A DNA stretch of 64,000 nucleotides from a virus (taxonomy: Duplodnaviria > Caudoviricetes). The notes beneath the pieces were generated by a model, which saw nothing but the letters and a program-made list of their open reading frames with translations, did no database searches and was not told the DNA's origin. This document shows, in pieces, positions 1 through 64,000 of the stretch (position 1 is its first letter; the number at the start of each line of letters is the position of its first letter). The DNA is taken from positions 18,930-82,929 of the IMG/VR virus record IMGVR_UViG_2565956830_000005. One strand, written 5' to 3'. The position numbers and the translations under genes were made by a program.

Positions 1-1631
1 CAGCCCTCCTGCCCCTCTTCCTCGTCGTGGTTCTTGTTACGGCCGACCAGGTCGTAGCCGGTCAGCCCCGTGCCGGCGGTGATGCCCGGCGCGGGCGCTC
101 CGGCGTCCTTGGCCAACTGCGCGGGCCCCTGGGCGATTTGCCGCGCCTGAGTCTGGTAGGCGTCCTCCGCCGCGCGCGCGGCTGCCGCGTCGGCGGTTCC
201 CGGTGCGGGCACGGTGGCGGGCGCCGCCACGAACGGCTGCGGGAGCGCGGGCTGGTCCTCGGCCGGGCCGAAGGTCTCCGGGTCGATACGTCCGGCGACA
301 CCCTGGATGGACAGCAGCGGGACCGGCCCGAGCCGGGAAGTCGAGTAGAACCGGGGCGTGGGCCGGTGCGGGTCCCCCGGCAAGCCGAGGAGTTTCTCGC
401 GGCCCTCGTCGGGGCTGGCCATACCGGTATCGATGTAGACCTGCCACGCCTGGGCGAGTTCGAGGCGGTCCTCCTGCTCCTGCCCGGTGTCGAACGCGAA
501 CTGCAGGGGCAGCTCGAGGTCGTGGCGCAGAAAGTAGCTGAGGGCGCCCTGGATGTAGGAGATGAGGGGCAGGTCTCCGACGCGGTGCTGGACATCGGCC
601 TGCGTCTCCCCGGAGGACCGGTTGACGGACTCTGTGAATCCAAGGTCGCTCGGCACGATGTGGTACGCCGCGCAGGTCTTCCGCATCAGGAACAGGGAGA
701 AAGCGTCGGAAAACTCTTTCTCGTTCGACCACTCGATCTTCCCGCCGCCCGGCATCCACCGGATCTGGCTCTGGATCGACTGGTCGCCCAGCATGAGGGC
801 GTCCCACTGCACCTGGAACTGATCGATCTGCTCCGGGGTCCAGCCCTCCGGGGCACTCGCGAAGGCACGCGGGATGTTGCCGTCGGTGAACCGCTGAAGG
901 AAGTACTGCTGGAACCTCAAGTCCGTGTTCGCGTTGAGGAGGATGCTCTCCAAGGGCGCGGTGCCGTACGGGGAGCTGGTGCGCGGCCTAAACGGCTCAT
1001 AGATGAGGTCGGAGCGGGTCAGCCAGTTCCACGGCAGACCGTTGACGTACTGGACATAGGCCTCGGCCGGGTCCTCCGGGCTGTTGCCCCAGTAGTCCAG
1101 GAGCGGCGCGATGGTGGTCCCGTCCACGGTCCGCAGCCCGATCGCGCGGCCGCCGCGGTTCCGCAGCCGGTACAGGCAGCCGGCGTCGAACGCCAACACG
1201 TCGTACAACCACTTGGCCAGCCACGTCGCGAACGGCGTCTGCCGGTCCGGCTTCTCGAGAACCTTCATCCCGAGGTCGATCGCCGCCTGCGCGTCCCCCC
1301 TGAATCCGGGCGCGGGGACGAGGGACCACTCCAGCGCACGGATCGAGTCGATCCGGTGCCAGATGCACATCTGCGCCACGTCGTAGGCGTCGACGAGGCC
1401 CTTGAGCGTCTCGAAGCTGACGCGCTCGTGGGACTTCGGGCGGGCGCTGATGTTGTAGCCGGTGACGAAATCATGGGTTCGCGGGGTGCGGGAGTAGCCG
1501 TCGTAGGGGCCGATCGGGGTGCCGGGTGAGAAGGGGCTCGCCGGGGTCATCTGAGCCGCTGCTTCGGCGGCCTGTGTCTCGGCCGGTACGCGGTTGGCGA
1601 AGACCTTGGCGAGGGTGGATCGGAGACCCAT
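1..1631 (-). CDS. Phage portal protein (HK97-like), 3' end runs off the window
   Basis: Absent from the ORF track because it has no stop in the window. Manual translation from ATG 1631 (RBS GGAGG) gives MGLRSTLAKVF...LKGLVDAYDVAQMCIWHRIDSIRALEW...ESILLNANTDLRFQQYFLQRFTDGNIP...CAAYHIVPSDLGFTESVNRSSGETQ. Lies directly downstream of terL. Confidence 0.88.
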   Translation of the reverse strand, partial: MGLRSTLAKVFANRVPAETQAAEAAAQMTPASPFSPGTPIGPYDGYSRTPRTHDFVTGYNISARPKSHERVSFETLKGLVDAYDVAQMCIWHRIDSIRALEWSLVPAPGFRGDAQAAIDLGMKVLEKPDRQTPFATWLAKWLYDVLAFDAGCLYRLRNRGGRAIGLRTVDGTTIAPLLDYWGNSPEDPAEAYVQYVNGLPWNWLTRSDLIYEPFRPRTSSPYGTAPLESILLNANTDLRFQQYFLQRFTDGNIPRAFASAPEGWTPEQIDQFQVQWDALMLGDQSIQSQIRWMPGGGKIEWSNEKEFSDAFSLFLMRKTCAAYHIVPSDLGFTESVNRSSGETQADVQHRVGDLPLISYIQGALSYFLRHDLELPLQFAFDTGQEQEDRLELAQAWQVYIDTGMASPDEGREKLLGLPGDPHRPTPRFYSTSRLGPVPLLSIQGVAGRIDPETFGPAEDQPALPQPFVAAPATVPAPGTADAAAARAAEDAYQTQARQIAQGPAQLAKDAGAPAPGITAGTGLTGYDLVGRNKNHDEEEGQEG

Positions 1632-1644
1632 GTGGCGGAGCCTC

Positions 1645-3321
1645 CTATCTGAGGTTGGTGTGTGCGCGGAAGGCGGCGTTCCGGGCTCGTTGGCGAGCGG
1701 TGGCCGGGTCCTCAGCGGGGGCAGGAGCGGGCTGGGGCGTGGTCGGTTCGTCAGCGGACTCGGTGGCCGCGTCCTGTTCCGGCGCGGCGCTCTGCTCGGC
1801 ATCGGTCTGGGTCTGGGCTTGGACGAGGGCTTCGGCCTTGCGGCGGACGTAGTCGATCCAGGCCTGTGCGCCGGTGCCGTCGAGGAGCATCTGGGAGAGG
1901 GCCTGGCTGGTGGCGTCGACCTGGTCGTCGTGGGCCCCGTTCGGGAATTCCGCGGCCTCGTTGATGAGCTTGTCCGGCTCGAACAGGGCGATCTCCCCCG
2001 TCGGCAGGAAGACGTTGCCGGCCTCAATGAGCGGGGCGACGGCGTTGGCCCGGGCGTACTTGCTCTCGGTCGGGGTGACCTCGACGATGCCGGGGATCTT
2101 CGATTTGAGGGTGTTGATGACGGCGGTGCCGTTGGCCTTGTCCTCGACGTACTTCGCCGTGGCCTGGGGCCAGCGCGCCACCATCGCCTTGAACGCGGTC
2201 AAGGTCTCGGTGAAGGTGAGGCGCTTGCGGATCTGGTCCAGGAGGTAGACGTTCGCGCCGCGCCGCGCCCAGACCTGGCCCACCACGAAGTCCGAGCTCT
2301 TCGTGTCCTTGAAGGCCATGTCCCACGACATGACGAGCCCATCGGACTCCTCGACGCGGTAGGCGCCCGGGACGGTCGGGTGCTGGGACCACAGCGGCAC
2401 GCTGTAGCGGCGCCACCACTGACGTCGCCACACGTCACCGGCGTCGGGCGACGGCCGCCCCTGGTACAAGGCGTTGAAGACTCGCGTACCCGCTGTGATC
2501 CGGATCGCTTCCCACTGCGCAGTGGTGCGGCCCCGGGCCGACTTGAGCCACTCCCCAGGCGACCGGCCGAGTGCGTCGGTCTGTCCCTTTTCGGGGTCGT
2601 GGTCGGCGAGGGCAGGAATGTTGATGACCCGCCAGCGGTGCCCGTCCTCGGCGGCGATAAGACGGCCTGCGAGGTCGTCCTCGTGCCACCGGGTCAGGAT
2701 CACGATCACGGGCGCGCCGCTTGAGAGGCGCGTCGACCCGACGCTCTGCCACCAGCCCCAGACACGGTCGCGGTAGTACGCGCTGTCCGCCTGCTCCTTG
2801 TCGGCGAACGGGTCGTCGATCACGAGTGCGTCGACTCGACGGCCCGTCAGGGAGCCCTTGAGGCCTACACAGATGACGCCGCCGCGGTGGCCGGCGAGCT
2901 GCCAGCGGGACGCGGCGCCGTTGTCCCGCGCGATCCGCAGGCCCAGGTCGAGGCTGCCTTCGTCGCCGTTGTAGGTGGTGACCCAGTTGCGGATGTCCCT
3001 GCCGAATTCCTCGGCCAGCGGTTTGTTGTAGGAGACGATCCCGATCTTCAAGTCGCGGTTGCGGTGCAGAGCCCACAGCGACCCGGTCTTGGTGACGCGC
3101 TGGCTCTTTCCCTCCTGCGGAGGCATCGAGACGATCAACCGGGAGTCGGGCGTGCTGTACGCCCACGCGACTGCCTCGTCGACCAGGTCGAGCGCCAGCG
3201 TCTGCAGCGTGTCCGGCTCGACGGCCTTGGCCAGCGCGCCAGGGGTTGGCCACCGGTCGGCGTCGGGCCGGGGTTCGAATGAGCGGGCTGCGTATTCGGC
3301 CCAGTTGAGTGTGGCGGCCAT
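1645..3321 (-). CDS. terL: Terminase large subunit
   Basis: Walker A-like MPPQEGKS, Walker B LVIDDP, nuclease motifs SWDMAFK and FPNGAHDDQVDA; lies between small subunit and portal. Confidence 0.95.
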   Translation of the reverse strand: MAATLNWAEYAARSFEPRPDADRWPTPGALAKAVEPDTLQTLALDLVDEAVAWAYSTPDSRLIVSMPPQEGKSQRVTKTGSLWALHRNRDLKIGIVSYNKPLAEEFGRDIRNWVTTYNGDEGSLDLGLRIARDNGAASRWQLAGHRGGVICVGLKGSLTGRRVDALVIDDPFADKEQADSAYYRDRVWGWWQSVGSTRLSSGAPVIVILTRWHEDDLAGRLIAAEDGHRWRVINIPALADHDPEKGQTDALGRSPGEWLKSARGRTTAQWEAIRITAGTRVFNALYQGRPSPDAGDVWRRQWWRRYSVPLWSQHPTVPGAYRVEESDGLVMSWDMAFKDTKSSDFVVGQVWARRGANVYLLDQIRKRLTFTETLTAFKAMVARWPQATAKYVEDKANGTAVINTLKSKIPGIVEVTPTESKYARANAVAPLIEAGNVFLPTGEIALFEPDKLINEAAEFPNGAHDDQVDATSQALSQMLLDGTGAQAWIDYVRRKAEALVQAQTQTDAEQSAAPEQDAATESADEPTTPQPAPAPAEDPATARQRARNAAFRAHTNLR

Positions 3322-3341
3322 GGGCAGCCGCCTCCCTCAGC

Positions 3342-4052
3342 TCACGAGGCCAGAGCGCGAAGGTGCCGGGGCACGATCTGCGGGACCCGCTCCTGCTGCT
3401 CGGCAGTGAGCTCCAGGTCGTTGAGGATCGCCCGGATCACCTGAGCCACGAGGGCGCCGTGCTGCTCGGCCATGCGGACCTTGCGCTCCTCGATGCCCGC
3501 GCTGATGGCCGCTGTGCAGACCTTGAGCAGGTGCGCGCGTTCGGCCTGGTAGAGGCGCAGCCAGATGTTCGGGGCTGCTTCCCAGGTGGTTCCGCGGTCC
3601 TCGCCGCCGACCTTCTGGCGTGTGACGCCCCAGACCAGCGAGGACCGGCGGTCGCGGCGCCGGCCGTAAGCCGCGCCCTCCTCGTCGTCCTCATCGTCCT
3701 CGTCGTCGTGATCGTCTGTTTCGGCCTGGTTCTCGATCTGCTGGACGCGGTCGCGCAGATACGCCACGTGGCCCGCGGTCCACTGCACGTCCTCGAGCAG
3801 CGCCTCGGAGGCGGTCGTCTCGATCTTGCACCCGTACATCTGGACCAGCTCGAGGGCCCGTTCCTCGGCCACTCGCCGCTTCCCGGCCTTCAGGTTCTGG
3901 GGTGCCTTCCCTCCGTGGACGCGGCACACCTTCTGGCCCTTGAGGGCCCAGGCACCGCAGCGATCCCCCTTCGCACCGTCGGTGCCCTTCTTGTGGGCGG
4001 TGCAGCGGCGCTTCTCGGTAGGTGTGACGAGGTTCTTCGTGTGGTTGGCCAT
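3342..4052 (-). CDS. Probable terminase small subunit (HGGxSTG-like N-terminal Cys/His motif)
   Basis: RCTAH...RCGAWALKGQKVCRVHGGKAPQ; immediately upstream of terL; ATG 4052 overlaps the upstream stop (TGATG). Confidence 0.7.
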   Translation of the reverse strand: MANHTKNLVTPTEKRRCTAHKKGTDGAKGDRCGAWALKGQKVCRVHGGKAPQNLKAGKRRVAEERALELVQMYGCKIETTASEALLEDVQWTAGHVAYLRDRVQQIENQAETDDHDDEDDEDDEEGAAYGRRRDRRSSLVWGVTRQKVGGEDRGTTWEAAPNIWLRLYQAERAHLLKVCTAAISAGIEERKVRMAEQHGALVAQVIRAILNDLELTAEQQERVPQIVPRHLRALAS

Positions 4053-4540
4053 CACTGGCCACCCGTCACCCAGTGCGCCGGGAGCTCCCAGCCCTGCTCC
4101 TCCTCGGCCGGTGCGACGGGCCGGGGTTCCGGTGTGCAGTCGCAGCCCGGGAGGTCGGCCTCGTTGGGCGCGGTGCAGCAGGAGGCGTGGATGAGGGCGG
4201 CTGCCTCGAGGCTGATGGCGTGGGCGCCGCAGGCGTGGACGATGCGGGTGGTGTCGACGGCGTTGGGCAGCGGGGGGAAAACGGGGGCCGGCTTCTGGAC
4301 GTCGGCGAGTTTCAGCGCCTGCACCCGGCGGTTCGTCTCGGCTCGGAGGATCTCGTCGAGTTCGTCGCACGTCGGCCTGCGCTGCCAGTGCACCTTGGCC
4401 GGGGCCCCGCACGCCGAGCAGCCACGGCCGGCTGGAATCCCGGGAACAGGCATCGGCGCGGTGGTTGCGGCAACCGGGGCGAGGGCGTTCTCGGCGGGGA
4501 CGGGGAAGTGCGCGGGTTCGGGCGGGGTGAGGGGGTCCAC
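4052..4540 (-). CDS. Hypothetical Cys/His-rich protein
   Basis: GTG 4540 with GGAG RBS; CSAC, HACGAH and CDC motifs; coupled to the next gene. Confidence 0.6.
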   Translation of the reverse strand: MDPLTPPEPAHFPVPAENALAPVAATTAPMPVPGIPAGRGCSACGAPAKVHWQRRPTCDELDEILRAETNRRVQALKLADVQKPAPVFPPLPNAVDTTRIVHACGAHAISLEAAALIHASCCTAPNEADLPGCDCTPEPRPVAPAEEEQGWELPAHWVTGGQ

Positions 4541-4556
4541 GCCGGTCTCCGTTCTG

Positions 4557-4877
4557 TCAGGTGACGGTGAGCTGCCCGACCGGGATGACGGGCTGCTCCG
4601 GGCTGTCGGTGACGCGGATGTAGACCGCGTACCTGCCGGGGTCGAGGGTGGGACCACTGCTGGACGGGCCAACGAGGACCTGGGCGCGGTAGGCGGTGGT
4701 GCCGGGGATCGGCTGGCTGCCGTCCCACCCGCCCTCGTACCAGGTCGCCGGGCGTCCGCCGATGGGAGGGAAGGCGAACGCGACGACGTCGCCGGTGGGG
4801 TTGTAGGGCTGGCCCTGGACGGTGACGGTCACCTCGGCGCCGACGTACTCGCGTGACTCCCGCTGGATCGTCTGCAC
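4557..4877 (-). CDS. Hypothetical beta-rich protein, possible virion appendage adaptor
   Basis: 106 aa with GGGAG RBS; GRYAVYIRVTDSPEQPV; last gene of the fibre-like cluster. Confidence 0.6.
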   Translation of the reverse strand: MQTIQRESREYVGAEVTVTVQGQPYNPTGDVVAFAFPPIGGRPATWYEGGWDGSQPIPGTTAYRAQVLVGPSSSGPTLDPGRYAVYIRVTDSPEQPVIPVGQLTVT

Positions 4878-4887
4878 AGGGCGCTCC

Positions 4888-7176
4888 CTACTCGTCGATG
4901 TCCCAGCGGGAGCCCGTCAGCCAGGACCGCCAGCGTGGAGGGCCCTGTCCGGCCTGCCAGCGGCTGTAGGGGCCGGTGGCAGTGATGAACAGGCGGCGGA
5001 GGTTGCCGCGTACCGCCGTGACCGTGCCGGTAAGGCCGGTGAGAGCGTGGAGGACGACCTCGAAGTAGCGGCCCGAGACGATGCCGGCCACGGCCAGGAC
5101 TGCCGCCTGGTGGAGGACGGTGATGCTGCGGCGGACGCCGGGCACCCCGGTGAGGGCCGCAGCCCGGTGGAGGCTGGTGCTCCGGCGGGTGGCAGGCCCT
5201 GCGGTGAGTACGGCCTGGAGCAGGAGCCCCAGCGCGGCCCGCGCGGTCGCCGCCGCGGTGGTCGTTGCCGTGGCCCTCTGCCCGATGACCCGGCGCGCGT
5301 CCGCGGCCGTCGCTCCTACGACGGTGCGGGCGAGGGCTGCACGGCGGCTGGTGGCCGCGCCGAGGGCCAGGGCTGCCTCGAGGACGATGACGATCGCACC
5401 CTGGATGGTGGAGGCAGCGCTCGTGGCTGCTGTGGCTGCCGCGGCCTGGCCGATGAGCCTGCGGGTGGCGGCGGACACGGTGACCGCCACCGTCAAGAGG
5501 GTGTCGAGGCGGCGGCCGGCAGCAGCGGTGCACGCGCTGGTGGCAGCCGCATACAAGTGCGGGATGCGGGTGAGCTGGGCGCTGACGGCAGCCGTCGCGG
5601 CTTGGGCGATCCCGGTGGTGCGTCGTGCCGCGGCGGTTACGGATACGGGAGCCGAGCGCAGCAGACCGGTGGACCGGCTTGTTGCGGGGGCGGCGGTCGC
5701 GGTCCCGCCGATGGCGAGGAGACCGGTGCGGGCCGCCGCTCCCTGGAGTGCCAGCGTGGCCTGGCCGGACAAGGCGGTCGCGCGGGCCGCGGTCCCCGCC
5801 AGTACGGCGGTGGCAGCGACCCGGAGACTTGTGGCCCGGGTGAGGGCGCCGGTGGTGGCCACGCTCGCGGCCAGGATGACGCCCCGGGCGATCTGGCTGA
5901 TCGTTGCCGCCGCGGTGGTGGTGACCACGGCGGCGAGCTGCTGCACGAACGCCTGCCCGCTCTCCATGGTGCTCGTGAGCGCGAGTGTCGCCACCCTCGC
6001 CAGAGCGGTACGCCGCACGGTGCCGCCCGCGGTGGCCGCGTCGGCGGCGATCGGGAGGCCCGCTGTGCGCCGGGTTGTGGTGGTGGTCGTCAGGAGCGCG
6101 GCCAGCATCGTGCCCAGGGTGCGGGCGACGCCTGCTGTCGGGGTCACGGTGGCGGCCTGGGTGGTCGCCAGGTTCCTGCGGCACGCGACTGCGAGCGTCA
6201 CGACCGCGGCCCGGGCCAGGGCCGTCGCGCGGGCGACGCTCGTGGAGACGGTGACGGTCACACCGCGGAGCAGGCGGCCCGTGCGCACCAGGCTGGGGGC
6301 CGCGACGGTGGTGGCGGCCCGGGCGAGGACGGCCGTCGAGGCCCGGCCTGCAGCCGCAACCATGGTCACGGCGCGGGGCAGCCCGACAGCACGGGCCACA
6401 CCGGCGGGGGTTGTGAGAACGGCCTGGAGGGCCAGGGCGACCAGGTGGCCCAGGGTGACGCCACCGGTGAGCGTCACCACGCCGGGGGCAGCAAGAGCGC
6501 CCCGGCGTTGTACGGCCGGTGCGGTGGTGAGGAGGGCCGGGAGGGCGCCGAGTCCGGTGGCGCGGCTCAGGCCGCTGAGGGTGGCGGTGGTGGCCGCGCG
6601 GGCCAGGGCCGCGGCGCGGCCGCAGCGCCCGGTGGTGGATGTGATGGCGGCCAGGACGACGGCCAGCAGACGCCCGGCCGCGGCTGCGGGGGTGACGGTG
6701 GTGGTGCGGGCCAGCAGTGTGGTGCGGCCAGTGGATGCGGCGCAGGAGATGGCCACAGACCGCGTGAGATACGCGGAGCGGGCCGCCCCGGGTGTGGAGG
6801 AGATGGCCGCTGCACGTGCGAGGGAACTGGCGCGGGCTGTCCCCGCGGTCAGGATGGCGGTCGCGGACCTCGTGAGGAAGCCGGTGCGGCCGGCGGCGGC
6901 CGTGGAGGTGGTGGTCGCGGCCCATAGCAGGCCCGTCGTGCGGCGGCTGCTGCCGGTGAGCGAAACGATCGCAGCGAGTACGGCGAGGACGATCAGCCGC
7001 GCGGACGCCGCGGTGCAGGTGAGCGTTGCCGTCCGGCCGAGCCCCGCGAGGCGCCCGGTCCCGGCGTTCAGGGCTGCCGTTGCGCCGGCGCTGATGTTGT
7101 AGACGGCAGGGCCCGTGGCCCGGACGGGCGGGATGGTGATCGGGGCGTGCGGCCTGCCGCGCCCGAAGCGTGACAT
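4888..7176 (-). CDS. 762-aa Ala/Thr/Arg/Leu-rich protein with about 18-residue repeats
   Basis: Fits operon spacing (4877/4888, 7176/7180); visible period RxxxLxRxAxxxxxxxxx. Confidence 0.75.
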   Translation of the reverse strand: MSRFGRGRPHAPITIPPVRATGPAVYNISAGATAALNAGTGRLAGLGRTATLTCTAASARLIVLAVLAAIVSLTGSSRRTTGLLWAATTTSTAAAGRTGFLTRSATAILTAGTARASSLARAAAISSTPGAARSAYLTRSVAISCAASTGRTTLLARTTTVTPAAAAGRLLAVVLAAITSTTGRCGRAAALARAATTATLSGLSRATGLGALPALLTTAPAVQRRGALAAPGVVTLTGGVTLGHLVALALQAVLTTPAGVARAVGLPRAVTMVAAAGRASTAVLARAATTVAAPSLVRTGRLLRGVTVTVSTSVARATALARAAVVTLAVACRRNLATTQAATVTPTAGVARTLGTMLAALLTTTTTTRRTAGLPIAADAATAGGTVRRTALARVATLALTSTMESGQAFVQQLAAVVTTTAAATISQIARGVILAASVATTGALTRATSLRVAATAVLAGTAARATALSGQATLALQGAAARTGLLAIGGTATAAPATSRSTGLLRSAPVSVTAAARRTTGIAQAATAAVSAQLTRIPHLYAAATSACTAAAGRRLDTLLTVAVTVSAATRRLIGQAAAATAATSAASTIQGAIVIVLEAALALGAATSRRAALARTVVGATAADARRVIGQRATATTTAAATARAALGLLLQAVLTAGPATRRSTSLHRAAALTGVPGVRRSITVLHQAAVLAVAGIVSGRYFEVVLHALTGLTGTVTAVRGNLRRLFITATGPYSRWQAGQGPPRWRSWLTGSRWDIDE

Positions 7177-7179
7177 CGG

Positions 7180-7644
7180 CTACTCCGTGAATCCCATGTA
7201 GGCGACGCAGCCGGGGGTGACGCTGGCGGCGGTGGTGTAGCGCAGGCCGAGACGGGCGCCGGAGGTGATGGCGCCGACTTCCCGGTCCAGGACCTCCTGC
7301 AGGGCCAGCAGGCCGCCGAACGGGGAGACCATCCAGGAGCGGAGGATCGTCACCGACGTCGGCTCGGTGCTGAGTGCGGTCAGCGCTGTCGCCGTCGCCG
7401 CGGGAGTGCTGTCGTCGGTGAGCTTGGCGGGCGTGGCGCTGGATCCGGCCGGCGATCCGAGGGTGGCGACGCGGTACAGGTCGATCTGGACACCCGTCAG
7501 TGCGGAGGACCCGTCGAAGCTGACCCCGAGTTCCGTCAGCCTGAGTCCGGGTGTGCCCGGGGCGAGGAGGATGAGGGACTTCGTCGCCGACGCCGTCAGC
7601 GTGATCTTCGCCGTGGTGACGGTGTAGGCGTAGTTACCCGGCAC
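7180..7644 (-). CDS. Hypothetical beta-sandwich protein, putative virion component
   Basis: 154 aa, AGGAG RBS, Thr/Ser/Ala-rich beta pattern. Confidence 0.7.
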   Translation of the reverse strand: MPGNYAYTVTTAKITLTASATKSLILLAPGTPGLRLTELGVSFDGSSALTGVQIDLYRVATLGSPAGSSATPAKLTDDSTPAATATALTALSTEPTSVTILRSWMVSPFGGLLALQEVLDREVGAITSGARLGLRYTTAASVTPGCVAYMGFTE

Positions 7645-7653
7645 GGGTGTCTC

Positions 7654-8883
7654 CTATCTCAGGGCAGCGCGCGCCACGGCCTGGCGCAGGAACGTCAGGT
7701 GCGGCGGTGCCGCGGGCACGTATTCGACGAGGAGCCACAGGGTGCTGACGCGGCGGGTCGTGGACTGGGAGATATCGCCGCGGTAACCGATCTGCGCGGT
7801 GTCCAGGAGCCCCGGTGTCCAGGAGCCTCCGGCCTGCGGGTCGGTGTAGGAGGTCAGCTGGTAGGGCCGGATGGCGTTGTTGACGTGCGTGCACCAGCCG
7901 TTGAGCGCGACGGTCACCGACGCCGACTCCACCACGGTGCCCGACGCCTGGGACTTGAGGCGGTAGACGATGCTCGCGGCTGTCGTCGCGGTGCTGCCGA
8001 CGCGACCGCCGACTGCGACCAGGGCGATCGCGTCCGCGGCGCCGATACCGGCCGAGGCAGAGGACGCCAAGTTGAGATCGTCGGTGGTCGTCGTGCCGGT
8101 GGCCGTGGTGGCGTTGTACGAGGTCGCGTCATCGGGGGTGACCTCGTTGACACGGGTGAAGTTGTTCGCGACGCCTGCGGTACCGCCGACGACGGTTGCC
8201 CAGGCGTTGGCGTCGCCGGCGGAGTCCGGTTTCATGTGGACGACGTTGCCCGCCCCGGGGAGGCTGTTCTGGGCGGTGCCGGTGCTGTCGTTGACGGCGA
8301 TGTCGTCGATGTACAGGTCACAGGTGGTGGACCCGGCAACGACGTCGGTGAACGCGCCCACGCGGATGGCAGAGGTCTGGAACCCGGTGAAGCCCGCTCC
8401 GGCCACGGCACCGGAGAAGTCGGTGCCGTCGAGGTAGACGTGCTGGATGTCGGTGGACGGGTCGTAGTCCAGCTCCACCCGGTACCACTGCCCGGTGCTC
8501 AGCGTCGCCGAGGAGCCGCCGACGTAGGTATGGGTGGTACCGGACCCGGTGGAACTGCGCAGGGTGCCGTTGGTCTGCAGGAACAGGCGCGGCGTGCGGC
8601 CCGGGGAGCCCAGGCCGTCGCAGTTCGCCATGATGATCGTGTCGACGTTCGGCATCGTCGCCACGTACAGGTACATGCGGACGAAGATGTGGGTGGAGGC
8701 CGAGGTCGACGCGTACTCGTGGCCGACGTACTGGACGGTGGCCGACGGGTTGAAGCGCATCGACGCCCCGCCGGCACGCTTGATGCTGGTGGAGATCGTC
8801 GGCGCGCTCGTCGATACCTCGGAGACCTCGACTCCGCCGGTGGCTGATTGCAGTTCGAAGCCGCATGTCCACAATCGCGCCAC
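7654..8883 (-). CDS. Putative receptor-binding or minor virion protein with ConA/LamG-like jelly-roll domain
   Basis: HIFVRMYLYV...LSTGQWYRVELDY...VYLDG...DLYIDDIAVND pattern typical of lectin-like domains; GGAGG RBS. Confidence 0.7.
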   Translation of the reverse strand: MARLWTCGFELQSATGGVEVSEVSTSAPTISTSIKRAGGASMRFNPSATVQYVGHEYASTSASTHIFVRMYLYVATMPNVDTIIMANCDGLGSPGRTPRLFLQTNGTLRSSTGSGTTHTYVGGSSATLSTGQWYRVELDYDPSTDIQHVYLDGTDFSGAVAGAGFTGFQTSAIRVGAFTDVVAGSTTCDLYIDDIAVNDSTGTAQNSLPGAGNVVHMKPDSAGDANAWATVVGGTAGVANNFTRVNEVTPDDATSYNATTATGTTTTDDLNLASSASAGIGAADAIALVAVGGRVGSTATTAASIVYRLKSQASGTVVESASVTVALNGWCTHVNNAIRPYQLTSYTDPQAGGSWTPGLLDTAQIGYRGDISQSTTRRVSTLWLLVEYVPAAPPHLTFLRQAVARAALR

Positions 8884-8909
8884 GAGGACCCTCCGGTCAG
8901 GTCAGGAGG

Positions 8910-9554
8910 TCAGGAGAACTTCGTGGTGAGCGTGTAAGAGACCTGGTCGCCGGTGGACAGGTTCTGCGCGCCGTGGTCGGCCTTGAAGAACACGGTGCCG
9001 TTGGTGACGTTGGAGACGCCGGGGATGTTGCCGCCGGTCACGACGTCGTTCAGCGCGATCGTGGAGATCGCCGTGGACCCGTTCTGCGCCCGGGTCACGG
9101 TCAGGGTGTTCGTCGAGATCGCGGTGATCTTCAGGACCTCGGTGCGGATCTGGATGTACTGGTTGACCGAGAAACTCGCGCCGCTGGCGACGATCAGGTT
9201 CGTCGACGAGTTCGACCCGATCACGCCCGACGACGTCTGGACCGCGTCCACAGCGGTCGGCTTCGACGAGGTGTCCGAGAGCGCGACCTCGGCGATCGAC
9301 TGTGTCGACCCGGACGTGAACGTGCCCGTGACCTGGTAGGTGTCGGACGGCGTGGTCGTGGTGACGATCGACGACGTCCCCGCCACCCGGGACTCGCTCG
9401 CCTCCTTGAACGGGGCGACGTCGGTGGCCGCCGCGGTGAGGCCGGCCGGGTTGTTGCCCCAGGCCAGGTTCAGCGGCTCCGCCTGCGTGGGCGACGAGCC
9501 ACGCATACGGCCCGCGATGACCTCGCGGCCCTTGGATGTGATGACGGCTCCCAT
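8910..9554 (-). CDS. Putative fibre/collar structural subunit
   Basis: ATG 9554 with GAAGGAGG RBS; VITSKGREVIA...LAWG...AAATDVA..KE resembles tail-collar fibre N-termini; inserted EVLKITAISTNTLTVTRAQNGSTA motif common in phage tail proteins. Confidence 0.65.
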   Translation of the reverse strand: MGAVITSKGREVIAGRMRGSSPTQAEPLNLAWGNNPAGLTAAATDVAPFKEASESRVAGTSSIVTTTTPSDTYQVTGTFTSGSTQSIAEVALSDTSSKPTAVDAVQTSSGVIGSNSSTNLIVASGASFSVNQYIQIRTEVLKITAISTNTLTVTRAQNGSTAISTIALNDVVTGGNIPGVSNVTNGTVFFKADHGAQNLSTGDQVSYTLTTKFS

Positions 9555-9757
9555 CAGGCAGCCCTCCTTCGTCTGCGGTTGGAACGGGCGATACGACGAT
9601 TCGCGAGCAGCCGGCCCACCGCCTGCCACCAGGCCGCGCGCAACGGGCTCGTGTAGTGGGCGGCGACGACACCGTGGTCCTCGACCGTGCCGTCCGCGCG
9701 TGTGATGACCATGCGGAGCTCGCTGGAGTGGGGCACATCAGCCCGAGCGCGGCTCAC
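9554..9757 (-). CDS. Hypothetical protein
   Basis: 67 aa, overlap-coupled at both ends. Confidence 0.6.
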   Translation of the reverse strand: MSRARADVPHSSELRMVITRADGTVEDHGVVAAHYTSPLRAAWWQAVGRLLANRRIARSNRRRRRAA

Positions 9758-10062
9758 GGCTCCGCCTGCCCCGTCTGGTCACCGCGCTCGGCGGCCCACT
9801 CGGCTCGGACCTCGGCCAGGCACACCGCGTAGGGCTTGCCGGTGGCGGCCTTCCGCTCCCGGGCGAGTGACTTCTCCCCCATGCTGCCTTTCTTGGGCAT
9901 CTGGGGCTCCTGGGGATTCGCTGCTCGGGCGCGGGCCCGGGCGGCGGCTTTCGCCTGCCCGCACACCGGCGTCCGTGGGGGGCCGTCGAGGACCTGCTTG
10001 ATCACCTGGCGTTGGCGGGTACGGCGCTGCTGCCGGTTCAACTTCGGCTTCGGCTCGGCCAT
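9754..10062 (-). CDS. Hypothetical basic protein
   Basis: 102 aa, GGAGG RBS, overlap-coupled. Confidence 0.55.
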   Translation of the reverse strand: MAEPKPKLNRQQRRTRQRQVIKQVLDGPPRTPVCGQAKAAARARARAANPQEPQMPKKGSMGEKSLARERKAATGKPYAVCLAEVRAEWAAERGDQTGQAEP

Positions 10063-10397
10063 CAGTACCTCCGGCGCCCGTCCAGCCGGGCCTGCTCGGC
10101 GGCGCCGCGAGCAATGCCGCGCGCGAACGCCCCGTCGTCTGGTCGGGCGCGGGTGACGTTCACGATGACGCTCGCCTGGGTGGCGACCGCGGCCTCCCCG
10201 GGCGCCGGCTGGCAGTCGCCGGCCGGAGGGGGCGGATGCTCGGCTGCGCAGTGGGCTTTCAGCGGTTCGGTGTCAATGGTCAGGCCGACCACCAGGCGGC
10301 CGCCCACCTTCCTATGGGGCCCGGCGGACAGCGGCAGGTCGAACGGCGCGGCGCAGATCGGGCACGGGACGGCGACGGTGCTGGGGAGGGCTGCCAT
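10062..10397 (-). CDS. Hypothetical protein (CxxC...HxxxxH)
   Basis: ATG 10397 with CAGGAG RBS. Confidence 0.55.
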   Translation of the reverse strand: MAALPSTVAVPCPICAAPFDLPLSAGPHRKVGGRLVVGLTIDTEPLKAHCAAEHPPPPAGDCQPAPGEAAVATQASVIVNVTRARPDDGAFARGIARGAAEQARLDGRRRY

Positions 10398-10398
10398 G

Positions 10399-11145
10399 TC
10401 AGACTCCTGCCGGGCGTGCGGGCCACGCCCAAGTGCCGTCGCTGGTACCGCTGGCGACCTGCTGGACCCAGAACGTGTCGGGACCGTCCAGGGCGACCTG
10501 CAGGTTGCACGGGGCGTCGGAACCGTCGCCCGAGACGCGGACGATGACGGCCGGGCACACGTCACCGGCGCGGACCGCAGCTCCTCGCACATGCGCGGCC
10601 ACGCGCTGGCGGTGGATGGCGCGGACATTCGCGTGGTCCAGGCGGTAGTGGACACGGGCGCCAAGCTGTGGGACGGGCGGCGGCCAGGGGAACGGCCATG
10701 CCTCGGGCTCCGGCTCGGGGGCGGCGTCGGTCGTGTCCTTCGGGGATGAGGACATGGGCGGGTCTCCTGCGGGTGTGCGGCCGTCGGCGGCAGGGGCGCG
10801 GGTGAACGCGATCAGCTCGGTGACCTGGAGCAGCCCGGTGCGGGAGGGGTGGGGGTCGTGGGACATGCGGCCGCCGGCCCAGCAGACGGCGTGCCGCACA
10901 CCGCGCTCGGACGGCCCCCAGGCCATCCCATAGGCGCAATGCTGGTCGACGGGCTGCGTCTGCAACTGGTAGCCGCGGGCGCTGCAGAAGGCGACCATCC
11001 GCTCAAGCCAGTCGGGCCCTTCCGCTACGAAGTGCGGCACCGACTGGAGAGGCAACTCGAGGAGGCTCGCAACCGCGGCTTGGAGGCAGTTGCCCGGGCG
11101 TCCCTCGGGGTCGTCGTGAAGGATCGACTGCGTCACCGGCCGCAC
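10399..11145 (-). CDS. Papain/C39-like peptidase domain fused in frame to a conserved actinophage domain
   Basis: GNCLQAAVASLL...RHAV...HDPHP (Cys-His-Asp); second part ARVHYRL...CPAVIVRV...NLQVALDG...GTWAWP with internal RBS and ATG at 10755. Confidence 0.6.
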   Translation of the reverse strand: MRPVTQSILHDDPEGRPGNCLQAAVASLLELPLQSVPHFVAEGPDWLERMVAFCSARGYQLQTQPVDQHCAYGMAWGPSERGVRHAVCWAGGRMSHDPHPSRTGLLQVTELIAFTRAPAADGRTPAGDPPMSSSPKDTTDAAPEPEPEAWPFPWPPPVPQLGARVHYRLDHANVRAIHRQRVAAHVRGAAVRAGDVCPAVIVRVSGDGSDAPCNLQVALDGPDTFWVQQVASGTSDGTWAWPARPAGV

Positions 11146-11179
11146 AACCGCACCCCCTGTCGCTTCAAGTCGTCGGCGG

Positions 11180-11344
11180 TCAGGGCTGCTTGGGTGCGCA
11201 GTGGTGACTGACGCACCAGGCTTCGCCCTCGGCGACGAAGTGGACGTGCTTGCCTTCGGCGACGAGGTGCTGCGCGGCTTCCCAGGCCGGGCCACGGTCG
11301 GGGGTATCGGGCATGAGGGTTTCCGATCTTGGGGCGGAGGTCAT
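11180..11344 (-). CDS. Small hypothetical protein
   Basis: AWEAAQHLVAEGKHVHFVAEGEAWC; start uncertain (11344 or 11314). Confidence 0.4.
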   Translation of the reverse strand: MTSAPRSETLMPDTPDRGPAWEAAQHLVAEGKHVHFVAEGEAWCVSHHCAPKQP

Positions 11345-11345
11345 G

Positions 11346-11670
11346 CCCCGCGCGCGCTCAGGGGGCGCTGCACCGAACGCGCGCGGGGGGTGTTCGGCCG
11401 GCCCCGGCGGAGCACGTGGCGCCGGGGCCGGTGCGGTCCTCGCGGATACCGCGTGTCGCGCCCGGCCGTCAGGCATTCCGGGGCTGCCCCGGCGCTCTGC
11501 AACGGCTGGCGTACGACGCATCCGTCCCCACGGCGCCAGGCAGGGAGCCGCTGGCGTGGTGAGGAGTTGAACCGCTGCCCGGGGTGAGCCTCTGTCCCGA
11601 AAGGATCACGGCGCCCCGCCCGGGCGCATGGTCCGGGCAGCGGAGTTGGTGGTGGACCAGCACCAGGTGG
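11346..11670 (-). ncRNA. Candidate structured non-coding RNA (tandem hairpins)
   Basis: At least five consecutive inverted repeats in an intergenic gap with no convincing ORF. Confidence 0.35.
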
Positions 11671-11677
11671 TGGTCCC

Positions 11678-12040
11678 TCAGACGGTTGCGAGATCCGCGA
11701 CGCTCCCCTGGACCGCCTTCACCGTCACCTCGTACACCGTCTCGAGCTCCTTGCCGTCCGGGTCGACGTCGGACATGACCCATGTGCTCGCCACTGCGGA
11801 GTCCGCACGGTCGGCTGCCACCAGAAGGGCCCGGAGATCGGCGATGGGCGTGGCGTCGTCGGCCCTTTCCACGGACACAAGGTGGTCGTCGCGGACGGTG
11901 AAGACAGCCTGATTGTCCGAGTTCTTGAAGGTGGTGAAGCCGGCCACGGTCCTGTAGTACGCGGCTTCGATGCGGTGGGCGTTGAGTGTGGGCAGTGCGC
12001 CGGTGTTCACGATGAAGACGTGCATGGCCGCCTTGGACAT
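11678..12040 (-). CDS. Hypothetical protein
   Basis: 120 aa, GGAG RBS, phage-like codon usage. Confidence 0.7.
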   Translation of the reverse strand: MSKAAMHVFIVNTGALPTLNAHRIEAAYYRTVAGFTTFKNSDNQAVFTVRDDHLVSVERADDATPIADLRALLVAADRADSAVASTWVMSDVDPDGKELETVYEVTVKAVQGSVADLATV

Positions 12041-12238
12041 GGTGATGCTCCAGATGCTGGTGATGGTGGTGGTTGTGCTGCAGACGCGGCAACGGCCCCG
12101 CCCCGGCAGTGGAGTTGGTGGACCGCCGTCGAATCGGCGACCCTCAGCGCCGCCCGGCGGCGGTCTCTTCCCTCCGGCCGCGGCTGGCGTGCCACAGCGG
12201 AGAGCCTTGGTGGTGCGGGACGGTTATGGGGCGGCTGG

Positions 12239-12496
12239 TCAGGCATAAGTGGCGACGGGCGCGGTGTAGGTGCGGCGGGCGCGGCGGCGGGTGGCGGCTT
12301 CGGCGCGGATCACGTCGACGGCTCGGAAGAGTGGCTGGCCGGCAAGGTTGCTGATGGGCTTGCCGGCATCGTTGCGGGCCTGCTTGAGGTGTCCCCGGTA
12401 CTTCCAGTTCCGTACGACGTTGGGGTCGACGCCCGCTGCCTCGGCGGCTTCGGCAGCAGTCCAGAGTGTCTGCTGGAGGTCACCGGTGAGGTCCAT
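12239..12496 (-). CDS. MerR/BldC-like helix-turn-helix protein
   Basis: LWTAAEAAEAAGVDPNVVRNWKYRGHL...PLFRAVDV; GGAGGT RBS. Confidence 0.8.
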   Translation of the reverse strand: MDLTGDLQQTLWTAAEAAEAAGVDPNVVRNWKYRGHLKQARNDAGKPISNLAGQPLFRAVDVIRAEAATRRRARRTYTAPVATYA

Positions 12497-12528
12497 GGCC
12501 ACCTCCGAGGTGTACGGGTCCGGGAACG

Positions 12529-12555
12529 AAAAAAGGCCCCGCGTTGTCGCGAGGC
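12529..12555 (-). terminator. Intrinsic terminator
   Basis: Minus strand GCCTCGCG-ACAA-CGCGGGGC followed by CTTTTTT. Confidence 0.7.
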
Positions 12556-12587
12556 ATTCCTGCGTGTGGACACAGTGATCCGCGCTC

Positions 12588-12616
12588 AGCATCATGCGTG
12601 ATGTGCAGCGCGTCAA
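12588..12616 (-). promoter_or_regulatory. Putative late promoter
   Basis: TTGACG-17 nt-GATGCT, overlapping the stop of the upstream gene, about 30 nt before the terminator stem. Confidence 0.45.
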
Positions 12617-13428
12617 GCAGCGGTTTCTTCCGGCGCGCCGTCCGGGTGAACCGGCGCACGCCGCGCCGCGGTCTCCTGGTCGGCGAGGTCTTTGACGTAG
12701 CGCCGGTACTCGGCGTGGGTGAACAGGGCGCGGCAGTCGGCGTCCTGGCATTCGATGTAGGGCTCGTCGTCGACGAGGCGGAGGTCGCGGGATTCGGTGA
12801 GCCAGGGGCCGCCGCAGCGCTTGCAGGGGGCGAATCGTTTCGTCTCGGGGGCTTTGTCACGGCCGGTGAAGCGCGTTGCGGCGCGGTGCCATGCGGCGAT
12901 CTGCGCGGCCGGGTTGGTCGACGGGACGAGCAACGGGCCGAGACGCGCGGCCTCATGGGACTCGGCGGCCAGAGGGTGTTGCTGCAGGAGCCAGTCGACG
13001 TGCGCGGTGAGTAGCCGGGTCGTGCGGCCGATCCACTCCCCTTCCCGCACGCCGGGCTCGTGGACCGGGTGCTCGCCGAGGCCTCGGAGACGTCGTACGT
13101 CGGCGGCGACTTCGGCGAGTCCGCCGGCGATGTGGTCGGTCATCAGCCGAGCGGCCTGACCGGGCCACGGTGTGGTGTCGGTGGGCGCACTGGTCGTCGA
13201 AGCGGTGGGGGCGCCGCGTGTGCCGTGGAGGGGTTCGAGGCTGATGGCGACGAGGAGTTCGGGGAGCTCGGCCAGGTGCCGGCGCGCGCGGTCGACGCAG
13301 GCGTCGCAGTGCAGCGGGTCGCCCCAGGTGACGGGGATGTCGTGCGGGACGTTGTCGGTGCGGCGCTGGTGTTCTGCGCGGCGCCAGGCGGTGTTGCAGA
13401 CGCCGAGGCAGGGAGCGGGAGTTGGCAT
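12613..13428 (-). CDS. Multi-CxxC zinc-binding protein, putative late-gene regulator
   Basis: CLGVC, HCDAC...LAELPELL, PCKRC...ECQDADC; ATG 13428 with GGGAGG RBS; sits at the early/late boundary. Confidence 0.6.
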   Translation of the reverse strand: MPTPAPCLGVCNTAWRRAEHQRRTDNVPHDIPVTWGDPLHCDACVDRARRHLAELPELLVAISLEPLHGTRGAPTASTTSAPTDTTPWPGQAARLMTDHIAGGLAEVAADVRRLRGLGEHPVHEPGVREGEWIGRTTRLLTAHVDWLLQQHPLAAESHEAARLGPLLVPSTNPAAQIAAWHRAATRFTGRDKAPETKRFAPCKRCGGPWLTESRDLRLVDDEPYIECQDADCRALFTHAEYRRYVKDLADQETAARRAPVHPDGAPEETAA

Positions 13429-13474
13429 GCGGGGCCTCCCCGGAAGCGGGCGGGACAGCAAGGGGGCGGGTGCG

Positions 13475-13504
13475 CGAACGGCCCCGCCGAGGCGGGGCCG
13501 TTCG
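13475..13504. terminator. Perfect hairpin, probable terminator
   Basis: CGAACGGCCCCGC-CGAG-GCGGGGCCGTTCG. Confidence 0.65.
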
Positions 13505-13612
13505 TCGTGCAGCGACCTGAACCTGGATGGCACCTGTTCAGGCCTCGATCTTGCCCCACACGCCACACAAGACGCAAGAAAAGGGGTCAAACATGCCCGT
13601 TCGGCGAGCGAA

Positions 13613-14104
13613 TCACTCCTGCGGCTCGGGCGTCTCCTCGGTCCAGTCCCACGCCTCGGCAAGGAACTTCAGGCTGCGGCACGGGGCTTCGATCGGATCG
13701 CCTGAGCTGTCGCGACAGGTAAGGCAGACCTTCGGGCTGTCGCGGCATTCGCCCTCGCAGAAGGCGGGGCACTTCTCGCCGTAGGAGTGGCTGAACCTGC
13801 CGTGATCGGGAACCGGGATGTGCTCGTCGTGCTGCTTCCGGTCAGCGGCGATCCGGAGCAGGACGGCGGCTGGGGAGTTGCGGGCGATGTGCCGGGCGTC
13901 TGCGAGCCGTACACCACCTCCGTTGTCGTGGCTGCCGGCAACGACGTCGCAGTCCAGGGGGCGGGTGCCGATGACCGCGGCGAAGTCGTAGCCGTAGGGG
14001 TAGTCAGTGACGTGCCACGGCCCGGGAGTCGCCCCTTCCGCATCGGCCTGCGCCGCGGCCAGCGTCTCCCGCAGCCACGACACCATTCGGTCCGTGCCCG
14101 TCAC
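13613..14104 (-). CDS. DUF6221-like protein
   Basis: WLRETL...ATPGPW...DARHIARNSPAAVLLRIAADRK...PCRSLKFLA. Confidence 0.7.
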   Translation of the reverse strand: MTGTDRMVSWLRETLAAAQADAEGATPGPWHVTDYPYGYDFAAVIGTRPLDCDVVAGSHDNGGGVRLADARHIARNSPAAVLLRIAADRKQHDEHIPVPDHGRFSHSYGEKCPAFCEGECRDSPKVCLTCRDSSGDPIEAPCRSLKFLAEAWDWTEETPEPQE

Positions 14105-14331
14105 GACGCCCGCCCTGCGCGCCACACGACGTATCGAATCTCAGCGCGGCGCATCCATCCCCGCCGGTTGAACAGCAGCCAGTCCACGATCCGCTCCCAC
14201 CGTCCAGCTGAGTCGCAGGCCGCACACCGGTACACGCCGTCCCGGCCCCGCCGGAGACGCGGCGGATGCGTCTTGTGGGCCTCCAGAGCGGCGAAGTACG
14301 CCGCTTCCAGCACGGCCAGCTCGCCCGTCAC
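14101..14331 (-). CDS. Hypothetical protein
   Basis: GTG with GGAGGAG RBS; CAAC motif; GTGA overlap. Confidence 0.55.
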   Translation of the reverse strand: MTGELAVLEAAYFAALEAHKTHPPRLRRGRDGVYRCAACDSAGRWERIVDWLLFNRRGWMRRAEIRYVVWRAGRAS

Positions 14332-14333
14332 CG

Positions 14334-14789
14334 CTACTCCTCCCCGCTTCGGCCCCAGCCCTTGGCGAGCAGGAGTACGCGCCGTGCCACGCGTGTGTCC
14401 CGGCCGCAATCGCAGGGCTTGCCGAGCCTGGAGTCGTCACACGTCTCACCGCCATCCCGCTCCTCTGTGGCAGCGGCGCAGGTGTACCAGCAGTCTCCCT
14501 CGACGACTTGGTGCTTCTCGCCGAGCAAGTCGTCGAGGAGTTTCCGGTCGGCGGCGATCCGACGCAGCACGGCGGCCGGATCGTTGTCGGCCATGAACGT
14601 GCCGGGCGCCGGGTCGAGGTAATCGACCTCGGCCACCATGAACCCAGGCGTGCCCGTGGCGTTGAGGCTGCCGTGCGCGTGATGTTCCCACTCGGCGCTG
14701 CCCGTCTCCGTCGCAGCCGCTTGTGCTCGCTGCGTGGCCGCGTTCATGGCCTCCCGCAGCCACACCACCAGGTGGTCGGTGTCGGTCAC
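14334..14789 (-). CDS. DUF6221-like protein
   Basis: LVVWLREAM...FMADNDPAAVLRRIAADRKLL...LLLAKGW. Confidence 0.7.
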   Translation of the reverse strand: MTDTDHLVVWLREAMNAATQRAQAAATETGSAEWEHHAHGSLNATGTPGFMVAEVDYLDPAPGTFMADNDPAAVLRRIAADRKLLDDLLGEKHQVVEGDCWYTCAAATEERDGGETCDDSRLGKPCDCGRDTRVARRVLLLAKGWGRSGEE

Positions 14790-15271
14790 GGCGTCCACCT
14801 CGGGCTCGGCTTGAGCGCGTCCCGGATCATGCCGGGGGTCACGATCATCCGGCGCCCGAGTTCCTGCATGCGAGTCTCCATGGCGCTCAGCAGCATGTAC
14901 TTCTCGTGCAACTCGCTGAGCGCGTCCCGCTGATCGCAGTGCCACAGCCAGTGCATCGCCCGGTCGGCCGCCACGGCGACCGTTTCGGGGGGTGCGTCGG
15001 CTTCGATGTCGAGGCGGGTGCGCCAGTCGAGGCGGGTGCGCTCGGGGGCTCCGTAGTCGTCGCCGATACCGAATGCCAGTCGTCCGTCGACCAGGTGCCA
15101 GGACAGCCAGAACTCGGAGAACTGCATGGCGTGGCCGGTGCTGGGGTCGGGGAAGGTCATCTTGATCTCAACGTCGGTGACGTACTCCGGATCCCAACCC
15201 AGGGCTCCGAGCCGATCGCTAAGCGCCTGGGTCGTCTCGCCTGGAAGGGGCACGTAGGGGTTGTCCGGCAT
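14786..15271 (-). CDS. Hypothetical protein
   Basis: 161 aa, coupled overlaps. Confidence 0.7.
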   Translation of the reverse strand: MPDNPYVPLPGETTQALSDRLGALGWDPEYVTDVEIKMTFPDPSTGHAMQFSEFWLSWHLVDGRLAFGIGDDYGAPERTRLDWRTRLDIEADAPPETVAVAADRAMHWLWHCDQRDALSELHEKYMLLSAMETRMQELGRRMIVTPGMIRDALKPSPRWTP

Positions 15272-15471
15272 CAGTAGCAGCCTCGGTTCATGTCGCCGAT
15301 GCAGGTGGTGTTGGCGCGGACGAGGCGGATGATGTTCTGCGCCCGCTCGGCCGTGTCCGTGGTCTGGCCGGTGGGGTCGACGATCGCCGCGATCAACGGG
15401 ACCAGTTGCTCGTCAGGGAGCACGCCGTAGCCCGGCAGGGTGCTGTACCGATACGGCTCTGAAGCGGTCAT
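15271..15471 (-). CDS. Hypothetical protein
   Basis: 66 aa, coupled overlap. Confidence 0.6.
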   Translation of the reverse strand: MTASEPYRYSTLPGYGVLPDEQLVPLIAAIVDPTGQTTDTAERAQNIIRLVRANTTCIGDMNRGCY

Positions 15472-15477
15472 GCTGTC

Positions 15478-15750
15478 TCACCTTCCGGCGTGCGCGGAGT
15501 CGGCGAGGCAGCTGGAGCAGACGCCGTCGGTCATGGGCACGTCGTGGGTTTCGCAGGTCTGGTCGCTGTCGAGTTCGTCGGCGTGCGCGAGGAGGTCGGC
15601 GGCCACCGCTCGTGTCTCGTCCGCGGTGAGGTGCGCGACGCCTGCGGCCGGGTCCAGGTCGATGGCCACGTAGTTGTCGCCGAAGCGCTCGATGCTGACG
15701 GCCAGCGTCCCGTCGGGCGCGCATCCGCGGCCGAAGGTGTGGAAGGCCAC
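15478..15750 (-). CDS. Hypothetical protein
   Basis: GTG 15750 with CAGGAG RBS; LTADETRAVAADLLAHADEL. Confidence 0.6.
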   Translation of the reverse strand: MAFHTFGRGCAPDGTLAVSIERFGDNYVAIDLDPAAGVAHLTADETRAVAADLLAHADELDSDQTCETHDVPMTDGVCSSCLADSAHAGR

Positions 15751-15752
15751 GG

Positions 15753-16025
15753 CTACCGCTCCTGCGTGATGGTGTACGCCGGCTGCGGCTGATGGCAGGA
15801 GTGTGAGCAGCGGCCGACGTAGACGTCGGCGTAGTCCAGGGCCTCGCCGCCGTCGCGGTAGAGGAGTCCGTCGCGGCACTCTGGGTCGCCGGCCCTGGTG
15901 CACTCCGCGCAGGGGCGTGGCGTGGCGTCGTGGGTGTACGGCGGCCCTTCCGGAGTGGGAGGGGCGAGGATCGCGTGGATCAACTGCCCTGCGCCTTCAG
16001 GGAACATTGGCGACACATCGGTCAT
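15753..16025 (-). CDS. Hypothetical Cys-rich protein, probably leaderless
   Basis: ATG 16025 lies 6 nt after a CATACT -10-like hexamer. Confidence 0.55.
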   Translation of the reverse strand: MTDVSPMFPEGAGQLIHAILAPPTPEGPPYTHDATPRPCAECTRAGDPECRDGLLYRDGGEALDYADVYVGRCSHSCHQPQPAYTITQER

Positions 16026-16212
16026 GCGGCCAGTATGGCGGCCACGTTGAAATCCGAGCTCGGAATTCCTTGAGCGTGGGGCTTTGCAGGGAGCAGATGC
16101 CAGCTGGGGGCAGCGGCGCAGCTCGCGATCGGACATGCTGACACCGGGTCTGAGCCTTGGCCGGTCCGGACCGCGCAGGAGGGGCCGCGGGGTGGTTCCC
16201 GCAGCCTGCGGT

Positions 16213-16782
16213 TCAGCTCCCGTTCGCGATCTTCGCGGCGTCTTTGTCGGCTTTCGCCAAGGCGTTCAGTGCGTCGGAGGCGTCCTTCCGTGTCTTCGCG
16301 TTCGGTGCGTCCGGGCTGGTGCCGTCGTTGGCGAACTGGGTGATTGTCGCGTTCGCGACCCCGTTGTCCGAGCGCCACTGCTCGAGGAGATCTGTCGGCT
16401 CGTTGTCGGCGGTGAAGAGAGCGTCGGCTTTCGAGAATGCGGTCTGCTTCATGTCGAGGCCGACCACGGCCTTCTGGTACCAGGCCGTGAAGTCCGTTGT
16501 GCCGACGGTCGTCTGGCCCTTGGAGAGGAAGGTGCGGAAGTCGGTGTCCTCTTGTGTGAGGATCGCTGCCGCTTTCTTCCGTGCCTGCGCTGTGGGCGGC
16601 TTCTTCGCGGCGGTGCCAGTGCTGCCGGCCTTCGCTGGTGCAGCGGTTTTCGTGGGCTTCGCGGAGTGGCTGGCGGTGGCGCTGGAGGTCTTGGCGGAGT
16701 GGGTCTTGGTGCTGCCGCTGTTGCATGCGGCCAGGGGGCCGAGCAGGAGGACGGTGGCCGTGATGGTGAGGGTTCGTCGCAT
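16213..16782 (-). CDS. Lipoprotein (moron)
   Basis: MRRTLTITATVLLLGPLAAC lipobox, Lys/Thr/Ala linker, helical domain; CACTAT lies 7 nt upstream of the ATG. Confidence 0.8.
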   Translation of the reverse strand: MRRTLTITATVLLLGPLAACNSGSTKTHSAKTSSATASHSAKPTKTAAPAKAGSTGTAAKKPPTAQARKKAAAILTQEDTDFRTFLSKGQTTVGTTDFTAWYQKAVVGLDMKQTAFSKADALFTADNEPTDLLEQWRSDNGVANATITQFANDGTSPDAPNAKTRKDASDALNALAKADKDAAKIANGS

Positions 16783-16913
16783 GCGGGCGATAGTGAACGT
16801 CCGTACAGTTCTTCGGGCAGGGAGTGGCGGAGTTGTGACGGTGTGTTCGGGGGTTCGCACACGCTGAAGCGCCGTCAGGCGGTCGGCGGGGCTTCGACTT
16901 CCGTGGACGGACA

Positions 16914-16944
16914 GAGGCCCTCCGCTACACGCGCGGAGGGCCTC
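16914..16944. terminator. Hairpin terminator
   Basis: GAGGCCCTCCGC-7 nt-GCGGAGGGCCTC just downstream of the 16970 stop. Confidence 0.7.
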
Positions 16945-16969
16945 GTCGGTTCCGGGTGTACCCGGAGTG

Positions 16970-17356
16970 TTAGTTACGCGTCCAGCCTGTCTGTCCTACC
17001 CAGACGGTCTGGTTGTTGCGCGTGGGCACCACGTCGTACCGGGCTACGTACTGGTAGTAGCCGGCCCGGCCGCTCTTGCAGAAGATGTTCGCGATGATTG
17101 TGTTCTTCTGCCCGAGTCCGACCCTGCCGTAGACCAGATCGTCGCCCCAGTCCCAGTTGGTGCTCCAGTAGTCCGTGTACGCCTGGATGCCGGTCACCGT
17201 GCCGTTGGTGCAGTTTCCCAGCCATTTGGGAAAGGCGATGTAGACCCAGCCGGTGCTGGCCGCCTGCGCCGTTCCTTCCGTGGCAGCGACCCCGCTCATG
17301 GCCAGGCCGAGCGCGGACAGGGTCACGGCGAGCTTCTTGAACTTCGCCTTAAGCAT
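16970..17356 (-). CDS. Small secreted protein (Sec signal, two Cys)
   Basis: MLKAKFKKLAVTLSALGLAMSGVAATEGTAQA|AS signal peptide; Trp/Tyr-rich mature part; GAGGGG RBS. Confidence 0.8.
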   Translation of the reverse strand: MLKAKFKKLAVTLSALGLAMSGVAATEGTAQAASTGWVYIAFPKWLGNCTNGTVTGIQAYTDYWSTNWDWGDDLVYGRVGLGQKNTIIANIFCKSGRAGYYQYVARYDVVPTRNNQTVWVGQTGWTRN

Positions 17357-17618
17357 GTGCCCCCTCAACTTGCAGATGTGCGGTCTCCCTGCGTCGGCCG
17401 AAGAGCTAGGCACGACGCTGGAGTGCCGATCATGTCCGGTGGATGCTCGGTGTGAACGCGCGAGGGAAGCGCGATGCCTATACGTAACATCAGGTTCTAT
17501 TACCCGTCCCATCAGCGGTGCGCTGTCGCGAATCTGTTCGCATGAGGCCCGCTGTCGGCCGCTTTACCAGGCAGCCACGCAGCGAGACGCAGACCTCCCG
17601 GGAACACCCGACTGGAAG

Positions 17619-18077
17619 TCACACGGCGGCGTGGGGGGCGATCAGGGGCAGCCGGTCCCGGGCCGACTGGGCGTAGACGGCGGACTGTTCGATGCCGATG
17701 AAGCCACGGTCCTCGAGGAGCGCGGCGGCATCGGTCGTGCCTGACCCGGCGAATATGTCGAGGACCGTGCCGCCCTGGGGGACGATGCGCACGAGTTGCT
17801 GCATGACCTCGACGGGTTTCTGCGTGATGTGGACGCGAGTGTTGCCGCGGGGCTGGCTGCCGGGGAAGTGGCCGGGCAGGTAGACGGGTTGGTTGCCGGG
17901 GACCATGGCGCCGTTGCTGCCCCAGAGGATGAACTCGCACTCCTGGCGGAGGCGGCCGGGCTGGGGGCGGGCGATGGGCTTGTGCCAGACGGCGACGCCG
18001 CGCCAGGTGTAGCCGGCGGCCTGGAGGGCGTCGGCGGTGGAGCCGATCTGCCGCCAGTCGGAGAAGACGAGGGCCGC
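17619..18077 (-). pseudogene. 5'-truncated N6/N4 DNA methyltransferase
   Basis: VWHKP, HITQKPVEVM and VLDIFAGSGTT present, catalytic DPPY half missing; conserved Gly/Pro replaced (GTTD, LLED, DIF). Confidence 0.8.
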
Positions 18078-18215
18078 TACTACGCCTACATCGCTGCGTG
18101 GCACGGCTGGCGGATCGTCCGATCTGACGACCGGCTGAACGATGAGGAGCTGGCCGCCAAGTACGACGTCGTCGAGGAGTACGTCCGGCGCCGCGCCGAG
18201 TTGCCCACCGCATGA
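18075..18215 (+). pseudogene. 3' remnant of a plus-strand gene
   Basis: RYYAYIAAWHGWRIVRSDDRLNDEELAAKYDVVEEYVRRRAELPTA-stop with gene-like codon usage, no start of its own, followed by a terminator. Confidence 0.5.
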
Positions 18216-18218
18216 CGA

Positions 18219-18247
18219 CGGCCCCGTCCTGGCCTGGGACGGGGCCG
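18219..18247. terminator. Bidirectional hairpin terminator
   Basis: CGGCCCCGTCCT-GGCCT-GGGACGGGGCCG between convergent ORFs. Confidence 0.7.
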
Positions 18248-18320
18248 CGCTACGATCTGTCTACCGCGCCATAGACGCTGGCGTGGGTGCTCCGCAGGGC
18301 GCGCTGACCGTAGTTGACCG

Positions 18321-19211
18321 TCAGGGTTCGTCGACGGCGACCGGGTTGTCGCCGAGCCAGCCGATGCGGGCGTCCACGTTCACCTCGGCCTCGCGCTGGC
18401 GCGGCGTGTGGGCCTGCTCTGCGGCCCGTCCGGTCTTCGTACGGCAGGGCTCGCCGCTGCCGGCCTCGCATCGTTCGCACTCGATCCGCAGGACCTCCTG
18501 CGCGATCGCCGCGTCCCGTTCCCGGGCCCGACGTTGTTGGGCGGTCTTCGATTCCCACGACTTCAACAGCGAGCCAGGGACACCGTCCATGCCTTCCGGG
18601 TACGTCAGCGTGGTGCTGGCCCAGGCACCGGTGCCGGCGAGGTGCAGCAGCTGGTTGGCGGTGGGAATGACGGCCGGACCGCCGAAGTCCTCCCGGTCCG
18701 TGTCCAACGCGGACGCGCCCCACTTGTCGCCGCTCGTGAACCCGGCGGCGAGGGGGATGTCGCCATCGATGATGCGCGCCACCTTGTGCAAGCGCTCGGC
18801 GCGCTCCCGGAGCGCGCGTGCTTCGCGGCGCAGGGCCTCGATGTCGTCGGCGAGTTCGACCGGGGTGTCGGGGGTCTCGGCGGCGCGGGCGAGCTGGTCG
18901 ATCCATACGGCGGCTGCGGAGCAGTGGACGGCGAGTTCATCGATCGTGATCCGGGGGCCGGCCATCAGGTGGCTGGTGGAGTCCTCAGCAGCGCCCTGCT
19001 GGCCGGGCAACGGGTGTTCGGGGGCGTCGACGACGGCGGAGAGCTGCTCGCCGCCGTCGCGGGTAAGACGCCGGCGCGGACTGCCGTGGTAGCCGAGCGC
19101 GGTGGCAGTCTTCTCCCAGACGAGCTGGGCGGCGTCGCGGTCGGCGGACAGAACGATGATCTCGGCTTGACCATCGTCCGGCAGAGGGCGGCTGGTGTCG
19201 GTGTGGTTCAA
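18321..19211 (-). CDS. Hypothetical protein with C-terminal phage zinc finger
   Basis: CERCEAGSGEPCRTKTGRAAEQAHTPR; TTG start with CAGGAG RBS. Confidence 0.7.
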   Translation of the reverse strand: MNHTDTSRPLPDDGQAEIIVLSADRDAAQLVWEKTATALGYHGSPRRRLTRDGGEQLSAVVDAPEHPLPGQQGAAEDSTSHLMAGPRITIDELAVHCSAAAVWIDQLARAAETPDTPVELADDIEALRREARALRERAERLHKVARIIDGDIPLAAGFTSGDKWGASALDTDREDFGGPAVIPTANQLLHLAGTGAWASTTLTYPEGMDGVPGSLLKSWESKTAQQRRARERDAAIAQEVLRIECERCEAGSGEPCRTKTGRAAEQAHTPRQREAEVNVDARIGWLGDNPVAVDEP

Positions 19212-19238
19212 CGTTGGTACTCCTGGTTGCGGCGGTGG

Positions 19239-19448
19239 TCAGTCGTCCGGGGCGGTGCAGCCGGCGTCCAGCTGCAGATAGGTGCGGCCGCCGTCGTAAG
19301 CGCGGGCCGATGTGGTGGTGAAGGCGGCGCGGAGGACGTCGAGGACGACCTGGGTGGTGGCTTCGTCAGCCATGATCCGGATGTCGGCGATGCCAGGGAG
19401 GTGCTGGCGCTCCTCGCGCTCCCGGCGCGGCCGGGATGTCCTGGGCAT
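19239..19448 (-). CDS. Hypothetical protein
   Basis: 69 aa, TGATG overlap, GGGAG RBS. Confidence 0.6.
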   Translation of the reverse strand: MPRTSRPRREREERQHLPGIADIRIMADEATTQVVLDVLRAAFTTTSARAYDGGRTYLQLDAGCTAPDD

Positions 19449-20053
19449 CAGTGGCTCCCTTCGCGGGTGTTGCGGATGAGGTGGTCGGTGTGGTGGGCGC
19501 CTGCGATGCAGCCCGGTTCGTCGCAGGTGCGCCAGACGCGGCCCTGGGGGTCGCGGCCGTGGTGTTTCCGGAAGGCGACGTGGCGGGCGTTGTGCCTGCG
19601 TCCGGCGGCCAGGAGGTCCGCGCTCCGGCCGCTGCGCGGTCCCGTCCACAGCACGTGTCCGCGTGCCGTGTCCTGGGCGTACAGGGCGAAGGCCTCGTCG
19701 ACGGTGCGCCGCTGGCCGGCCTGCTTGTCGTAGGAGGGGACGGGAATCCGGTGGCGTTTCCGCAGGTGGGAGATGCGGTTGGGGCTGAGCCGGAACTTGC
19801 TGCGGACCGCCTGGTACGAGGCGCCGCCTTGGAGTATGGCCACGGCCTGGTCCTCGAGGACGTCGAGTTCCGCCCGGGTGCGTTTGGCCCGCTCGGGCGG
19901 TACGGGGATGTGCCGCTCGGTGCGCACGCGCCGGATCCGGACGTAGCCGACGTTCAGCTCCTGCGCGACGGCGTCACAGGTCGCGCCGGCCTGGAGCATG
20001 GCGGCGATCCGGTCTTCGAGTTCCTGTTTCCAGTCCACTGGGCCGCCTGTCAC
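19448..20053 (-). CDS. Tandem HTH plus degenerate HNH/His-Me finger protein
   Basis: Two HTH-like repeats, then HVLWTG...ARHVAF...TCDEPGCIAGAH. Confidence 0.7.
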   Translation of the reverse strand: MTGGPVDWKQELEDRIAAMLQAGATCDAVAQELNVGYVRIRRVRTERHIPVPPERAKRTRAELDVLEDQAVAILQGGASYQAVRSKFRLSPNRISHLRKRHRIPVPSYDKQAGQRRTVDEAFALYAQDTARGHVLWTGPRSGRSADLLAAGRRHNARHVAFRKHHGRDPQGRVWRTCDEPGCIAGAHHTDHLIRNTREGSH

Positions 20054-20607
20054 TGGGAGCGGAAGGGGTTGGGGAGGTCTCCTGCCGCGATTGAGTGGAC
20101 GATCGCGGCGACCTCACGGGCGCCGTCCGGGGTGTCGGGCGCGTGGATGGTGAAGACGCGGGTGCGCGGGTTGTTGACCATCAGTTCCCAGCCGCTGTCC
20201 GCGTAGAGGGCGACGGCCAGGCCTGCCGCGTTGTCCCAGCCCCACCGGGGGCCGCCTTCGAGGGGCTCCACGGCCACGCCCATGCGGACGTGGGAGCCGG
20301 TGATGGTGAGCCCGGCCTCGGTGAATGCCTGCGTCAACGCGCGGTGGAGCTCGTTGATTTCGTCGAGCTGGCGGTTCGTCGTGGGCCGCCGGTACTTGTC
20401 GGCGGTGGCCTCGGCGGCTGCGGTGATGAGGCCACCGAGTCGGCCCAGGCGGTCTTCTCGGGGATGCCCGTGCGCGGCGGCGGTCTCGTGGAGGGCGTCG
20501 AGGAGGTGTGCGGCCTCGGCGATGACGCTCGGCACGTACAGGGCGCGCAGGCCCGCGTACCAGGTGGTGATCTTGTTGGTGGAGTGCTCGGTGGGTGGTG
20601 CTTGCAC
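20050..20607 (-). CDS. Hypothetical protein
   Basis: 185 aa, GAGGA RBS, GTGA overlap. Confidence 0.7.
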   Translation of the reverse strand: MQAPPTEHSTNKITTWYAGLRALYVPSVIAEAAHLLDALHETAAAHGHPREDRLGRLGGLITAAAEATADKYRRPTTNRQLDEINELHRALTQAFTEAGLTITGSHVRMGVAVEPLEGGPRWGWDNAAGLAVALYADSGWELMVNNPRTRVFTIHAPDTPDGAREVAAIVHSIAAGDLPNPFRSQ

Positions 20608-20623
20608 GGTGGTGGTCCTCTGG

Positions 20624-20854
20624 TCAGGTCGCCTTGATGATCAAGGCGATGACGATGACTGCGATCACCACGACGAGGATCCGGGCCTGTGCCAGGTCGA
20701 GCTGGTACGGCACCGGCTTGATGATCTCGCCGTAGGGGTGGTCGCCACCGTGCTGCTCATCGCGATGCTGCTGCCCGTGCCGCTCGGCTGCGACTTCGAG
20801 TGCGTACGGGCGCGAATCGGCCCGGCAGACGGGGCAGCTGTACAGGTGCGGCAT
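20624..20854 (-). CDS. Small zinc-finger protein with C-terminal TM helix
   Basis: CPVC...HRDEQH, then ILVVVIAVIVIALII. Confidence 0.75.
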   Translation of the reverse strand: MPHLYSCPVCRADSRPYALEVAAERHGQQHRDEQHGGDHPYGEIIKPVPYQLDLAQARILVVVIAVIVIALIIKAT

Positions 20855-20883
20855 TGCGTCCTGCTCTCAGGGTCGGGTGCAGG

Positions 20884-20929
20884 TGGTAGATAGAGCACGG
20901 TAGACGACCGGTAGATATGGGCGGTAGAT
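20884..20929. repeat. Four 8-bp direct repeats YGGTAGAY
   Basis: TGGTAGAT 20884, CGGTAGAC 20898, CGGTAGAT 20909, CGGTAGAT 20922; intergenic. Confidence 0.8.
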
Positions 20930-20947
20930 GTCGTTTGACCTGGGCTT

Positions 20948-22114
20948 CTACCCCCTTCCAGGAGAGGCCGGAGCAGGGTTGGGAGGAGGGGTGTGACCGG
21001 GGGTGCGGGTGGGGCCTCTGCGGCCCGCGAGCCAGGCGCCCAGGAGCCGCTCGAACGGGACCCCCTTCCGGGGGCCGGCGGGGGCCTCCTCCGCCCGGCC
21101 GGGGGCCACTCCCGCCACCGGCCCGGGGGCCCCCTCGGGCGATGCCTCGGGGAGGCTCTCCGTGGGAGGCACCGGGAGTACCCCGGGAGCGGGCTCTGGC
21201 GCGTGGTTCTGTGAGGCCTCGGCGAGCAGCTGGGCGACGCTGTTGGTCGCGGCGGTCAGCGGCGCCCCGAGAGCGGCCACGAGTTCGTCGGCGTGGACCC
21301 CATGGGTCGGTCCCCGGCCGCTCCCTCGGATCTGCATCGTCTTGACGGGGATACCGAGACGGGCGCAGTGCTCCCGCAGCGCCTCCACCGTCCACGCCTC
21401 GGGGACCGCCCCCTCATCGATGAGCGTCGCCAAGTGAACGCCCCTACGCCCCTCCGTCACGGCGGCAGAGACCCGGGCGCAGACGAGGTGCAGCAGCCAC
21501 AGGCCGGCCGCGCGGACCTGCGCCGTGTCCGGCGCGGCGGACCGCGCTTCCCCGGCCTGCGGCCCTGTTTCCCCACCGGCCGCCGGCTCCGTGCTGGCCG
21601 TGCGTCGGCCGTTCTTGTCGTACTGGGCGGTCAGCCACGCGGCCACGGCCCACCACACGGCCACCCACGGCAGCAGGGCGGCGAGATCCGGAGCCACGGC
21701 GTGCCAGCCGCGCTCGATGGGCCGGTGAGTGAAGCAGTAGACGACCCAGGCGGCGAACGCCACGCCGATCAACTTGTTGGGTGCCAGCAGCGCCGCCGCA
21801 GTCCAGCTGTTCTTCTTGCCGCCCTTGGCCTTCGCGGTGGCCGGCTTCCCCTGCTCCCCGTCTGCCGGCTTCCCTCCTGGAACACCAGCCCCGGCCAGCA
21901 TGTCTCCTTCCCCGACCGCGCTGCTCTTCGCCGGCTTGTTCTTCTCCTTGCCCTTCCCGCTGCTCTTGGCCGACGCGCGCCCGGGTAGATGCCGCGCGCC
22001 CTGGCACGCCCGCTGCACACCGCCCACGAGGCGGCGCGCCAGCAGGCCGCTACCACGCACTTCGTCCCCGACGAGGACCACCAGGGCGCGCCAGACACTG
22101 ATCGTGATCTTCAT
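20948..22114 (-). CDS. Two-TM membrane protein with C-terminal putative winged helix
   Basis: TMs LIGVAFAAWVVYCF and LLPWVAVWWAVAAWL; GVHLATL...WTVEALREHCARLGIPVKTMQI...GPTHGVHADEL; TGATG overlap at the start. Confidence 0.7.
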   Translation of the reverse strand: MKITISVWRALVVLVGDEVRGSGLLARRLVGGVQRACQGARHLPGRASAKSSGKGKEKNKPAKSSAVGEGDMLAGAGVPGGKPADGEQGKPATAKAKGGKKNSWTAAALLAPNKLIGVAFAAWVVYCFTHRPIERGWHAVAPDLAALLPWVAVWWAVAAWLTAQYDKNGRRTASTEPAAGGETGPQAGEARSAAPDTAQVRAAGLWLLHLVCARVSAAVTEGRRGVHLATLIDEGAVPEAWTVEALREHCARLGIPVKTMQIRGSGRGPTHGVHADELVAALGAPLTAATNSVAQLLAEASQNHAPEPAPGVLPVPPTESLPEASPEGAPGPVAGVAPGRAEEAPAGPRKGVPFERLLGAWLAGRRGPTRTPGHTPPPNPAPASPGRG

Positions 22115-22566
22115 CAGTTGCCGGTCCAGTGAGAGATGGTGATCCGGAACGCGTTGAGGACGACTGCGCAGACACCGCCGGCTTCCACCAGAGAGGCCGA
22201 GGCCATGAGCGCGAGGACCGCGGTGAGTCCCTTGCGGTTCCCCAGAGGGTGGAAGTAGGCGGTGAGTCCCAGGCAGGCGCCGAGGCCGGCCGGTCCGAGT
22301 GCTGGGATGCCGGCGCCGTCGAGGGCCGATGACGGAATCGTGCCGATCCCGGTGATGACATCGGCCCAGCTGTTCCCGGCGGCGAGGAACATCGTGCCGG
22401 TGAGGATGCCGAAGACCGCGATGCGTTCCTTGGTGTTGATCTTGACGTGGTTTCCCACGCCCAGCCACAAGAGCACGCCCATCACGGCAGCGATCCCGGA
22501 CAGAGTCCAGGAACCGGCCCAGTTGCCCTTGGCCAGGTCAGCGGTGGGAGAAGCGAGGGTGTACAT
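22114..22566 (-). CDS. Multi-pass membrane protein
   Basis: 150 aa, about four Gly-rich hydrophobic segments. Confidence 0.75.
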   Translation of the reverse strand: MYTLASPTADLAKGNWAGSWTLSGIAAVMGVLLWLGVGNHVKINTKERIAVFGILTGTMFLAAGNSWADVITGIGTIPSSALDGAGIPALGPAGLGACLGLTAYFHPLGNRKGLTAVLALMASASLVEAGGVCAVVLNAFRITISHWTGN

Positions 22567-22577
22567 CGTGGGGCCTT

Positions 22578-23705
22578 TCAGCGCGGGCCAGGGCCGTACC
22601 AGGCGACGGCGACAAGAGCGGATGCCAGGGGAACGCGGACGAACCAGCGCACGAGCGCCGGTGAGGCCTTGAAACGCCTGTCGATCAGCCAGTACAGGCC
22701 CCCGCAGATCGCGGCCGACGTCGACAGGAGCGCGATGCCGGAGGCGTCCAGGCCGGCATAGGCGCCGTACTGGTTGAGGATCTGCACCCCGTCCGGCGCC
22801 AGCCCGGGCGCCACGTACGCGGCGAACACTGAGGCCACGACGCGGCCGATGATCCCGCCGGGCAGATACCGGACGACGCCCTGCACACCGAGGACGCGCC
22901 AGGTGCCGTAGCCGCCGGCGCAGGCGAGGGTCAGGCCGATGGCGTCGGTGGCTTGGTGGTCGGCGGCCGGGAGGAACGCGCCGATCGCGTCGACCAGGCC
23001 GATGACGTACCCGAAAGCGCCGGCGGACGCGGTGAACAGGAGCGGCTTGACGTAGCTCCGGCTCGGGGTCGCCTGCAGTGTGGGTGTTTTGCCGGACGGT
23101 GTCTTCTTCCGGCCGCCCGGACGCCCGGGTTTGCTCGGTGCGGCCGGGCGGCTGCTGGGCACTTCGGCGTCCAGGTCGGGGATGTCGAGTTGCTCGTCGC
23201 AGTCCAGGCAGATCGACGCGACGTGCTCCCCGGTGGGCTGGGCGTGGACGGGCACGGTGCGCGCGTGTGGGCAGTCCGGCGGCTCTGTCTGTTCCGGCTG
23301 TGCAGGCCTGTTGAGCCTTTTCCGCCACCACTCGGGGAGCAGGTCGGCCCCTCGCAGACGCAGAGGATCCACGTCGTCCTCCTCCTGGTCGTCATCGTCG
23401 TCCGGTATCTGAGCGGCGGTGGCTGCCGGTGCCGTAGGAGGTGCGGGCTGTGCGGGAGGCATGGGCGGTGCGGCAGGTGCGGTCGGTGCCCGGAAGCCGG
23501 GAGGGCTGCTGAGCATGGTGGGCGCGGGCGGTGTGGCAGGCGCGGGCGGCATCGGCGGGGCGCTGGGTGCCGGGGGTGTGCTGGGCGCAGGCGGTGGCTT
23601 GTTGGGCACCGTGGGTGTACTGGGTGCCGGCAGCGGCCGGTACCCCAGGAAGTCCATCCACCAGTCGTCCGGATCCGGTGCACCAGGCTGCGCGCTGCCA
23701 CTCAC
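22578..23705 (-). CDS. Pro-rich protein with CPH...CxxC motif and C-terminal TM helices
   Basis: GTGA overlap start; PAP repeats, acidic patch, four to five hydrophobic segments. Confidence 0.7.
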   Translation of the reverse strand: MSGSAQPGAPDPDDWWMDFLGYRPLPAPSTPTVPNKPPPAPSTPPAPSAPPMPPAPATPPAPTMLSSPPGFRAPTAPAAPPMPPAQPAPPTAPAATAAQIPDDDDDQEEDDVDPLRLRGADLLPEWWRKRLNRPAQPEQTEPPDCPHARTVPVHAQPTGEHVASICLDCDEQLDIPDLDAEVPSSRPAAPSKPGRPGGRKKTPSGKTPTLQATPSRSYVKPLLFTASAGAFGYVIGLVDAIGAFLPAADHQATDAIGLTLACAGGYGTWRVLGVQGVVRYLPGGIIGRVVASVFAAYVAPGLAPDGVQILNQYGAYAGLDASGIALLSTSAAICGGLYWLIDRRFKASPALVRWFVRVPLASALVAVAWYGPGPR

Positions 23706-23884
23706 CACGGAACCCCCAAGCCCAGCCCGTAGGTGACCAGCAGGAGTTCGGCGACTGCGTACCCGGCGCAGTAGAGCAGGTCGCGGAGGTTGTGATTGCC
23801 TGCGGCCCGCGCGGCGTGGCCGATGGCGCAGGCGCCCAGGCCCGCTGCGAGCAGGAAGCCAAAGATTTGGGTGAAGGGCGGCAT
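23702..23884 (-). CDS. Small two-TM protein
   Basis: 60 aa, TAAGGA RBS. Confidence 0.7.
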   Translation of the reverse strand: MPPFTQIFGFLLAAGLGACAIGHAARAAGNHNLRDLLYCAGYAVAELLLVTYGLGLGVPW

Positions 23885-23893
23885 GGCGTGTCC

Positions 23894-24121
23894 TTAGTGC
23901 AGGAGTGTGGCGGCGGTGGTGCAGGCTGCCGCGGTAGCGGAGAGGGTGGCTGCCGTACGGGCGCGTCCGCGCGCGCAGGCCAGCAGTGCGAGGGCGATGG
24001 CCGCACCGTCGGTGCATACGGCGGCCTGAGGAGTCGTCAGGCCGGCCAGTACGCACCAGTGCCAGCCCTCGCAGACCAGCGCCACGACGTTCTTGTCGGG
24101 CTCGGCCTCCGGCGGCGTCAT
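23894..24121 (-). CDS. Small hydrophobic protein
   Basis: 75 aa, ATGA overlap with the upstream ORF. Confidence 0.55.
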   Translation of the reverse strand: MTPPEAEPDKNVVALVCEGWHWCVLAGLTTPQAAVCTDGAAIALALLACARGRARTAATLSATAAACTTAATLLH

Positions 24122-24246
24122 TGCGGGGTCCAGCAGACGACGGCAAGGACCATCGCGGCGATGACCGCGACGAGGGCGTACTGCCGCAGCGCGCCGCTGC
24201 GCGTGTCCAGGGCGACGAGGCCCGCGGCCGGAATGACGTAGGACAT
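24118..24246 (-). CDS. 42-aa TM micro-protein (not in ORF track)
   Basis: MSYVIPAAGLVALDTRSGALRQYALVAVIAAMVLAVVCWTPQ; ATGA overlap with the next gene. Confidence 0.5.
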   Translation of the reverse strand: MSYVIPAAGLVALDTRSGALRQYALVAVIAAMVLAVVCWTPQ

Positions 24247-24295
24247 TCAGGGGCTTCCGGGTTGCGGGGCCGCGGTGCACGCCCCGGTGTGCAGG

Positions 24296-26293
24296 TCAGG
24301 TAGGGCATGGCACGGCCAGTTCGGGGCGCGGCAGCGTGTAGCCCCCGGCAATGAGGTCCGCGGCTTCCTTACGGCGCTCGGAGGCGGTGGAGACGGACAC
24401 TCCGAGAGCACCGGCGATGACGTCCAGCTGGATCGCGTCTGGGTCCCCGGCACCGTCGGTGAGGATCATGCGGGCGACCCTGCGGGCGTCCCGCTCGCGC
24501 GGGGTGAGGCGGGCGTGGTCTTCCATTTCGACCGCGAGAGCCTCGGCTTCGGCAACCCGGCGGCGCATTCCGACCGCGTCGAGCCGGACCGTCTCCGCGG
24601 CGGCCGCTTCCTCGGCCGCACGCCGTTCCGCGAGGGCCGCTTCCTCGCTGATCTTGGCCCTACGGCGGCGCGCTTCGGCGTTGGCCAGCTCCGCTTCGAC
24701 CGCACGACGGTCCGTTTCGGCAGCAGCCGCTCGCGTTCCGGCCGCGCGCCTTTCCATTTCGGCCGCAGCCTCCAGACGCCGGCTGTTCTCGACCGATTGG
24801 TCGGCGGCCTGACGCTGTTCGGCGGCGAGCTGCTGCTCCGTTCCGAGGGCACGCTGGCGCGTTCCGAGGGCAGCGGCCCGCGCATCGGCAGCTTCCTTCT
24901 CCCGTCGGGCGGCCTCGACCTCGAGGCGCTCCGTTTCGGCCAGCGCTACGGCGGTCTCCTCGTCGGCCAGGGCCGCCATGTGGCGGTCGGCAGCAGCCGC
25001 GGCCTCGAGCTGCTCGGCTTGCTGCGCCTTGGTCGCGGCGGCGAGCCGGTCCTCGGCGGCCTGGAGCTGGGCTGCGGCGGCGGTCGCCGACTCGAGAGCC
25101 TCCGCCTCCTGGACAGCGACGCGTTCCTCGGCTTCGGCCACAGCGGTGGCCTTGGCGTACGCGGAGCGGGCAGCGACCGAAGCGACCGACTTCCGGGCAT
25201 CGAGCCCTTCCTCGGCCTCGGCAACCTCGGCCTGCTTCGCGAGGAGCAGGATCCTGGCGTCCGCGGTCCGGATCTGGGCGGCGAGCGCCTCCTGCTCCTG
25301 GCGCTCCTCCTGCTCCCGCTCGCGCTGCTGCTCGGCGGCGCGGGCCTGCTCGGGGATGGCGAGGGCCTCGTCGACGGTCAGCCCGTACGGCGCCATGATC
25401 ATGGGGAGGCGGGCCTCCATCGGGGCGCTCTTCCAGCCCTTGGGGTACTGCTTCCCCTTGGGGTAGATGCGGTCGAGTGCAGCCCGGTAGATGAGCTGGT
25501 CACGGCGCCTGTCTACCGCCTCGTCGTACGACCGGATCCCCAGGAGGACCATCCGCCGGTGGAGGCTGAAGGAGCCGGCCGGATCGAGGATCCAGCGCTC
25601 GAGAGGGATGCCGTCGCGGCGGGTGCCGGCGGCGACGTCCTCGGCGCGGGTGACCTGGATGATGACCCGCCGGGCAGCCTCGACCGCGGTCACGAACATG
25701 ACCGGGATGACCGCGTGCATCCCGACACCGACAGGGTCCGCGCTCAGCGGGCGGCCACCGGACGCGGCGTTGAAGACGATCGTCGCGACCGTGAAGCCGT
25801 GCGCTGCGAGGCGGAGGATGGGCCAGCGGATCCGGCGGTGGGTGAGGACGAGGTCCAGGGCGTAGAGGACGACGATGCCGACGTCGACACCGACCGGGAA
25901 GACCTGCGCGAACTCGCCAAAATGGTGCGCCTCGCCCAGCTTCACGAGGGACCGGTAGGAGCCGGTGAAGCCGATCCCGGCGAGGACCAGGCCGCCGATG
26001 ACCGCGAACACGTTGAGGCCCCTGCGGGCTGCTCCCGAAACAGCGTCCGACGTACCCGGAACGCCGGGGGCCGTCGTCGGAACGGCACCCGGCGCCTCCG
26101 GAACGGCCACCTCTTTCCCACGCTCGACGCGCGGTTGGAAGCGCGCGACGGGGACCTTGGGGCGGCCGTGGCCGGGCGCGGCCGGAACGGATTCCGGCGC
26201 GCTCGGAACGCTGCGGTGCGGGGTCGGAACGGCCGCCTGCGTCCTCGGAACAGAGCCGCCGCGCCAGAGTGTGAGGCGTGTGAGGAGAGTCAT
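24296..26293 (-). CDS. DUF2637 membrane protein with long coiled coil and C-terminal HTH (Spd-like)
   Basis: GIGFTGSYRSL..LGEAHHF...FPVGVDVGIV...ATIVFNAA...MHAVIP; Ala/Glu heptads; IQLDVIAGALGVSVSTASERRKEA. Confidence 0.85.
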   Translation of the reverse strand: MTLLTRLTLWRGGSVPRTQAAVPTPHRSVPSAPESVPAAPGHGRPKVPVARFQPRVERGKEVAVPEAPGAVPTTAPGVPGTSDAVSGAARRGLNVFAVIGGLVLAGIGFTGSYRSLVKLGEAHHFGEFAQVFPVGVDVGIVVLYALDLVLTHRRIRWPILRLAAHGFTVATIVFNAASGGRPLSADPVGVGMHAVIPVMFVTAVEAARRVIIQVTRAEDVAAGTRRDGIPLERWILDPAGSFSLHRRMVLLGIRSYDEAVDRRRDQLIYRAALDRIYPKGKQYPKGWKSAPMEARLPMIMAPYGLTVDEALAIPEQARAAEQQREREQEERQEQEALAAQIRTADARILLLAKQAEVAEAEEGLDARKSVASVAARSAYAKATAVAEAEERVAVQEAEALESATAAAAQLQAAEDRLAAATKAQQAEQLEAAAAADRHMAALADEETAVALAETERLEVEAARREKEAADARAAALGTRQRALGTEQQLAAEQRQAADQSVENSRRLEAAAEMERRAAGTRAAAAETDRRAVEAELANAEARRRRAKISEEAALAERRAAEEAAAAETVRLDAVGMRRRVAEAEALAVEMEDHARLTPRERDARRVARMILTDGAGDPDAIQLDVIAGALGVSVSTASERRKEAADLIAGGYTLPRPELAVPCPT
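26036..26251. repeat. CGGAAC motif array with 21-bp phasing inside the DUF2637 gene
   Basis: GGAAC at 26058, 26079, 26100, 26184, 26205, 26226, 26247; variant GAAAC at 26037. Confidence 0.8.
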
Positions 26294-26336
26294 GGAAGGC
26301 CCTTCCGATGAACGAGGACGCAGGGAATGGGAACGG

Positions 26337-26957
26337 TCAGCAGCCGGCTTGTTCGTCAGCGCGCTGCGACGGCATCAGCCGCCGGGCCTGTGCCGTCGCG
26401 GTCTCCGCGTCGGGCCAGCAGTACAGCTCCGAGTCGGAGAGGAGGGCTGAGAAGCGCCAACCGTCCGGAGTCCAGGCCCGGCGTCCACGCACCGCGTAGG
26501 AGTTCGCCTCGACCACGGCGAACTGGCGACCGCCGGATGGCCGGCGCACGTACAGGCCGTAGCCCGGCTCCCACAGCCGCAGTTCCGTCAAGGAGTCGAC
26601 GAGCGCCTGCAGTTCGGCGATCCGGGCTCCAAGCTCGTCGGGAGTGGACTCGCCTGCGTTCGGCTGGCTGCCGCCGCTGGTGTCCTTCTCGTCGCCCGGG
26701 CCGAGGTCGATCTCGTCGAGTGCCGGCAGACCGATATCGATGAACTCGACGTCGGGGTGGATGTAGTCGGCGCTCCACGTCGACCAGCCCTTGGCCCCTC
26801 CGACGGTGCGGATCTTCGCCGCCCATGCACGCAGGACGTCGTCCGTGGCGGCCTTGATCAGTTCCTCGGCCGGAGCATCGTTGATCTCCTGCGCAACGAT
26901 GGCAGCCAGCCGCTCACGGGGAGTCCATCGGTCTGGATCCCATTGGCCGGCGGTCAC
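26337..26957 (-). CDS. Hypothetical protein
   Basis: 206 aa, GTGA overlap. Confidence 0.7.
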   Translation of the reverse strand: MTAGQWDPDRWTPRERLAAIVAQEINDAPAEELIKAATDDVLRAWAAKIRTVGGAKGWSTWSADYIHPDVEFIDIGLPALDEIDLGPGDEKDTSGGSQPNAGESTPDELGARIAELQALVDSLTELRLWEPGYGLYVRRPSGGRQFAVVEANSYAVRGRRAWTPDGWRFSALLSDSELYCWPDAETATAQARRLMPSQRADEQAGC

Positions 26958-27607
26958 TGGCTCTCACCGCCCTCGGCGAGGCGGGCGCCGATCCAGCGGG
27001 CGGCGGCGGTGACGGTGCGCAGCGGGTTGCCGCCGCGGCCGCGGCCGTCGTTGGCGTGCAACCAGTGGAGGCGCTGTCCGGCGCCGTACTGGCCGTCGGG
27101 GTGGGGCACGGCGAGCGCCGTCCACACGACGCCGCCCTGCGCTCCACGGCTCTGCGTGATCTCCCCGACCACCACGTCCGCGGTGACCCTCTTGACCTTG
27201 AGTGCGGTGACGACGAAGTCGTACGGCTCCGGATCATGAGCACGGCCGACGCCGAACCACGGCTGCGCGGGCCACAGAAGCAGCCCGGCCTTCTGACGCG
27301 GGGGCAGACCGTACGCCACCCACCTGGTGTCCGTGAGCGTGGTGCCGGTGTCGTCGGTCTTCTCACCGTAGATCACCTGGGCCGCGCCGCAGGAGTGGCA
27401 CACGATGCGCACAACCGTCTGGGCGAAGCTGCTGCGGTGCGAGCAGAACTCATCCGAGCAGCCGTGCTTGACGACAGCGCCCATGTGGCCACCCGAGCGG
27501 GCCACGTCCTCGTCGGTGCGGACCCCGATGTCCCACGCAGGCCGCTTACAGCCACGCTGGTGCTGGGGCGTCTCCCAGCCCAGGTAGGTATCGAGTGCGC
27601 TCTTCAC
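26954..27607 (-). CDS. Cys/His-rich hypothetical protein, paralog of 61759-62373
   Basis: HxxGCxxPAW, HxCxxxxCxH, VCxSC, GLxLWP and AAxWI shared by both. Confidence 0.75.
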   Translation of the reverse strand: MKSALDTYLGWETPQHQRGCKRPAWDIGVRTDEDVARSGGHMGAVVKHGCSDEFCSHRSSFAQTVVRIVCHSCGAAQVIYGEKTDDTGTTLTDTRWVAYGLPPRQKAGLLLWPAQPWFGVGRAHDPEPYDFVVTALKVKRVTADVVVGEITQSRGAQGGVVWTALAVPHPDGQYGAGQRLHWLHANDGRGRGGNPLRTVTAAARWIGARLAEGGESQ

Positions 27608-28392
27608 AGGCCACCGTCCTGGACCTCGTCGACGTCGCCACGCTCGTCCGCAACATCGGCGTCCCGCGCCTCGCCCATCTGCAGGACGTACTCGTCGGAC
27701 GCACCGTGCCCATACCGGGCGTCGAGGTCGTCGGCCTCCAGGCAGATCGGGTGTCGGGCCTCAGTGGGTTCATCCCACGGGGCAGTCAGCTCGATGCCGA
27801 AGATGGTCCGCAACTCGTCCTGCGACACCAGGTCCTGCGAGATGAGAGCCGGGGTACGGCCACGCTCCCATCGCTGCCCGGACCGGAGCCGGACAACGAG
27901 CGCCGCGCGCTGCCCCTCCGACTCGGCGACCCGAGCTCGCGCCTCGCGCGCCTTCTCACACATCGCCATGCCCCGCTGGACCGCCTGCTTGTGCAGGCCG
28001 TCCAGCTCGGTAACCCGGTTGATGAGCCACTCCACAGCAGGAGTCAGCGTTTCCCCCAACTCCATGGGGACCTTGCTCGCCTCCCCGTTCGGCGAGAGCG
28101 CGCCGCGCATGTTCAGCGCATCGTTCTGAAGGGCTACGAGACGGGCATGGCGCCGATCGCGCTGCGCCTCCAGGCGGCGGATCTCCGCCACCAGCGCGGG
28201 CACGTCGTCCCCCGCCAGCCGGTTCCACTCGTCAGCAGTGGCGTCGCCGCCGAACTCGTACAGATGGGCCCCACGCTCCTCAGCCTCCGCGAGACGCCCT
28301 GCCGACAGCGCCTGCGGCTCCTGGCCCACGGGCATCGGCAGCGCACCCAACGCGAGCACTGCGGCCTCAGTGGTCTTGAGTGGTTCGGTCAC
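27604..28392 (-). CDS. Hypothetical coiled-coil protein
   Basis: ALGALPMPVG, DVPALVAEIRRLE; coupled overlaps. Confidence 0.7.
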   Translation of the reverse strand: MTEPLKTTEAAVLALGALPMPVGQEPQALSAGRLAEAEERGAHLYEFGGDATADEWNRLAGDDVPALVAEIRRLEAQRDRRHARLVALQNDALNMRGALSPNGEASKVPMELGETLTPAVEWLINRVTELDGLHKQAVQRGMAMCEKAREARARVAESEGQRAALVVRLRSGQRWERGRTPALISQDLVSQDELRTIFGIELTAPWDEPTEARHPICLEADDLDARYGHGASDEYVLQMGEARDADVADERGDVDEVQDGGL

Positions 28393-28973
28393 AGTCCACC
28401 GTCCAGTTCGGCACGGTGGTCGGCTGCGGCGAGTTCGTCACCGGCGCGGGCGAGCGCGTTGGAGACGCACATCGGGGTGCAGTACCAGCTCGGTTGGTCC
28501 CCGGTGCCGGCGACTTCCAGGCGCGCCCACGCGAAGAGGGCCGGGTCGCTGGCGTCGCAGTCATCGGTGGTGCCGCACCCCGGGGTGGAGCACTTCGCGT
28601 ACGGGTCGCGGAGCTCCATGTCCAGGAGGGAGGCGAGCTTGATCCGCTGTTCGCCCTTGACGACCAGGTCGACGGTGACGCCCTGGAAGGCGTGGCTGCA
28701 GTCGATGACGGCTTTCTGGGTGAGGTCGCTGCCGTCCGGGTACGACACGCTCCCGGCCCAGTCCAGGGTGATCGTGAGCGGGTCGGAGTCCAGCGCCCAT
28801 TCGCGCAGGAGATCAACGGCGTTGCCGCGGCCCGGGTCGCACTCGTAGTCCTGGGGCAGCGCGGTGATCTTGTCGGCGGCGTGGGTGAGGATGCCGAACC
28901 TGACCGCGGCTGCGATCGTCCGCCGCATCTCCTGCTGAGGTTCGGTGAGTTCGGTGTCGGGTGTGTGGTTCAC
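28389..28973 (-). CDS. Hypothetical protein
   Basis: 194 aa, GGGAG RBS, C-terminal Cys cluster. Confidence 0.7.
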   Translation of the reverse strand: MNHTPDTELTEPQQEMRRTIAAAVRFGILTHAADKITALPQDYECDPGRGNAVDLLREWALDSDPLTITLDWAGSVSYPDGSDLTQKAVIDCSHAFQGVTVDLVVKGEQRIKLASLLDMELRDPYAKCSTPGCGTTDDCDASDPALFAWARLEVAGTGDQPSWYCTPMCVSNALARAGDELAAADHRAELDGGL

Positions 28974-28997
28974 AGGCGTGGTGCTCCCTGGTGAGGG

Positions 28998-29354
28998 TCA
29001 GATGTGGTCGCCGACGCGGGTACGGCTCCACCGGGTGTGGGTCACGCACAGGGGCCGGCCACTGGACAGCCGCAGCTCCCAGCAGGCGGCGGCGTGGTGC
29101 GAGACGTGGCGGGTGCCGGCGCGGACGTCGCGGCACGTCGTGGTGGTGCGGGTCTTCTTGCCGCTGCGCCGGGTCTTCGTCTTGCACACGTGCCGGTAGC
29201 GGGTCTGCGTCGTCCAGGTCGTGCGCGCCGCCTGGTAGGTCTTGGCAACGACTTGGCCGTGCACGGGGCGGCTCACCGTGGTGGTGCCGCAGGCGGTGAG
29301 CGCGAGGGCGACGGCGGTGAGGACTGCGCCGAGCGCGGCGAGGGTGCGGCTCAT
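28998..29354 (-). CDS. Basic lipoprotein
   Basis: MSRTLAALGAVLTAVALALTAC lipobox; ATGA overlap with the terD stop. Confidence 0.75.
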   Translation of the reverse strand: MSRTLAALGAVLTAVALALTACGTTTVSRPVHGQVVAKTYQAARTTWTTQTRYRHVCKTKTRRSGKKTRTTTTCRDVRAGTRHVSHHAAACWELRLSSGRPLCVTHTRWSRTRVGDHI

Positions 29355-29929
29355 GCCGAGTACTGCTTCGCGAGCTGGAGGAGCTGGTCGCGGCTGCCGG
29401 CGTTGTCGAGTTCGTTGACGGCGGTGATCGCCCAGTCGCTGCCGGTGCGCTGCGCGCGGGCCATGACGCACGCGTTGTTGTGGGAGTCGATGTCCGGCAT
29501 GTATTCGCCGAGCTTCCGGCCGCCCGGGGCGCCGTCGTAGACGTTGAGGGTGATGCCCTCGATGTTGGCGAAGCTGACGCCGGGCTTGAAGGCGGAGACG
29601 ATGAAGACGAGGGTGTTGATGCTGGCGGGGAGGTCGGTCAGGCGGGCGATGATGGTCTCGTCGTCTCCGGTGGCCTTCCCGGTGCGGTTGTCGCCGAGGG
29701 TGACCAGGGAGCCGTTGTCGAAGGCGTCCTCGTTGTCGAACCAGCACAGCCGCTTCGGGCGCCCGTCCTCCAGGGCGACGGCGACCAGGTCGAGGTCGGT
29801 ACCGACCGCACGGCGCAGGCGCCCCATGAGGCCCTTCTGTCCTCCGCCGGACGTCTTCCACGCGACTCCGACCCTCAGGACGGTGACGCCGGTGAGGCCT
29901 TCGGTCTGGTTCTTCAGCAGGCTGAGCAC
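29351..29929 (-). CDS. terD: TerD/TerZ-family protein
   Basis: LRVGVAW, DLDL, GDNRTGKATGDDETI, LVFIVS motifs; GTG with GGAG RBS. Confidence 0.88.
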   Translation of the reverse strand: MLSLLKNQTEGLTGVTVLRVGVAWKTSGGGQKGLMGRLRRAVGTDLDLVAVALEDGRPKRLCWFDNEDAFDNGSLVTLGDNRTGKATGDDETIIARLTDLPASINTLVFIVSAFKPGVSFANIEGITLNVYDGAPGGRKLGEYMPDIDSHNNACVMARAQRTGSDWAITAVNELDNAGSRDQLLQLAKQYSA

Positions 29930-29994
29930 GTTGTTCTCCGAACGGTTGGTGAGTACGGCGCTGGGTGCGCCTGGTGGAGGGGGCGGGGTGGGGG

Positions 29995-31368
29995 TCAGCG
30001 GCGTAGGACGGCGAGTTGGAGCGTGTCCTCGGTCCGGGGGTCGAGCAGCTGCGCGGTGGGCAGCGCAGCCGTGGCGTCGGACTCGGGCACTGGTACGGGC
30101 TCCAGGCGCGCCGTGTCGGCGGTGTGCTCGCCACGGGCGGTGCCGGTCCCGGTGGCGCGGCGGGTGCCGGTGCCGCGGAGGCGGATGCGGATCATGGACA
30201 GCGGGATCACGACGAAGGCCGTGGCGCCTCCAGCCCACAGGAGCGGGTTGCCGAGGAGGCCGCCCGCGAGGCTGACGAGGGTTCCCGCGGCCGCGCCGAC
30301 GAGCGCCAGGCCCCGGCGGCGTTCCCGCGTCATGGGGCTGATGACGGTCTTGCGCCCGCTGCGGCCGGTCCACGCCGTGTAGTGGCGTCCCAGCAGCCAC
30401 TCGCGGAGCATCGACCGCGTGTACAGGTACTTGTTGTAGAAGTTCAGCAGCGTGTACGGCACGAAGCCGAGCGCGGCTTTCTTCCAGCCGACGACGCGGG
30501 AGACCAGGTACATGGTCAGCGCGGTGTGGCCGGCGAACCAGTAGCCCATGTACCGGAACATCGACAGGTGCTGCCAGGTCGCCAGGTTGTAGACCACGAC
30601 GACGGCCCACCACCACAACGTGACCAGGTCGAACATCGCGGTACCGACAGTGAGGAGGGAGCGCCAGTTGAACATCAGGCGCCGGTAGCGGGCGACGTTC
30701 TGGAAGTAGCCGGCCGCCCACCGGGGCATCTGCGCCGTGTACTCGGCCCAGGTCTCCGGGTCGATCGTGAGCGTCAGGGCATCCGCGGTGTACCAGGCCT
30801 TGTAGCCGCCTTCGTGGAGCTTCCAGGTGATGTCCATGTCGGCGCTGATGAGCCCGTTGGGAAACCCGCCGACCGCACGGACGACGTCCGTGCGGAAGGC
30901 GTACGAGGCGCCGGTGAGGACCTGGAGGCGGCCGACCTGGCGCTGGCACAGCCGCCACCACTGGCTGCCGAGGCTGTACGCGAACCGCCGCGCTTCGATG
31001 AAGAAGCCGGTGTCCTGCATGGGAAGGATCGACGAGCAGGTGGCGTCGTAGCCGCGCTCGATGTCGGCGACCATCAGCGGGATGCAGTCGGGCTCCGGCT
31101 TCGAATCGCCGTCGAACCCCACGATCACATCCGCCGTGATGTACGGCAGCGCATGGTTCTGGTTCGCCGCCTTGTCCGCGAACCTCGTCTCCAAAACCAG
31201 CGACGCACCCGCCTCACGGGCAACCTGCGCGGTGCGGTCCGTGCAGGAGTCCGCGACCACGATCAGCTGGGCGACTGGGTAGGGCTGGTCCAGGCATGCC
31301 CGGACCAGCTCCCCGATCGTCGCCTCTTCCTGGTGGGCGGGAATGAGGACGGCGATCGTCAGACTCAG
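29995..31368 (-). CDS. Membrane-embedded processive GT2 glycosyltransferase
   Basis: LIPAHQEE, ADSCTD, KA, FDGDS, SADMD and QMPRW motifs plus C-terminal TMs; start at CTG 31368 (after AGGAG) or GTG 31512. Confidence 0.9.
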   Translation of the reverse strand: MSLTIAVLIPAHQEEATIGELVRACLDQPYPVAQLIVVADSCTDRTAQVAREAGASLVLETRFADKAANQNHALPYITADVIVGFDGDSKPEPDCIPLMVADIERGYDATCSSILPMQDTGFFIEARRFAYSLGSQWWRLCQRQVGRLQVLTGASYAFRTDVVRAVGGFPNGLISADMDITWKLHEGGYKAWYTADALTLTIDPETWAEYTAQMPRWAAGYFQNVARYRRLMFNWRSLLTVGTAMFDLVTLWWWAVVVVYNLATWQHLSMFRYMGYWFAGHTALTMYLVSRVVGWKKAALGFVPYTLLNFYNKYLYTRSMLREWLLGRHYTAWTGRSGRKTVISPMTRERRRGLALVGAAAGTLVSLAGGLLGNPLLWAGGATAFVVIPLSMIRIRLRGTGTRRATGTGTARGEHTADTARLEPVPVPESDATAALPTAQLLDPRTEDTLQLAVLRR

Positions 31369-31481
31369 CCCCGGCCTCTCCTTCCGAGGAAGCGCAGGGC
31401 GCTCCCGGTGGCCCCCATCGCCAGGGACACCCCGGTCAGGAGCATCGCTCCGAACCCGGTGTGAGCCAGTCCGTTGTACAT
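31365..31481 (-). CDS. 38-aa LAXTG sortase-signal micropeptide (not in ORF track)
   Basis: AGGAGGA RBS; MYNG-LAHTG-FGAMLLTGVSLAMGATGSAL-RFLGRRGRG. Confidence 0.75.
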   Translation of the reverse strand: MYNGLAHTGFGAMLLTGVSLAMGATGSALRFLGRRGRG

Positions 31482-31508
31482 GTGAGTTCCTCCTATGAGT
31501 CACGGCCG

Positions 31509-32771
31509 TCACAGCCGCTCGATGTGCGAGGCGACAGGCATGACGCCCCGCGTGTCCAGCACGAAGTTCGCCTGGTCGGCGACGCGCTGGAGGTCAAAGG
31601 CCGAGTGCGCGGTGAGCAGCACGACCGCGTCGAAGTGCCCGCAGTTCAAACCGCTGGCGACGGCGAGCGGGATCTCGCAGAGAACGTCGAGGTCTTCCTT
31701 GGGGAAGAACGGGTCAACGGCGACGACGTAGGCGCCCGCCTCCCGCAGGAGCTCGACGACCTCGGCAGCCGGCGACTGCCGCATGTCAGCGGTGTCCGCC
31801 TTGTACGCCTGCCCCAGGGCGAGGATCCGCGCCCCCTTCAACGCCTGCCCGCGCACGTTCAACGCGTCCTGGAGGCGCCGGGCCACGTACTCGGGCTGCG
31901 ACTCGTTGATGTCCTGCGCAAGCTCGACAAGGCGAAACGGCTGCCCGTGCGCAGTGCGCAGGTGGTGCGCCAGGTAGACCGGGTCGACCGGCAGGCAGTG
32001 CCCACCTACCCCCGGGCCGGGCACGAACTGCATGAACCCGAACGGCTTCGTGCCAGCGAGCCCGAGAGTGCGCCAGACGTCCACACCCAACGTGTGCGCC
32101 ATGCGCGACAGTTCGTTGACGAGGGCGATGTTGACGTGCCGGAAGGTGTTCTCGAAAACCTTCGCCAGCTCCGCCTCCTCCAGCGACCCGGCGACGACGA
32201 TGTTCTGCGTGATCCCGGTGTAGAACTTGTCGACCTGGTCCAGGCAGCCAGCGGTGAGCCCGGAGACGATCTTCGGGGTGTTCGTGAACCGCCACTCCTC
32301 GTTGCCCGGGTCGATGCGCTCCGGGCTGAACCCGACGTGGAAGTCCTCCCCGGCCTTCCAGCCGGTGGCCTCCTCCAGGATCGGGACCAGAACGTCGCGG
32401 GTCGTACCCGGGTGGGTGGTCGATTCCAGGATCACGGTGGCGTCGGCCTTGAGACGCGCGCCGAGAACCTCGGCGGCCTCCCGGACGTAACTCAGGTCGG
32501 GCTGCCGATCCTTGAGCGGCGTCGGCACCGCGATGACCGCGACGTCGAAGTCCTCGATCCGGGTCTCACTGCGCGTCGGCTGGTACCGCCCCGACTCCAG
32601 AGCAGCCGCGAGAGTGTCGTCGGAGACGTCCTCGACGTACGAGGACCCGAAGTGCAGCCGCTCATACCGGTGTTGGTCCGGCTCGAAGCCGACAACCTGA
32701 TGGCCGGCCTCAACGGCAGCCATGGCCAGGGGAAGGCCGACATAGCCCTGCCCCATGACAACGAGTTTCAC
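31509..32771 (-). CDS. UDP-glucose/GDP-mannose dehydrogenase family (UDP-HexNAc dehydrogenase type)
   Basis: GQGYVGLPLA, VPTP, LESTTHPGTT, FSPERIDPGN, KVFENTFRHVNIALVNE, GPGVGGHCLPVDP, AYKADTADMRQSP. Confidence 0.95.
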   Translation of the reverse strand: MKLVVMGQGYVGLPLAMAAVEAGHQVVGFEPDQHRYERLHFGSSYVEDVSDDTLAAALESGRYQPTRSETRIEDFDVAVIAVPTPLKDRQPDLSYVREAAEVLGARLKADATVILESTTHPGTTRDVLVPILEEATGWKAGEDFHVGFSPERIDPGNEEWRFTNTPKIVSGLTAGCLDQVDKFYTGITQNIVVAGSLEEAELAKVFENTFRHVNIALVNELSRMAHTLGVDVWRTLGLAGTKPFGFMQFVPGPGVGGHCLPVDPVYLAHHLRTAHGQPFRLVELAQDINESQPEYVARRLQDALNVRGQALKGARILALGQAYKADTADMRQSPAAEVVELLREAGAYVVAVDPFFPKEDLDVLCEIPLAVASGLNCGHFDAVVLLTAHSAFDLQRVADQANFVLDTRGVMPVASHIERL

Positions 32772-32867
32772 GTGAAGGATTCCCTTCCAGGGACGTGCAT
32801 TCAGAAGTGGCTTGGAGCCGGGCCCGCGGCTGGGGGAGGCACACGGGCCCGGCGTATTTGGGGGCGG

Positions 32868-33053
32868 CTACCAGGGCCAGCGCGGCTTCTTGCCGCCACC
32901 ACCCCTGAGCTCCGCGCGGTGCCGGGCACGGCGGTCGGCTGCCTCACGGGCCTCGCGCTGTTGCTTGCGGGCGGCCTTGTCCCGGTCCGCAATGCCCGGA
33001 TTCGACGCGTACGGGTTGGCGGCCTTCAACCGCCGCTCAAGCCAGCCCATCAA
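32868..33053 (-). CDS. Small basic hypothetical protein
   Basis: 61 aa, overlaps the upstream stop. Confidence 0.55.
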   Translation of the reverse strand: MMGWLERRLKAANPYASNPGIADRDKAARKQQREAREAADRRARHRAELRGGGGKKPRWPW

Positions 33054-33433
33054 GCGGCCGCACGCATCAACGGCAACTGCTCACGGGAGCCGAACTTCGC
33101 CAGGCCCTCATACCAGTCGGTGAACACCTCGACCGGGCCCACACCGTCCACCAGAACCGTGACGGTGATCTCCTCCTCCACCACCACACTGCTGTCGCAG
33201 TAGGTCCGCTGGACGGGGCGGATGGTCACCGTGCCGCCGAGCCGCTCGTACAGGCTGTTCAGCTCAAGCTGCGACCAGACGGACACACGGGTGAGGGACT
33301 CACCCAACTCAGGAACGGGCTTCCAATGGCCGGCGAACCCGAGGGCCGTCCGGACCTTGGCGAGCAGCTGCTCGTCCGGGACTGCGGGCGGTGGGAGTTC
33401 GACGAGGTTGAGAGGGTCGGTAGTCTCGGGCAT
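33050..33433 (-). CDS. Hypothetical protein, first gene of the leftward operon
   Basis: ATG 33433 with AAAGGG RBS. Confidence 0.7.
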   Translation of the reverse strand: MPETTDPLNLVELPPPAVPDEQLLAKVRTALGFAGHWKPVPELGESLTRVSVWSQLELNSLYERLGGTVTIRPVQRTYCDSSVVVEEEITVTVLVDGVGPVEVFTDWYEGLAKFGSREQLPLMRAAA

Positions 33434-33464
33434 TGCCTGCCCTTTCGTCGCAGTCAGGGTGGGT

Positions 33465-33510
33465 GCCCTCGTCCCATACGGCGTTCCAGCGCCGGGACGA
33501 GGGCCTTTTT
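33465..33510. promoter_or_regulatory. Leader stem-loop
   Basis: GCCCTCGTCCC...GGCGTTCCAGCGCC...GGGACGAGGGC followed by CTTTTT on the plus strand. Confidence 0.5.
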
Positions 33511-33522
33511 GCAGAGCAGCCA

Positions 33523-33579
33523 GCGGGCTACTTGCGGCTGACTGTATGGGACCCATACAGTCAGCCGCAAGTAGCCCGC
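33523..33579. promoter_or_regulatory. Perfect 57-bp palindrome containing a symmetric divergent promoter and operator
   Basis: 28-bp arms GCGGGCTACTTGCGGCTGACTGTATGGG around one A; TTGCGG-18 nt-TACAGT reads on both strands. Confidence 0.8.
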
Positions 33580-33599
33580 CTGAATTGGAAGGCGCGGGC

Positions 33600-33950
33600 G
33601 TGACTCACGAAGACGAGGTGCTGCGGGTGTCAGAAGCCCTCAACGCTGTGGAGCGCATCCCTGACCCCGAGGAGCGCGTCAAGGCGATGAGCCAGGTCAT
33701 GGCCGACCAGGTGAAACGCAACGGGGATTGGGCCAAGCAGCGACGCGAGATGGTCCAGAAACTCAAGGGCGAAGGGCTTTCGATCCGGAAGATCGCGGCC
33801 CGGGTCGGTACGTCACCCAGCACGGTGCAGAGCATCCTGAGCGGCTTCACCGACTCGGGCAAGCACCGGCCGCCGACGAAGCCGGACGATCCTGCACCCC
33901 CAGCCGACGCAGCCCAAGGAACAGACAATGGCGCCGGCCCAGGCACCTGA
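33600..33950 (+). CDS. HTH transcriptional regulator
   Basis: EGLSIRKIAARVGTSPSTVQSIL; divergent from the leftward operon. Confidence 0.8.
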   Translation: MTHEDEVLRVSEALNAVERIPDPEERVKAMSQVMADQVKRNGDWAKQRREMVQKLKGEGLSIRKIAARVGTSPSTVQSILSGFTDSGKHRPPTKPDDPAPPADAAQGTDNGAGPGT

Positions 33951-34452
33951 CCCATCGCCGAATACACCAGCGCGGGGCGCCGCGGTATACCGGCTGCGCG
34001 GCGACGCCGGCGAGCTGCTCTACATCGGCTCGGCATACGACCCGGAGCAGCGCTGCAGGGCGCACGAGGCCGAACCCTGGTGGCCACAGGTCGCGGCACG
34101 TGACGACGAGTGGCACCCAACGCGTGGGCACGCCTACCACGCCGAGATGGTGGCGATCGGCACTGATGGGCCGGAGTTCAACGTCATGGGGACGCCGGCA
34201 TACCGAGAGGAGTGCAGCAGACGGGCACACGAAGATCCGGCCCATCGCGCACGAATCAGGGCCGGGTCCGCGGCGGCAAACGGTGCGCCGCGAGAGATCG
34301 TGCAAGCCATCTTGCGCGGAGACCTGAAGTCGTACGGAAGGCGCAGCGGCCCCGTGCACTTCGACTCACCGCAGGAACGGGAGCACTTCGCGATGGCGCG
34401 CCGACCAGCGCGGCCCGAGTCTGAAGGAGCGGTTAGTGAGAGGCGTGGATGA
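33928..34452 (+). CDS. GIY-YIG nuclease family protein
   Basis: AVYRL...LLYIGSA.DP..R...H...WW...E..AI....P.FN. Confidence 0.85.
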   Translation: MAPAQAPDPSPNTPARGAAVYRLRGDAGELLYIGSAYDPEQRCRAHEAEPWWPQVAARDDEWHPTRGHAYHAEMVAIGTDGPEFNVMGTPAYREECSRRAHEDPAHRARIRAGSAAANGAPREIVQAILRGDLKSYGRRSGPVHFDSPQEREHFAMARRPARPESEGAVSERRG

Positions 34453-34807
34453 TCTCGCGCATGGGGTGTTGCCGCGGTGCTCGTTCTACGAGCGCACGCC
34501 CGTCGAGGGCGGATACCGCTACGAGAAGATCAGCATCAAGAGTCCGCGCGGCGACACGCATATGGTGACGGGCCACCCGCCACTTGTTGGAGACCTGATC
34601 TACCTGCGGGACATGGTCAAGGAGCGTGGCGGCCAGTTTCGTGTGATCGATCGGTCGTGGCTGCATTCCAGTTGGGGCTCGACCAGCTGGCCGTACGACC
34701 AGCCCGCCTCCTCAGTCGGGCCGCTGCTCGACATCGTGGTGGAGGCCACGGAAGGACCGTTCGTGAACGAAGTTCCGGGTGTGGAAGAGGAGTCGTCGGA
34801 TGGATGA
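34436..34807 (+). CDS. Hypothetical protein
   Basis: 123 aa, AAGGAG RBS. Confidence 0.7.
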   Translation: MRGVDDLAHGVLPRCSFYERTPVEGGYRYEKISIKSPRGDTHMVTGHPPLVGDLIYLRDMVKERGGQFRVIDRSWLHSSWGSTSWPYDQPASSVGPLLDIVVEATEGPFVNEVPGVEEESSDG

Positions 34808-35180
34808 GCTGGCGCGTTGGCTCGGTGAGCAGCTGGCCACAGACGATCGGATTGCCCGGGCTGCAACCGAGGGGCCGTGGTCAGTCGACAGCAAGTCGTA
34901 TGCCGAGTCGATCAGTGCTCCGGACGGCACTCAGGTCGTGGCGGGTGGCCGATGGGGTGGGGAGGCGTCCGTCTTCGAGTCGACGGAGGATGCGCTGCAC
35001 ATCGCTGAGTGGGATCCGGCTCGGGTGCTGCGCGAGGTCGAGAGCAAGCGGGGCATGGTCGTTCGGATCGGCGCCAACGCCACGATCATGGGCTGGGATG
35101 AGGTGCACGGCGACCTGCTGCGCCTGCTCGCGGCTCCGTATGCGGATCGGCCTGGATACCAGGAGGCGTGGCGACCGTAG
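34800..35180 (+). CDS. DUF6221 family protein
   Basis: MDELARWLGEQL...HIAEWDPARVLREVESKR...LRLLAAPYADRPGYQEAWRP. Confidence 0.85.
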   Translation: MDELARWLGEQLATDDRIARAATEGPWSVDSKSYAESISAPDGTQVVAGGRWGGEASVFESTEDALHIAEWDPARVLREVESKRGMVVRIGANATIMGWDEVHGDLLRLLAAPYADRPGYQEAWRP

Positions 35181-35194
35181 CCCGTACGACGAGT

Positions 35195-35220
35195 AGCCCC
35201 ACCTCGGGCGAGGTGGGGCT
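35195..35220 (+). terminator. Hairpin terminator
   Basis: AGCCCCACCTC-GGGC-GAGGTGGGGCT. Confidence 0.7.
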
Positions 35221-35362
35221 CTGTCGTGTTCAGCGCCGTTTCCCGTGAGCCGAGCGCGGCGGTGACGAGCGGCGCCGGTGGGCGGGTTGTACGGGTGATG
35301 GGTTCTGGTGTGTCGGGTTCGGGTTGTGGGGTGTGGGTGTCGCGGTGGGTTGCCTCTCGCGC

Positions 35363-35383
35363 TACATTCGAACATGTGAGCGA
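35363..35383 (+). promoter_or_regulatory. -10 element with overlapping LexA (SOS)-like box
   Basis: TACATT then TCGAACATGTGAGCGA, versus actinobacterial consensus TCGAAC-N4-GTTCGA; covers the GTG start. Confidence 0.6.
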
Positions 35384-35768
35384 ACCTTCTGTGCCGCGTG
35401 TGACTGTCACTCTCCCTGGCGGGCGTACCACTCCTGGGCGGCTGAATACCCGTCGGCGGGATGCTGATGGCCGGTGGTGGTACGAGGTGGTGATCGCGGT
35501 GCCTGCTGCGGCGGTGCAGCCCGTTGATGGCGAGGACTATGCCCAGGTCCCCACCGAGTGTGCTCCCGTGAAGGAGTGGGTCCTTCAGTCGTTCCCTTCC
35601 GGCCAGTCCGAGCGGCGTGCCGTGGTTCTCCATAGGGCCGGTTGCTGGGCTGCGAAGAGGAATCTTGAGGCCGTCGACAGCGATATGGCCGCGGTCTTCA
35701 TCAAGGAGGGGTGGGCCACGGCTTGTGGGGGCTGTGAGCCGGAGCCCAAGAGGACTCGGCGCTCGTGA
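35376..35768 (+). CDS. DUF6233-like protein
   Basis: C-terminal WVLQ...VVLHRAGCW...ACGGCEPE. Confidence 0.75.
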   Translation: MSEPSVPRVTVTLPGGRTTPGRLNTRRRDADGRWWYEVVIAVPAAAVQPVDGEDYAQVPTECAPVKEWVLQSFPSGQSERRAVVLHRAGCWAAKRNLEAVDSDMAAVFIKEGWATACGGCEPEPKRTRRS

Positions 35769-36614
35769 GTTGTGGTGTCTCGCGGGGTTGGCGGGCGGCT
35801 GTCTCTGGGATTGCCGGCGTTGCGTCCGGGGCGGGGTGGTCGTGTGTGGCGGAGGGCCCGGCCGGTGTTGCGTGGCCGGGCCCTCGGTGTGTGCTCGGCT
35901 GCTCTCGGGGAGCAGGCTGCCCGTGCGCGCGCAGCCAGCGGGAGCGTGGGGCAGCGTCGGGGAGTGTATGTGGGGGGTCTGACAATGCGGGCGGCCGCCC
36001 TGTGGAGGGGCGGCCGCGGGGGGTCGTCCAGCCGGGGCGACCGAGAGTGCGTGTACAGGGTGCCATGGGTGCGGGCGCTGTCGCTGGTGTTGTCTGGTTC
36101 TCGCGCGGGTGAGTTGACTGTCTGTGAGGTGTGGTCGACCGTTGTGGGTTAGGCCGGTGGCGCGTGGATGTCCCTTCCCGGGGCGGGACGGTGCCGTGGT
36201 CTGTGCCTGGGTGGGCCGGCGTTCACTGTTGCGGAGTTTGGTGGTGGGTGTCGGGTTGCTCGGGGTGTGCCCTCGCTCGGTGCGGAGCGTGCGAGGGCAC
36301 TCAGCCGCCTTCTGGTGCCGTGGCGGCTGCCGTCTGATGCGGATTCAGGCGGCCCCTGGCGGGAGGGCGGTTGGGCGGGTGGACGGCCCGGGGAGGCCCG
36401 AACAGCCCGTCGCACTTCCCCCGTTGTGTTCAGTTTCCTGCCGGATTGGCCGGAACTCGTAGGGCCGGTTGGGCCGCTTTACGGGCCGTACGGCCCTGTA
36501 TCAGGCTCGATCGCTGCGCTGATGGTCGCTCAGGTGCCTGCACCGTGCCGTCTGGATATCGAATCGCCTCGTCTGCGAGCGGGAAGGGTGCGGGCGGGGC
36601 TACTCTCCCGGCGC

Positions 36615-37220
36615 ATGGACATCTCGTGGGGCAACGTGGCCTCCCTCGCTGCGGCGGGGCTCAGTGCGGTGGCTGCTGCTGGTGCGTGGTTGGCGGCGCA
36701 CCGGTCGGCGAACACTGCGGATACGGTCGCGCGGATTGAGCAGGATCGCTGGCATGCGGATCTGCTGCCCCAGTTCATCGTCAGCCTCGGGCCCTTGGAA
36801 GGCGATCGCGGCACGCTCCACGTGCACCTGGCCGGGCCACTCCCGCTGTGTCACCTGGATGAGATCCGTATCGAGATCGTGCAGAGCGATGACATGTCCT
36901 ACACGTCGACTCTCGCGGGTGGTGTGTCGCAGGAGGAGATCGATGCGCAGGTGTGGGGGCCGCTCCGGTTTTCGTACGGTGCGAATGGCGCGGACATCAA
37001 CGGGAGCACGGTCGATCCGTTCGATCTGGCGGTGGGCCGGGGACACCCGTTCAGTGTCGAACTGACGCGTCCGCCGCGGTGGATCGAGGGCAACGACCGG
37101 GCCGTACGGTGGCGTGAGCGGTGGGCGGGCAAGCCGATGCGACTGGTCCTGACGTGCCGGCGGGACGGTTTCAAGGACTGGGTGGTGCCCCGCGAGGTAG
37201 AGGTCCCGCAGGGCACCTGA
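36615..37220 (+). CDS. N-terminally membrane-anchored protein (moron)
   Basis: TM VASLAAAGLSAVAAAGAWLA; TACTCT lies 8 nt upstream of the ATG, no RBS. Confidence 0.75.
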   Translation: MDISWGNVASLAAAGLSAVAAAGAWLAAHRSANTADTVARIEQDRWHADLLPQFIVSLGPLEGDRGTLHVHLAGPLPLCHLDEIRIEIVQSDDMSYTSTLAGGVSQEEIDAQVWGPLRFSYGANGADINGSTVDPFDLAVGRGHPFSVELTRPPRWIEGNDRAVRWRERWAGKPMRLVLTCRRDGFKDWVVPREVEVPQGT

Positions 37221-37272
37221 CCGCGCCAGGCCACCACCGGGACGGTGCGCGGCGCGGGACGCGCGCGGTGTG

Positions 37273-37611
37273 TCAGTCGAGGCCGCGCCGGTGCGCCTCG
37301 CGGCGGATCCGTACGGCCAACGTGCAGGCCTGGGTGGCGCGTTGGCGCTGGTCGCCGGTCAGGTGTTCCGGGATGGGGCTCGCAGTGCCGTCCGGTTGGA
37401 GGAACAGGTCGGCCTTGCGGGGCAGCGACAGGGCATCGGCTGCTGCGTGGCAGTCGGTCCAGCCGATGCGGTGGCCTGAGGGTGGGCACACCCAGTCTGC
37501 GTAGACGGTGGCGAGCAGGTGGTGTGCGGGTTGGCCGCCGAGTTCCGTTTCGTACGGCTCGGGCAGCTGCCGGTTGATGAACTTGGCGGCGTTGACGCGG
37601 CCGTGGGCCAT
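37273..37611 (-). CDS. Hypothetical protein
   Basis: ATG 37611 with GGAGGA RBS. Confidence 0.7.
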   Translation of the reverse strand: MAHGRVNAAKFINRQLPEPYETELGGQPAHHLLATVYADWVCPPSGHRIGWTDCHAAADALSLPRKADLFLQPDGTASPIPEHLTGDQRQRATQACTLAVRIRREAHRRGLD

Positions 37612-37628
37612 GAGTCCTCCCGGACTCT

Positions 37629-37958
37629 TCAGCAGTCGTTCCCCGACCGCGATAGGCCCCGCGCCTGAGGCGAGTGTATGCGGCTCGCCTGCGGAGTGTT
37701 CCGGCAGCAGTCGGCACGCCAGCCCGCTGGCGTCTCGAGCCGGATCTGGACGCCAGGCGCGAACGGCTCCCCGCAGGCCGCGCACCGCCCTTCGCGGACG
37801 GCGGTGAACCAGGGCCGCTCCACAGGCGTGGGCCTGGCGGCCGGGGACGCCGACGCCCTTCGGGAAGGGACGCCGGCGTGCCCGGTTTCGGCAGGGGTGG
37901 GGCGGCAGTGCGCGCACATGCCGGGTTGCAGGTCGGTGAAGTCGCAGCGCTCGGTCAT
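37629..37958 (-). CDS. Cys-rich hypothetical protein
   Basis: CDFTDL...CAHC, GRCAACGEPF; TGATG overlap. Confidence 0.6.
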   Translation of the reverse strand: MTERCDFTDLQPGMCAHCRPTPAETGHAGVPSRRASASPAARPTPVERPWFTAVREGRCAACGEPFAPGVQIRLETPAGWRADCCRNTPQASRIHSPQARGLSRSGNDC

Positions 37959-38215
37959 CAGTCCTTGAGGGCCGGGACGGCGGTGGTGGTGTCGAGGCGT
38001 GCTTTGAGGGCGGGGTCGGGGGTGCAGTCGCCGGTGCAGCCAGGTGGGCACCAGGCGGTGGCCGCGGGGTGGGCGTCCAGCGCCTGGAGGACGACGGAGG
38101 GTTCGCCGGCGACCTGGTGGGGGTGGTGGGCGATGAGCCAGAGGACGCGGTCGAGGGCGCGGGTCTTGTCGGTGTAGGCGTCGAGGAGGGCGTCGACGTT
38201 GTGCTGAGCGGGCAT
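37958..38215 (-). CDS. Hypothetical protein
   Basis: 85 aa, coupled. Confidence 0.55.
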   Translation of the reverse strand: MPAQHNVDALLDAYTDKTRALDRVLWLIAHHPHQVAGEPSVVLQALDAHPAATAWCPPGCTGDCTPDPALKARLDTTTAVPALKD

Positions 38216-38217
38216 GG

Positions 38218-39018
38218 TCACTGTTCCTGGGGGTCTGGGGTGGTGGGGCTCAACGTCGGTAGCGGCGGGACTACTTGGGCGAGCCAGCTGGTGGGTTCTG
38301 TCGTGAAGTGGGGTGCTGGGCTGCTCTCCCACCACGACCTGGTGGCGAGGACCGTGTTTTCGGTGCTGGTGCGTTTGTCGGTGTACGTCGTCTCCCGCTC
38401 GCCGAGGTGGCGCACGGTGACGCGTCCGCGTTTGCAGCCGTCGGGGTAGTCGCTCCAGTTCACGCCTTTCTCGGACCACAGCAGTTCCTGCATGCCGGCG
38501 CTGTTCACGCCGTGGAGGCGTTGGTGGGAGAAGTGGGCCTGGGCGGCCATGCTGATGCTGTTGCTGACGGCGTCGCGTTGCCGTCCGATGAAGTAGTTCG
38601 CGACCTCGACCGGGTCGTTGATGGTGAAGACGCGGGCGTCGAAGAGTCCTCGTCGGCCGGGGCGGCGTTCGTTGAGGACGGCGGTCGCGAGGGATGCGGC
38701 GATGCTGAGCTGTTTCGCGATGACGCCGCCGAACCAGGGCTGCGTGGTGGGGGTGTCGAAGTCGGTGATCAGGATGCTGATTTCGTCGGACTGGCTGTAA
38801 GCGAAGCGGGCGCCGGCGATCTCGGTGCAGAGGGCTTCGGCGACGGCGTCCATGTCGGCCATGAACGCCTCGTCGAACGGCCGCTGCGCGCCGGCCAGGT
38901 AGGAGTGGAAGGCGCGGCCGTCGACGCGGAGTACGGCGTGTGTGCGGCGGGGCAGCACAGTCCGATAGGGGGCCTCGTACTGCTTCATGCGCTCGGCGAG
39001 CGGGGCGTTGTCGCTCAT
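38218..39018 (-). CDS. thg1: Thg1-like tRNA(His) guanylyltransferase / 3'-5' polymerase
   Basis: RMKQYE, LRVDGRAFH, RPFD, YSQSDEISI, FDARVF, RQRDAVSNS. Confidence 0.92.
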   Translation of the reverse strand: MSDNAPLAERMKQYEAPYRTVLPRRTHAVLRVDGRAFHSYLAGAQRPFDEAFMADMDAVAEALCTEIAGARFAYSQSDEISILITDFDTPTTQPWFGGVIAKQLSIAASLATAVLNERRPGRRGLFDARVFTINDPVEVANYFIGRQRDAVSNSISMAAQAHFSHQRLHGVNSAGMQELLWSEKGVNWSDYPDGCKRGRVTVRHLGERETTYTDKRTSTENTVLATRSWWESSPAPHFTTEPTSWLAQVVPPLPTLSPTTPDPQEQ

Positions 39019-39023
39019 CGTGG

Positions 39024-39242
39024 TCAGTCCCAGGTGATGTCGTTGTTGGCGAAGGCCTTCACGATGGCGGGATCGTCGAGGAAGAGCTGGAGGGAGTCGA
39101 GTTCGGTGTCCCAGTCCTCCTCTTTGAGGTTGGCGATGAGCGGGGTGAGCGTCTCTTCTTTCAGCTCGTCGGAGGCGCCGGCCTTGATGAGGGCGCGGGC
39201 GACCGGGTTGAAGAATGTGAGGCCTGCGCTGCCGAATCCCAT
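39024..39242 (-). CDS. Small acidic hypothetical protein
   Basis: CAGGAG RBS; LIANLKEEDWDT. Confidence 0.7.
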   Translation of the reverse strand: MGFGSAGLTFFNPVARALIKAGASDELKEETLTPLIANLKEEDWDTELDSLQLFLDDPAIVKAFANNDITWD

Positions 39243-39493
39243 AGCTGTTGTCTCCTGTGTTCGATGATCTGTGCGGCTTCGTCGAGGCGTGTGGCGTGGC
39301 GGTTGCGGCGCCAGTGGCGGGTGCGGATGAACTTCACGTCGGCCAGGCCGCGGAGGTCTTCCGGGGTACTCGCGTACAGGACTTCCGGGTCGTGGGGTGA
39401 GAGGCCGCTGTCGTAGCACCAGGCGTTGAAGCGTTCCCGGGAGGAGGCGAGGACGACCAGGAGGGGATGACCCGTGGCAAGGGGAGGCGTCAC
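39161..39493 (-). CDS. Hypothetical protein
   Basis: GTGA overlap start; the tail overlaps the next gene. Confidence 0.5.
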   Translation of the reverse strand: MTPPLATGHPLLVVLASSRERFNAWCYDSGLSPHDPEVLYASTPEDLRGLADVKFIRTRHWRRNRHATRLDEAAQIIEHRRQQLWDSAAQASHSSTRSPAPSSRPAPPTS

Positions 39494-39942
39494 TTTTTGC
39501 CCGCGCTCGCGATGACCGGCAGGCCGTCGGCGCCGGTCGGGATGTAGATCACCGAGCTGTTCTTGCCCGAGACTGCGATCTCCTTCAGTGCCTCGGTCAT
39601 CTCGAACTGGACGTAGAGCGGCGTCAGAGTCGTCGCGATCTCGTCCTGCGCCTCGCGGATGCCCTTGGACTTCTCGAAGCGGATTTGCGCCTTCTGCTGC
39701 TCGATCTTCACGCGCTGCTTCTGCTGGCTGATCTCGATCTCGTTGAGCCTGACCCGGTTGTTGGCCTTGATCCGGCTCGTCGTGACGTAGTTCTTCGTGT
39801 CCTGGACGGCCTGGTAACGGTCGTAGGTCCTGTAGCCCCACATGCAGCCGAGGATGATCGCGACGAGCGCGGTGAGGCCGATGGCGACGGTGATGGTGGC
39901 GTAGCGGAAGTTCTGCTGGTCCTGGGCGGTGCTGCCGGTCAT
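39490..39942 (-). CDS. Membrane-anchored coiled-coil protein (SPFH/band-7-like C-terminus)
   Basis: One TM, AQIRFEKSKGIREAQ, VIYIPTGADGLPV. Confidence 0.75.
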   Translation of the reverse strand: MTGSTAQDQQNFRYATITVAIGLTALVAIILGCMWGYRTYDRYQAVQDTKNYVTTSRIKANNRVRLNEIEISQQKQRVKIEQQKAQIRFEKSKGIREAQDEIATTLTPLYVQFEMTEALKEIAVSGKNSSVIYIPTGADGLPVIASAGKK

Positions 39943-40010
39943 GGGTGTTGGTCTCCCTTGAGTTGAGTGGGCCCGCCAATTCGGGTGGCCGGGCACATGT
40001 TTCGGGACGG

Positions 40011-41816
40011 TCAGGCGGGGTGTTCGGCCTCGTACGTCTCGGCCACCGCTGCCGGGCTGGGCGCAGGCCCGGTGTGCCGGCAGTGGACGCCCGTGTACTT
40101 GTTGTTGATCCGGCACCGTTCGCGTTGGCGCCGCGCCCACTCCCGGAGCTCTTCCGCGTCCTCGGGGTGTACGAGCGTTGCTGCCGTGAGGAGTTCGGCG
40201 GTTTCGCAGGCGGTGGATGTGTACGGCGGGATGTCGAGCAACGCGAGGATGTGGGCGGGGAGCTGCTCGCGGGTGTCGCCAGGCGGCGGTGGCGTCCAGG
40301 CGATCGCTGTCGGAGCGGGCGCGGCCTCGGCCCGTCCCGCTCTCCGGGCGTATTCGGTGTTCGTCTCGTTGAGTTCGCCGACGACTTCGGCGTACCGGTC
40401 GAGGTCGTCGTAGAGCTGCTCCAGGTCCTCGACGGTCAGGTCTGCCAGGGGGATGCGGTCCTCGTGGTCCGGGTTGGGGGCACGGTCCAGGGCGCGTACT
40501 GCGCGGAGGGCTTGGAGGACGGCGAACACGTGGTGGAGGGGGATGCCCCGGCGCGCGGAGTGGATGCGTTGCGCGGTGACCTTATCGGCGGTGGCGCCGT
40601 CGGCGAGTTCTTGCGCGGTGGGTACGGGGACGGGTGCTTGAGCGGCGAGGACGGCGAACTGGTCGCGGAGGTAGCCGGACTGGCGTGTGAGGCCGGTGAG
40701 GTCGTCTTCCTCGGGGGTGACGAGCGACTGGTCGGATCCTTGCGCCCTGTGTCCGTTCCCGTTGGTCAGGGCGGACAGTCCGCTTGCGAGTTGCCGGGCG
40801 AGGGTGGGGTGGACGATGAGGCGGCGGGCGCGTTCGCGGTCGGGCTGTTCGAGGGCGTAGCCCGTGAAGTCGACCATGCAGGGGATGAATTCAGGGGTGT
40901 CGGGGTGGGGCTCGGCGAGGGCGGCTGCGAACCCGTTCGGGACGAAGACGTCCATCACCTGGGCGGAGTCGTGGCCGGGCAGCGTGGTGTCGGATTCGTA
41001 GACGCACTCGGTGCCGCAGCCGTGGCACCGCGGCTTGTGGTCGCGCTTCTTGCAGCCGCAGATGCACGCGGCCTCAGTCTCCGGCGGTGTGCGGTTGCCG
41101 GTCGTCAGTACGGTGATGAAGTCGGCTTTCAGTTTCCGGGTCTGTTCGAGGGTGAGGCCCTTCGGGCCGGCCGTCGGGATGGCTTCGGCGCTGTCGCCCG
41201 GCGTCGGCGTGGGCATCGTGTACGCGTACGGCCCGTTCGGGTCGGGCGGACATTCCGGGTGCTGGATGCCCCCGTGCTCGCGGGCCTGGCGGTCTGTTGA
41301 GAACTTTCCCGAACCGGCCCCGCAGGTGGTGCAGGTCCAGAACCAGCCGGTGTCACGGGGGTTGTCGACGACGATCGGCCCGGCCGCTGCCGGGAGTGGC
41401 CGGGCCTCGTCCAGGAGGGCGAGGATCTCGGACGGCCAGAGAGTGTCCGCGTCACATGGCTGTCCGTCCGCGCCTTCGGCCGTGTTGGCCTCGGCGAGAG
41501 CCCGTACGCGGGCGATGGCGGCCTCGGCGTTCTCGACGCGGCAGGCGTAGCACCAGTCCGCGCACGGCAGCAGCGCTGTGGTGCCGTCGGGGCGGAGCAA
41601 GCTGAACTGCATGTGGTTGGGGAAACGCTCGATGAACGCGAGCCAGTGTTCGGCCTGTGCCTCGGCGGAAGCGGCACGGGTGGTTGCGGAGGCGAGGGCC
41701 TCGCGCGCGGTGGCGAGTTGCCGTTGCGACTCGGTTTCCTCGGCTGCTTTCAGTTGCTCGTAGAGGGCGTTGAGGGCGTCGGTGGTGATCGTGTCGATGG
41801 TGTGGCGGTCGGCCAT
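40011..41816 (-). CDS. Large mosaic hypothetical protein
   Basis: 601 aa, GGGAGG RBS; concatenated short modules, several CxxC. Confidence 0.75.
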   Translation of the reverse strand: MADRHTIDTITTDALNALYEQLKAAEETESQRQLATAREALASATTRAASAEAQAEHWLAFIERFPNHMQFSLLRPDGTTALLPCADWCYACRVENAEAAIARVRALAEANTAEGADGQPCDADTLWPSEILALLDEARPLPAAAGPIVVDNPRDTGWFWTCTTCGAGSGKFSTDRQAREHGGIQHPECPPDPNGPYAYTMPTPTPGDSAEAIPTAGPKGLTLEQTRKLKADFITVLTTGNRTPPETEAACICGCKKRDHKPRCHGCGTECVYESDTTLPGHDSAQVMDVFVPNGFAAALAEPHPDTPEFIPCMVDFTGYALEQPDRERARRLIVHPTLARQLASGLSALTNGNGHRAQGSDQSLVTPEEDDLTGLTRQSGYLRDQFAVLAAQAPVPVPTAQELADGATADKVTAQRIHSARRGIPLHHVFAVLQALRAVRALDRAPNPDHEDRIPLADLTVEDLEQLYDDLDRYAEVVGELNETNTEYARRAGRAEAAPAPTAIAWTPPPPGDTREQLPAHILALLDIPPYTSTACETAELLTAATLVHPEDAEELREWARRQRERCRINNKYTGVHCRHTGPAPSPAAVAETYEAEHPA

Positions 41817-41820
41817 GGGG

Positions 41821-42153
41821 TCAGTCCTCCCTGGGTTCGCGGTAGTTGATGGCGAAGCCGGGCAGCCCGAGGCCGAAGTCGGGGTCGGCGGAGGCCGGGC
41901 GGAGTGGTGCGCGCAGTTCGGTTTCGTCGACGCTGCACGCGGGGTGTCGCTGGGACATGCCGGCGGGGACGCCGGTCCAGCGGAAGGGCTCCCTGCAGTC
42001 CCGGCAGTTGACCTTGATGTCGGCGTGGTAGCCGACGACGGTGGGGTCGGTCGCGGTGACGCGGTTGACGTCGATGTAGGCGTCGAAGTTGTCGTGCGGG
42101 CATGGGCGATCGGGGTCTGGGGACCGGGTCACCGGCTGGTCGGGGGCGGCCAT
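41821..42153 (-). CDS. Hypothetical protein
   Basis: CPHDNF...CRDC; GAGGAG RBS. Confidence 0.7.
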   Translation of the reverse strand: MAAPDQPVTRSPDPDRPCPHDNFDAYIDVNRVTATDPTVVGYHADIKVNCRDCREPFRWTGVPAGMSQRHPACSVDETELRAPLRPASADPDFGLGLPGFAINYREPRED

Positions 42154-42157
42154 GGGC

Positions 42158-42739
42158 TTACGGCTCCTCGTCGTGGGGGTTTTCGTCCACGTCGGCTACG
42201 GCTGTGGCCTGGGCGGATACGGCGGAGTGGACTACCGGCGCGGCGGACGCTGAGGGATCGTCCAGGAGCGGCTCTCCCGCTCGGGTGGGTGGAGGAGTGT
42301 CGGTCGCTCGACGACCGGGTTCGCGGAACTCCTCGGCTGGTAGCGGGCGTCCGGTCTTGAGGGCCCACCAGCCGGCGCAGACCTGTTCGCCGATCGGGAT
42401 GGTGTGGGTGGCGCCGTCGGGGCGGTAGGTGGCGATGGGCTCGTACGAGCCGCCGTAGCCCTTGGTCATGCCGTGGTGGCACCAGAACGGGGCGTCGACG
42501 GGCAGCTGGGCGCCGTTGGCTTCGAGTTCGGGAGAGCCGGAGCGGAAGGCGCAGTCGACGCAGGCGCGGCGCATCACTCCGGGTGGGAGAGGTGCGGGGG
42601 TGAGTTCGGATTCGTCCCAGCCGCCGACGTCGTTGGTGAGGCCGATGCCGTGGCAGTGGAGACAGCGGCCCTGGGACTGGCCCATGTCGCCTTCGGTGCA
42701 GAACGGGCAGCGCCAGCGGTAGACGACGAGTTCGGTCAC
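42158..42739 (-). CDS. Cys-rich protein (DUF6283-like CxxC...FxCH...CAGW)
   Basis: CVDCAFR, PFWCHH, VCAGWW. Confidence 0.6.
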   Translation of the reverse strand: MTELVVYRWRCPFCTEGDMGQSQGRCLHCHGIGLTNDVGGWDESELTPAPLPPGVMRRACVDCAFRSGSPELEANGAQLPVDAPFWCHHGMTKGYGGSYEPIATYRPDGATHTIPIGEQVCAGWWALKTGRPLPAEEFREPGRRATDTPPPTRAGEPLLDDPSASAAPVVHSAVSAQATAVADVDENPHDEEP

Positions 42740-43008
42740 GGGGCGTCCACCCTCTGAAGGCCCGCGGCCTGCAGCTCCGCCGTGCGGGCGTGCTGGCGGC
42801 GTGCCCGGGCTTCGTAGTAGGCCGCTTCGGCGCGGAGGTCGACGAGCTCGTCCTGCTCGAGGATGGCCGCGATCGGGACGAAGGAGAACAGCAGGAAGAT
42901 CCCCGCGACCGGGTAGTTGCCGAAGAGGTACTGCTGCACGGCGCACCAGGCGGACCAGACGCTGTGGAAGGCGTAGAGCAGGACGACGATGCGGGCGCGG
43001 ACACTCAC
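42736..43008 (-). CDS. Two-TM small protein
   Basis: 90 aa, coupled overlaps. Confidence 0.7.
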   Translation of the reverse strand: MSVRARIVVLLYAFHSVWSAWCAVQQYLFGNYPVAGIFLLFSFVPIAAILEQDELVDLRAEAAYYEARARRQHARTAELQAAGLQRVDAP

Positions 43009-43451
43009 GAGGCGCTCCCGGCGGATTCGTCGGCCCAGTGCACGGTGATGGCCGGGTCATCGCCGGTGAGGGCTTCCACGGAGACGGCGCCGACGAGGCC
43101 GGCGTAGGGGTCGTCGGCGAGGACTCTGCCGGAGGGGAACTGGACGCCGTGCATGTCCGGGTGGCCAGGGTGCTGGAGGACGAAGCGTCGGGCGAACTGG
43201 ACCCCGGCCAGGCCGTGCGGAGGCTCGCCCCCGGTGGAGTGGTGCGCGGTGCGGCGGACGGCGGCGAGGAGTTCGTCGGTCTCGTCGGCGAGGACGTGGA
43301 CTGCGGCGCCTCCTTCGCCGTCGGCGCGGGCGGTGCGGAGGCTGACTGCCGGTTTGCCGTGGCGGTGTGAGGGTTCGATGACGAGTTCGTCGCCGTCGAT
43401 GTCGGTGAAGCGGATCGGGTTGGCCGGGTCGTCGCTGTAGAGGAACGTCAC
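43005..43451 (-). CDS. Hypothetical protein
   Basis: 148 aa, HGVQFPSGRVL. Confidence 0.7.
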   Translation of the reverse strand: MTFLYSDDPANPIRFTDIDGDELVIEPSHRHGKPAVSLRTARADGEGGAAVHVLADETDELLAAVRRTAHHSTGGEPPHGLAGVQFARRFVLQHPGHPDMHGVQFPSGRVLADDPYAGLVGAVSVEALTGDDPAITVHWADESAGSAS

Positions 43452-43861
43452 TGCTGACCTCCGTCGTCGATCGTGCGGGCTGTAGCGAGCGCGGCTTCGT
43501 CGCGGTGGCGAGCCTTCGCCTGGAGGTGGTCGTAGTTGACCGCGCGGGCCAGGACGAGAGCGGGTTCGTCGGCGCTCACTTCGGTGCCGTCGAGGGCATC
43601 GGCGGTCTGGTCGAGGAGCTTGGCGAGGGCGCGGCCGACGCCGGGGTGCATGGCGCAGATGTACTGGGCATCGGTCGGCTCGTGGTGGGGGTCGGTGGTG
43701 GTGCTGGCGACGCGGTACGGGACGCCGATGTTGCTGATGGTCTGCGGGTAGTGGCGTGCCTGTTCGTTGACGATGTACCAGGGGCCGCGGTTGTCGCCGA
43801 GCGCCTGGACGAGGTCGTCCAGCTTGGCTGCCGCGGCACGGATCTCTTCGGTAGGTGTCAT
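43448..43861 (-). CDS. Hypothetical protein (GPW...DAxYIxAMHP family)
   Basis: Paralogous to the C-terminus of 43858-44778. Confidence 0.7.
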   Translation of the reverse strand: MTPTEEIRAAAAKLDDLVQALGDNRGPWYIVNEQARHYPQTISNIGVPYRVASTTTDPHHEPTDAQYICAMHPGVGRALAKLLDQTADALDGTEVSADEPALVLARAVNYDHLQAKARHRDEAALATARTIDDGGQQ

Positions 43862-44778
43862 CGCTGCTCGCCGCCCAGGACGATGCGCGCGAGGGCGATG
43901 GTGGGGTCGATGACGGGATGGCCGGGCGCGCCGCTGCCGTGTTCCGTGTGGTCGGCGGTCTCCTCCAAGAGCTTGGCCAGCGCGCGCCCGACGCCGGGGT
44001 GCATGGCCGCGATGTAGTCGGCGTTCGCTCCGTTACTCATGGGCTCGTCGACGACGTACACGGGCGCCCGGTCCTCTGCGCCGGGGCCGTCGTGGAGGAG
44101 GCGGTCGCCTCGGTCCATGGAGAGCCAGGGGCCGGGTGTGAGTTCGGGGTCGGCGAGGCGCGCTCGCAACTTGCGGGCTGCCGTGCGGAGTTCGTCGGCA
44201 GGGCTGACCGGGTGCGGGGTGGCGAAGTCGCGCGCCTTGATCTTTGCGCGGCGGCCGTCGGGGTGATGCCACACGATGCCCTCGTACGGGCGGGTGAGGA
44301 GCCACTCGCGGAGGCCGTCGAAGTCGCGCGGGGCGGCCTCCACGTCGATGCGCTCGGACAGGGGCGCCCATCCGTGGGGCATGAGGAGGTGTGCGTCGAA
44401 GCCGTCCGCGTTGCGGTTGATTTTCGGGCCGAGGAGTTCGTAGGTGCCGGGTGCGACGGCCGTGCTGTTGGTCAGCGCTTCGGCGTGGAGCTTGGCGAAT
44501 GAGGACTGGGCCATTGGCTCCCAGCCGACGAGTTTCCCGGTCGCCTCGTCGTGCTGCGCGGTGACGAAGGAGTGCGGGATGTCCTTGCCGGGTTTGACTT
44601 CGCGGCGGGCCCACCAGTTGCCGTGCTCGTCGAGCATGGTGCAGGTGCCGTCCCACTTGCGGGTTGCGATGCCTTCGCCTGCGGTCACCCATTCGCAGCC
44701 CGGGGTGACGTCGGGCAGGACGGTACGGGGGCGGCCCAGGCGGAGGTCGCGGGCGAAGAGGGTCGGGATTTTGCGCAT
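43858..44778 (-). CDS. DUF5565/RLIG1-like RNA ligase fused to a phage domain
   Basis: MRKIPTLF, ATRKWDGT (KxDG adenylation motif), GTYELLGPKIN, EGIVWHHPDGRRAKIK. Confidence 0.8.
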   Translation of the reverse strand: MRKIPTLFARDLRLGRPRTVLPDVTPGCEWVTAGEGIATRKWDGTCTMLDEHGNWWARREVKPGKDIPHSFVTAQHDEATGKLVGWEPMAQSSFAKLHAEALTNSTAVAPGTYELLGPKINRNADGFDAHLLMPHGWAPLSERIDVEAAPRDFDGLREWLLTRPYEGIVWHHPDGRRAKIKARDFATPHPVSPADELRTAARKLRARLADPELTPGPWLSMDRGDRLLHDGPGAEDRAPVYVVDEPMSNGANADYIAAMHPGVGRALAKLLEETADHTEHGSGAPGHPVIDPTIALARIVLGGEQR

Positions 44779-45098
44779 CAGCTGGTGCCTTCTGTGGGTG
44801 GGATGAGGGTGAGGTCGGCGCCCCACATGTCGCGTGGGCTGGGGTGGTACTCGATGTGCGCGATCTCGTACCGGCTGCGTGGCCCGCCGTAGTCGATGAG
44901 GATGTGGTCGCCGCGTTCGATGCCGGGGCCCCAGCCGGAGACGCGGAGTTGCTGGAGGTCGTCGGGTTCGTGGTGGACGACGTAGTCGCGGCCCCAGCCG
45001 AGGTGATCGCGCGTGTAGTCGTGGACGCGCGGCTTCCGCCCTGGTGCGGGAGAGGGCTCTGGCGGGGCGGTCTCGCGGCGGCGCAAGAAGTTCAGCAT
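44778..45098 (-). CDS. Hypothetical protein
   Basis: HDYT...WG...GWGPGI..GD...PRDMW. Confidence 0.7.
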   Translation of the reverse strand: MLNFLRRRETAPPEPSPAPGRKPRVHDYTRDHLGWGRDYVVHHEPDDLQQLRVSGWGPGIERGDHILIDYGGPRSRYEIAHIEYHPSPRDMWGADLTLIPPTEGTS

Positions 45099-45631
45099 GG
45101 AGGCTCCCCCGGGGCGGGAGCCGGTGCCGTGGGGGCGTTGGAGTCCGGTCGGTTGTGGCTGGCGTGGTCGAGGGTCTCCTCGATGGCCTGCGACCAGCTG
45201 GCGCGGATGCGCTCGGGGGCGTCGGCAGTTTCGGGGTTCAGCCGGCCGTCGACGACGGCGCGTACGCAGAGGGTGGCCAGCTGCCGGGCGTCCGTGTCGC
45301 TGGTGGTGAACTGCTCGGCGATGTTGACGGGGGTGAGGTGGTGGAGGGTGTCGGAGCGGACGGTGTGGGCTTCGTACGGTCCGTGGTCGGGGTTGAGGGC
45401 CATGACGAGGAGTTCGTGCGTGGCCCCGGGGAACTTCTTGATCGCGGGCGGGGTGCCGGGGATGTCGGCGAGGGTCACGACGGACAGCGAGTACTGGGAC
45501 CACAGCGGGTGCCAGGCGGGGGCCGTGATGATCCAGAGGGTGAGAGCGGCCGGCCGGTCGGTGAAGGCCCCGTCGGGTACCCGGCGGGCGGTGCCGAGGT
45601 CTCCGGTCAGTTCGTCGAGGGGTGTGGTCAT
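45092..45631 (-). CDS. Hypothetical protein
   Basis: APAWHPLWSQY...PGATHELLV; CAGGAG RBS. Confidence 0.7.
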   Translation of the reverse strand: MTTPLDELTGDLGTARRVPDGAFTDRPAALTLWIITAPAWHPLWSQYSLSVVTLADIPGTPPAIKKFPGATHELLVMALNPDHGPYEAHTVRSDTLHHLTPVNIAEQFTTSDTDARQLATLCVRAVVDGRLNPETADAPERIRASWSQAIEETLDHASHNRPDSNAPTAPAPAPGEPPC

Positions 45632-46212
45632 CTGTTGATGCTCCTGACGATGTTGTTGGCGAGGAGGAATGCTTCGGCAGGGAGAGGAACGGTTGTGCCG
45701 GGGGTGGTGGTGACGGTGCGGTCGAGCAACTGGGCTACGAAACGGGCGTTCGCTGGGCTGAAGAGGCCGGCGAGACGTCCGGCTGGGCCGCCAACGGCGT
45801 TGTCGATGCCGTGGCCGAACCACTCCTCCCTGGGCACGAGTTGGGAGTGCCAGTAGGTGTTGGCCGCGATCTCGTCGTCGGTCACGAACGAGAGCCTCTT
45901 GAGGTGTGCGGACGCCGTACGAACCGTGTCCGCGGGGAGCACGGTGGTCGCGCCGCTCCGTGCCGGGAGCGGCGCACGCAGAAGCTCCGGCGTCCGGTCG
46001 GGGTGGAGGCGGACGACCTGCGCGCCTGGCTGCGGGGTGGGGCGTCCGGAGTGGCCCGGGCAGTAGTCGCGGCCGTCCGAGTGGGTACGCCAGCCCTGGT
46101 GGCGGCCGAGCTCGCGGGCTTCTTCGATGCTTCGGGCACCGGTGTGGAGGGCGAAGGCGCAACGACCGTGCGTCCATTGCCGGTTGCAGTTGAGAGCGAT
46201 GCTGATACTCAC
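45628..46212 (-). CDS. Hypothetical protein
   Basis: GW...DYCPGH zinc motif; GTGA overlap. Confidence 0.65.
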   Translation of the reverse strand: MSISIALNCNRQWTHGRCAFALHTGARSIEEARELGRHQGWRTHSDGRDYCPGHSGRPTPQPGAQVVRLHPDRTPELLRAPLPARSGATTVLPADTVRTASAHLKRLSFVTDDEIAANTYWHSQLVPREEWFGHGIDNAVGGPAGRLAGLFSPANARFVAQLLDRTVTTTPGTTVPLPAEAFLLANNIVRSINR

Positions 46213-46544
46213 TGGCCGGCCGCTCCTTCGATCAGGTGGCGGAGGTCGACACACCTGTTGTCGACGACGGGGCCCGGTTGCCCGGGTCCGGGGCGGCCGG
46301 TGACCGGGGTGAGGATCGCGCGGGCGACGAGGACGGCGTGTTCGTGGTTCAGGTCGGTGGTGATAGAGGTAATGGCGAGTCGCTCGGCTTCGGCTTCGAG
46401 CCATGTGATGACGGGCTCCTTCATCCGCATCAGGGCGGCGACGTGCTGGAGGAGGCGCTCGTTGCCGCTATCGATCCGGCCGCGAGCCGGGGCGTCCTTG
46501 AGGAACTTGATCGCGGCCTGGACATCTTCGATGGGGGTGGCCAT
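46209..46544 (-). CDS. Hypothetical protein
   Basis: ATG 46544 with GGAG RBS. Confidence 0.6.
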   Translation of the reverse strand: MATPIEDVQAAIKFLKDAPARGRIDSGNERLLQHVAALMRMKEPVITWLEAEAERLAITSITTDLNHEHAVLVARAILTPVTGRPGPGQPGPVVDNRCVDLRHLIEGAAGQ

Positions 46545-46603
46545 GGCTGGTACTCCGTTGCGGTCGAGGGCAGGTTGGAGGTGACGATCGTTCGCTGATC
46601 TCG

Positions 46604-48118
46604 TCACGCTGCCTCCTCCTGGTCTGCGGCCTGTTGCGGCTCGATGTCGACAGTCGATCGCGCTGATGGCGGAGCAGGCTCTTGGCCAGATCCGGAACAT
46701 GGGTCCTCGCCGGCGCGGTGTCGGCGCATCACTCCGGCGGCCGTCAGCGACCGCCTCTTCTCGCATCCCGGGCACACCGCCTTGGGCGTCGCCGGGCGCG
46801 GGGACAGCACCAGGCGGCAGTCAGGACTGTCGGCGCGGGCGCGCGCCGCACGGCATCTGTCGCAGCGGCATTTCCAGTCGCGGAATCCGCTGAGGGTGCC
46901 GTGGAGGCGTTCGGGCATCAGGCGGCGCAGGACGGCGAGTTCTTCCTGCGCCCCGCGATACCAGTACCGGCAGGGGCCACACCGGGGGACCTTCTCCCGG
47001 CGGTGGCGCTGCCACCCCCTGCGGGTGCCGCAGTCATCGGGCCACGTCGGGGTGTCCTGGCCAGGAGGCAACGCTTGCCGGGATGCGGCCGACCCCAGCT
47101 TGCCGATCTTTCGGCGGTTGATCGCAGCGGCGGCTTCGTCATTGCTGGTGTCGAGGTAGACGCTGGTCACGGAGATGTCGGAGTGCCGCAGGACGTGCGC
47201 GACGATTGCCAGGTCGGCTTTGGCCTCGCGCACGAGGAGCGTTCCGGTGGTGTGCCGCAGGCCGTGAGGGACGTAGTGCCGCCCGAGTGCGGCCTTCGCG
47301 CAGCGCCCCACGATGTGTCCGACGCTGGAGGTGTTGAAGCGGTGCCGCTCCGCGGTGAGGAGGAGCGCCCGCTCGTCGCCCTTGAAGAGTTTCCCGTGCC
47401 GGTCGCGCCTGTCCGGCAGGGCGCCGGGTTCGGGGCGCCATTGGTCGATGTAGGCATTGATGAGGGTGGCGCACTCGTCGGTGACCGGGACGGTGGCGGC
47501 CTTGCGCCCCTTGCCGCAGCGGATCTGCACCACCCAATGCCCGGCGGGGTCTTTCTCAATGTCGTCTACGTCGAGATCGCGGATGTCGGCGTTGCGGAGC
47601 CCGGATTCCCCGGCGAGGCGGACGGCGATCTCGTCGCGGACCCAGCAGCCTTGGTCGCCGTTGAATGAGCCGTGGCCGACGCGGGCGGCGGCGAGCATCG
47701 CGTCGAGTTCGTGGCGGGCGAGTGCGGCGCGTTCCGGTCGTGTGGTGCGGGTGGGCATGGGTGCTCTGGGGACGTCGCGCATCGGGTTTTCGCGCAGCCA
47801 CCGGTTAGATTCCGCGTGGGCCATGAGCCCGTTGATGGATTTGCGGCAGAACCGGATGGTGTCGGGGCTGCTCGGCTTGTCGCCCCGGCCGCGGGCCTTG
47901 TACGCGGTGAGCCAGCCGCTGATTTCTGCCGCTTCGATGCTGTCGACGGTGCGGGTGGGGCCCAGGTGGTCGATGGCGCGGCGAGCGTAGGCGAGGTAGC
48001 CGCGGGTGGTGTCGGGGCTCATCTGGTCGGCGTCGACGAGGGATCGCAGGCGGATCCCCCAGGACTGCCAGGCGGTCTCCAGGGTGACGGTGAGGTCGAG
48101 TTCGCGGGGTGCGGCCAT
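46604..48118 (-). CDS. Tyrosine recombinase (XerC/D-like) with C-terminal Cys/His modules
   Basis: GLRNAD, GKGRK, HGLRH, LRHSDISVTSVY: catalytic R-K-H-R-H-Y all present. Confidence 0.9.
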   Translation of the reverse strand: MAAPRELDLTVTLETAWQSWGIRLRSLVDADQMSPDTTRGYLAYARRAIDHLGPTRTVDSIEAAEISGWLTAYKARGRGDKPSSPDTIRFCRKSINGLMAHAESNRWLRENPMRDVPRAPMPTRTTRPERAALARHELDAMLAAARVGHGSFNGDQGCWVRDEIAVRLAGESGLRNADIRDLDVDDIEKDPAGHWVVQIRCGKGRKAATVPVTDECATLINAYIDQWRPEPGALPDRRDRHGKLFKGDERALLLTAERHRFNTSSVGHIVGRCAKAALGRHYVPHGLRHTTGTLLVREAKADLAIVAHVLRHSDISVTSVYLDTSNDEAAAAINRRKIGKLGSAASRQALPPGQDTPTWPDDCGTRRGWQRHRREKVPRCGPCRYWYRGAQEELAVLRRLMPERLHGTLSGFRDWKCRCDRCRAARARADSPDCRLVLSPRPATPKAVCPGCEKRRSLTAAGVMRRHRAGEDPCSGSGQEPAPPSARSTVDIEPQQAADQEEAA

Positions 48119-48780
48119 CAGGCGGCGTCCTTCCTGTCGTTCTTGGCACGGGCGCGTGCGCGGCGGCGGAGATTGGCCACTGCCGATTCGCCGACGCGCT
48201 CGGTTCCGGCGGTGCTTCCGGCCCGGCGGTCGCAGCCCCAGTGCGACGACGGCGCCTCCCCCTCGTGCCACAGCTCACGGAACCCGTCGCGGCCCCGGCC
48301 GAGGAGGGACCGGAACGTCTGGTCCTTGATGCCCAGTAGCCGGGCCGCATTGGCGTAGTCGCCCGACGCGGCAAGGGCCGCAAGGGCTTCCCGCTGGCGC
48401 GGGGAGAGCGCCTCAAGGATCTGCGCGAGCGCCAGCCGCTCGACCAGGCTGGCCTCCGGACTGGGGGTAGCGCGGCCCGCCCATTCCCAGTACATGGCGT
48501 GCTTGAGGCCGTTGTTGGTGCCGTCGCGGCGTGCGCCGTGGTGCCGCATCGTGGCCTTGACGTCCTCGGAAAGAGCCTGGCGCCCGGCCTCCAGCAGGTC
48601 TACGCGTCGCGGTTTCTCTTCGGCGCTGCACAGGTGCTCGACGATGCCGTGCCACGCTGCGGCGTACAGGTCTTCGCGGTCGCCGGCGGGCCACCAGGCG
48701 CGGTTGTTGGAGACGACCGTGCGGGCGAGACGGTCGAGGTCTGCGAGGGTCCAGCCCCAGCGGATGCCGTCAGCGGTCAT
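48118..48780 (-). CDS. Sigma-70-like protein (region 4 HTH)
   Basis: DREDLYAAAWHGIVE...SPE...LSPRQREAL...YANAARLLGI...FRSLLGRGR. Confidence 0.65.
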   Translation of the reverse strand: MTADGIRWGWTLADLDRLARTVVSNNRAWWPAGDREDLYAAAWHGIVEHLCSAEEKPRRVDLLEAGRQALSEDVKATMRHHGARRDGTNNGLKHAMYWEWAGRATPSPEASLVERLALAQILEALSPRQREALAALAASGDYANAARLLGIKDQTFRSLLGRGRDGFRELWHEGEAPSSHWGCDRRAGSTAGTERVGESAVANLRRRARARAKNDRKDAA

Positions 48781-49157
48781 CAGGCCATCACCGCCAGGGT
48801 GTTGGGGCATTCGTCGTGCGGTGCGGTGCACCAGTGGTGCCCGGCCCAGGTGATGCCGCCGGGCTGCATGGCGCCGATTGCGAGGCAGGTGGCCATGGCG
48901 GTGAGGAGTCTGCCGCGTGTGCGTCGGTCTTCGGGGTCGCGGAAGTTGCCGGGCGCGGTGAGACGGTCCCCGGCTTCCGCGATGACGTCCGCGAGGCCGT
49001 CCTGCGCGGTGGCCTCGGCGTGCGCGCGGGCAAGTTCGCCGGGCTGGCCGAGCCGCATGAGACTTAGGGGAACGAGACCGTCGAGAACGAGGAGGAGGCG
49101 CTCGGTGTTGCTGTCCAAATGGCTCCGAGCGGAGGCAGTTTCGGGGGGTGTGGCCAT
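48780..49157 (-). CDS. Hypothetical protein
   Basis: GGAG RBS; QPGGITWAGHHWC. Confidence 0.65.
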   Translation of the reverse strand: MATPPETASARSHLDSNTERLLLVLDGLVPLSLMRLGQPGELARAHAEATAQDGLADVIAEAGDRLTAPGNFRDPEDRRTRGRLLTAMATCLAIGAMQPGGITWAGHHWCTAPHDECPNTLAVMA

Positions 49158-49201
49158 GGGGGGCTGCTCCAGTGCGGTCGTGGGCGTGATGGGGGCGTGG
49201 G

Positions 49202-49711
49202 TCAGGCAGCGACTTCGGGGGCGCCGACGTACGTTCCGTGGATGCGGTAGTGCTGGTCCGCCGCCGTGTTCGCGGCCGTACACGGCGGGCAGGGGGTTTC
49301 TTGCCGGCGGCGATGACGGCGGTACCCGCGGCGCGTCCCGCACTTCACAGGCGTTGTCGGTATACGCCGCTTTCCGGAGTTGTCGCGGGACAGACGCTGG
49401 TTCGCTGAGACGGCCTGCTCGGGGAACCAGGCCTGAAGAGTGGCCCCGCTGACCCTGATGCGGTGAGCGATCACGGAGTACGGCACGCCCCGGTCGAAGA
49501 GCAGGGAGGCCGTGTAGCGGGCCTCGTCCTGGGTGAGCTTCCAGCCTTTGCGCAGGCCGTTGGCGGCGAGTTCCACGGCGATCAGGTCGATGCAGACGAG
49601 GCCGTCGGGGGTGGCCATCCACACCGTGGGCACCGCAAGTGTCGTGACGGGAATCCAGTCCCGCTGACGGCCGACCGGCACGCCGCTGACGAACGTGGCG
49701 GGCCGCTTCAT
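49202..49711 (-). CDS. HTH protein with CGT...H...CxxC zinc finger
   Basis: GVPYSVIAHRIRVS; CGTRRGYRRHRRRQETPCPPC. Confidence 0.7.
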   Translation of the reverse strand: MKRPATFVSGVPVGRQRDWIPVTTLAVPTVWMATPDGLVCIDLIAVELAANGLRKGWKLTQDEARYTASLLFDRGVPYSVIAHRIRVSGATLQAWFPEQAVSANQRLSRDNSGKRRIPTTPVKCGTRRGYRRHRRRQETPCPPCTAANTAADQHYRIHGTYVGAPEVAA

Positions 49712-50025
49712 TCGCCCACCGCCGGGAACAGGCCGAGCTGCTCCGGCGGGGCCAGGGCGTGCTCGGCGAGCCGGATGATCTGGGCGGCGAGCCAGTACGC
49801 CACCACCAGGCCACGGGCGATCTCCTTGCGGGTCTCCTCGGCCCAGAACTGTTTCTCCCAGCCCCAGCGGTACTGGTGCTTGCCGCAGGCGCAGCACATG
49901 ACCTCGCTGCCGATGCCGCCGCTGTCGCGGTCACGGACCTCGAAAACGACGGTCTCGACGGTGGTCCCGCACCAGCGGCAGCCGCGCCCTCTCCGGATGC
50001 GCCCGGTCTGGTCCACGAGGCTCAC
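49708..50025 (-). CDS. Zinc-ribbon hypothetical protein
   Basis: CRWC...CCAC; C-terminal EQLGLF. Confidence 0.6.
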   Translation of the reverse strand: MSLVDQTGRIRRGRGCRWCGTTVETVVFEVRDRDSGGIGSEVMCCACGKHQYRWGWEKQFWAEETRKEIARGLVVAYWLAAQIIRLAEHALAPPEQLGLFPAVGE

Positions 50026-50522
50026 CGGGCCGCGATCCTTTCGACGGGCGCGCCCACTGCGGCGCCGAGGAGCCTCCACTGCCAGCCGAGAGCGACCGCG
50101 CGCGGTGGCAGGGTGGTGCCGAGCCGCTCGTAGAGGCGCCGCCGGTACTCGCGGACCGTCGCCTTGCCGACGCCGAGTTCGTGGGCGGTGGCGCTCGTGG
50201 ACAGGCCCCGGGCGGTGCACTGGAGCGTGCGCCGCAGCGAGCCGGGCATACGGAGCGCCGGCGGTACAGCCTGGGTTTTGACGGCCAGGTCGGGGATGCC
50301 GTCGAAGTCATGGTGCCGGTAGGCGTGGTCGACCAGGGCGCCCAGGGAGCGGCCCTCGATGCCGGTACGGCGGGCCGCGCGGCTGACGTGGCCGCATACG
50401 GCCCGCGGTGAGATGCCCAGTTCGGCGGCGACCTGCTGCGTCCCGTGTCCGCGGGCGTAGCAGGCGATGACGCCGGTCTGGGCCGGTGTGAGGCGCCCGT
50501 GGGGCGTGAACCCGAGGCTCAA
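50022..50522 (-). CDS. Tandem LuxR-type HTH regulator
   Basis: LTPAQ...ARG....VAAELGISPRAV and ARGLSTSATAHELGVGKATVREY. Confidence 0.8.
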   Translation of the reverse strand: MSLGFTPHGRLTPAQTGVIACYARGHGTQQVAAELGISPRAVCGHVSRAARRTGIEGRSLGALVDHAYRHHDFDGIPDLAVKTQAVPPALRMPGSLRRTLQCTARGLSTSATAHELGVGKATVREYRRRLYERLGTTLPPRAVALGWQWRLLGAAVGAPVERIAAR

Positions 50523-50755
50523 GAGGGCTCCTTACGGGGATGTTCAGTCCGCCACGCCCGTACGGTGCGGCGGGTGTCCGTGGCGAGGAAGACGGTCAGG
50601 AGGAGTGCCTGGCGGGGGTAGGTGGCCCAGTCGTCGAGGCGGGAGCTGAGTTGGTCGTGGGCCCAGTTCCCGAGGCGCTCGCGGGGCCGGGCCCGGCCGC
50701 CGGCGTATCCGGCGGCCAGGCCCACGACCAGACAGGCCGCGCAGGCGTAGATCAC
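50519..50755 (-). CDS. Small membrane protein
   Basis: N-terminal TM; coupled. Confidence 0.65.
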   Translation of the reverse strand: MIYACAACLVVGLAAGYAGGRARPRERLGNWAHDQLSSRLDDWATYPRQALLLTVFLATDTRRTVRAWRTEHPRKEPS

Positions 50756-51150
50756 GTGTGCGCTGGCGTGGCGGCGCTGTCGAAGTCGAGGACGTTGCGG
50801 GCTGCGCCGGCGTAGTGCTGCTGCTCGGCAACGGCCAGGTGCGCGTAGGGCCTTGAGATCCGGCCGGCGAGGTGGTCGTGGGCGGCCAGGAGCCGCGCGA
50901 CGTCGTCGACCGACACAGCCGGCGGGTTCTGGGTCTCGTAGCTGATGACGATCTCTTCGCCATGGGGCCAGAACGCGATGGCGTTGTCCGGCACCGCGTG
51001 GTCCGCGGCGAGTCCGTGCTCGGACCGGTAGTTGCGGCTCGCGGACGTCCAGGCCCTGCTGATGTCGACGTGGTAAGCACCGTGCGCAGCATCGACAGGC
51101 ACCGCGAACTCACGGCGAGTGAAGGAGATGGAACGCTCCGTGTGCGACAT
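50752..51150 (-). CDS. Hypothetical protein
   Basis: ATG 51150 with GGAG RBS. Confidence 0.7.
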   Translation of the reverse strand: MSHTERSISFTRREFAVPVDAAHGAYHVDISRAWTSASRNYRSEHGLAADHAVPDNAIAFWPHGEEIVISYETQNPPAVSVDDVARLLAAHDHLAGRISRPYAHLAVAEQQHYAGAARNVLDFDSAATPAHT

Positions 51151-51250
51151 GAGGAACTCCAGAGTGAGGGTGGGATATTGAGAACTGGGCGGGTGAATGG
51201 GCCTTGAAGGCAAAGCCGTTACGAGGCGGCCGGCTCCATGGCTGGGGTGC

Positions 51251-51394
51251 TCATCGGCGCGTGGCCCTCCGGATGCCGACGACGACCAGGGCGATCACAC
51301 CGGCTATCGCAGCGCCGGCGCCGACGACGCCAAGGCAGACGTAGACGGTTGCGCCGCCAATGACCAGGAAGCCGACCTGGACGACGTCACTCAC
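51251..51394 (-). CDS. 47-aa hydrophobic micro-protein (not in ORF track)
   Basis: VSDVVQVGFLVIGGATVYVCLGVVGAGAAIAGVIALVVVGIRRATRR; GTGA overlap. Confidence 0.55.
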   Translation of the reverse strand: MSDVVQVGFLVIGGATVYVCLGVVGAGAAIAGVIALVVVGIRRATRR

Positions 51395-53148
51395 GTCGAT
51401 GCCTCGTCAGTCCCGCGCTTGCCCTGAGCCGTGACGTGCTCGCCATGAGGGCCCTTGACGACACAGCGCTCGACCGGTTCCGAGTCCTTCGGGAGGAGAC
51501 CCACAGAGCAGTGCGGCGTCTCCTCGGCCAGGACGTCCCGGCCGCAGCCGGACTCGGTGCAACTGCTCGCGTCGCCGTCGACGTCGAGACCGGTCCGGGC
51601 GAACCAGTCGAGGCCGATCAAGTTCGCGGCCGGAGCGTGCACGAGGCACCGGAGTTGGCGCCCGTCACGGGACTGGTAGGCGGCCACAGGGTGGTGCCCC
51701 GCCGCGTGGGCACCCTGTTCGTCGGCCATGCAGACCGCGTAGCCCTTGGCGCGGCAGTCGGCGCACAGGACCGCGATCCCAGGGGCGTGCCGGACGGGCT
51801 CGGCGGGCGCGGTCGGCAGGTTCTTGCGGTGCGCGGCGATCACGCACTCCCCGGAGCAGTGCGGGCGTTCGTCGCCGGTGCGGAAAACGAAGTCGTCCTC
51901 GGCGTAGTCAGTGATGTCCTGGCGGCAGCGCGGGCAGAGCAGGCGGTCCTCGCCAGCCCCACCCGGGACAACGGCGGGCACGGCGGCCAGCAGGCGGCGC
52001 AGCGAGGTGACGGCGGCCTGGTCCTCTTCGGTGAAGCCGTCGCGGGACCAGATGTGCTCCTGTGCCTCGGCGAGGGCGTAAGCCAACATCGTGCGCTCGG
52101 CCTCGTTGAGCACGGTGGCCCCATTCAAGTTTTCGGCTTTTTCCTTGAACTTCGGACCAGGAAGTTCAAGCGAACCTGAACCGGTCTGCTGCTGCGCCTC
52201 GCTGGCCACGCGCCGTAGTTCGTCCGTGCCGGGGCTCATTCGTAGCGTCCCGTCAGCCGTCGGGTAGACCGCGACGGTGTCGGACCAGTGGAAGCCGTGC
52301 TCGTCGACGTGGTCCTGGCCTACGTGGTGGGCGGCCCTGATGCACAGGCGCATCGCGTCCCACTCCTCGACGCGCGCGTCGTACTGCGCACTGCACGTCG
52401 TTGCCGGGACGGCATTCTGGTCGGAGGCGAGTTCGGTCCCCCACATGCGCACCTGGAAGGCCGCAGCACGGTGGTAGATCCTCGTGAAGCCTTCCTTGTC
52501 GCCCTGCTCTGCGTCCGCAGCCAGGCGGTCGGCGACCTCGGCGTAGATAGCGGCCCGGTCACCGGGCTGCCGGCTCTCAGCGACCGTCAGCGCCGCGTCC
52601 GCGTACACGTGGGCCGGGATCAGCTGCGGGTACATCTTCCACCAAGCGAGGGCTTCGGGCGTGGTGTTGCTGTCGCGGATCGCCTGTGCCACGCGGCCGA
52701 CCAGGGTGACGCGGCACGAGGGCGCGTGGTCGGGCGGGTACAGCTCGAGGCTGGACAGTTGGAGGACGCCTCGGGTACGTGCGTCGTGGACGCAGCGCGC
52801 GCAGTACGCCGGGTCCACGGACTCCGGCGGCTCGGGCGCGGCGGTGTCCGGGTCGTGCAACCGTGCTTCCTCTACGAGCTGCGCCGGCCACCTCGTCATG
52901 TCGCCGGAGTAATGCTGGCCAGGCAGACCATCGGTCGTCGGCCCGTCGCTCTCGGGACGCCAACGGCCGGACACGTAGACGTTGACGCGCCCCAACTGCG
53001 GATCCTCGGCGGCCAGGTAGGTCAGCGAGATCTTGGTGGGCGCGAGGGTTCCGGGGCCGTGCAGGTTCGGCACGTCGGGCATGCCGCGCACCGCGTACAC
53101 GACGGAATGTGAGATCGGGGTGCGGTCGGGGTGCGGGGTAGTGGTCAT
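51391..53148 (-). CDS. Large mosaic hypothetical protein
   Basis: 585 aa, GGAG RBS, many short Cys/His modules. Confidence 0.75.
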   Translation of the reverse strand: MTTTPHPDRTPISHSVVYAVRGMPDVPNLHGPGTLAPTKISLTYLAAEDPQLGRVNVYVSGRWRPESDGPTTDGLPGQHYSGDMTRWPAQLVEEARLHDPDTAAPEPPESVDPAYCARCVHDARTRGVLQLSSLELYPPDHAPSCRVTLVGRVAQAIRDSNTTPEALAWWKMYPQLIPAHVYADAALTVAESRQPGDRAAIYAEVADRLAADAEQGDKEGFTRIYHRAAAFQVRMWGTELASDQNAVPATTCSAQYDARVEEWDAMRLCIRAAHHVGQDHVDEHGFHWSDTVAVYPTADGTLRMSPGTDELRRVASEAQQQTGSGSLELPGPKFKEKAENLNGATVLNEAERTMLAYALAEAQEHIWSRDGFTEEDQAAVTSLRRLLAAVPAVVPGGAGEDRLLCPRCRQDITDYAEDDFVFRTGDERPHCSGECVIAAHRKNLPTAPAEPVRHAPGIAVLCADCRAKGYAVCMADEQGAHAAGHHPVAAYQSRDGRQLRCLVHAPAANLIGLDWFARTGLDVDGDASSCTESGCGRDVLAEETPHCSVGLLPKDSEPVERCVVKGPHGEHVTAQGKRGTDEAST

Positions 53149-53179
53149 CTTCTGCTCCGGGTGTGAGACTCGGTGGCCC

Positions 53180-53212
53180 GGGCGCCCCCGCAACTCGACT
53201 GCGGGGGCGCCC
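53180..53212. terminator. Perfect hairpin
   Basis: GGGCGCCCCCGCA-ACTCGAC-TGCGGGGGCGCCC. Confidence 0.6.
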
Positions 53213-53217
53213 GTCGT

Positions 53218-54075
53218 TCAGGACGCTGGTGTGCCGGTGCTTGGGTCGACGGACAGCGGCACGGTGGAGAGCGCGCGGCCGGTGGACGGTTCGACGAGCG
53301 GGAGGAGCCCGAGGGCTACCGCGGCGCGGAGCCAGTCGCGTGCTCCCTCGATCAGCGCGGCCGGATTGTCCTTGCCGAGGGCGAGCCAGTCGGTGTGGGT
53401 GCCGCCGGTGGTGAGGTGCCAGCGGGTGTAGGCGAGGGCGCGTACACGGGGGTCGGTGTAGTGCACGCGGCTGGCGTCGGTGGTGTTGAGCAGCCGATGG
53501 AGACCTGGGCTGTCTGATCCGGGGTCCTGGCTCGGGTGGGGCGCGACGGACATTCCTGAGGCGAGCAGTTGCACCTGGCGGAGCTCGTAGGGGCTGACGT
53601 GGATGGCGCCGAGGTTGGCGAGCCACTGCATCCACACCGGTTCGATGCCGGGACTGGCTGTGAACTCGGCTTCGGTGAGGTGCCCTTGGGCGTAGGCGGC
53701 GGTCCGGTTGGCCAGGGCTTGGAGGGCGTCGGGTGTGAGCCAGCGGACGTTCTTGGTTTCCCGGGCACTCGGGGTGAGGTCGCCTGTGACGGTGGCCTGG
53801 TAGACGGTCCAGTCGTGGCCGACGCCGCGCGCGCCGGGGAGGCGGCGGCATCGGTTGTTGCGCCACCAGCCGGTGACGTGGGTGAGGCCGGTGATGGTGA
53901 GGCCGAGTTCTTCCTCGACCTCGGCGCGGGCCGCGTCCTCGGCGGTGCCGTGTTCGTCGATGTGGCCAGCGGCCGACGCGGTGCCGGGCGGGAAGGTGTT
54001 GCGGTCGAACATCAGGTAGCGGCCATGCTCGTCGGTGATGACGATGCCGACCGAGCTGTTGTCGCAGACCTTCAC
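53218..54075 (-). CDS. Nudix hydrolase with C-terminal extension
   Basis: GHIDEHGTAEDAARAEVEEELGL Nudix-box variant; AGGAGG RBS. Confidence 0.85.
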   Translation of the reverse strand: MKVCDNSSVGIVITDEHGRYLMFDRNTFPPGTASAAGHIDEHGTAEDAARAEVEEELGLTITGLTHVTGWWRNNRCRRLPGARGVGHDWTVYQATVTGDLTPSARETKNVRWLTPDALQALANRTAAYAQGHLTEAEFTASPGIEPVWMQWLANLGAIHVSPYELRQVQLLASGMSVAPHPSQDPGSDSPGLHRLLNTTDASRVHYTDPRVRALAYTRWHLTTGGTHTDWLALGKDNPAALIEGARDWLRAAVALGLLPLVEPSTGRALSTVPLSVDPSTGTPAS

Positions 54076-54126
54076 GGTATTCCTCCTAGAAGTGGATGAG
54101 TCGATGGGGGCGCAGTCCCGGGGCAG

Positions 54127-55092
54127 TCATCCGGGCAGGTCGAGGACGCCCTGCGCGAACCGCTGCTTGGCGAGGTCGTGGTACGCGGAGTTCAGGTCGA
54201 TGCCGATGTACGGCCTCCCCAGGCGGCGGGCCGCGGCGCCGGTGGTGCCCGACCCGCTGAAGGGATCGAGGACGGTCCCGCCGGGGCGGCAGCCAGCCTT
54301 GATGCAGCGCAACGGGAGATCGATGGGGAACACCGCGAAGTGTGCGGCCGAGTAGGGCCGTGTCGGGATGGACCATACGTCGCCCGGGTTCCGGCCGAGC
54401 GGGTGCCCGTCAACGCCCGGCTCGTCGCGTTGGGAAGTCGAATACGTCTGTGCCGGCAGCACGCCGAGCCTCTGCCGCTCCTTGTGACCTCGGGGCCTGC
54501 GCTGCGGTCGCATTGTGTGCGGCTCACGGACTGGGTCGAGATCGAAGCTGTACCGCTCTGCCTTGACGAACAGGAAGATCTGCTCGTGCCGCGAGGACAG
54601 CCGGTCCTTGATGCTCTCCGGCATGGCGTTCGTCTTGTGCCAGATGATCTCGTTACGCAGGATCCACCCGTCGTCCTGCAACGCAAACGCCGTGCGCCAC
54701 GGGATCCCCAGCAGGCTCTTCCTTGGCCGGTCGGCCGGCTTTGACGGCATGTTCTGCATGAGTTGCACGCGCCTGCCTTGCAGGGCGCTCGTGCTGCCGG
54801 GGTCGGTGTGTCCACCTGCGGCGGCGTAGCTGTCGCCGAGGTTGAGCCAGAGCGTCCCGTCTGCGGCGAGCACTCGACGGGCCTCGGCGAACAGGCTGCT
54901 CATGCGGTCGACGTAGGCGCTCGGGGTGGGCTCCAGCCCGTACTGGCCAGGCGTTCCGTAGTCGCGGAGCCCGTAGTACGGCGGCGAGGTGACGATGCAG
55001 TCGACGGACTCGTCCGGCAGGGTGCGCAGTTGCTCCAGGGCGTCGCCGAGTAGCAGGGTGACCTGTTCGTCTCGGTAGTAGGGCGTGTTCAC
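54127..55092 (-). CDS. Beta-class DNA methyltransferase (N4-C or N6-A)
   Basis: IVTSPPY, IIWHK, HFAVFP, VLDPFSGSGTTG. Confidence 0.93.
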   Translation of the reverse strand: MNTPYYRDEQVTLLLGDALEQLRTLPDESVDCIVTSPPYYGLRDYGTPGQYGLEPTPSAYVDRMSSLFAEARRVLAADGTLWLNLGDSYAAAGGHTDPGSTSALQGRRVQLMQNMPSKPADRPRKSLLGIPWRTAFALQDDGWILRNEIIWHKTNAMPESIKDRLSSRHEQIFLFVKAERYSFDLDPVREPHTMRPQRRPRGHKERQRLGVLPAQTYSTSQRDEPGVDGHPLGRNPGDVWSIPTRPYSAAHFAVFPIDLPLRCIKAGCRPGGTVLDPFSGSGTTGAAARRLGRPYIGIDLNSAYHDLAKQRFAQGVLDLPG

Positions 55093-55107
55093 CGTGGTCC
55101 TTGGTGG

Positions 55108-55545
55108 TCAGAGTTGGGCGATGACGGTGGCGGCATCCGAGTCGGTGGCGTGGCCGTGTTCGCCGGCCCAGTCCGCGACGTCGAGGGGCCAGCGCTTGTC
55201 GAAGTAGCTGATGACCACGTCCGCGCCGTCATGGCGGATCGTGTGGACGCCGCCGCTGCGCCGGATGGCCTCCTCGGCGACCGAGACGACGGTGGCCGCG
55301 TGCTGTTCGTCGAGGCAGGTCAGACGTGCTTCGTTCACGCTGATGTGTTCTTTCGGGATGGCGAGTTGGCCGGGGATCGTGTGGGGCGGCGGCCCGAGGC
55401 GGCGCCGTACGGCGGCCGCGGCCCGTCCGGCCGCCGTCTGACGCCAGCGGTCGCGGCGTTTGCGGCGGCAGCCGGGGCCGAGCCCGTCGGGGCTCCGGCG
55501 GAGCATGACGTGCTTGCAGTCGGCGCAGCGGACCTTCGCGGTCAC
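55108..55545 (-). CDS. Hypothetical protein with N-terminal CxxC...GLGPGC motif
   Basis: 145 aa, GTGA overlap. Confidence 0.65.
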   Translation of the reverse strand: MTAKVRCADCKHVMLRRSPDGLGPGCRRKRRDRWRQTAAGRAAAAVRRRLGPPPHTIPGQLAIPKEHISVNEARLTCLDEQHAATVVSVAEEAIRRSGGVHTIRHDGADVVISYFDKRWPLDVADWAGEHGHATDSDAATVIAQL

Positions 55546-55832
55546 GTCGGGATCGACTCAAGGGAGTCGAGGTGCTCCAGGAGCGCGATGACAGCGGCGC
55601 CGGTCTGGACGCCTTCCTGGCGGACGTCGGCGAGCCGGGCCTCGGGGTGAACGTCGTCGCTACCGGCGGTGAGGACCGCTTCAGCGATCCGGCCCATGTT
55701 TTCGACGAGGACCAGCAGCCACTCCTGCAGGATGTGGTGCTCGGCGCCGAGCCGGCCTTTCTGGGCGGCACGTTCGGTGTGGATGTCGAGGTAGGGGCCG
55801 GTGAGGCGGGGGCTGTCGTAGTCGGGGTACAT
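55542..55832 (-). CDS. MazG-like protein, apparently degenerate
   Basis: IHTERAAQ...WLLVLVENMGRIAEAV...EGVQTGAA; the expected EExGE reads ENxGR. Confidence 0.55.
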   Translation of the reverse strand: MYPDYDSPRLTGPYLDIHTERAAQKGRLGAEHHILQEWLLVLVENMGRIAEAVLTAGSDDVHPEARLADVRQEGVQTGAAVIALLEHLDSLESIPT

Positions 55833-55862
55833 GGGGTGCTCCGTTCCTGTGGTGGTGGCGTG

Positions 55863-56168
55863 TCAGCGGGTGCTGGTGGCGATGGCGTGGAGGGTGTCGA
55901 TGCCGGTGGGGCTGCACCGGGTGAGCCGCACGGCGGCGACGAGCGCCGGGTAACTCCGGGCCAGGGCGATGCGGTTGGCGGTGTCGGCCTCGGCGATGAG
56001 CGCGACGAGGCGACCGCGGAAGGTGTGCGTCTTGTCGGGGATGCCGGGGAGCGTGTAGCCGAGGTGCTGGAGGACGAGGCGGGCGTCGTCCCGGGTGATC
56101 GCCGGGTGCTCGTCGTCGACGCCCCCGGGCTGGAATGCGGTCGGGACGGGGCAGGTGGTGGTGGTCAC
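55863..56168 (-). CDS. Hypothetical protein
   Basis: LIAEADTANRIALARSYP. Confidence 0.65.
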   Translation of the reverse strand: MTTTTCPVPTAFQPGGVDDEHPAITRDDARLVLQHLGYTLPGIPDKTHTFRGRLVALIAEADTANRIALARSYPALVAAVRLTRCSPTGIDTLHAIATSTR

Positions 56169-56689
56169 TGGTGGGTGTCTCCGAACAAGTGGTGCAGGAG
56201 GCGTGCGAGTTGGCGGAGGGTGGCGTGGTCGATGACGTGGTCGGGTGCCACGCACAGCGGCATCGCGCAGCCGGGGACGACCGGGCCTTGCGGGTCGTTG
56301 GGGTGGGTCATGCGCCAGGCGACGCGCAGCGCGGAGTGGACGTGCCGGTTGTAGTGGAGGACGGGGAGCCCGTGGTCGACGTGGTCGAGCCACAGCAGGT
56401 GGCCGCCGTGGATGTGACGGGTGCGGGAGCGGAAGTACTGCTCGATCGTGAGGCGGCGGCGCAGGGAAACTCCGGCGCGGCCCAGGCTCCTGAGGACGTC
56501 GGTAACGTCGCTCGGCGCGACGCAGAGTTCCCGCACGACCATGTGCGGGGGCCGGCCGCCGAGGAGGTGCTCAGTGATGTCGACCCTCACCTGCGGCGCG
56601 AGGACAGCGAGGCTCTCCGGCACGGCGGCCTGGCCGTCCTCCCCGACGGCCCCCGCCGTCGGTCCTGGGGTGAGTGTGGAGGCGGTCAC
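56165..56689 (-). CDS. HTH plus degenerate HNH/His-Me finger protein
   Basis: GGHLLW...SALRVAW...GCAMPLCVAPDH. Confidence 0.7.
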   Translation of the reverse strand: MTASTLTPGPTAGAVGEDGQAAVPESLAVLAPQVRVDITEHLLGGRPPHMVVRELCVAPSDVTDVLRSLGRAGVSLRRRLTIEQYFRSRTRHIHGGHLLWLDHVDHGLPVLHYNRHVHSALRVAWRMTHPNDPQGPVVPGCAMPLCVAPDHVIDHATLRQLARLLHHLFGDTHQ

Positions 56690-56967
56690 AGGATGCTCCT
56701 GGTCTTCTCGACGGAGCTGTGGCGTTGGTCGATGAGGGCTTCACTGACGATGCGCAGGGCGCCGTTCGTGGAGGCGAGTTCGTGGCGTGTGGCGGCGAGC
56801 GCGTGCAGCGCGCGGTCGAGCCGGCCGCGGAGGTTGGTGCGCTCCCGGGTGTGGGCGCGCTCGAGACGTCGGCGTTCGAGTTCCGCGGAGGTGCAGGCCT
56901 GGGTGAGCTGGTCGGTGAGTCGTGCTTCGACCGTGCGGAGGTGTCTGGTGGTGGTGAGGCCGAGCAT
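56686..56967 (-). CDS. Coiled-coil hypothetical protein
   Basis: ATG 56967 with GAGGG RBS. Confidence 0.65.
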   Translation of the reverse strand: MLGLTTTRHLRTVEARLTDQLTQACTSAELERRRLERAHTRERTNLRGRLDRALHALAATRHELASTNGALRIVSEALIDQRHSSVEKTRSIL

Positions 56968-56983
56968 CGCGTTTCCCTCTCGG

Positions 56984-57301
56984 TCAGCGGTTTCGGTTGC
57001 GGCGGCGGTCGTCGAGCCGGACCACGCCCTTGGGCAGCGGGAGCGGCAGCTGCGTCTGTTGGGCCCGGCAGGTGGCGGCGTGGGGCATGTGGAGGCGCTC
57101 GTAGCCCATGAGGGGCTGCTGGTCGGTGACCCGGCGGGAGACCCAGGCGGTGGTGCCGTCCCGGCGAATCGCGGTGTTCCCGGCCGGGTCCGGGGCACGG
57201 TCGACCGGCAGGCGCTTCCCGCCGGCGGTCGTCGCGCCGGGCAGCGTGCGCGTCCACAGGACGGGACGGTGGCAGTCGGGGCAGAACCCGGGACCGTTCA
57301 T
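56984..57301 (-). CDS. Zinc-binding hypothetical protein
   Basis: CPDC..PVLW...LPVD..P...GN...HAATC. Confidence 0.7.
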   Translation of the reverse strand: MNGPGFCPDCHRPVLWTRTLPGATTAGGKRLPVDRAPDPAGNTAIRRDGTTAWVSRRVTDQQPLMGYERLHMPHAATCRAQQTQLPLPLPKGVVRLDDRRRNRNR

Positions 57302-57615
57302 CGGGGCCGTCCCTTCACATTGCGGGACGCGTTCTCCAGGGCCGTCGCGTAGGTGTCGTCGGCGGCCTGCGCGCGCTCGGGGTGCACGCCGGTCATCGGC
57401 GTCCCGCCCTCGGTCGTGCACGGGATGCCGGCCTGCGCGGGGCAGGTGGTGCAGTCGGTGTGCGCGACGACCCAGGCGTCACGGCGGCTGGGGTGGGGCT
57501 CGCGGCGCGGGCCGTTGCGGCGGTTCGTGCAGGGCTCGCCGGGTGCGGCGTGGCACCAGCCGCAGCGCTGCTCGACCGCGGGGTGCCGGCGTTCAGCTCG
57601 TGAGGTCATCGTCAT
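57298..57615 (-). CDS. Tandem phage zinc-finger protein
   Basis: Two CxxCxAxxGxPC...HxxR units. Confidence 0.75.
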   Translation of the reverse strand: MTMTSRAERRHPAVEQRCGWCHAAPGEPCTNRRNGPRREPHPSRRDAWVVAHTDCTTCPAQAGIPCTTEGGTPMTGVHPERAQAADDTYATALENASRNVKGRPR

Positions 57616-57626
57616 CTCCCCAGGGG

Positions 57627-58682
57627 TCAGGTTCCGGTTGATGTGCGGGGCCGCTGCTCGGCGGTCTCCCGCAACTGCGCGCCGAGTTCGGCGCGTTGCG
57701 GGTGGATTCCGTGGCGCGGGGTTCCGCCGGGGTCGGTGCAGGGGCTGCCCGCGGTCGCCTTGCAGCTGGGGCAGGTGGTGTAGGTGATGTCCCAGGCGTC
57801 CAGGCGGGCTTCGTGGGCGGCCCCGCGGAGTCCGGCGCTGCTGCTGCAGGCCGTGCCGGCGGAGGCGTTGCAGTAGCCGCAGGGGACCGCCGCTTCGGCC
57901 GGTCCGGGGTGGTGGCGTGGGCTTTCGCAGGTGCCCGTGACGAGTTCCCGCATGACGAGCCCGCGGCCGTATCGCCGCAGGGCTGCGGGTACACCGAGAT
58001 CGGCGATCGTCTGGCGGACACGCTCCACCGTCGCTACCTCCTGTCCCGGTACGGCGAGGAGCAGCGGCGGCTGGGTCGGCCCGTCTGCTGCCGGCTTCTT
58101 TCTGACGCGTCCCGGGGGTGCGGGCACCGAAGCCAGCACGGGTCCTGTCTTCTCCGAACCGGCGACGCGGCTTTCAGAGGCGCCCCCAGGTGAGATCGGT
58201 GGACGGGGTTCGGTGCCGGCAGCGTCTTGGTGTGCTTCTCTCGTCTGCCCGTCGCCTGGCTCCGCCTCGCGCGCCGCCAGGGCCTCGGCGATCGCCTTCT
58301 CTTTCAGCCGCCGCTTGGCCCGGGCCTGCGGGGTGTCGGTGTAGAGGTGCAGGTGCTCGTCCCAGTCCAGGCCCTGGTCACCCAGCGGCGGATGGAGCAG
58401 GTATTCGGAGTTGGTGTTGGGGCGTCGCCGCTCGACAAGCACCCCGAGCGCCTTGAGAACCTTTTTGGCCCGGGAGACGGTCTCCTGGCTGGAGCCGACG
58501 ATGGCCGCGATGGTCTCGGTGGCCGGGTCAGCGTTCGTGCCGTCGGCATCCGCGTACGAGGCGATGACCCAGCCGACGTGGACGATCTTCGAGATCTCCG
58601 GGCGGTCCATGCGCAGAGCCTCGGCCCGCATGGCGTGCATCCACGCCGTCCTGGGGGCCTGCACCGGCTCGCTGTCGGTCAC
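57627..58682 (-). CDS. Putative replication initiator (winged HTH) with two zinc fingers
   Basis: IASYADADGTNADPATETIAAIVGSSQETVSRAKKVL...RPNTNSEY; two CxxCxAxAGxxC...HxxR units. Confidence 0.7.
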   Translation of the reverse strand: MTDSEPVQAPRTAWMHAMRAEALRMDRPEISKIVHVGWVIASYADADGTNADPATETIAAIVGSSQETVSRAKKVLKALGVLVERRRPNTNSEYLLHPPLGDQGLDWDEHLHLYTDTPQARAKRRLKEKAIAEALAAREAEPGDGQTREAHQDAAGTEPRPPISPGGASESRVAGSEKTGPVLASVPAPPGRVRKKPAADGPTQPPLLLAVPGQEVATVERVRQTIADLGVPAALRRYGRGLVMRELVTGTCESPRHHPGPAEAAVPCGYCNASAGTACSSSAGLRGAAHEARLDAWDITYTTCPSCKATAGSPCTDPGGTPRHGIHPQRAELGAQLRETAEQRPRTSTGT

Positions 58683-58754
58683 GAGAGCGCGCTCCTGGTG
58701 GCTGCGTGGGGCACGGTGGCTCCGATCAACGAGAAGAAACAGGTACGGGGTGGG

Positions 58755-59075
58755 CTACTCGCGTTGAGGGTGCTGAGCGGCCTGGGCGGCCCGGTAGGTG
58801 TGCTGGCTGGAGCGGCGATTGCCGGAGCCGATGGCCCGCTCATCGATGAGCGCGGACGCGGCCAGCGGTGACGGCGTCGTCCAGGCACCGGCCGGTAACC
58901 CGGGCCCGGGCCGTGGCTCAGGCCGCCCGGCCAGCGCGGCCGGTGTGTGGAGCGGGCACCGGCGGCCGGTCAGGTACGACCGCAGGTCGTCCCCGGCGAG
59001 GCAGTACCGGCGCACGGCGCCTATCCAGTGGCCGCACACGGGACTTTTCGCGGCGCCACGCGGGAGGCTGCTCAC
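58755..59075 (-). CDS. Hypothetical protein
   Basis: CGHWIG..RRYC...YLTGRRCPLHTPAALAG. Confidence 0.65.
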   Translation of the reverse strand: MSSLPRGAAKSPVCGHWIGAVRRYCLAGDDLRSYLTGRRCPLHTPAALAGRPEPRPGPGLPAGAWTTPSPLAASALIDERAIGSGNRRSSQHTYRAAQAAQHPQRE

Positions 59076-59383
59076 GCTGCACCGCCGTCGGCTTCGGCAG
59101 CAGCAGCGCGGCGTTGCTTGGCCGCGAGGTCCCTGCGGCCTCTGGCGGTGTGCCCGCCGAAGACGCCGGACCTGTGACCGTTCTCGCCCTCGTGGCGCAT
59201 GGCGTCCTCCAGGCACTCCACCCGCACGGGGCACGAGGAGTTGCAGAAGGCCATCGCCGTCTGCGTCTTCGCCCGGTTCTTCGAGTGGAAAAAGTCGGCC
59301 GGCGGTCCCCAGTCCTTGCCGCAGGCCGCATCGAGCAGCCAGGGACGGTTCTTGATTCCGTCCGTCCATTCACGTACCGGCAT
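59072..59383 (-). CDS. whiB: WhiB-family Fe-S transcription factor
   Basis: W...AAC...FF...AFCNSSCPVRVECL...GVFGG.T...R. Confidence 0.9.
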   Translation of the reverse strand: MPVREWTDGIKNRPWLLDAACGKDWGPPADFFHSKNRAKTQTAMAFCNSSCPVRVECLEDAMRHEGENGHRSGVFGGHTARGRRDLAAKQRRAAAAEADGGAA

Positions 59384-59845
59384 TCAGTTCGCCCCCAACA
59401 GGGCTGCTGCCGCGTCGAGTTGCCGGGGCTGGGTGCGGGTCCTGTCGCGGTCTACGGTGTCCGCCTGGTGCTCGGGAGCGACGCACCAGGCGTACACGCA
59501 GGCCGCTTTGACGCGGCCGACGGGTTTCCGGCCGTGCTGGATCTCGTAGGCGATCGGACGCACCGACAGCTTCGTGCCGCTGTGGGAGAGGACCGGCGCG
59601 CAGTCCTGCGTGCGTTCCCCCGTCCACACCATGTGTCCGCCGGCGACCTCCACGGTGGCGGCGGTGAACTTGTCCCGCGAGGTGGGCGGGATGCTTCGGG
59701 GCGGCGGCGGGTAGCCGAGTTCCTCTCGCACCTGGGCGGCCGTTTCCCGGGTGATGCGCAGCTGCCGGGCGATCTGCGTGTTGTTCATCCCGGCCTCGAG
59801 GAGCCGGCGGATGTCGGCCTCTTTGTAGTGCGTGCGGATCGCCAC
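59384..59845 (-). CDS. HTH plus degenerate HNH/His-Me finger protein
   Basis: GMNNTQIARQL; GGHMVWTG...PIAYE..HGR.P.G.V.AACVYAWCVAPEH. Confidence 0.7.
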   Translation of the reverse strand: MAIRTHYKEADIRRLLEAGMNNTQIARQLRITRETAAQVREELGYPPPPRSIPPTSRDKFTAATVEVAGGHMVWTGERTQDCAPVLSHSGTKLSVRPIAYEIQHGRKPVGRVKAACVYAWCVAPEHQADTVDRDRTRTQPRQLDAAAALLGAN

Positions 59846-59849
59846 AGGT

Positions 59850-60173
59850 TCACCTCTCCCGGGGGCTGCGGGGGCGCGGCAGGACAACCCGTCGGCGGGG
59901 GGCCTGCCCCCGGCCGGAGCCGGGAGCAGGCGCAGCAGCGCGGTGGGCGGAGGGATGCCGGAGCTTCGCTCGGTCCCGGTCGGCCCGCGTGGCCAGCGGT
60001 TCGCCGGTGTCGTCCACGTCCTCTTCCGCGACCTCGTCCTGGCCGAGGTCGCAGCTGCCGCCCTCGTCGCCCGGCTCGGAGTCCAGGGCTCCGAGCCGGG
60101 ACAGGGCAGTGCCGGTGATGACGGCGATCGCCAGCACGAAGACCAGGACGAGCGCGGCGTAGAGGACGGTCAC
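59850..60173 (-). CDS. Membrane-anchored hypothetical protein
   Basis: N-terminal TM; GTGA overlap. Confidence 0.55.
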   Translation of the reverse strand: MTVLYAALVLVFVLAIAVITGTALSRLGALDSEPGDEGGSCDLGQDEVAEEDVDDTGEPLATRADRDRAKLRHPSAHRAAAPAPGSGRGQAPRRRVVLPRPRSPRER

Positions 60174-60973
60174 TGGACAACGCCGCCCCGAGCCGTACGC
60201 ACGGGCACGTACCGGCGACGCGCAGTGTGCGAGTTGTCCACGGTCAAGTGGCCGGCTTCCGCGAGGGCGGCTAGGTCCCTCCTCGCGTCGGAGAGGCCCA
60301 GTCCCTTCCAGCCCCAGCTGATGTAGATGTGATGGACGTCCGACGTGGTCACCGGGTGGCACTTGTTCTCGATGTGCGTCCGGAGCCTGGAGAGGCGGTC
60401 CGCGATGCCGGGCGGCATCGGGCGAGTGGACGCCGCCCCCGCCACAGCGGCGGAGGTGTCCTTCTCGCCCTGCTGTCCGTCGCGCACGTCGCCCGTGCCG
60501 CTCCGCATCGAGGCTTGGAGGGCGGCGATCGACGCCCGCAGCTCGGCGATCTCTGCGGCCTGGTCGTAGACGAGCCCGCGCAGCAACGCCTCCTCGTCGA
60601 GCCCCGGGCGCCGCTCAGGCTCCATCACCAGCGACGGCCACTGACGCCAGACGCCGTCGACGTAGGCGGCGTGCGCCCGGGAGAGCCGGTGCCCGAACTG
60701 TCCGGCGCAGATGGCAGGGGGGTTGTCCGGGTCGGGTTGTCCGCAGTAGCCGCCAGGCGGCGGGATCTCGATACGGTGCCAGGCGCCGTCCCGGAGTTCC
60801 TCCGTACGCCAGGTGCCCATCGTGCGGCAGTACCGCAGCCGTACGCCCGTGTCGGGGTGGGTGGTCTCGTGATCTTCCCAGTGGGAGCGCGGAAGGTCGC
60901 ACTGTGCCGGGATCGACCAGTGCACTGAGACACAGCGCTTGTCGTCGGACAGGTTCGGAGCGATCTCAGACAT
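60170..60973 (-). CDS. Hypothetical protein with C-terminal winged-helix-like segment
   Basis: GGAGG RBS; VTTSDVH...ARRDLAALAEAGHL. Confidence 0.65.
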   Translation of the reverse strand: MSEIAPNLSDDKRCVSVHWSIPAQCDLPRSHWEDHETTHPDTGVRLRYCRTMGTWRTEELRDGAWHRIEIPPPGGYCGQPDPDNPPAICAGQFGHRLSRAHAAYVDGVWRQWPSLVMEPERRPGLDEEALLRGLVYDQAAEIAELRASIAALQASMRSGTGDVRDGQQGEKDTSAAVAGAASTRPMPPGIADRLSRLRTHIENKCHPVTTSDVHHIYISWGWKGLGLSDARRDLAALAEAGHLTVDNSHTARRRYVPVRTARGGVVQ

Positions 60974-61367
60974 CCTCCCCACCCCCCGCGCCTGCCATCG
61001 AGACCGGGGCTGGGGCTGGGGCGAGTGCGAAGCAGCTGCGGGGCTTGTCGAGGTTGGGAAAGATGACCTGCCAGGGGCCCGGGAGCAGACCGTACGCGGC
61101 CCACTTGCAGCCCCGTCCGCTGTAGCCCTTGGACAGGGCGCCGAGGGTGCGGCCGATGCACTCCTGGCTGAGGAAATCCGAGTACTGCGCCACCTTGCCG
61201 TTGGGCAGCTCCCGGGGACGCTCCTCCAGCGCTTTCCGGAAGTCCAACCCGGTCGCGACGTCCTTGCAGCCCGGGCACACGAACGCCCAGTTCAACGAGT
61301 CCTGACCGAACCGGGCCCGGGCCTCTTCCCAGAGCTCGTCGATGGTGAAGGTCCGGCTGTCACTCAT
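60966..61367 (-). CDS. VVA0879-like phage protein
   Basis: WAFVCPGC...DF...QECIGR...GCKWAAYGL. Confidence 0.7.
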   Translation of the reverse strand: MSDSRTFTIDELWEEARARFGQDSLNWAFVCPGCKDVATGLDFRKALEERPRELPNGKVAQYSDFLSQECIGRTLGALSKGYSGRGCKWAAYGLLPGPWQVIFPNLDKPRSCFALAPAPAPVSMAGAGGGEDV

Positions 61368-61762
61368 CGGCGCGCCTCCCGGTCTTCGGCAAGGAGCTGG
61401 CCGAGGCGCGTGAGGCTCTGGACTTCGTCGATCCGGTCGACGCCGCACGCTCCGCAGGGCCGTACGAGCTCAAGCGCGAGAGTCTCCTTGCCGTGGTCGG
61501 CGCGGCATCTGAGGTACTCCAGGCGCCCCGGCTCGAGGAGCGCGGTCGCCTGCTCCACCTCGTCGGGGAGGCCCTCGCTGGGGGTGTACTGCCAGTCGAG
61601 TTTCCCGGCGTCGGCGCACAGCGTCTCGCCCGCGCAGCGGCGCGCGAGGACGAGGAACTCCTCGCGGGCCTGCTCGAACATCTCCGCCATCTCGACGGCG
61701 TGCGCCGGTTCTGCGGCCTCGTACTCGTCGTAGGTCGTGAGGGCGAGTTCGATGAATTTCAT
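61364..61762 (-). CDS. Hypothetical protein
   Basis: ATGA overlap; LVRPCGAC...LGQLL. Confidence 0.7.
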   Translation of the reverse strand: MKFIELALTTYDEYEAAEPAHAVEMAEMFEQAREEFLVLARRCAGETLCADAGKLDWQYTPSEGLPDEVEQATALLEPGRLEYLRCRADHGKETLALELVRPCGACGVDRIDEVQSLTRLGQLLAEDREARR

Positions 61763-62373
61763 ACGGCTACCTCGACGGTCTGGGGCTTGTACTGGGCGGC
61801 GATCCACGCGGCGGCCTGGGCGACGGAGTGCAGCTCGTTCTGGCGGCGTGCCCAGCGCAGCTGGTCACCGCCGTGCGGCCCGTCGGGGTCGGGGATGGCG
61901 TGGGCCTTCCAGCGGGTGTGGTGGCCGGCGGTGAAGCAGCTCTCGATCGTCCCGGCGACGTCCACGGCCCGGACCGGCATGTCGGGAGCACGGGTGACCA
62001 GCCAGTCGTCCGGGTCTTCCTTGAAACCCGGGATCGGCTGCTCGCCGGGCCACAGCCACAGGCCCTCGACCTCACGGGGGGTATTCCCGTAGCCGTACGC
62101 CGCGGTGGTTTTGCGGTCGATACCGACGTCCTCGCCGCTGATCGTGTGGACGGCCGTGCAGGAGCGGCACACCAGGCGCACGGTGAACCGGCGGAACAGG
62201 TTGGCGTGGAGGCACTCCTCGGCCGTACACGCGTGGACCTGCTCGTCAGTGCCGGTGAGACGCCCGCGTCGGCCGTGGTCCATCCGCAGCTGCGCCTCCC
62301 ACGCCGGTGTCGGGCAGCCGCGCCGGTGGGGAAAGCAAAGCCAGTCGAGGTAGAGGTCTCTGACGAGGTTCAC
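61759..62373 (-). CDS. Cys/His-rich hypothetical protein, paralog of 26954-27607
   Basis: Shares the motifs listed for 26954-27607. Confidence 0.75.
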   Translation of the reverse strand: MNLVRDLYLDWLCFPHRRGCPTPAWEAQLRMDHGRRGRLTGTDEQVHACTAEECLHANLFRRFTVRLVCRSCTAVHTISGEDVGIDRKTTAAYGYGNTPREVEGLWLWPGEQPIPGFKEDPDDWLVTRAPDMPVRAVDVAGTIESCFTAGHHTRWKAHAIPDPDGPHGGDQLRWARRQNELHSVAQAAAWIAAQYKPQTVEVAV

Positions 62374-63407
62374 TGCTCACCCCGGGCGCCCTGCGGGACG
62401 GTCACGGCGTGCGCTGCGTCGGTCGCGGTGAGCGGGCCGCTGTTCATGACGATCGAGCCGAGCGGGTAGACGGGCCCGTCGGTGCCGCGCAGGAGCAGGA
62501 GCGGCATGCCGCCGTCCTGGCGGTGACCGAGGAAGAGCCAGGTGTTCCCGTGCCGGTCGACCTGACCGCGGCTCAAGTCGTACATCCGGCCCCACAGGTA
62601 GAACGGCTCCCTGGCCGCCTGCTCTGCTTCGTGGAGCAGGTGCGGGACGTCGTGCGCGGTGAGGTGGACGGGGGCGCCGTTGATCTGTCCGGCGGCGAGC
62701 TGTGCGTTTTCGACCGTGCGGGTGGCCACGTTGGGGGGCGCGCCGATCGCGTCGAGCCAGTACTCCCAGTCGCGCAGCGAGTGCGCCCGGATGACGACGG
62801 TGACGCGGTCGCGGTCGGGAGCGATCTCCGTGAGGTCGAGGCGCCCGGCGTGCTGGAGCTGCAGGGTCGCTGCCACGGTCACGGCATGCGCGCACGCGGC
62901 CTCCCAGCCGGCTGTTCCCTCGGCCCGGGGATTCGTCTGCCGGGCGGCGGCAGGCCGGATTTCCGGGGCCTGCCCGTTCACCCGCTCCACTGTCAGACGT
63001 TGCACCACGGCGCGTTCGAGGCGGGGCGCGACAGGCAGGACAACGGCGCCGCGGGCAGCCGGGCTGAGCGGCCCCCGGCCTGGGCCCGGCTCGGGTTGCG
63101 GTCCGGGCCGCGGTTCGCCGTCGCCGCCGAGCAGCCCCTTGCGGCGCAGCGCGGTCGCGACGCGTACGGCAACCTCGCTCGGGTATCCGCACTCGTCGAC
63201 GATGGTGTCGACGGCCACCTGGTACACGTCGGGCAGGTTCCGGCGCGCTTCGACCTGCGTGCGCAGCCGCTTGAGGACGGCCGCGTCGCCGGCCTCCACC
63301 AGATGCCCCTGCGCCTGGAGGGCGGTGAAGAAGCCCTTGGCGTATTCGCCGAGCCGTTCGCCGAGCCGGGCAGCCAGCTGCGTTTCCAGTTCAGGTGTGG
63401 TCGTCAT
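62370..63407 (-). CDS. Conserved Streptomyces-phage multidomain protein (BN159_2729 / phiSA1p31-like)
   Basis: VTVVIRAHSLRDWEYWL and YDLS...DRHGNTW...MPLL...GPL motifs; ATGA overlap. Confidence 0.6.
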   Translation of the reverse strand: MTTTPELETQLAARLGERLGEYAKGFFTALQAQGHLVEAGDAAVLKRLRTQVEARRNLPDVYQVAVDTIVDECGYPSEVAVRVATALRRKGLLGGDGEPRPGPQPEPGPGRGPLSPAARGAVVLPVAPRLERAVVQRLTVERVNGQAPEIRPAAARQTNPRAEGTAGWEAACAHAVTVAATLQLQHAGRLDLTEIAPDRDRVTVVIRAHSLRDWEYWLDAIGAPPNVATRTVENAQLAAGQINGAPVHLTAHDVPHLLHEAEQAAREPFYLWGRMYDLSRGQVDRHGNTWLFLGHRQDGGMPLLLLRGTDGPVYPLGSIVMNSGPLTATDAAHAVTVPQGARGEQ

Positions 63408-64000
63408 GCCGCTGCCCCCCTGTAGGCCCTTCGGAGCGAGTCGATGGCCCGGAACTGAAGCTGTTTGACCGCGCCGGGGGTGACGCCGAAGACGTCGGCT
63501 GTCTCCGAGAGCGACATCTCGTCCAGGAACCGCAGCCGGAGGACCTCCTGCTGCCGCGGCAGCAGGCCGCCGAGGGCGGTGAGCAGGTCGGCTTCGTCGA
63601 GCGCGGCGAGCACGGTGTCCTCGGCGGTGCCGGCGGGGGCTCCCCAGGCGTCCTCGACGTCGCGCATGTCGCCGACGTAGTGCAGGCGCTTGGTGGAGGC
63701 CCCTTTGTAGTGGTCGGCCACGGCGTTCCGGGCGATCGCGCAGAACCAGGCCCCGATCGGTGCCCCGGTCCACCTGAAGGTGTCGATCTTCTTGAAGGCC
63801 TTGAGGAAGACATCGGCGGTGAGGTCCTCGGCGACCGGGTGGTTCCAGGAGACGCGCTTGAGGATGTAGCCGAAGATGTCGTCGTGGTTCGCCCTGTAGA
63901 GCTCGGCGAACGCGCTCGGGTCGCCTTGCTGAGCGCGGGTGATGAGGGCTGGTTCTCTCGTATCGCCGGACCGTGGTGCGGCGTTAGCCTCAGTGATCAA
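63404..64000 (-). CDS. ECF sigma factor, BldN-like (start at or beyond the window edge)
   Basis: RAQQGD..AF..LY...AEDLTADVFLKA...TFRW.G...GAW...IARN.VADHYK...Q.EVLRLRF...S..ETA.V.G...GAVKQLQFRA. Confidence 0.9.
   Translation of the reverse strand: MITEANAAPRSGDTREPALITRAQQGDPSAFAELYRANHDDIFGYILKRVSWNHPVAEDLTADVFLKAFKKIDTFRWTGAPIGAWFCAIARNAVADHYKGASTKRLHYVGDMRDVEDAWGAPAGTAEDTVLAALDEADLLTALGGLLPRQQEVLRLRFLDEMSLSETADVFGVTPGAVKQLQFRAIDSLRRAYRGAAA

Follow-up and report, generated by a model that had tools for sequence, protein, structure and literature searches.

The C-terminal winged helix of TraB reads clt, which is composed of 8-bp TRS repeats. ParR is a soluble protein of the ribbon-helix-helix type, and its motor partner is actin-like. 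In the plasmids characterised to date, spreading requires TraB, and SpdB2 of pSVH1 is described as an oligomeric, pore-forming and dsDNA-binding membrane protein which is needed for spreading (PMC4447253). The spd genes form a coupled operon (PMC4447253, Introduction), as do the genes of the module described here. For the linear plasmid SLP2, a contribution of the Spd proteins to intramycelial movement has been reported (PMC13245405), and SpdA2 and sps of pIJ101 were proposed to link the DNA substrate to the translocation apparatus (PMC4447253, Discussion; PMC4170104). The possible spreading of phage DNA by phage SpdB2 homologues has already been proposed (Thoma 2015; PMC4447253, Discussion); SpdB2 homologues are flagged for phiC31 and VWB in the literature, where the genes are left unnamed.

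The element studied is a tailed Streptomyces prophage, with a match to the large terminase phrog_38 (E 4.1e-104). In the window (the whole stretch of 64,000 nucleotides that was analysed, from whose first letter positions are counted), a module of eight genes in succession, P1 to P8, was identified on the (-) strand at 20624-26293 by GC3 frame analysis and ORF listing. The features are as follows.

24296-26293, (-) strand: P1, 665 aa, with an N-terminal DUF2637 membrane domain, an Ala/Glu/Arg-rich region and a C-terminal HTH-like block
24118-24246, (-) strand: P2, 42-aa single-TM peptide, from the GC3 frame and one TM-like segment
23894-24121, (-) strand: P3, 75-aa hydrophobic protein with a TM-like segment
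23702-23884, (-) strand: P4, 60-aa two-TM peptide, from its TM-like segments
22578-23705, (-) strand: P5, about 375 aa, with a GTG start overlapping the P4 stop
22114-22566, (-) strand: P6, 150-aa polytopic membrane protein, with a stop overlapping the P7 start
20948-22114, (-) strand: P7, 388 aa, with two TM helices and a winged-helix domain
20884-20929, (-) strand: array of four RTCTACCR direct repeats, in the gap from the P7 stop to the P8 start
20624-20854, (-) strand: P8, 76 aa, with a zinc-ribbon-like CxxC/His segment at the N-terminus and a TM anchor at the C-terminus

TM-like segments were detected in all eight proteins with a 19-residue hydropathy scan, in agreement with the eight consecutive membrane or hydrophobic protein genes reported in an earlier note on this DNA. 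Three gene junctions overlap (P2/P3 ATGA, P4/P5 GTGA and P6/P7 TGATG), and nucleic-acid-binding-like cytoplasmic domains are present in four of the proteins, namely the HTH-like block, the winged helix and two Cys/His motifs. The module shares its strand and its long gene array with lytic-cycle genes. Upstream of it on the contig is a run of big genes of structural size, including an ORF of 1300 aa which was assigned as tape-measure-size from its size and position alone. The cassette does not adjoin the structural or lysis region.

Residues 96-257 of the lead protein P1 correspond to DUF2637 (Pfam, E 4.8e-32). This domain is followed by a long Ala/Glu/Arg-rich stretch, coiled-coil-like by eye, and by the HTH-like C-terminus, in which a 66-aa block showed 60-62% identity to plasmid homologues, in line with the DUF2637-coiled-coil-HTH organisation that had been described. 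P1 matched phrog_32569 (E 2.3e-114), and tblastn with P1 gave matches on 328 plasmid records. A 371-aa protein of pJV1, which we take to be SpdB2 from gene order and not from an annotation, matched P1 by BLASTP with an E-value of 3.7e-9 in a small local database and has a common architecture with it; close homologues of this pJV1 protein carry the source names DUF2637 or SpdB. By sequence, P1 is a DUF2637/SpdB2-type spread protein. No match was obtained between pJV1 SpdB1 or SpdB3 and the module proteins by BLASTP. The combination of an SpdB2/DUF2637-type protein with short coupled membrane-protein genes resembles pSVH1 (spdB3-spd79-spdB2-orf108-traB) and pJV1 (spdB1-3).

The small proteins that follow P1 were variably retained. 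P2 had tblastn matches in loci L028 and L029, and P3 was kept in these two and in L027 (E 8e-8 to 3e-23). No sequence homologue of P4 was found by tblastn; a positional analogue of 55 aa is present in L027. P5 begins with a Pro-rich acidic N-terminus, carries a Cys/His motif (CPH...CLDC) followed by a basic linker, and ends in a 4-TM domain; it matched a protein of plasmid L009 with an E-value of 5.6e-16 (small database). The match of P6 to phrog_29318 was weak (4.6e-4). P8, with a TM score of 2.88 in the hydropathy scan, matched phrog_32136 (2.9e-4) and had plasmid homologues with an E-value of 1.9e-8 (small database).

P7 is composed, in order, of an N-terminal helix, a Lys-rich disordered linker, two TM helices, a winged helix (residues ~197-303) and a Pro-rich tail. 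The winged helix was predicted by AF2 (76 sequences) with a pLDDT of about 95-97 and a secondary-structure order of H-S-H-H-S-S, and its Lys/Arg-rich flanks would place it in the cytoplasm according to the positive-inside rule. P7 is a two-TM protein with a confidently modelled winged helix, predicted to be cytoplasmic, near its end. The best fold matches were generic winged-helix proteins (among them PadR, MarR and Cdc6/ORC), mostly transcription regulators; the Cdc6 winged helix 1fnn_B (VIA Z 6.8, rmsd 3.2, 87 aligned) and PadR (VIA Z 6.0-6.5) scored below a Z of 8, which is middling and indicates a generic fold class. P7 matched no Pfam family, including the FtsK/SpoIIIE ATPase and OmpR-type families, and its family, which has no name, comprises 160 clusters. 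The C-terminal motif quoted in the earlier note is real, being the best-conserved part of P7 in the family alignments. The proposal that the C-terminus resembles the TraB winged helix was upheld only in part: the winged-helix fold was recovered, and the resemblance to TraB was not, as two P7 family alignments gave hhalign probabilities of 0.2% and 0.1% against a shallow three-sequence TraB alignment.

P7 and its repeats nevertheless have three features in common with TraB and clt: the protein is anchored in the membrane, its winged helix is C-terminal, and direct repeats of 8 bp lie by the gene. P7 might accordingly be thought a TraB relic that has lost its ATPase, with the repeats acting as a clt on which a co-resident TraB pumps, so that the phage would parasitise plasmid transfer. 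This motorless-TraB-like layout and the presence of TraB-size FtsK-like ORFs elsewhere in the host genome are what such a relic would call for; its lack of profile similarity to TraB, and plasmid cassettes that also lack an adjacent TraB, make this origin distinctly improbable. The 150 listed of the 160 family clusters range from 108 to 434 aa, so that none of these is TraB-sized and none has an ATPase domain. The repeat sequence also differs from that of clt, and binding by P7 is only putative. Homology of the P7 C-terminal domain to TraB is not supported by the hhalign values, by BLASTP, which gave no match between P7 and TraB, or by the family lengths.

The Walker A pattern was absent from all eight module proteins, as had been noted, and its only match on the prophage was the 1300-aa tape-measure-size protein. 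The lack of TraB was likewise borne out, since the matches in the host genome to PF01580 (17) and to the TraB profile (5) included none on the prophage contig, off which the left end of the prophage runs; the TraBs of pFP3, pFP4 and pJV1, used as positive controls, were detected in the TraB search. Four related virus records (90-100% complete) and VWB likewise gave no FtsK/TraB match (0/5). On other host contigs, further DUF2637 genes and TraB-size FtsK-like ORFs are present.

As stated previously for this locus, 8-bp direct repeats follow the P7 gene. The four units read, from 20929 to 20884, ATCTACCG, ATCTACCG, GTCTACCG and ATCTACCA, with spacings of 13, 11 and 14 bp. RTCTACCR occurs 11 times in the whole window compared with 2.9 expected, and none of 100 shuffles reached 11. 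At least four copies of RTCTMYC were found in none of 71 background 300-bp windows of a 22-kb stretch, in which the maximum was 2. The position and sequence of the array are kept in 6 related prophage loci, with variable spacers. Across 20 loci, at least three RTCTMYC copies followed the P7-family gene in 14 (background about 0.1 per 300 bp), two had a single copy and three had none; the three loci without the array are those with the most divergent winged helix. The TCTCCC-type arrays (n=2, VWB and L053) pair with a different wing strand, and L023 and L027 have the same array despite a lead protein of another subfamily with another C-terminal HTH. In the loci compared, the array appears to track with P7 and not with the lead protein, in a covariation that involves very few independent lineages.

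The P8 start follows the array at a distance of 30-75 bp. The array could therefore be a mere operator or promoter element, and P7 could be a membrane-tethered transcription factor of the ToxR/CadC kind, with the array as operator or activator site for P8 and the early genes downstream; the membrane proteins would then have some other purpose, and DNA would not be moved. In the prophage family, about 30 bp separate the end of the array from the P8 ATG; in VWB, 6-8 RTCTCCC repeats follow gp26 directly before the ribosome-binding site of the next ORF, and in pSCL3-type plasmids the array lies 90-170 bp upstream of the P8 homologue. A winged helix with direct repeats is a common arrangement among regulators, which the fold matches of P7 also recall. 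ToxR and CadC, however, carry an OmpR-type wHTH at the N-terminus, cross the membrane with a single TM helix and have an extracytoplasmic sensor domain, whereas the winged helix of P7 is C-terminal, after two TM helices joined by a short loop, and no such sensor domain is present. No sigma-70-like promoter was detected in 20400-26700 in a scan that is crude for Streptomyces, and the constant pairing with an SpdB2-type protein would be left unexplained. A purely regulatory role is considered rather unlikely.

The core cassette consists of the SpdB2-like gene, P5, P6, P7, the repeat array and P8. All 10 related prophage or viral loci have homologues of P5, P6 and P7, and 9 of them have one of P8, the tenth locus being incomplete there; of 10 further genomic loci, 9 have an SpdB2-like gene no more than 10 kb away. 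P1, P5, P6, P7 and P8 are collinear with Streptomyces plasmid cassettes situated downstream of a GntR repressor, with or without WhiB (many of the E-values for this collinear homology come from tiny local databases), and GntR matches were obtained in 8 of the 10 genomic loci. Together with the type of P1, this collinearity substantiates the earlier description of the module as plasmid-spread-like. The cassette is also carried by VWB at gp24-gp26, where gp24 is a DUF2637 protein with 45% identity to P1 and gp26 belongs to the P7 family (hhalign 99.5%, E 1.5e-22); VWB differs in being a 49-kb phage of another lineage, and its cassette genes are annotated as hypothetical. The plasmid copies of the cassette share with plasmid spd operons the divergent GntR control (TraR/KorA-type), but the gene order and partners differ here, no TraB is adjacent, and a membrane-anchored winged-helix protein with its own repeat array is present. 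The plasmid-phage pFP4 and the plasmid pFP3 are similar in their GntR-WhiB-...-DUF2637 order and in a lead protein 48-49% identical to P1; in these, a TraA-like protein and an FtsK/SpoIIIE TraB of 700 aa are encoded after the DUF2637 gene, and P5-P8 are absent. The best explanation is that the module is a variant of the Streptomyces Spd type, exchanged as a cassette among plasmids and temperate phages.

A motorless membrane cassette borne by a prophage or plasmid might also serve in exclusion or defence: its Spd-like proteins would keep other plasmids or phages from entering or spreading, perhaps through engagement of the TraB of the newcomer or occupation of cross-wall sites. An interaction of SpdB2 with TraB has been reported (PMC4447253), and the DUF2637 genes and FtsK-like ORFs on the other host contigs would be compatible with such a target. 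PADLOC models matched none of the eight module proteins, the module shares the array of the lytic-cycle genes, and the plasmid cassette occupies the place of a tra/spd operon under a Kor-type GntR repressor; exclusion would also leave the self-encoded cis array unexplained, and it is regarded as improbable. A host-takeover or 'kil' function, in which membranes or cross-walls are permeabilised or remodelled without involvement of DNA, with growth arrest as in pocks or help in lysis as the effect, is considered very improbable. Several of the small TM peptides are of holin-like size, and SpdB2 of pSVH1 is pore-forming and favours spheroplasting, transfer genes being toxic when they are unregulated (PMC4447253). 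The four nucleic-acid-binding-like cytoplasmic domains, the conserved cis array and the location away from the structural or lysis region do not fit such a function.

A membrane platform of the Spd type is tentatively preferred, at somewhat less than an even chance; on this view the array would let P7 tether the DNA of the element itself, and the tether would serve intramycelial spread or partition. P1, P5, P6, P7 and P8 would assemble in the hyphal membrane or at cross-walls, and the winged helix of P7 would read the array, tying the dsDNA of the element to the platform. In small plasmids, such a role has been proposed for SpdA with sps and for clt with the TraB C-terminus. The tether would distribute the replicon among hyphal compartments and probably also autoregulate P8 and the downstream genes. 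Any motor would be supplied in trans, by an FtsK-like protein of the host or by a resident TraB; otherwise the platform would work without one. Similarity to classical Spd proteins was detectable in P1 only, and the phages lack the TraB on which spreading depends in characterised plasmids; both are points against this platform.

Of the systems comparable to the proposed tether, SpdA/sps pairs an Spd-associated DNA binder with a cognate short repeated site at its own gene, as P7 and the array may do. SpdA is soluble and small (about 135 aa), has a zinc-finger-like motif at the N-terminus and binds 12-bp palindromes, whereas P7 is an integral membrane winged-helix protein with direct repeats. 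The array further recalls parC in having short direct repeats at about helical spacing by the gene of the presumed binder, which double as an operator in parC and may do so here, but no partner like that of ParR is present here.

No earlier description of the P7 family, the array or the cassette appears to exist. The P7 family may represent a new class of membrane-anchored winged-helix adaptor, within a reading, itself unlikely, in which Streptomyces phages and large plasmids would distribute their dsDNA across the mycelium independently of TraB and virions, the P7 adaptor handing the array-bearing replicon to an SpdB2-type pore at cross-walls. If this were true, a temperate phage could enter and occupy adjacent hyphal compartments with no particles being made.

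Eight consecutive genes, P1-P8 (window 20624-26293, minus strand), were recovered by GC3 frame analysis and by ORF reading. TM-like segments were present in all eight of the predicted proteins, a Walker A motif was present in none, and three of the gene junctions overlap (ATGA, GTGA and TGATG). The earlier note had described eight membrane-protein genes accompanied by repeats and devoid of visible Walker motifs, and this description was accurate. None of the eight proteins was matched by NCBIfam or by PADLOC, and a promoter and terminator scan gave nothing relevant on the coding strand. The features on which the analysis centred were:

24296-26293, minus strand, P1, lead protein of DUF2637/SpdB2 type
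20948-22114, minus strand, P7, two-TM protein with a predicted winged helix
20884-20929, array of direct RTCTACCR repeats between the P7 stop and the P8 start
20624-20854, minus strand, P8

The count of the most-repeated 7-mer, with one mismatch allowed, did not separate the array from the background of this 70% GC DNA, and counts of the specific motif were used in its place. RTCTACCR is present four times between P7 and P8 (window 20929-20884). The whole window holds 11 copies against 2.9 expected, a number reached in none of 100 shuffles, and the looser motif RTCTMYC occurred no more than twice in every other 300-bp window over 22 kb. In six related prophage loci the copies keep their sequence and position with variable spacers (four copies in five loci, three in L031), and the P7 proteins of these loci were only 36-46% identical. 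Related arrays following distant P7 genes were:

pSCL3-type plasmids, ATCTAYC, 3-4 copies
L009, RTC[TG]AC, about 8 copies
L053, ATCT[CA]CC, 7 copies, spacings of 10-12 bp
VWB (temperate Streptomyces phage), RTCTCCC, 6-8 copies, spacing of about 11 bp

At least three RTCTMYC copies were found within 300 bp after the P7-family gene in 14 of 20 loci, against a background of about 0.1 per window, the motif having been derived from some of these 20 loci, many of which are interrelated. One of the remaining loci had two copies, two had one copy and three had none. The three loci without an array were those with the most divergent winged helix, and two TCTCCC arrays were paired with a V-K-[IV] wing strand in place of M-Q-I-R or M-G-I-[QR]. 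The array was unchanged in L023 and L027, two related loci in which the lead protein belongs to another subfamily. These sequence comparisons, drawn from few independent lineages, are suggestive of an array that tracks P7 and not the lead protein. Two further RTCTACCR copies, inverted and 18 bp apart, were located within the P1 coding region (window 25485-25518); this pair may merely reflect the codons of ...AVDRRRDQLIYR....

A word-indexed search with P7 returned only nine proteins, the query among them. An exhaustive profile search with the core comprising the TM segments and the domain (alignment A3) returned 160 cluster representatives at E ≤ 0.001, with 57 at ≤ 1e-10 and 25 at ≤ 1e-30. 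The 150 matches listed of these 160 were 108-434 aa long, so that none of them was TraB-sized, and no Pfam family was common to more than one of the 76 members scanned. With 76 sequences, AlphaFold2 modelled residues 197-303 of P7 at a pLDDT of approximately 95-97, in the order helix, strand, helix, helix, strand, strand; a run with nine sequences gave identical topology at a pLDDT of approximately 84. In VIA-align the domain was matched to Cdc6 (1fnn_B; Z 6.8, rmsd 3.2, 87 aligned), to PadR-type chains (Z 6.0-6.5) and to MarR and ORC chains; the rows covering the domain were winged-helix proteins almost throughout, with middling Z values. Foldseek of both models against the PDB gave nothing at E ≤ 0.001, with FtsK-gamma and TraB absent among the matches listed, and the P7 profile had no match at E ≤ 10 among PDB sequences. 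Matches in the ESM Atlas were confined to unnamed Actinomycetota clusters and generic winged-helix models. On the strength of these results, P7 is a winged-helix protein that is anchored in the membrane and belongs to an unnamed family. The C-terminus of P7 had been likened in the earlier note to the winged helix of TraB: the fold was recovered with confidence, and the relatedness was not, because the P7 family aligned with TraB (pJV1, pFP3 and pFP4) at an hhalign probability of 0.2% with alignment A1 and 0.1% with A4. P7 is therefore not a detectable relative of TraB.

P1 was assigned to DUF2637 (E 4.8e-32) and also to two PHROG families of unknown function, and tblastn located its homologues on 328 plasmid records, of which 315 are from Streptomyces. 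On pFP3 and pFP4 the order around the homologue is GntR / WhiB ... DUF2637, a small ORF, a TraA-like protein and a 700-aa FtsK/SpoIIIE protein. In pJV1 (NC_001759) a 371-aa ORF after traB shares the architecture of P1: its membrane domain is followed by a Glu/Arg-rich coil and, at the C-terminus, by an HTH-like end (BLASTP to P1, E 3.7e-9 with a small database). From gene order we take this ORF to be spdB2; its close homologues carry the source name 'DUF2637 domain-containing protein' and once 'SpdB'. SpdB2 of pSVH1 is described as an oligomeric membrane protein that forms pores, binds both dsDNA and peptidoglycan, and is required for spreading (Thoma et al. 2015, PMC4447253). The start codon of P1 is flanked by a perfect 12-nt inverted repeat, CCTGCGTCCTCG / CGAGGACGCAGG, with arms 65 nt apart (window 26236-26324). 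A 147-aa ORF following the SpdB2-type gene of pJV1 (1778-2221), which is presumably spdB3, matched Pfam PycTM, the membrane domain of Pycsar effectors, above the curated cut-off (E 1.6e-14). On this assignment, a classical spread protein shares its membrane domain with a defence effector.

The plasmid matches of P7 included pSCL3 and a 312-kb plasmid. In both, a divergent GntR gene, with or without WhiB, precedes a DUF2637 gene; behind this come genes for one protein of 345-434 aa and one of about 150 aa, then the P7 homologue, and last a gene for a protein of about 80 aa. These cassettes are collinear with P1, P5, P6, P7 and P8 (BLASTP E 5.6e-16 to 0.035, in a small database). Among ten related loci compared, four from IMG/VR and six from genomes, P5, P6 and P7 were present in all, P8 in nine (the tenth locus ends early) and P1 in six by tblastn; flanking phage genes were common to the window and eight of the loci. 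The lead gene of L023, L027 and L025 belongs to a different membrane-plus-HTH subfamily with weak similarity to the DUF2637 protein of pSCL3 (E 1.6e-4 to 8e-7); the L023 protein ends in an HTH_17 domain. In one related phage, L023, a gene with a T5orf172/MUG113 (GIY-YIG-like) domain (7644-8495) separates the lead-protein gene from P5. VWB gp24 is a DUF2637 protein, and VWB was the only phage matched among 50,697 records; tblastn of P7 against the same number of phage records gave nothing, though by profile comparison VWB gp26 belongs to the family (hhalign 99.5%, E 1.5e-22). Among 300 further genomes sampled from the genus, 11 also carried the P7 family, five of them on secondary contigs. An SpdB2-like gene lay within 10 kb in nine of ten genomic contexts, and no terminase match and no TraA or TraB match by tblastn was obtained in any of the ten.

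The window (G000:C144:18976-82975) belongs to a genome of 11.76 Mb in 202 contigs, with a GC content of about 70%. Every gene in it is on the minus strand, and the closest protein relatives were from Streptomyces throughout. A tailed prophage occupies the first approximately 85 kb of the contig: upstream of the window it has large genes of structural size, among them a 1300-aa ORF of tape-measure size (all called from size and position), and chromosomal genes of an ordinary kind start near window 66 kb. A related IMG/VR genome, 86,390 bp long and with direct terminal repeats, has a completeness rating of 100%. Other genes of the prophage were:

1645-3321, minus strand, large terminase (phrog_38, E 4.1e-104)
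29351-29929, minus strand, TerD-domain protein, just upstream of the module (Pfam, 2.8e-17)
29995-31512, minus strand, family-2 glycosyltransferase, just upstream of the module (2e-20)
31509-32771, minus strand, 420-aa protein, N-terminus nucleotide-sugar dehydrogenase-like by eye
38218-39018, minus strand, tRNA-His guanylyltransferase-like gene (phrog_4717, 5.8e-67)
43858-44826, minus strand, RNA ligase-like gene (phrog_14301, 7.1e-46)
46604-48118, minus strand, tyrosine recombinase (phrog_1, E 1.5e-38)

The recombinase lies in the middle of the prophage and not at an end, and its C-terminal part has weak WhiB-like and HTH matches. The dehydrogenase-like gene is kept beside the module in eight of the ten related loci, in only three of which the glycosyltransferase is full-length; together with the TerD gene, this region could be a phage-borne function for cell-envelope modification. 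The guanylyltransferase-like and RNA ligase-like genes may form a tRNA repair set. From their translations, the gene pairs at 26954-28392 and 61759-63407 look paralogous: the first genes (217 and 204 aa) start with a similar ...YL.W....RGC..PAW... motif, and the second are larger (262 and 345 aa).

The earlier note had held that the module lacks the TraB ATPase, and a search of the rest of the element upheld this for the prophage contig; the left end of the prophage runs off this contig, and TraBs are diverse. PF01580 had 17 matches in the host genome and a TraB profile five, none of them on this contig, and a Walker A expression applied to the prophage ORFs of 100 aa or more matched the 1300-aa tape-measure-size protein and no other. 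At E ≤ 0.1, PF01580 had no match in four related virus records (100%, 90%, 96% and 100% complete) or in VWB, while the control TraBs, those of pFP3, pFP4 and pJV1, were picked up. None of the five cassette-bearing secondary contigs had a PF01580 match at E ≤ 0.01. The weak PF01580 matches on plasmids W01 and W02, at distances of 52 kb and 95 kb from the cassette, were rejected as TraB, having only the P-loop in common with it (hhalign 1-2%). One of the five secondary contigs, a 29-kb plasmid contig (L059, G039:C3), carries the cassette in another order (P6, P7 ... DUF2637) and, 6 kb away, a 701-aa P-loop protein (1198-3303) with Walker A at residue 301, no Pfam match and an hhalign probability of 5% to TraB, at the level of the P-loop only. 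This protein may be a very divergent translocase. The absence of TraB on cassette plasmids is therefore less clear than in phages and, given this protein and the weak W01 and W02 matches, is not established.

Cytoplasmic segments of nucleic-acid-binding type were recognised in four module proteins: the HTH-like block of P1, the winged helix of P7 and the Cys/His motifs of P5 and P8. All four are membrane-anchored, and their genes adjoin the conserved cis array. The array would probably also serve as an operator for P8. The most economical reading of the module is a Spd-type membrane platform, to which P7 and the array would fix the element's own DNA and whose purpose would be the distribution of this DNA among hyphal compartments; we put the chance of such DNA holding for distribution somewhat below even. 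Less probable rivals are that P7 is a purely regulatory, membrane-tethered factor, that the cassette has an exclusion function, that the array is a clt by which the phage parasitises TraB, or that the cassette has a membrane 'kil' function.

SpdB2 homologues on actinophages, and the suggestion that they spread phage DNA, are already published (Thoma et al. 2015, PMC4447253), and therefore the core of the idea in the earlier note is already in print. Plasmid-phages with TraB are also known, as the sequence record of pFP4 indicates. No account of P5-P8 or of the array was found in the literature searched, as far as its accessible parts go, subscription journals being outside its scope. Within that literature, four things are apparently undescribed: the family of P7, the array of RTCTMYC repeats, the five-gene cassette common to plasmids and phages, and the consistent lack of TraB with this cassette in phages.

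The crossing and sharing of DNA between Streptomyces hyphal compartments is poorly understood and, to our knowledge, studies have so far been confined to TraB and a few Spd proteins from small plasmids. The cassette assembles candidate parts in a compact and conserved form: besides the membrane-anchored winged helix, an SpdB2-type protein with three membrane-protein partners. It also supplies a putative cis-acting site for the winged helix, and copies of it occur naturally in the laboratory phage VWB and on plasmids; it thus makes the published suggestion of phage spread by SpdB2 directly testable. If the P7 winged helix binds the array, a new, as yet unnamed protein family (160 clusters) would be defined, and with it a new type of tether between replicon and membrane.

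Follow-up and report, generated by a model that had tools for sequence, protein, structure and literature searches.

A conserved 38-residue micro-protein gene precedes a hyaluronan synthase-like GT2 in a Streptomyces prophage-like region and may encode the N-terminal helix that the enzyme lacks

In a 64,000-nucleotide stretch of viral DNA (hereafter the window), we found that a 38-codon micro-ORF next to a GT2 synthase gene is a real, widely conserved gene. The GT2 is modelled with a hyaluronan synthase (HAS)-like fold that has no N-terminal helix of its own, and the micro-protein is probably the N-terminal channel helix of this synthase, split off into a separate gene. An earlier note on this DNA had put forward a small GT2 accessory subunit as its second choice; the linkage of the two genes at every testable locus, the lack of N-terminal helices in the GT2 and the fused helix of a sister clade lead us to favour that reading.

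All five genes of the cassette lie on the minus strand where the earlier note had placed them (Table 1). The order that it gave (dehydrogenase, 38-aa ORF with a strong ribosome-binding site, GT2, TerD, lipoprotein) was borne out by the coordinates, the Pfam matches and the lipobox. The cassette region is part of a 262,669-bp contig and is surrounded by genes for a large terminase (4.1e-104), a virion structural protein, an integrase (8.7e-39), WhiB, an HNH protein and a methyltransferase. The terminase, virion protein, integrase, WhiB and HNH genes support the description of the cassette as phage-borne, and the cassette is in a prophage-like region of Streptomyces. One relative of the cassette is carried by an IMG/VR contig.

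Table 1. Cassette features in the window, with the basis for each assignment
Feature	Positions	Strand	Basis
Nucleotide-sugar 6-dehydrogenase, 420 aa	31509..32771	-	three UDPG_MGDP_dh domains (Pfam)
Shine-Dalgarno AGGAGG	31489..31494	-	7 nt 5' of micro-ORF ATG; read from sequence
Micro-ORF, 38 aa, MYNGLAHTGFGAMLLTGVSLAMGATGSALRFLGRRGRG	31365..31481	-	GC3, dN/dS, conservation across loci
SD-like GGAAGGAGAGG in micro-ORF 3' end	31375..31385	-	AAGGAG core 9 nt before GT2 CTG
Membrane-embedded processive GT2 synthase, 457 aa from CTG 31368	29995..31368	-	Pfam, motifs, AF2 model
TerD-domain protein, 192 aa, GTG start	29351..29929	-	PF02342
Small lipoprotein, 118 aa, lipobox LTAC	28998..29354	-	sequence

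Several lines of evidence indicated that the micro-ORF is a protein-coding gene. GC3 was 33/38 (87%) in its frame versus 29/47 (62%) in the overlapping GT2-extension frame, with 425/458 in the body of the GT2 gene. Pairwise dN/dS ranged from 0.14 to 0.61 and was below 1 for all 15 pairs, and GGAG-like sites occupied the position equivalent to AGGAGG in most genome loci. The peptide is laid out as MY-x2-LAHTG, a Gly/Ala-rich hydrophobic helix and a basic tail, RFLGRRGRG; its hydrophobicity is modest, with a highest 19-residue Kyte-Doolittle mean of 1.36.

An equivalent ORF was present at the GT2 start in 15 out of 15 genome loci and in 26 out of 26 testable metagenome loci (those with DNA upstream of the GT2), giving 41 out of 41. 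In most loci its stop and the GT2 start were no more than a few bases apart: the two overlap by 4 nt (ATGA type) in L011, L018, L020, L021 and L036-37, and others have TGATG or CTGA. A profile search returned 40 further small proteins resembling the window peptide. In an alignment of 14 sequences, M1, T8, G9, G11, L15 and T16 were invariant; across 41 sequences, G9 and G11 remained invariant, T8, L15, T16 and A19 were at least 90% conserved, and the N-terminal M-Y was almost invariant. The amino-acid sequence was kept, with an invariant motif, down to GT2 identities of 47-51%. The earlier note had looked to L[AP]xTG micro-ORFs upstream of GT2 homologs: the micro-ORF was indeed conserved at all testable loci, and the motif, which arises in 0.3% of random 38-mers and so is hardly a product of chance in the window, was found in 26 of 40 family representatives (18 LPxTG and 8 LAxTG, with H, V, N, Y, K, F or R at x). 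Another 13 of the 40, together with most context-verified loci, carried PPHTG, HSHTG, D[IV]HTG or similar, and two clades had PPHTG/HSHTG or D[IV]HTG in place of L[PA]xTG.

The flanking genes were less constant. The dehydrogenase recurred at 65-70% identity in the relatives L007-L011. The TerD gene (PF02342 at 4.4e-16, 59 bits; phrog_5698 at 1e-33) was absent from the seven relatives examined (L007-L011, L020 and L021). The lipoprotein, whose ATG overlaps the TerD stop and which had no Pfam or PHROG match, had a single homolog in the same seven, 47% identical and at a displaced position in L020. The two genes, which the earlier note had counted as cassette members, thus fall outside the conserved module.

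Pfam GT2 domains began directly after the micro-ORF stop, and the protein carries the DxD, QMPRW and WTGRSGRK motifs, with D86, D88, Q213, R216 and W217 invariant across 45 sequences. An AF2 model (pLDDT 84, pTM 0.80) matched Chlorella virus HAS best (Z 30.6, rmsd 2.8, 324 residues), aligning residues 1..327 with HAS residues 80..452; Xenopus HAS1 (XlHAS1, Z 27.3) and BcsA (Z 25-26) were also matched, and the matches included transmembrane and interface helices. The alignment began at residue 96 of Xenopus HAS1 and at residue 138 or 271 of BcsA. Unlike every solved structural relative, the GT2 chain has no N-terminal transmembrane helix, and 48 of 59 GT2 homologs, among the matches listed, start right at the GT domain. 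The GT2 therefore has the GT-A domain, DxD, QxxRW and fold of a processive synthase and lacks the N-terminal helix in the same chain. As for its start, the overlap with the micro-ORF stop that the earlier note described is present as CTGA, but the overlapping codon is CTG, a non-canonical start. The next canonical start lies 36 codons downstream of CTG 31368, and an off-frame extension of 48 codons is open from an alternative GTG at 31512. A canonical start was likewise missing at the conserved position in L007-L009, whereas in many relatives the GT2 has a canonical ATG and the peptide is still kept.

In a sister clade of 25 GT2 proteins, which share about 36% identity with the window GT2, a look-alike helix is fused to the N-terminus of the enzyme itself. 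These fused proteins begin MSGLT[CY][TS]G[VI]GL..[LVF]T, and a basic linker leads from there to the GT domain. When one of them (P0107) was modelled with AF2, its alignment reached back to HAS residues 38-49 and XlHAS1 residues 59-67, although the fused helix had a pLDDT of only 40-60. More distant GT2s (P0108, 109, 113, 114, 117 and 119) also have an N-terminal transmembrane helix of their own. The micro-protein profile matched the fused N-termini weakly (best 7.5 bits, E 0.03, in 145 sequences), albeit in register in most fused proteins, so the homology of split and fused helices is a likeness at the level of motifs, without statistical support.

The closest known counterparts are the class I hyaluronan synthases of Chlorella virus and Xenopus (HAS1), which share with the window GT2 the GT-A domain, the QxxRW interface helix and a C-terminal set of four transmembrane helices; WTGRSGRK corresponds to the WGTSGRR/K-like loop of HAS, although sequence identity is only about 15%. 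According to one study (PMC11750622), HAS has two N-terminal transmembrane helices in one chain; a GLYG motif at the extracellular interface is where the second (TMH2) bends, and the channel is lidded by the loop between the two. The window has a separate 38-aa gene in their place. On our preferred reading, the product of that gene would be a single-pass membrane micro-protein with its N-terminus outside and its basic C-terminus inside, the counterpart of TMH2, the helix directly before the GT domain. It would pack against the four C-terminal helices of the GT2 and so complete or gate the glycan channel, with the T-G-x-G, conserved and placed at the outer edge of the membrane, acting as a hinge or lid, as the GLYG motif does in HAS. 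Conservation that continues into the helix (G9, G11, T8, L15, T16 and A19) is the pattern expected of helix packing, not of a discarded anchor, to judge from the alignments. Because the micro-ORF stop overlaps the GT2 start, peptide and enzyme would be made in step through translational coupling, and the AAGGAG core of GGAAGGAGAGG may serve as the reinitiation or coupling site. The L-[PA] that precedes T-G in 26 of 40 relatives and the near-invariant N-terminal M-Y are left unexplained by a role as helix subunit, and the modest hydrophobicity of the window peptide also counts against it.

The main idea of the earlier note was instead that the peptide is a sortase substrate that anchors or primes the glycan. 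A housekeeping class E sortase would then cut the peptide, inserted N-terminus out, at LAHT|G, which we regard as unlikely. LPXTG/LAXTG sorting signals (TIGR01167, PF00746) do share its architecture, in which a pentapeptide is followed by a hydrophobic segment and a basic tail: LAHTG at residues 5-9 leads into FGAMLLTGVSLAMGATGSAL and RFLGRRGRG. LAHTG fits the Streptomyces class E LAXTG pattern, and SrtE1 cuts LAETG and LPETG peptides at the T-G bond (PMC5148588). Beyond the 26 of 40 representatives with L[PA]xTG, which are scattered across at least five lineages of the GT2 tree, 17 of 41 members matched TIGR01167 and PF00746 at E<=1, 9 of 39 passed the curated TIGR01167 cut-off of 15.9 bits, and two had been named 'LPXTG-motif cell wall-anchored protein' by JGI. 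In other actinobacteria, the micro-protein profile also cross-matched long ORFs at their ends (21-26 bits). Cleavage would cost the fused forms only 7 residues; these forms are therefore no argument against it.

Several observations nevertheless speak against cleavage. The window peptide had no match at E<=1 to TIGR01167 (NCBIfam) or PF00746 (Pfam), and that of L011 fell below the TIGR01167 cut-off at 14.5 bits. Unlike in sortase signals, the peptide stands alone, is always paired with a GT2 and has a degenerate motif in two clades. The pentapeptide is replaced in 13 of 40 representatives and in most context-verified loci; the His at the supposedly free x position is conserved, as are G11, L15, T16 and A19 past the motif. 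There is neither a signal peptide nor a passenger domain, only MYNG (4 residues) before the motif and 2-6 residues in relatives. NCBIfam does recognise a class of near-bare LAXTG small proteins (NF058583, 'LAXTG motif-containing small protein'), but this is a different family, touched by one relative only (P0149, 16.9 bits versus a cut-off of 65). We found no sortase gene in the Pfam-scanned ORFs of 14 genome-derived loci (L007-L018, L020 and L021) and no sortase domain on contig C144. The host has 9 sortase domains, and 5 out of 5 distant genomes with the module have sortases, but sortases are nearly universal in these taxa and their presence is thus uninformative. In the cellular relative L011, an LCP (LytR_cpsA_psr) gene, representing the usual route by which glycopolymers are fixed to the wall, adjoins the GT2. 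If cleavage did occur, the octapeptide MYNGLAHT might conceivably be transferred to lipid II, the wall or the nascent glycan, although priming on the peptide would be topologically awkward since the GT2 active site is cytoplasmic and the motif lies outside. The outcome, again with a low probability, could be an anchored or capped polymer, or a synthase matured or gated by loss of its outer lid. The C-terminal fragment would be left behind in the membrane beside the enzyme, and sortase processing as a whole would be compatible with a subunit role.

It is very improbable that the micro-ORF is a regulatory leader, a functionless peptide whose translation sets the GT2 level through coupling or reinitiation at the CTG. 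The missing canonical GT2 start in the window and L007-L009, the CTG that overlaps the micro-ORF stop and the SD-like site within the 3' end of the micro-ORF would suit such a leader. By contrast, it is the peptide sequence with its invariant motif, not merely an ORF, that is conserved, dN/dS is below 1, the peptide is kept in many relatives that have a canonical GT2 ATG, and fused forms exist. Hardly any weight attaches to an artefact in which the micro-ORF is a frameshifted GT2 N-terminus (through error or pseudogene formation) or the GT2 starts at GTG 31512 with a chance overlap: the frame is indeed open from that GTG, which overlaps the dehydrogenase stop as GTGA, and one gene caller picked the long form in relative P0002, but the split arrangement recurs with differing junctions in all 41 independent loci, GC3 is the lower in the extension frame, the extension translates into Arg-rich sequence that is not conserved between the window and L007, L009 and L010, and a stop closes the frame in L013. 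The conservation data largely refute this reading.

Two further systems resemble the cassette in part. In PNAG synthesis, the GT2 synthases PgaC and IcaA need a small membrane partner, PgaD or IcaD, encoded alongside, and many GT2 homologs are labelled 'PgaC-like' in source databases. However, PgaD and IcaD are larger than the 38-aa peptide and, unlike the micro-ORF, encoded downstream; PgaC and IcaA retain their own N-terminal transmembrane helix; and the window GT2 is not a PgaC_IcaA equivalog, since it scored 92.2 bits against TIGR03937, which has a cut-off of 422.3. Phage serotype-conversion enzymes of the GtrB type are likewise prophage-borne GT2s that alter the host surface glycan, and the GT2 matched phrog_841 weakly (E 2.5e-07). 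GtrB loads a lipid carrier with a single sugar, whereas the window GT2 has a synthase-type channel domain and QxxRW.

The dehydrogenase bears on the product. Its three UDPG_MGDP_dh domains were matched at E 2.8e-35, 1e-26 and 1.2e-17, and a TIGR03026 score of 388.4 bits (cut-off 189.8) placed it in the nucleotide-sugar dehydrogenase family. It stayed below all equivalog cut-offs (WecC, TviB and TuaD equivalogs; 249/750, 225/592, 214/459 and 136/700 bits), and its best PDB matches were 4r16 (1.4e-61) and Cap5O (8.4e-55), the closest relatives of solved structure being enzymes of the UDP-ManNAc type. By these sequence comparisons it appears closest to UDP-ManNAc and UDP-GlcNAc dehydrogenases rather than to UDP-glucose dehydrogenase. 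The UDP-uronic acid product proposed in the earlier note is thus roughly right, but an N-acetyl-hexosaminuronic acid is likelier.

The window GT2 is paired with a nucleotide-sugar dehydrogenase gene, as HAS is, and chloroviruses, which encode both a synthase and a UDP-glucose dehydrogenase, offer a precedent for such a pair in a virus. Hyaluronan is an improbable product, given a dehydrogenase of the UDP-HexNAc type. With this enzyme, the synthase and its putative helix subunit together, the prophage would make and export an acidic polymer, containing hexosaminuronic acid, on the surface of the lysogen, which may benefit the phage or its host.

The five genes that the earlier note had described as a cassette, namely a nucleotide-sugar dehydrogenase, a hidden 38-aa ORF (here the micro-ORF, encoding a micro-protein), a membrane glycosyltransferase (GT2), TerD and a lipoprotein, were all found on the minus strand. 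The strong ribosome-binding site that it had assigned to the micro-ORF was present, as was the overlap of the micro-ORF stop with the GT2 start, although the start codon there is a non-canonical CTG. Coordinates are listed in the table.

Features of the cassette and of its surroundings in the window
Feature	Coordinates	Strand	Detail
Large terminase	1645-3321		PHROG, 4.1e-104
DUF2637 protein, 665 aa	24296-26293		Long Ala/Glu/Arg-rich coiled-coil-like tail
Lipoprotein, 118 aa	28998-29354	minus	Lipobox LTAC; ATG overlaps TerD stop
TerD	29351-29929	minus	
GT2	29995-31368	minus	Pfam domains start just past micro-ORF stop
Micro-ORF, 38 codons	31365-31481	minus	AGGAGG 7 nt before ATG
Nucleotide-sugar dehydrogenase	31509-32771	minus	Three-domain
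tRNA-His guanylyltransferase-like (Thg1-like) protein	38218-39018		phrog_4717, 5.8e-67
RNA ligase	43858-44826		phrog_14301, 7.1e-46
Integrase	46604-48271		PHROG, 8.7e-39
Virion structural protein	within window		PHROG match
WhiB-like regulators, HNH and GIY-YIG endonucleases, DNA methyltransferase	within window		PHROG matches

The micro-ORF is a real gene. G or C occupied the third codon position in 33/38 codons of its frame, compared with 29/47 in the frame of a possible GT2 extension and 425/458 in the GT2 body, and pairwise dN/dS among six Streptomyces copies ranged from 0.14 to 0.61. A small ORF lay directly upstream of GT2 in all 15 species-genome loci, which were drawn from Streptomyces, Streptosporangiaceae, Gaiellaceae, Thermoleophilia and unclassified Actinomycetota (GT2 identity 51-86%; locus L019 duplicates L010). 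The same arrangement was seen in 26 out of 26 metagenome loci with upstream DNA (22 by pattern and 4 by inspection), a count that leaves out two further loci beginning inside GT2. The single IMG/VR locus is cut within the micro-ORF, with the C-terminal part visible. In genome and metagenome loci alike, the micro-ORF stop and the GT2 start usually overlap or lie a few bases apart.

At the conserved GT2 start position (31366-31368), the window has a CTG overlapping the micro-ORF stop (CTGA), without ATG, GTG or TTG; the next canonical start lies 36 codons downstream. The relatives L007-L009 start GT2 as the window does and also have no canonical codon at the conserved position. Among the GT2 homologs listed, 48 out of 59 start within a few residues of a conserved VLIPAH block, and the few with long N-termini look like Arg-rich translations of another frame. 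A GTG at 31510-31512, which overlaps the dehydrogenase stop, gives GT2 an extension of 48 codons that is off-frame; between the long ORF starting from this codon and the micro-ORF, third-position GC decides for the micro-ORF.

We searched a profile built from 14 micro-proteins against 1.84 billion representative proteins (E<=0.001). Two of the 42 matches were unrelated repeat proteins; the other 40, small proteins 34-103 aa in length, shared the layout of the micro-protein: M-Y, one to four variable residues, a pentapeptide ending in T-G, the motif phi-G-[AS]-x-x-L-T, a hydrophobic segment in which small residues abound, and a basic tail. M1, T8, G9, G11, L15 and T16 were invariant in the 14 starting sequences; across 41 sequences, G9 and G11 remained invariant, and M1, Y2, T8, L15, T16 and A19 were at least 90% conserved. 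In 400 Actinomycetota genomes, the sole strong match to the profile was in the window's own genome (57 bits). The other matches, at seven places in six genomes (21-26 bits), fell within open frames of 125-647 aa and are probably ordinary sorting signals.

The GT2 carries DxD and QMPRW motifs and a WTGRSGRK loop. Its score against the PgaC/IcaA equivalog (92 bits) was far below the cut-off of 422, and a PDB sequence search returned BcsA only (1e-8). An AF2 model (pLDDT 84, pTM 0.80) matched the hyaluronan synthase (HAS) of Chlorella virus best (Z 30.6, rmsd 2.8 A over 324 residues), followed by Xenopus HAS1, an archaeal mannosyltransferase, and BcsA with chitin synthases. Residue 1 of the model aligns with HAS residue 80, XlHAS1 residue 96 and BcsA residue 138 or 271; thus, the solved relatives all have N-terminal membrane helices that are absent from GT2. 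According to PMC11750622, the N-terminal half of HAS TMH2 opens the channel by bending at the extracellular interface, where a conserved GLYG motif lies, the channel exit is lidded by the TMH1-TMH2 loop, and a WGTSGRR/K loop is conserved. TMH2 runs from outside to inside and leads into the GT domain; the positive-inside rule predicts the same topology for the micro-protein, whose gene ends where the GT domain starts and whose helix has a conserved G-x-G at its outer end.

Fused forms of this arrangement exist. Two distant GT2 homologs, P0106 and P0107 (about 36% identical), begin with MSGLT[YC][ST]G[IV]GL[IV]VLTA.GLAVK; a basic linker comes next, and then the GT domain. A search with the fused N-terminal part returned 24 proteins at E<=0.01, including P0107 itself; together with P0106, 25 fused-clade proteins are listed, of which 24 open with the segment and one (P0195) has 20 further residues ahead of it. 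GT2s that are more distant likewise possess an N-terminal TM helix of their own. In the AF2 model of P0107, the alignment begins as early as residues 38-49 of HAS and 59-67 of XlHAS1, covering the TMH2 region with the GLYG position (residues 63-66), although the fused helix itself has a pLDDT of only 40-60. The micro-protein HMM aligned with the fused N-termini in register but weakly (best 7.5 bits), so that the split and fused helices resemble each other in motif, length and position and may be homologous, the likeness in sequence being at the level of the motif.

We therefore rank first the reading that the micro-protein is a subunit that is not processed, which we consider probable; the earlier note had offered a small GT2 accessory subunit as its alternative, and this proved the best supported of its proposals, GT2 having no N-terminal helices and fused forms existing. 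It also seems probable that this is a HAS-like synthase whose N-terminal channel helix is encoded apart, as a micro-protein coupled to it in translation and either resembling a sorting signal or being one. A whole clade of HAS-like enzymes in Actinomycetota and their phages appears to have the family as its obligate partner.

The main proposal of the earlier note, that the micro-protein is a sortase substrate serving as primer or anchor for a glycan, has lower odds. A subunit whose tip is processed by sortase ranks second and is, in our view, unlikely. The search of upstream regions for L[AP]xTG micro-ORFs that the note had suggested recovered an ORF at every genome locus and at every metagenome locus with upstream DNA. 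The motif in the window is no one-off: 26 out of 40 family representatives carry it (18 LPxTG and 8 LAxTG; the others were 1 MAHTG and 13 of other types). Carriers of L[PA]xTG are spread across the GT2 tree, and the motif may therefore be ancestral. Nine out of 39 members exceeded the TIGR01167 cut-off, and 17 out of 41 matched TIGR01167 and PF00746 at E<=1, but the window's own peptide matched neither anchor model. Two members, P0140 and P0149 (34-36 aa), are annotated by JGI as 'LPXTG-motif cell wall-anchored protein'; these labels would be annotation false positives if the subunit reading is right. According to PMC5148588, SrtE1 cleaves both LAETG and LPETG. Nine sortase domains occur in the host, all on contigs other than that of the phage, and PF04203 was present in 5 out of 5 distant module-bearing genomes tested, so the presence of a sortase does not discriminate. 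The fused forms are likewise neutral, because cleavage would cost no more than 7-8 residues and spare the helix.

Several observations weigh against processing. A PPHTG/HSHTG clade and a D[IV]HTG clade retain the module (micro-ORF plus GT2) without a sortase-type pentapeptide, the supposedly free x position is mostly His, conservation runs on into the helix, and the micro-protein has neither a signal peptide nor a passenger domain. Pfam scans of ORFs at 14 genome-derived loci (L007-L018, L020 and L021) turned up no sortase gene. In L011, a cellular relative on a Streptomyces contig, a LytR_cpsA_psr (LCP) wall-ligase gene (6559-8100) directly follows the intein-bearing GT2, an ordinary route of wall attachment; this points to the usual LCP route for linking the cellular version's polymer to peptidoglycan.

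Less likely still is that the micro-protein is both a detachable HAS-like channel helix and a genuine minimal sortase substrate, with the cut coupling the product or gating the channel. A sortase attacking the outer tip at L[PA]xT|G would then couple the synthase product covalently to the wall, which could happen via the octapeptide or through an acyl-enzyme that an amine of the growing glycan resolves; alternatively, removal of the channel lid by sortase would switch the channel on.

The dehydrogenase, for which a UDP-uronic acid product had been claimed, is of the sugar-acid type. Its best matches were 4r16 (1.4e-61) and Cap5O (8.4e-55), its nearest relatives being UDP-ManNAc and UDP-GlcNAc 6-dehydrogenases, and it fell below the cut-offs of the WecC, TviB and TuaD equivalog models; judged by sequence, the sugar donor is more likely an N-acetyl-hexosaminuronic acid. 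The module follows a dehydrogenase gene in the window and in 10 out of 15 genome loci: L007-L011 and L019 have the window type (65-70% identity), and L014-L017 a TuaD-like UDP-glucose dehydrogenase.

In a chromosomal clade (L012, L014-L017), GT2 is fused at its C-terminus to a GH26 (mannanase-family) domain, as it is in P0028, P0032, P0036, P0045-47, P0056, P0059 and others. The fused protein adjoins a GT-C (PMT_2) protein in L014-L017, and L014 has an additional free-standing GH26 gene. Annotated GT2s of this clade have a conserved N-terminal extension (..AGLAAL..LA..; L012:3644-4019, L031:1180-1560), whose coding region overlaps the micro-ORF in another frame; the frame plots are noisy. Elsewhere (L011:4001-6238, L020:4001-6394 and P0018-P0022), an insertion of roughly 320-340 residues, with Cys first and ..GN|S last, lies just before the WTGR loop. 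This insertion in a polysaccharide synthase resembles an intein, and the L020 copy has a LAGLIDADG domain.

TerD and the lipoprotein are neighbours outside the conserved module, contrary to their proposed place in the cassette. TerD was absent from all seven relatives compared, among which the lipoprotein had one homolog, at a displaced position. In the phage-like Streptomyces locus L020, the micro-ORF/GT2 pair has a vWA-TerF-like gene (374-1180) about 3 kb upstream, which echoes the TerD beside the window's cassette. The DUF2637 gene is kept beside the cassette in L007-L009 (65-73% identity) and is covered by a full-length open antisense frame. A scan of 28300-33700 for promoters and terminators gave nothing above shuffles.

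The window spans 18976-82975 on a contig of 262,669 bp; the genome comprises 11.76 Mb in 202 contigs. It has a GC content of 66-74%, and most of its credible genes are on the minus strand. A PHROG scan of 71 window ORFs found phage hallmark genes (terminase, virion protein and integrase) around the cassette, which places it in a prophage-like region and bears out its description as phage-borne. Phage-like genes flank the integrase both ways, with the terminase at 1.6 kb and WhiB/HNH genes at 56-60 kb; the region may be one large prophage or two adjoining elements. No tRNA genes were found within the window, and the Thg1-like enzyme and RNA ligase may form a tRNA repair set. The closest cassette relatives, L007-L010, have similar phage-like surroundings with DUF2637, HU and WhiB genes, and one of them coincides with an IMG/VR contig. 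Among 50,697 phage records, a set that may leave out those of the window's own genome, there was no close relative of the cassette by blastn (one 5% match) or of GT2 by tblastn (35 records, all <60% identity and about half-length). At the strict threshold of E<=1e-80, which makes the count a floor, 0 of 400 sampled same-genus genomes had a close GT2 homolog.

This Streptomyces prophage cassette combines a probable synthase-helix micro-protein with a sugar-acid dehydrogenase; the literature searched listed no paper on the peptide-GT2 module. The micro-proteins (about 34-50 aa) are mostly without a name, carrying the source labels 'hypothetical', none or 'LPXTG-anchored protein', and on the subunit reading are a source of false 'cell-wall anchored protein' calls. 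If the sortase reading were true, it would be a new link between sortases and glycan synthesis, and a micro-protein that is both channel helix and substrate would mean phage-carried, peptide-mediated fixing or gating of polysaccharide, unlike the LCP route. If the helix completes the channel in trans, the module would be a natural split system for studying HAS-type N-terminal helices, export gating and polymer length. The prophage synthase and sugar-acid dehydrogenase, which the hyaluronan genes of chloroviruses parallel, are likely a lysogenic-conversion trait in Streptomyces.
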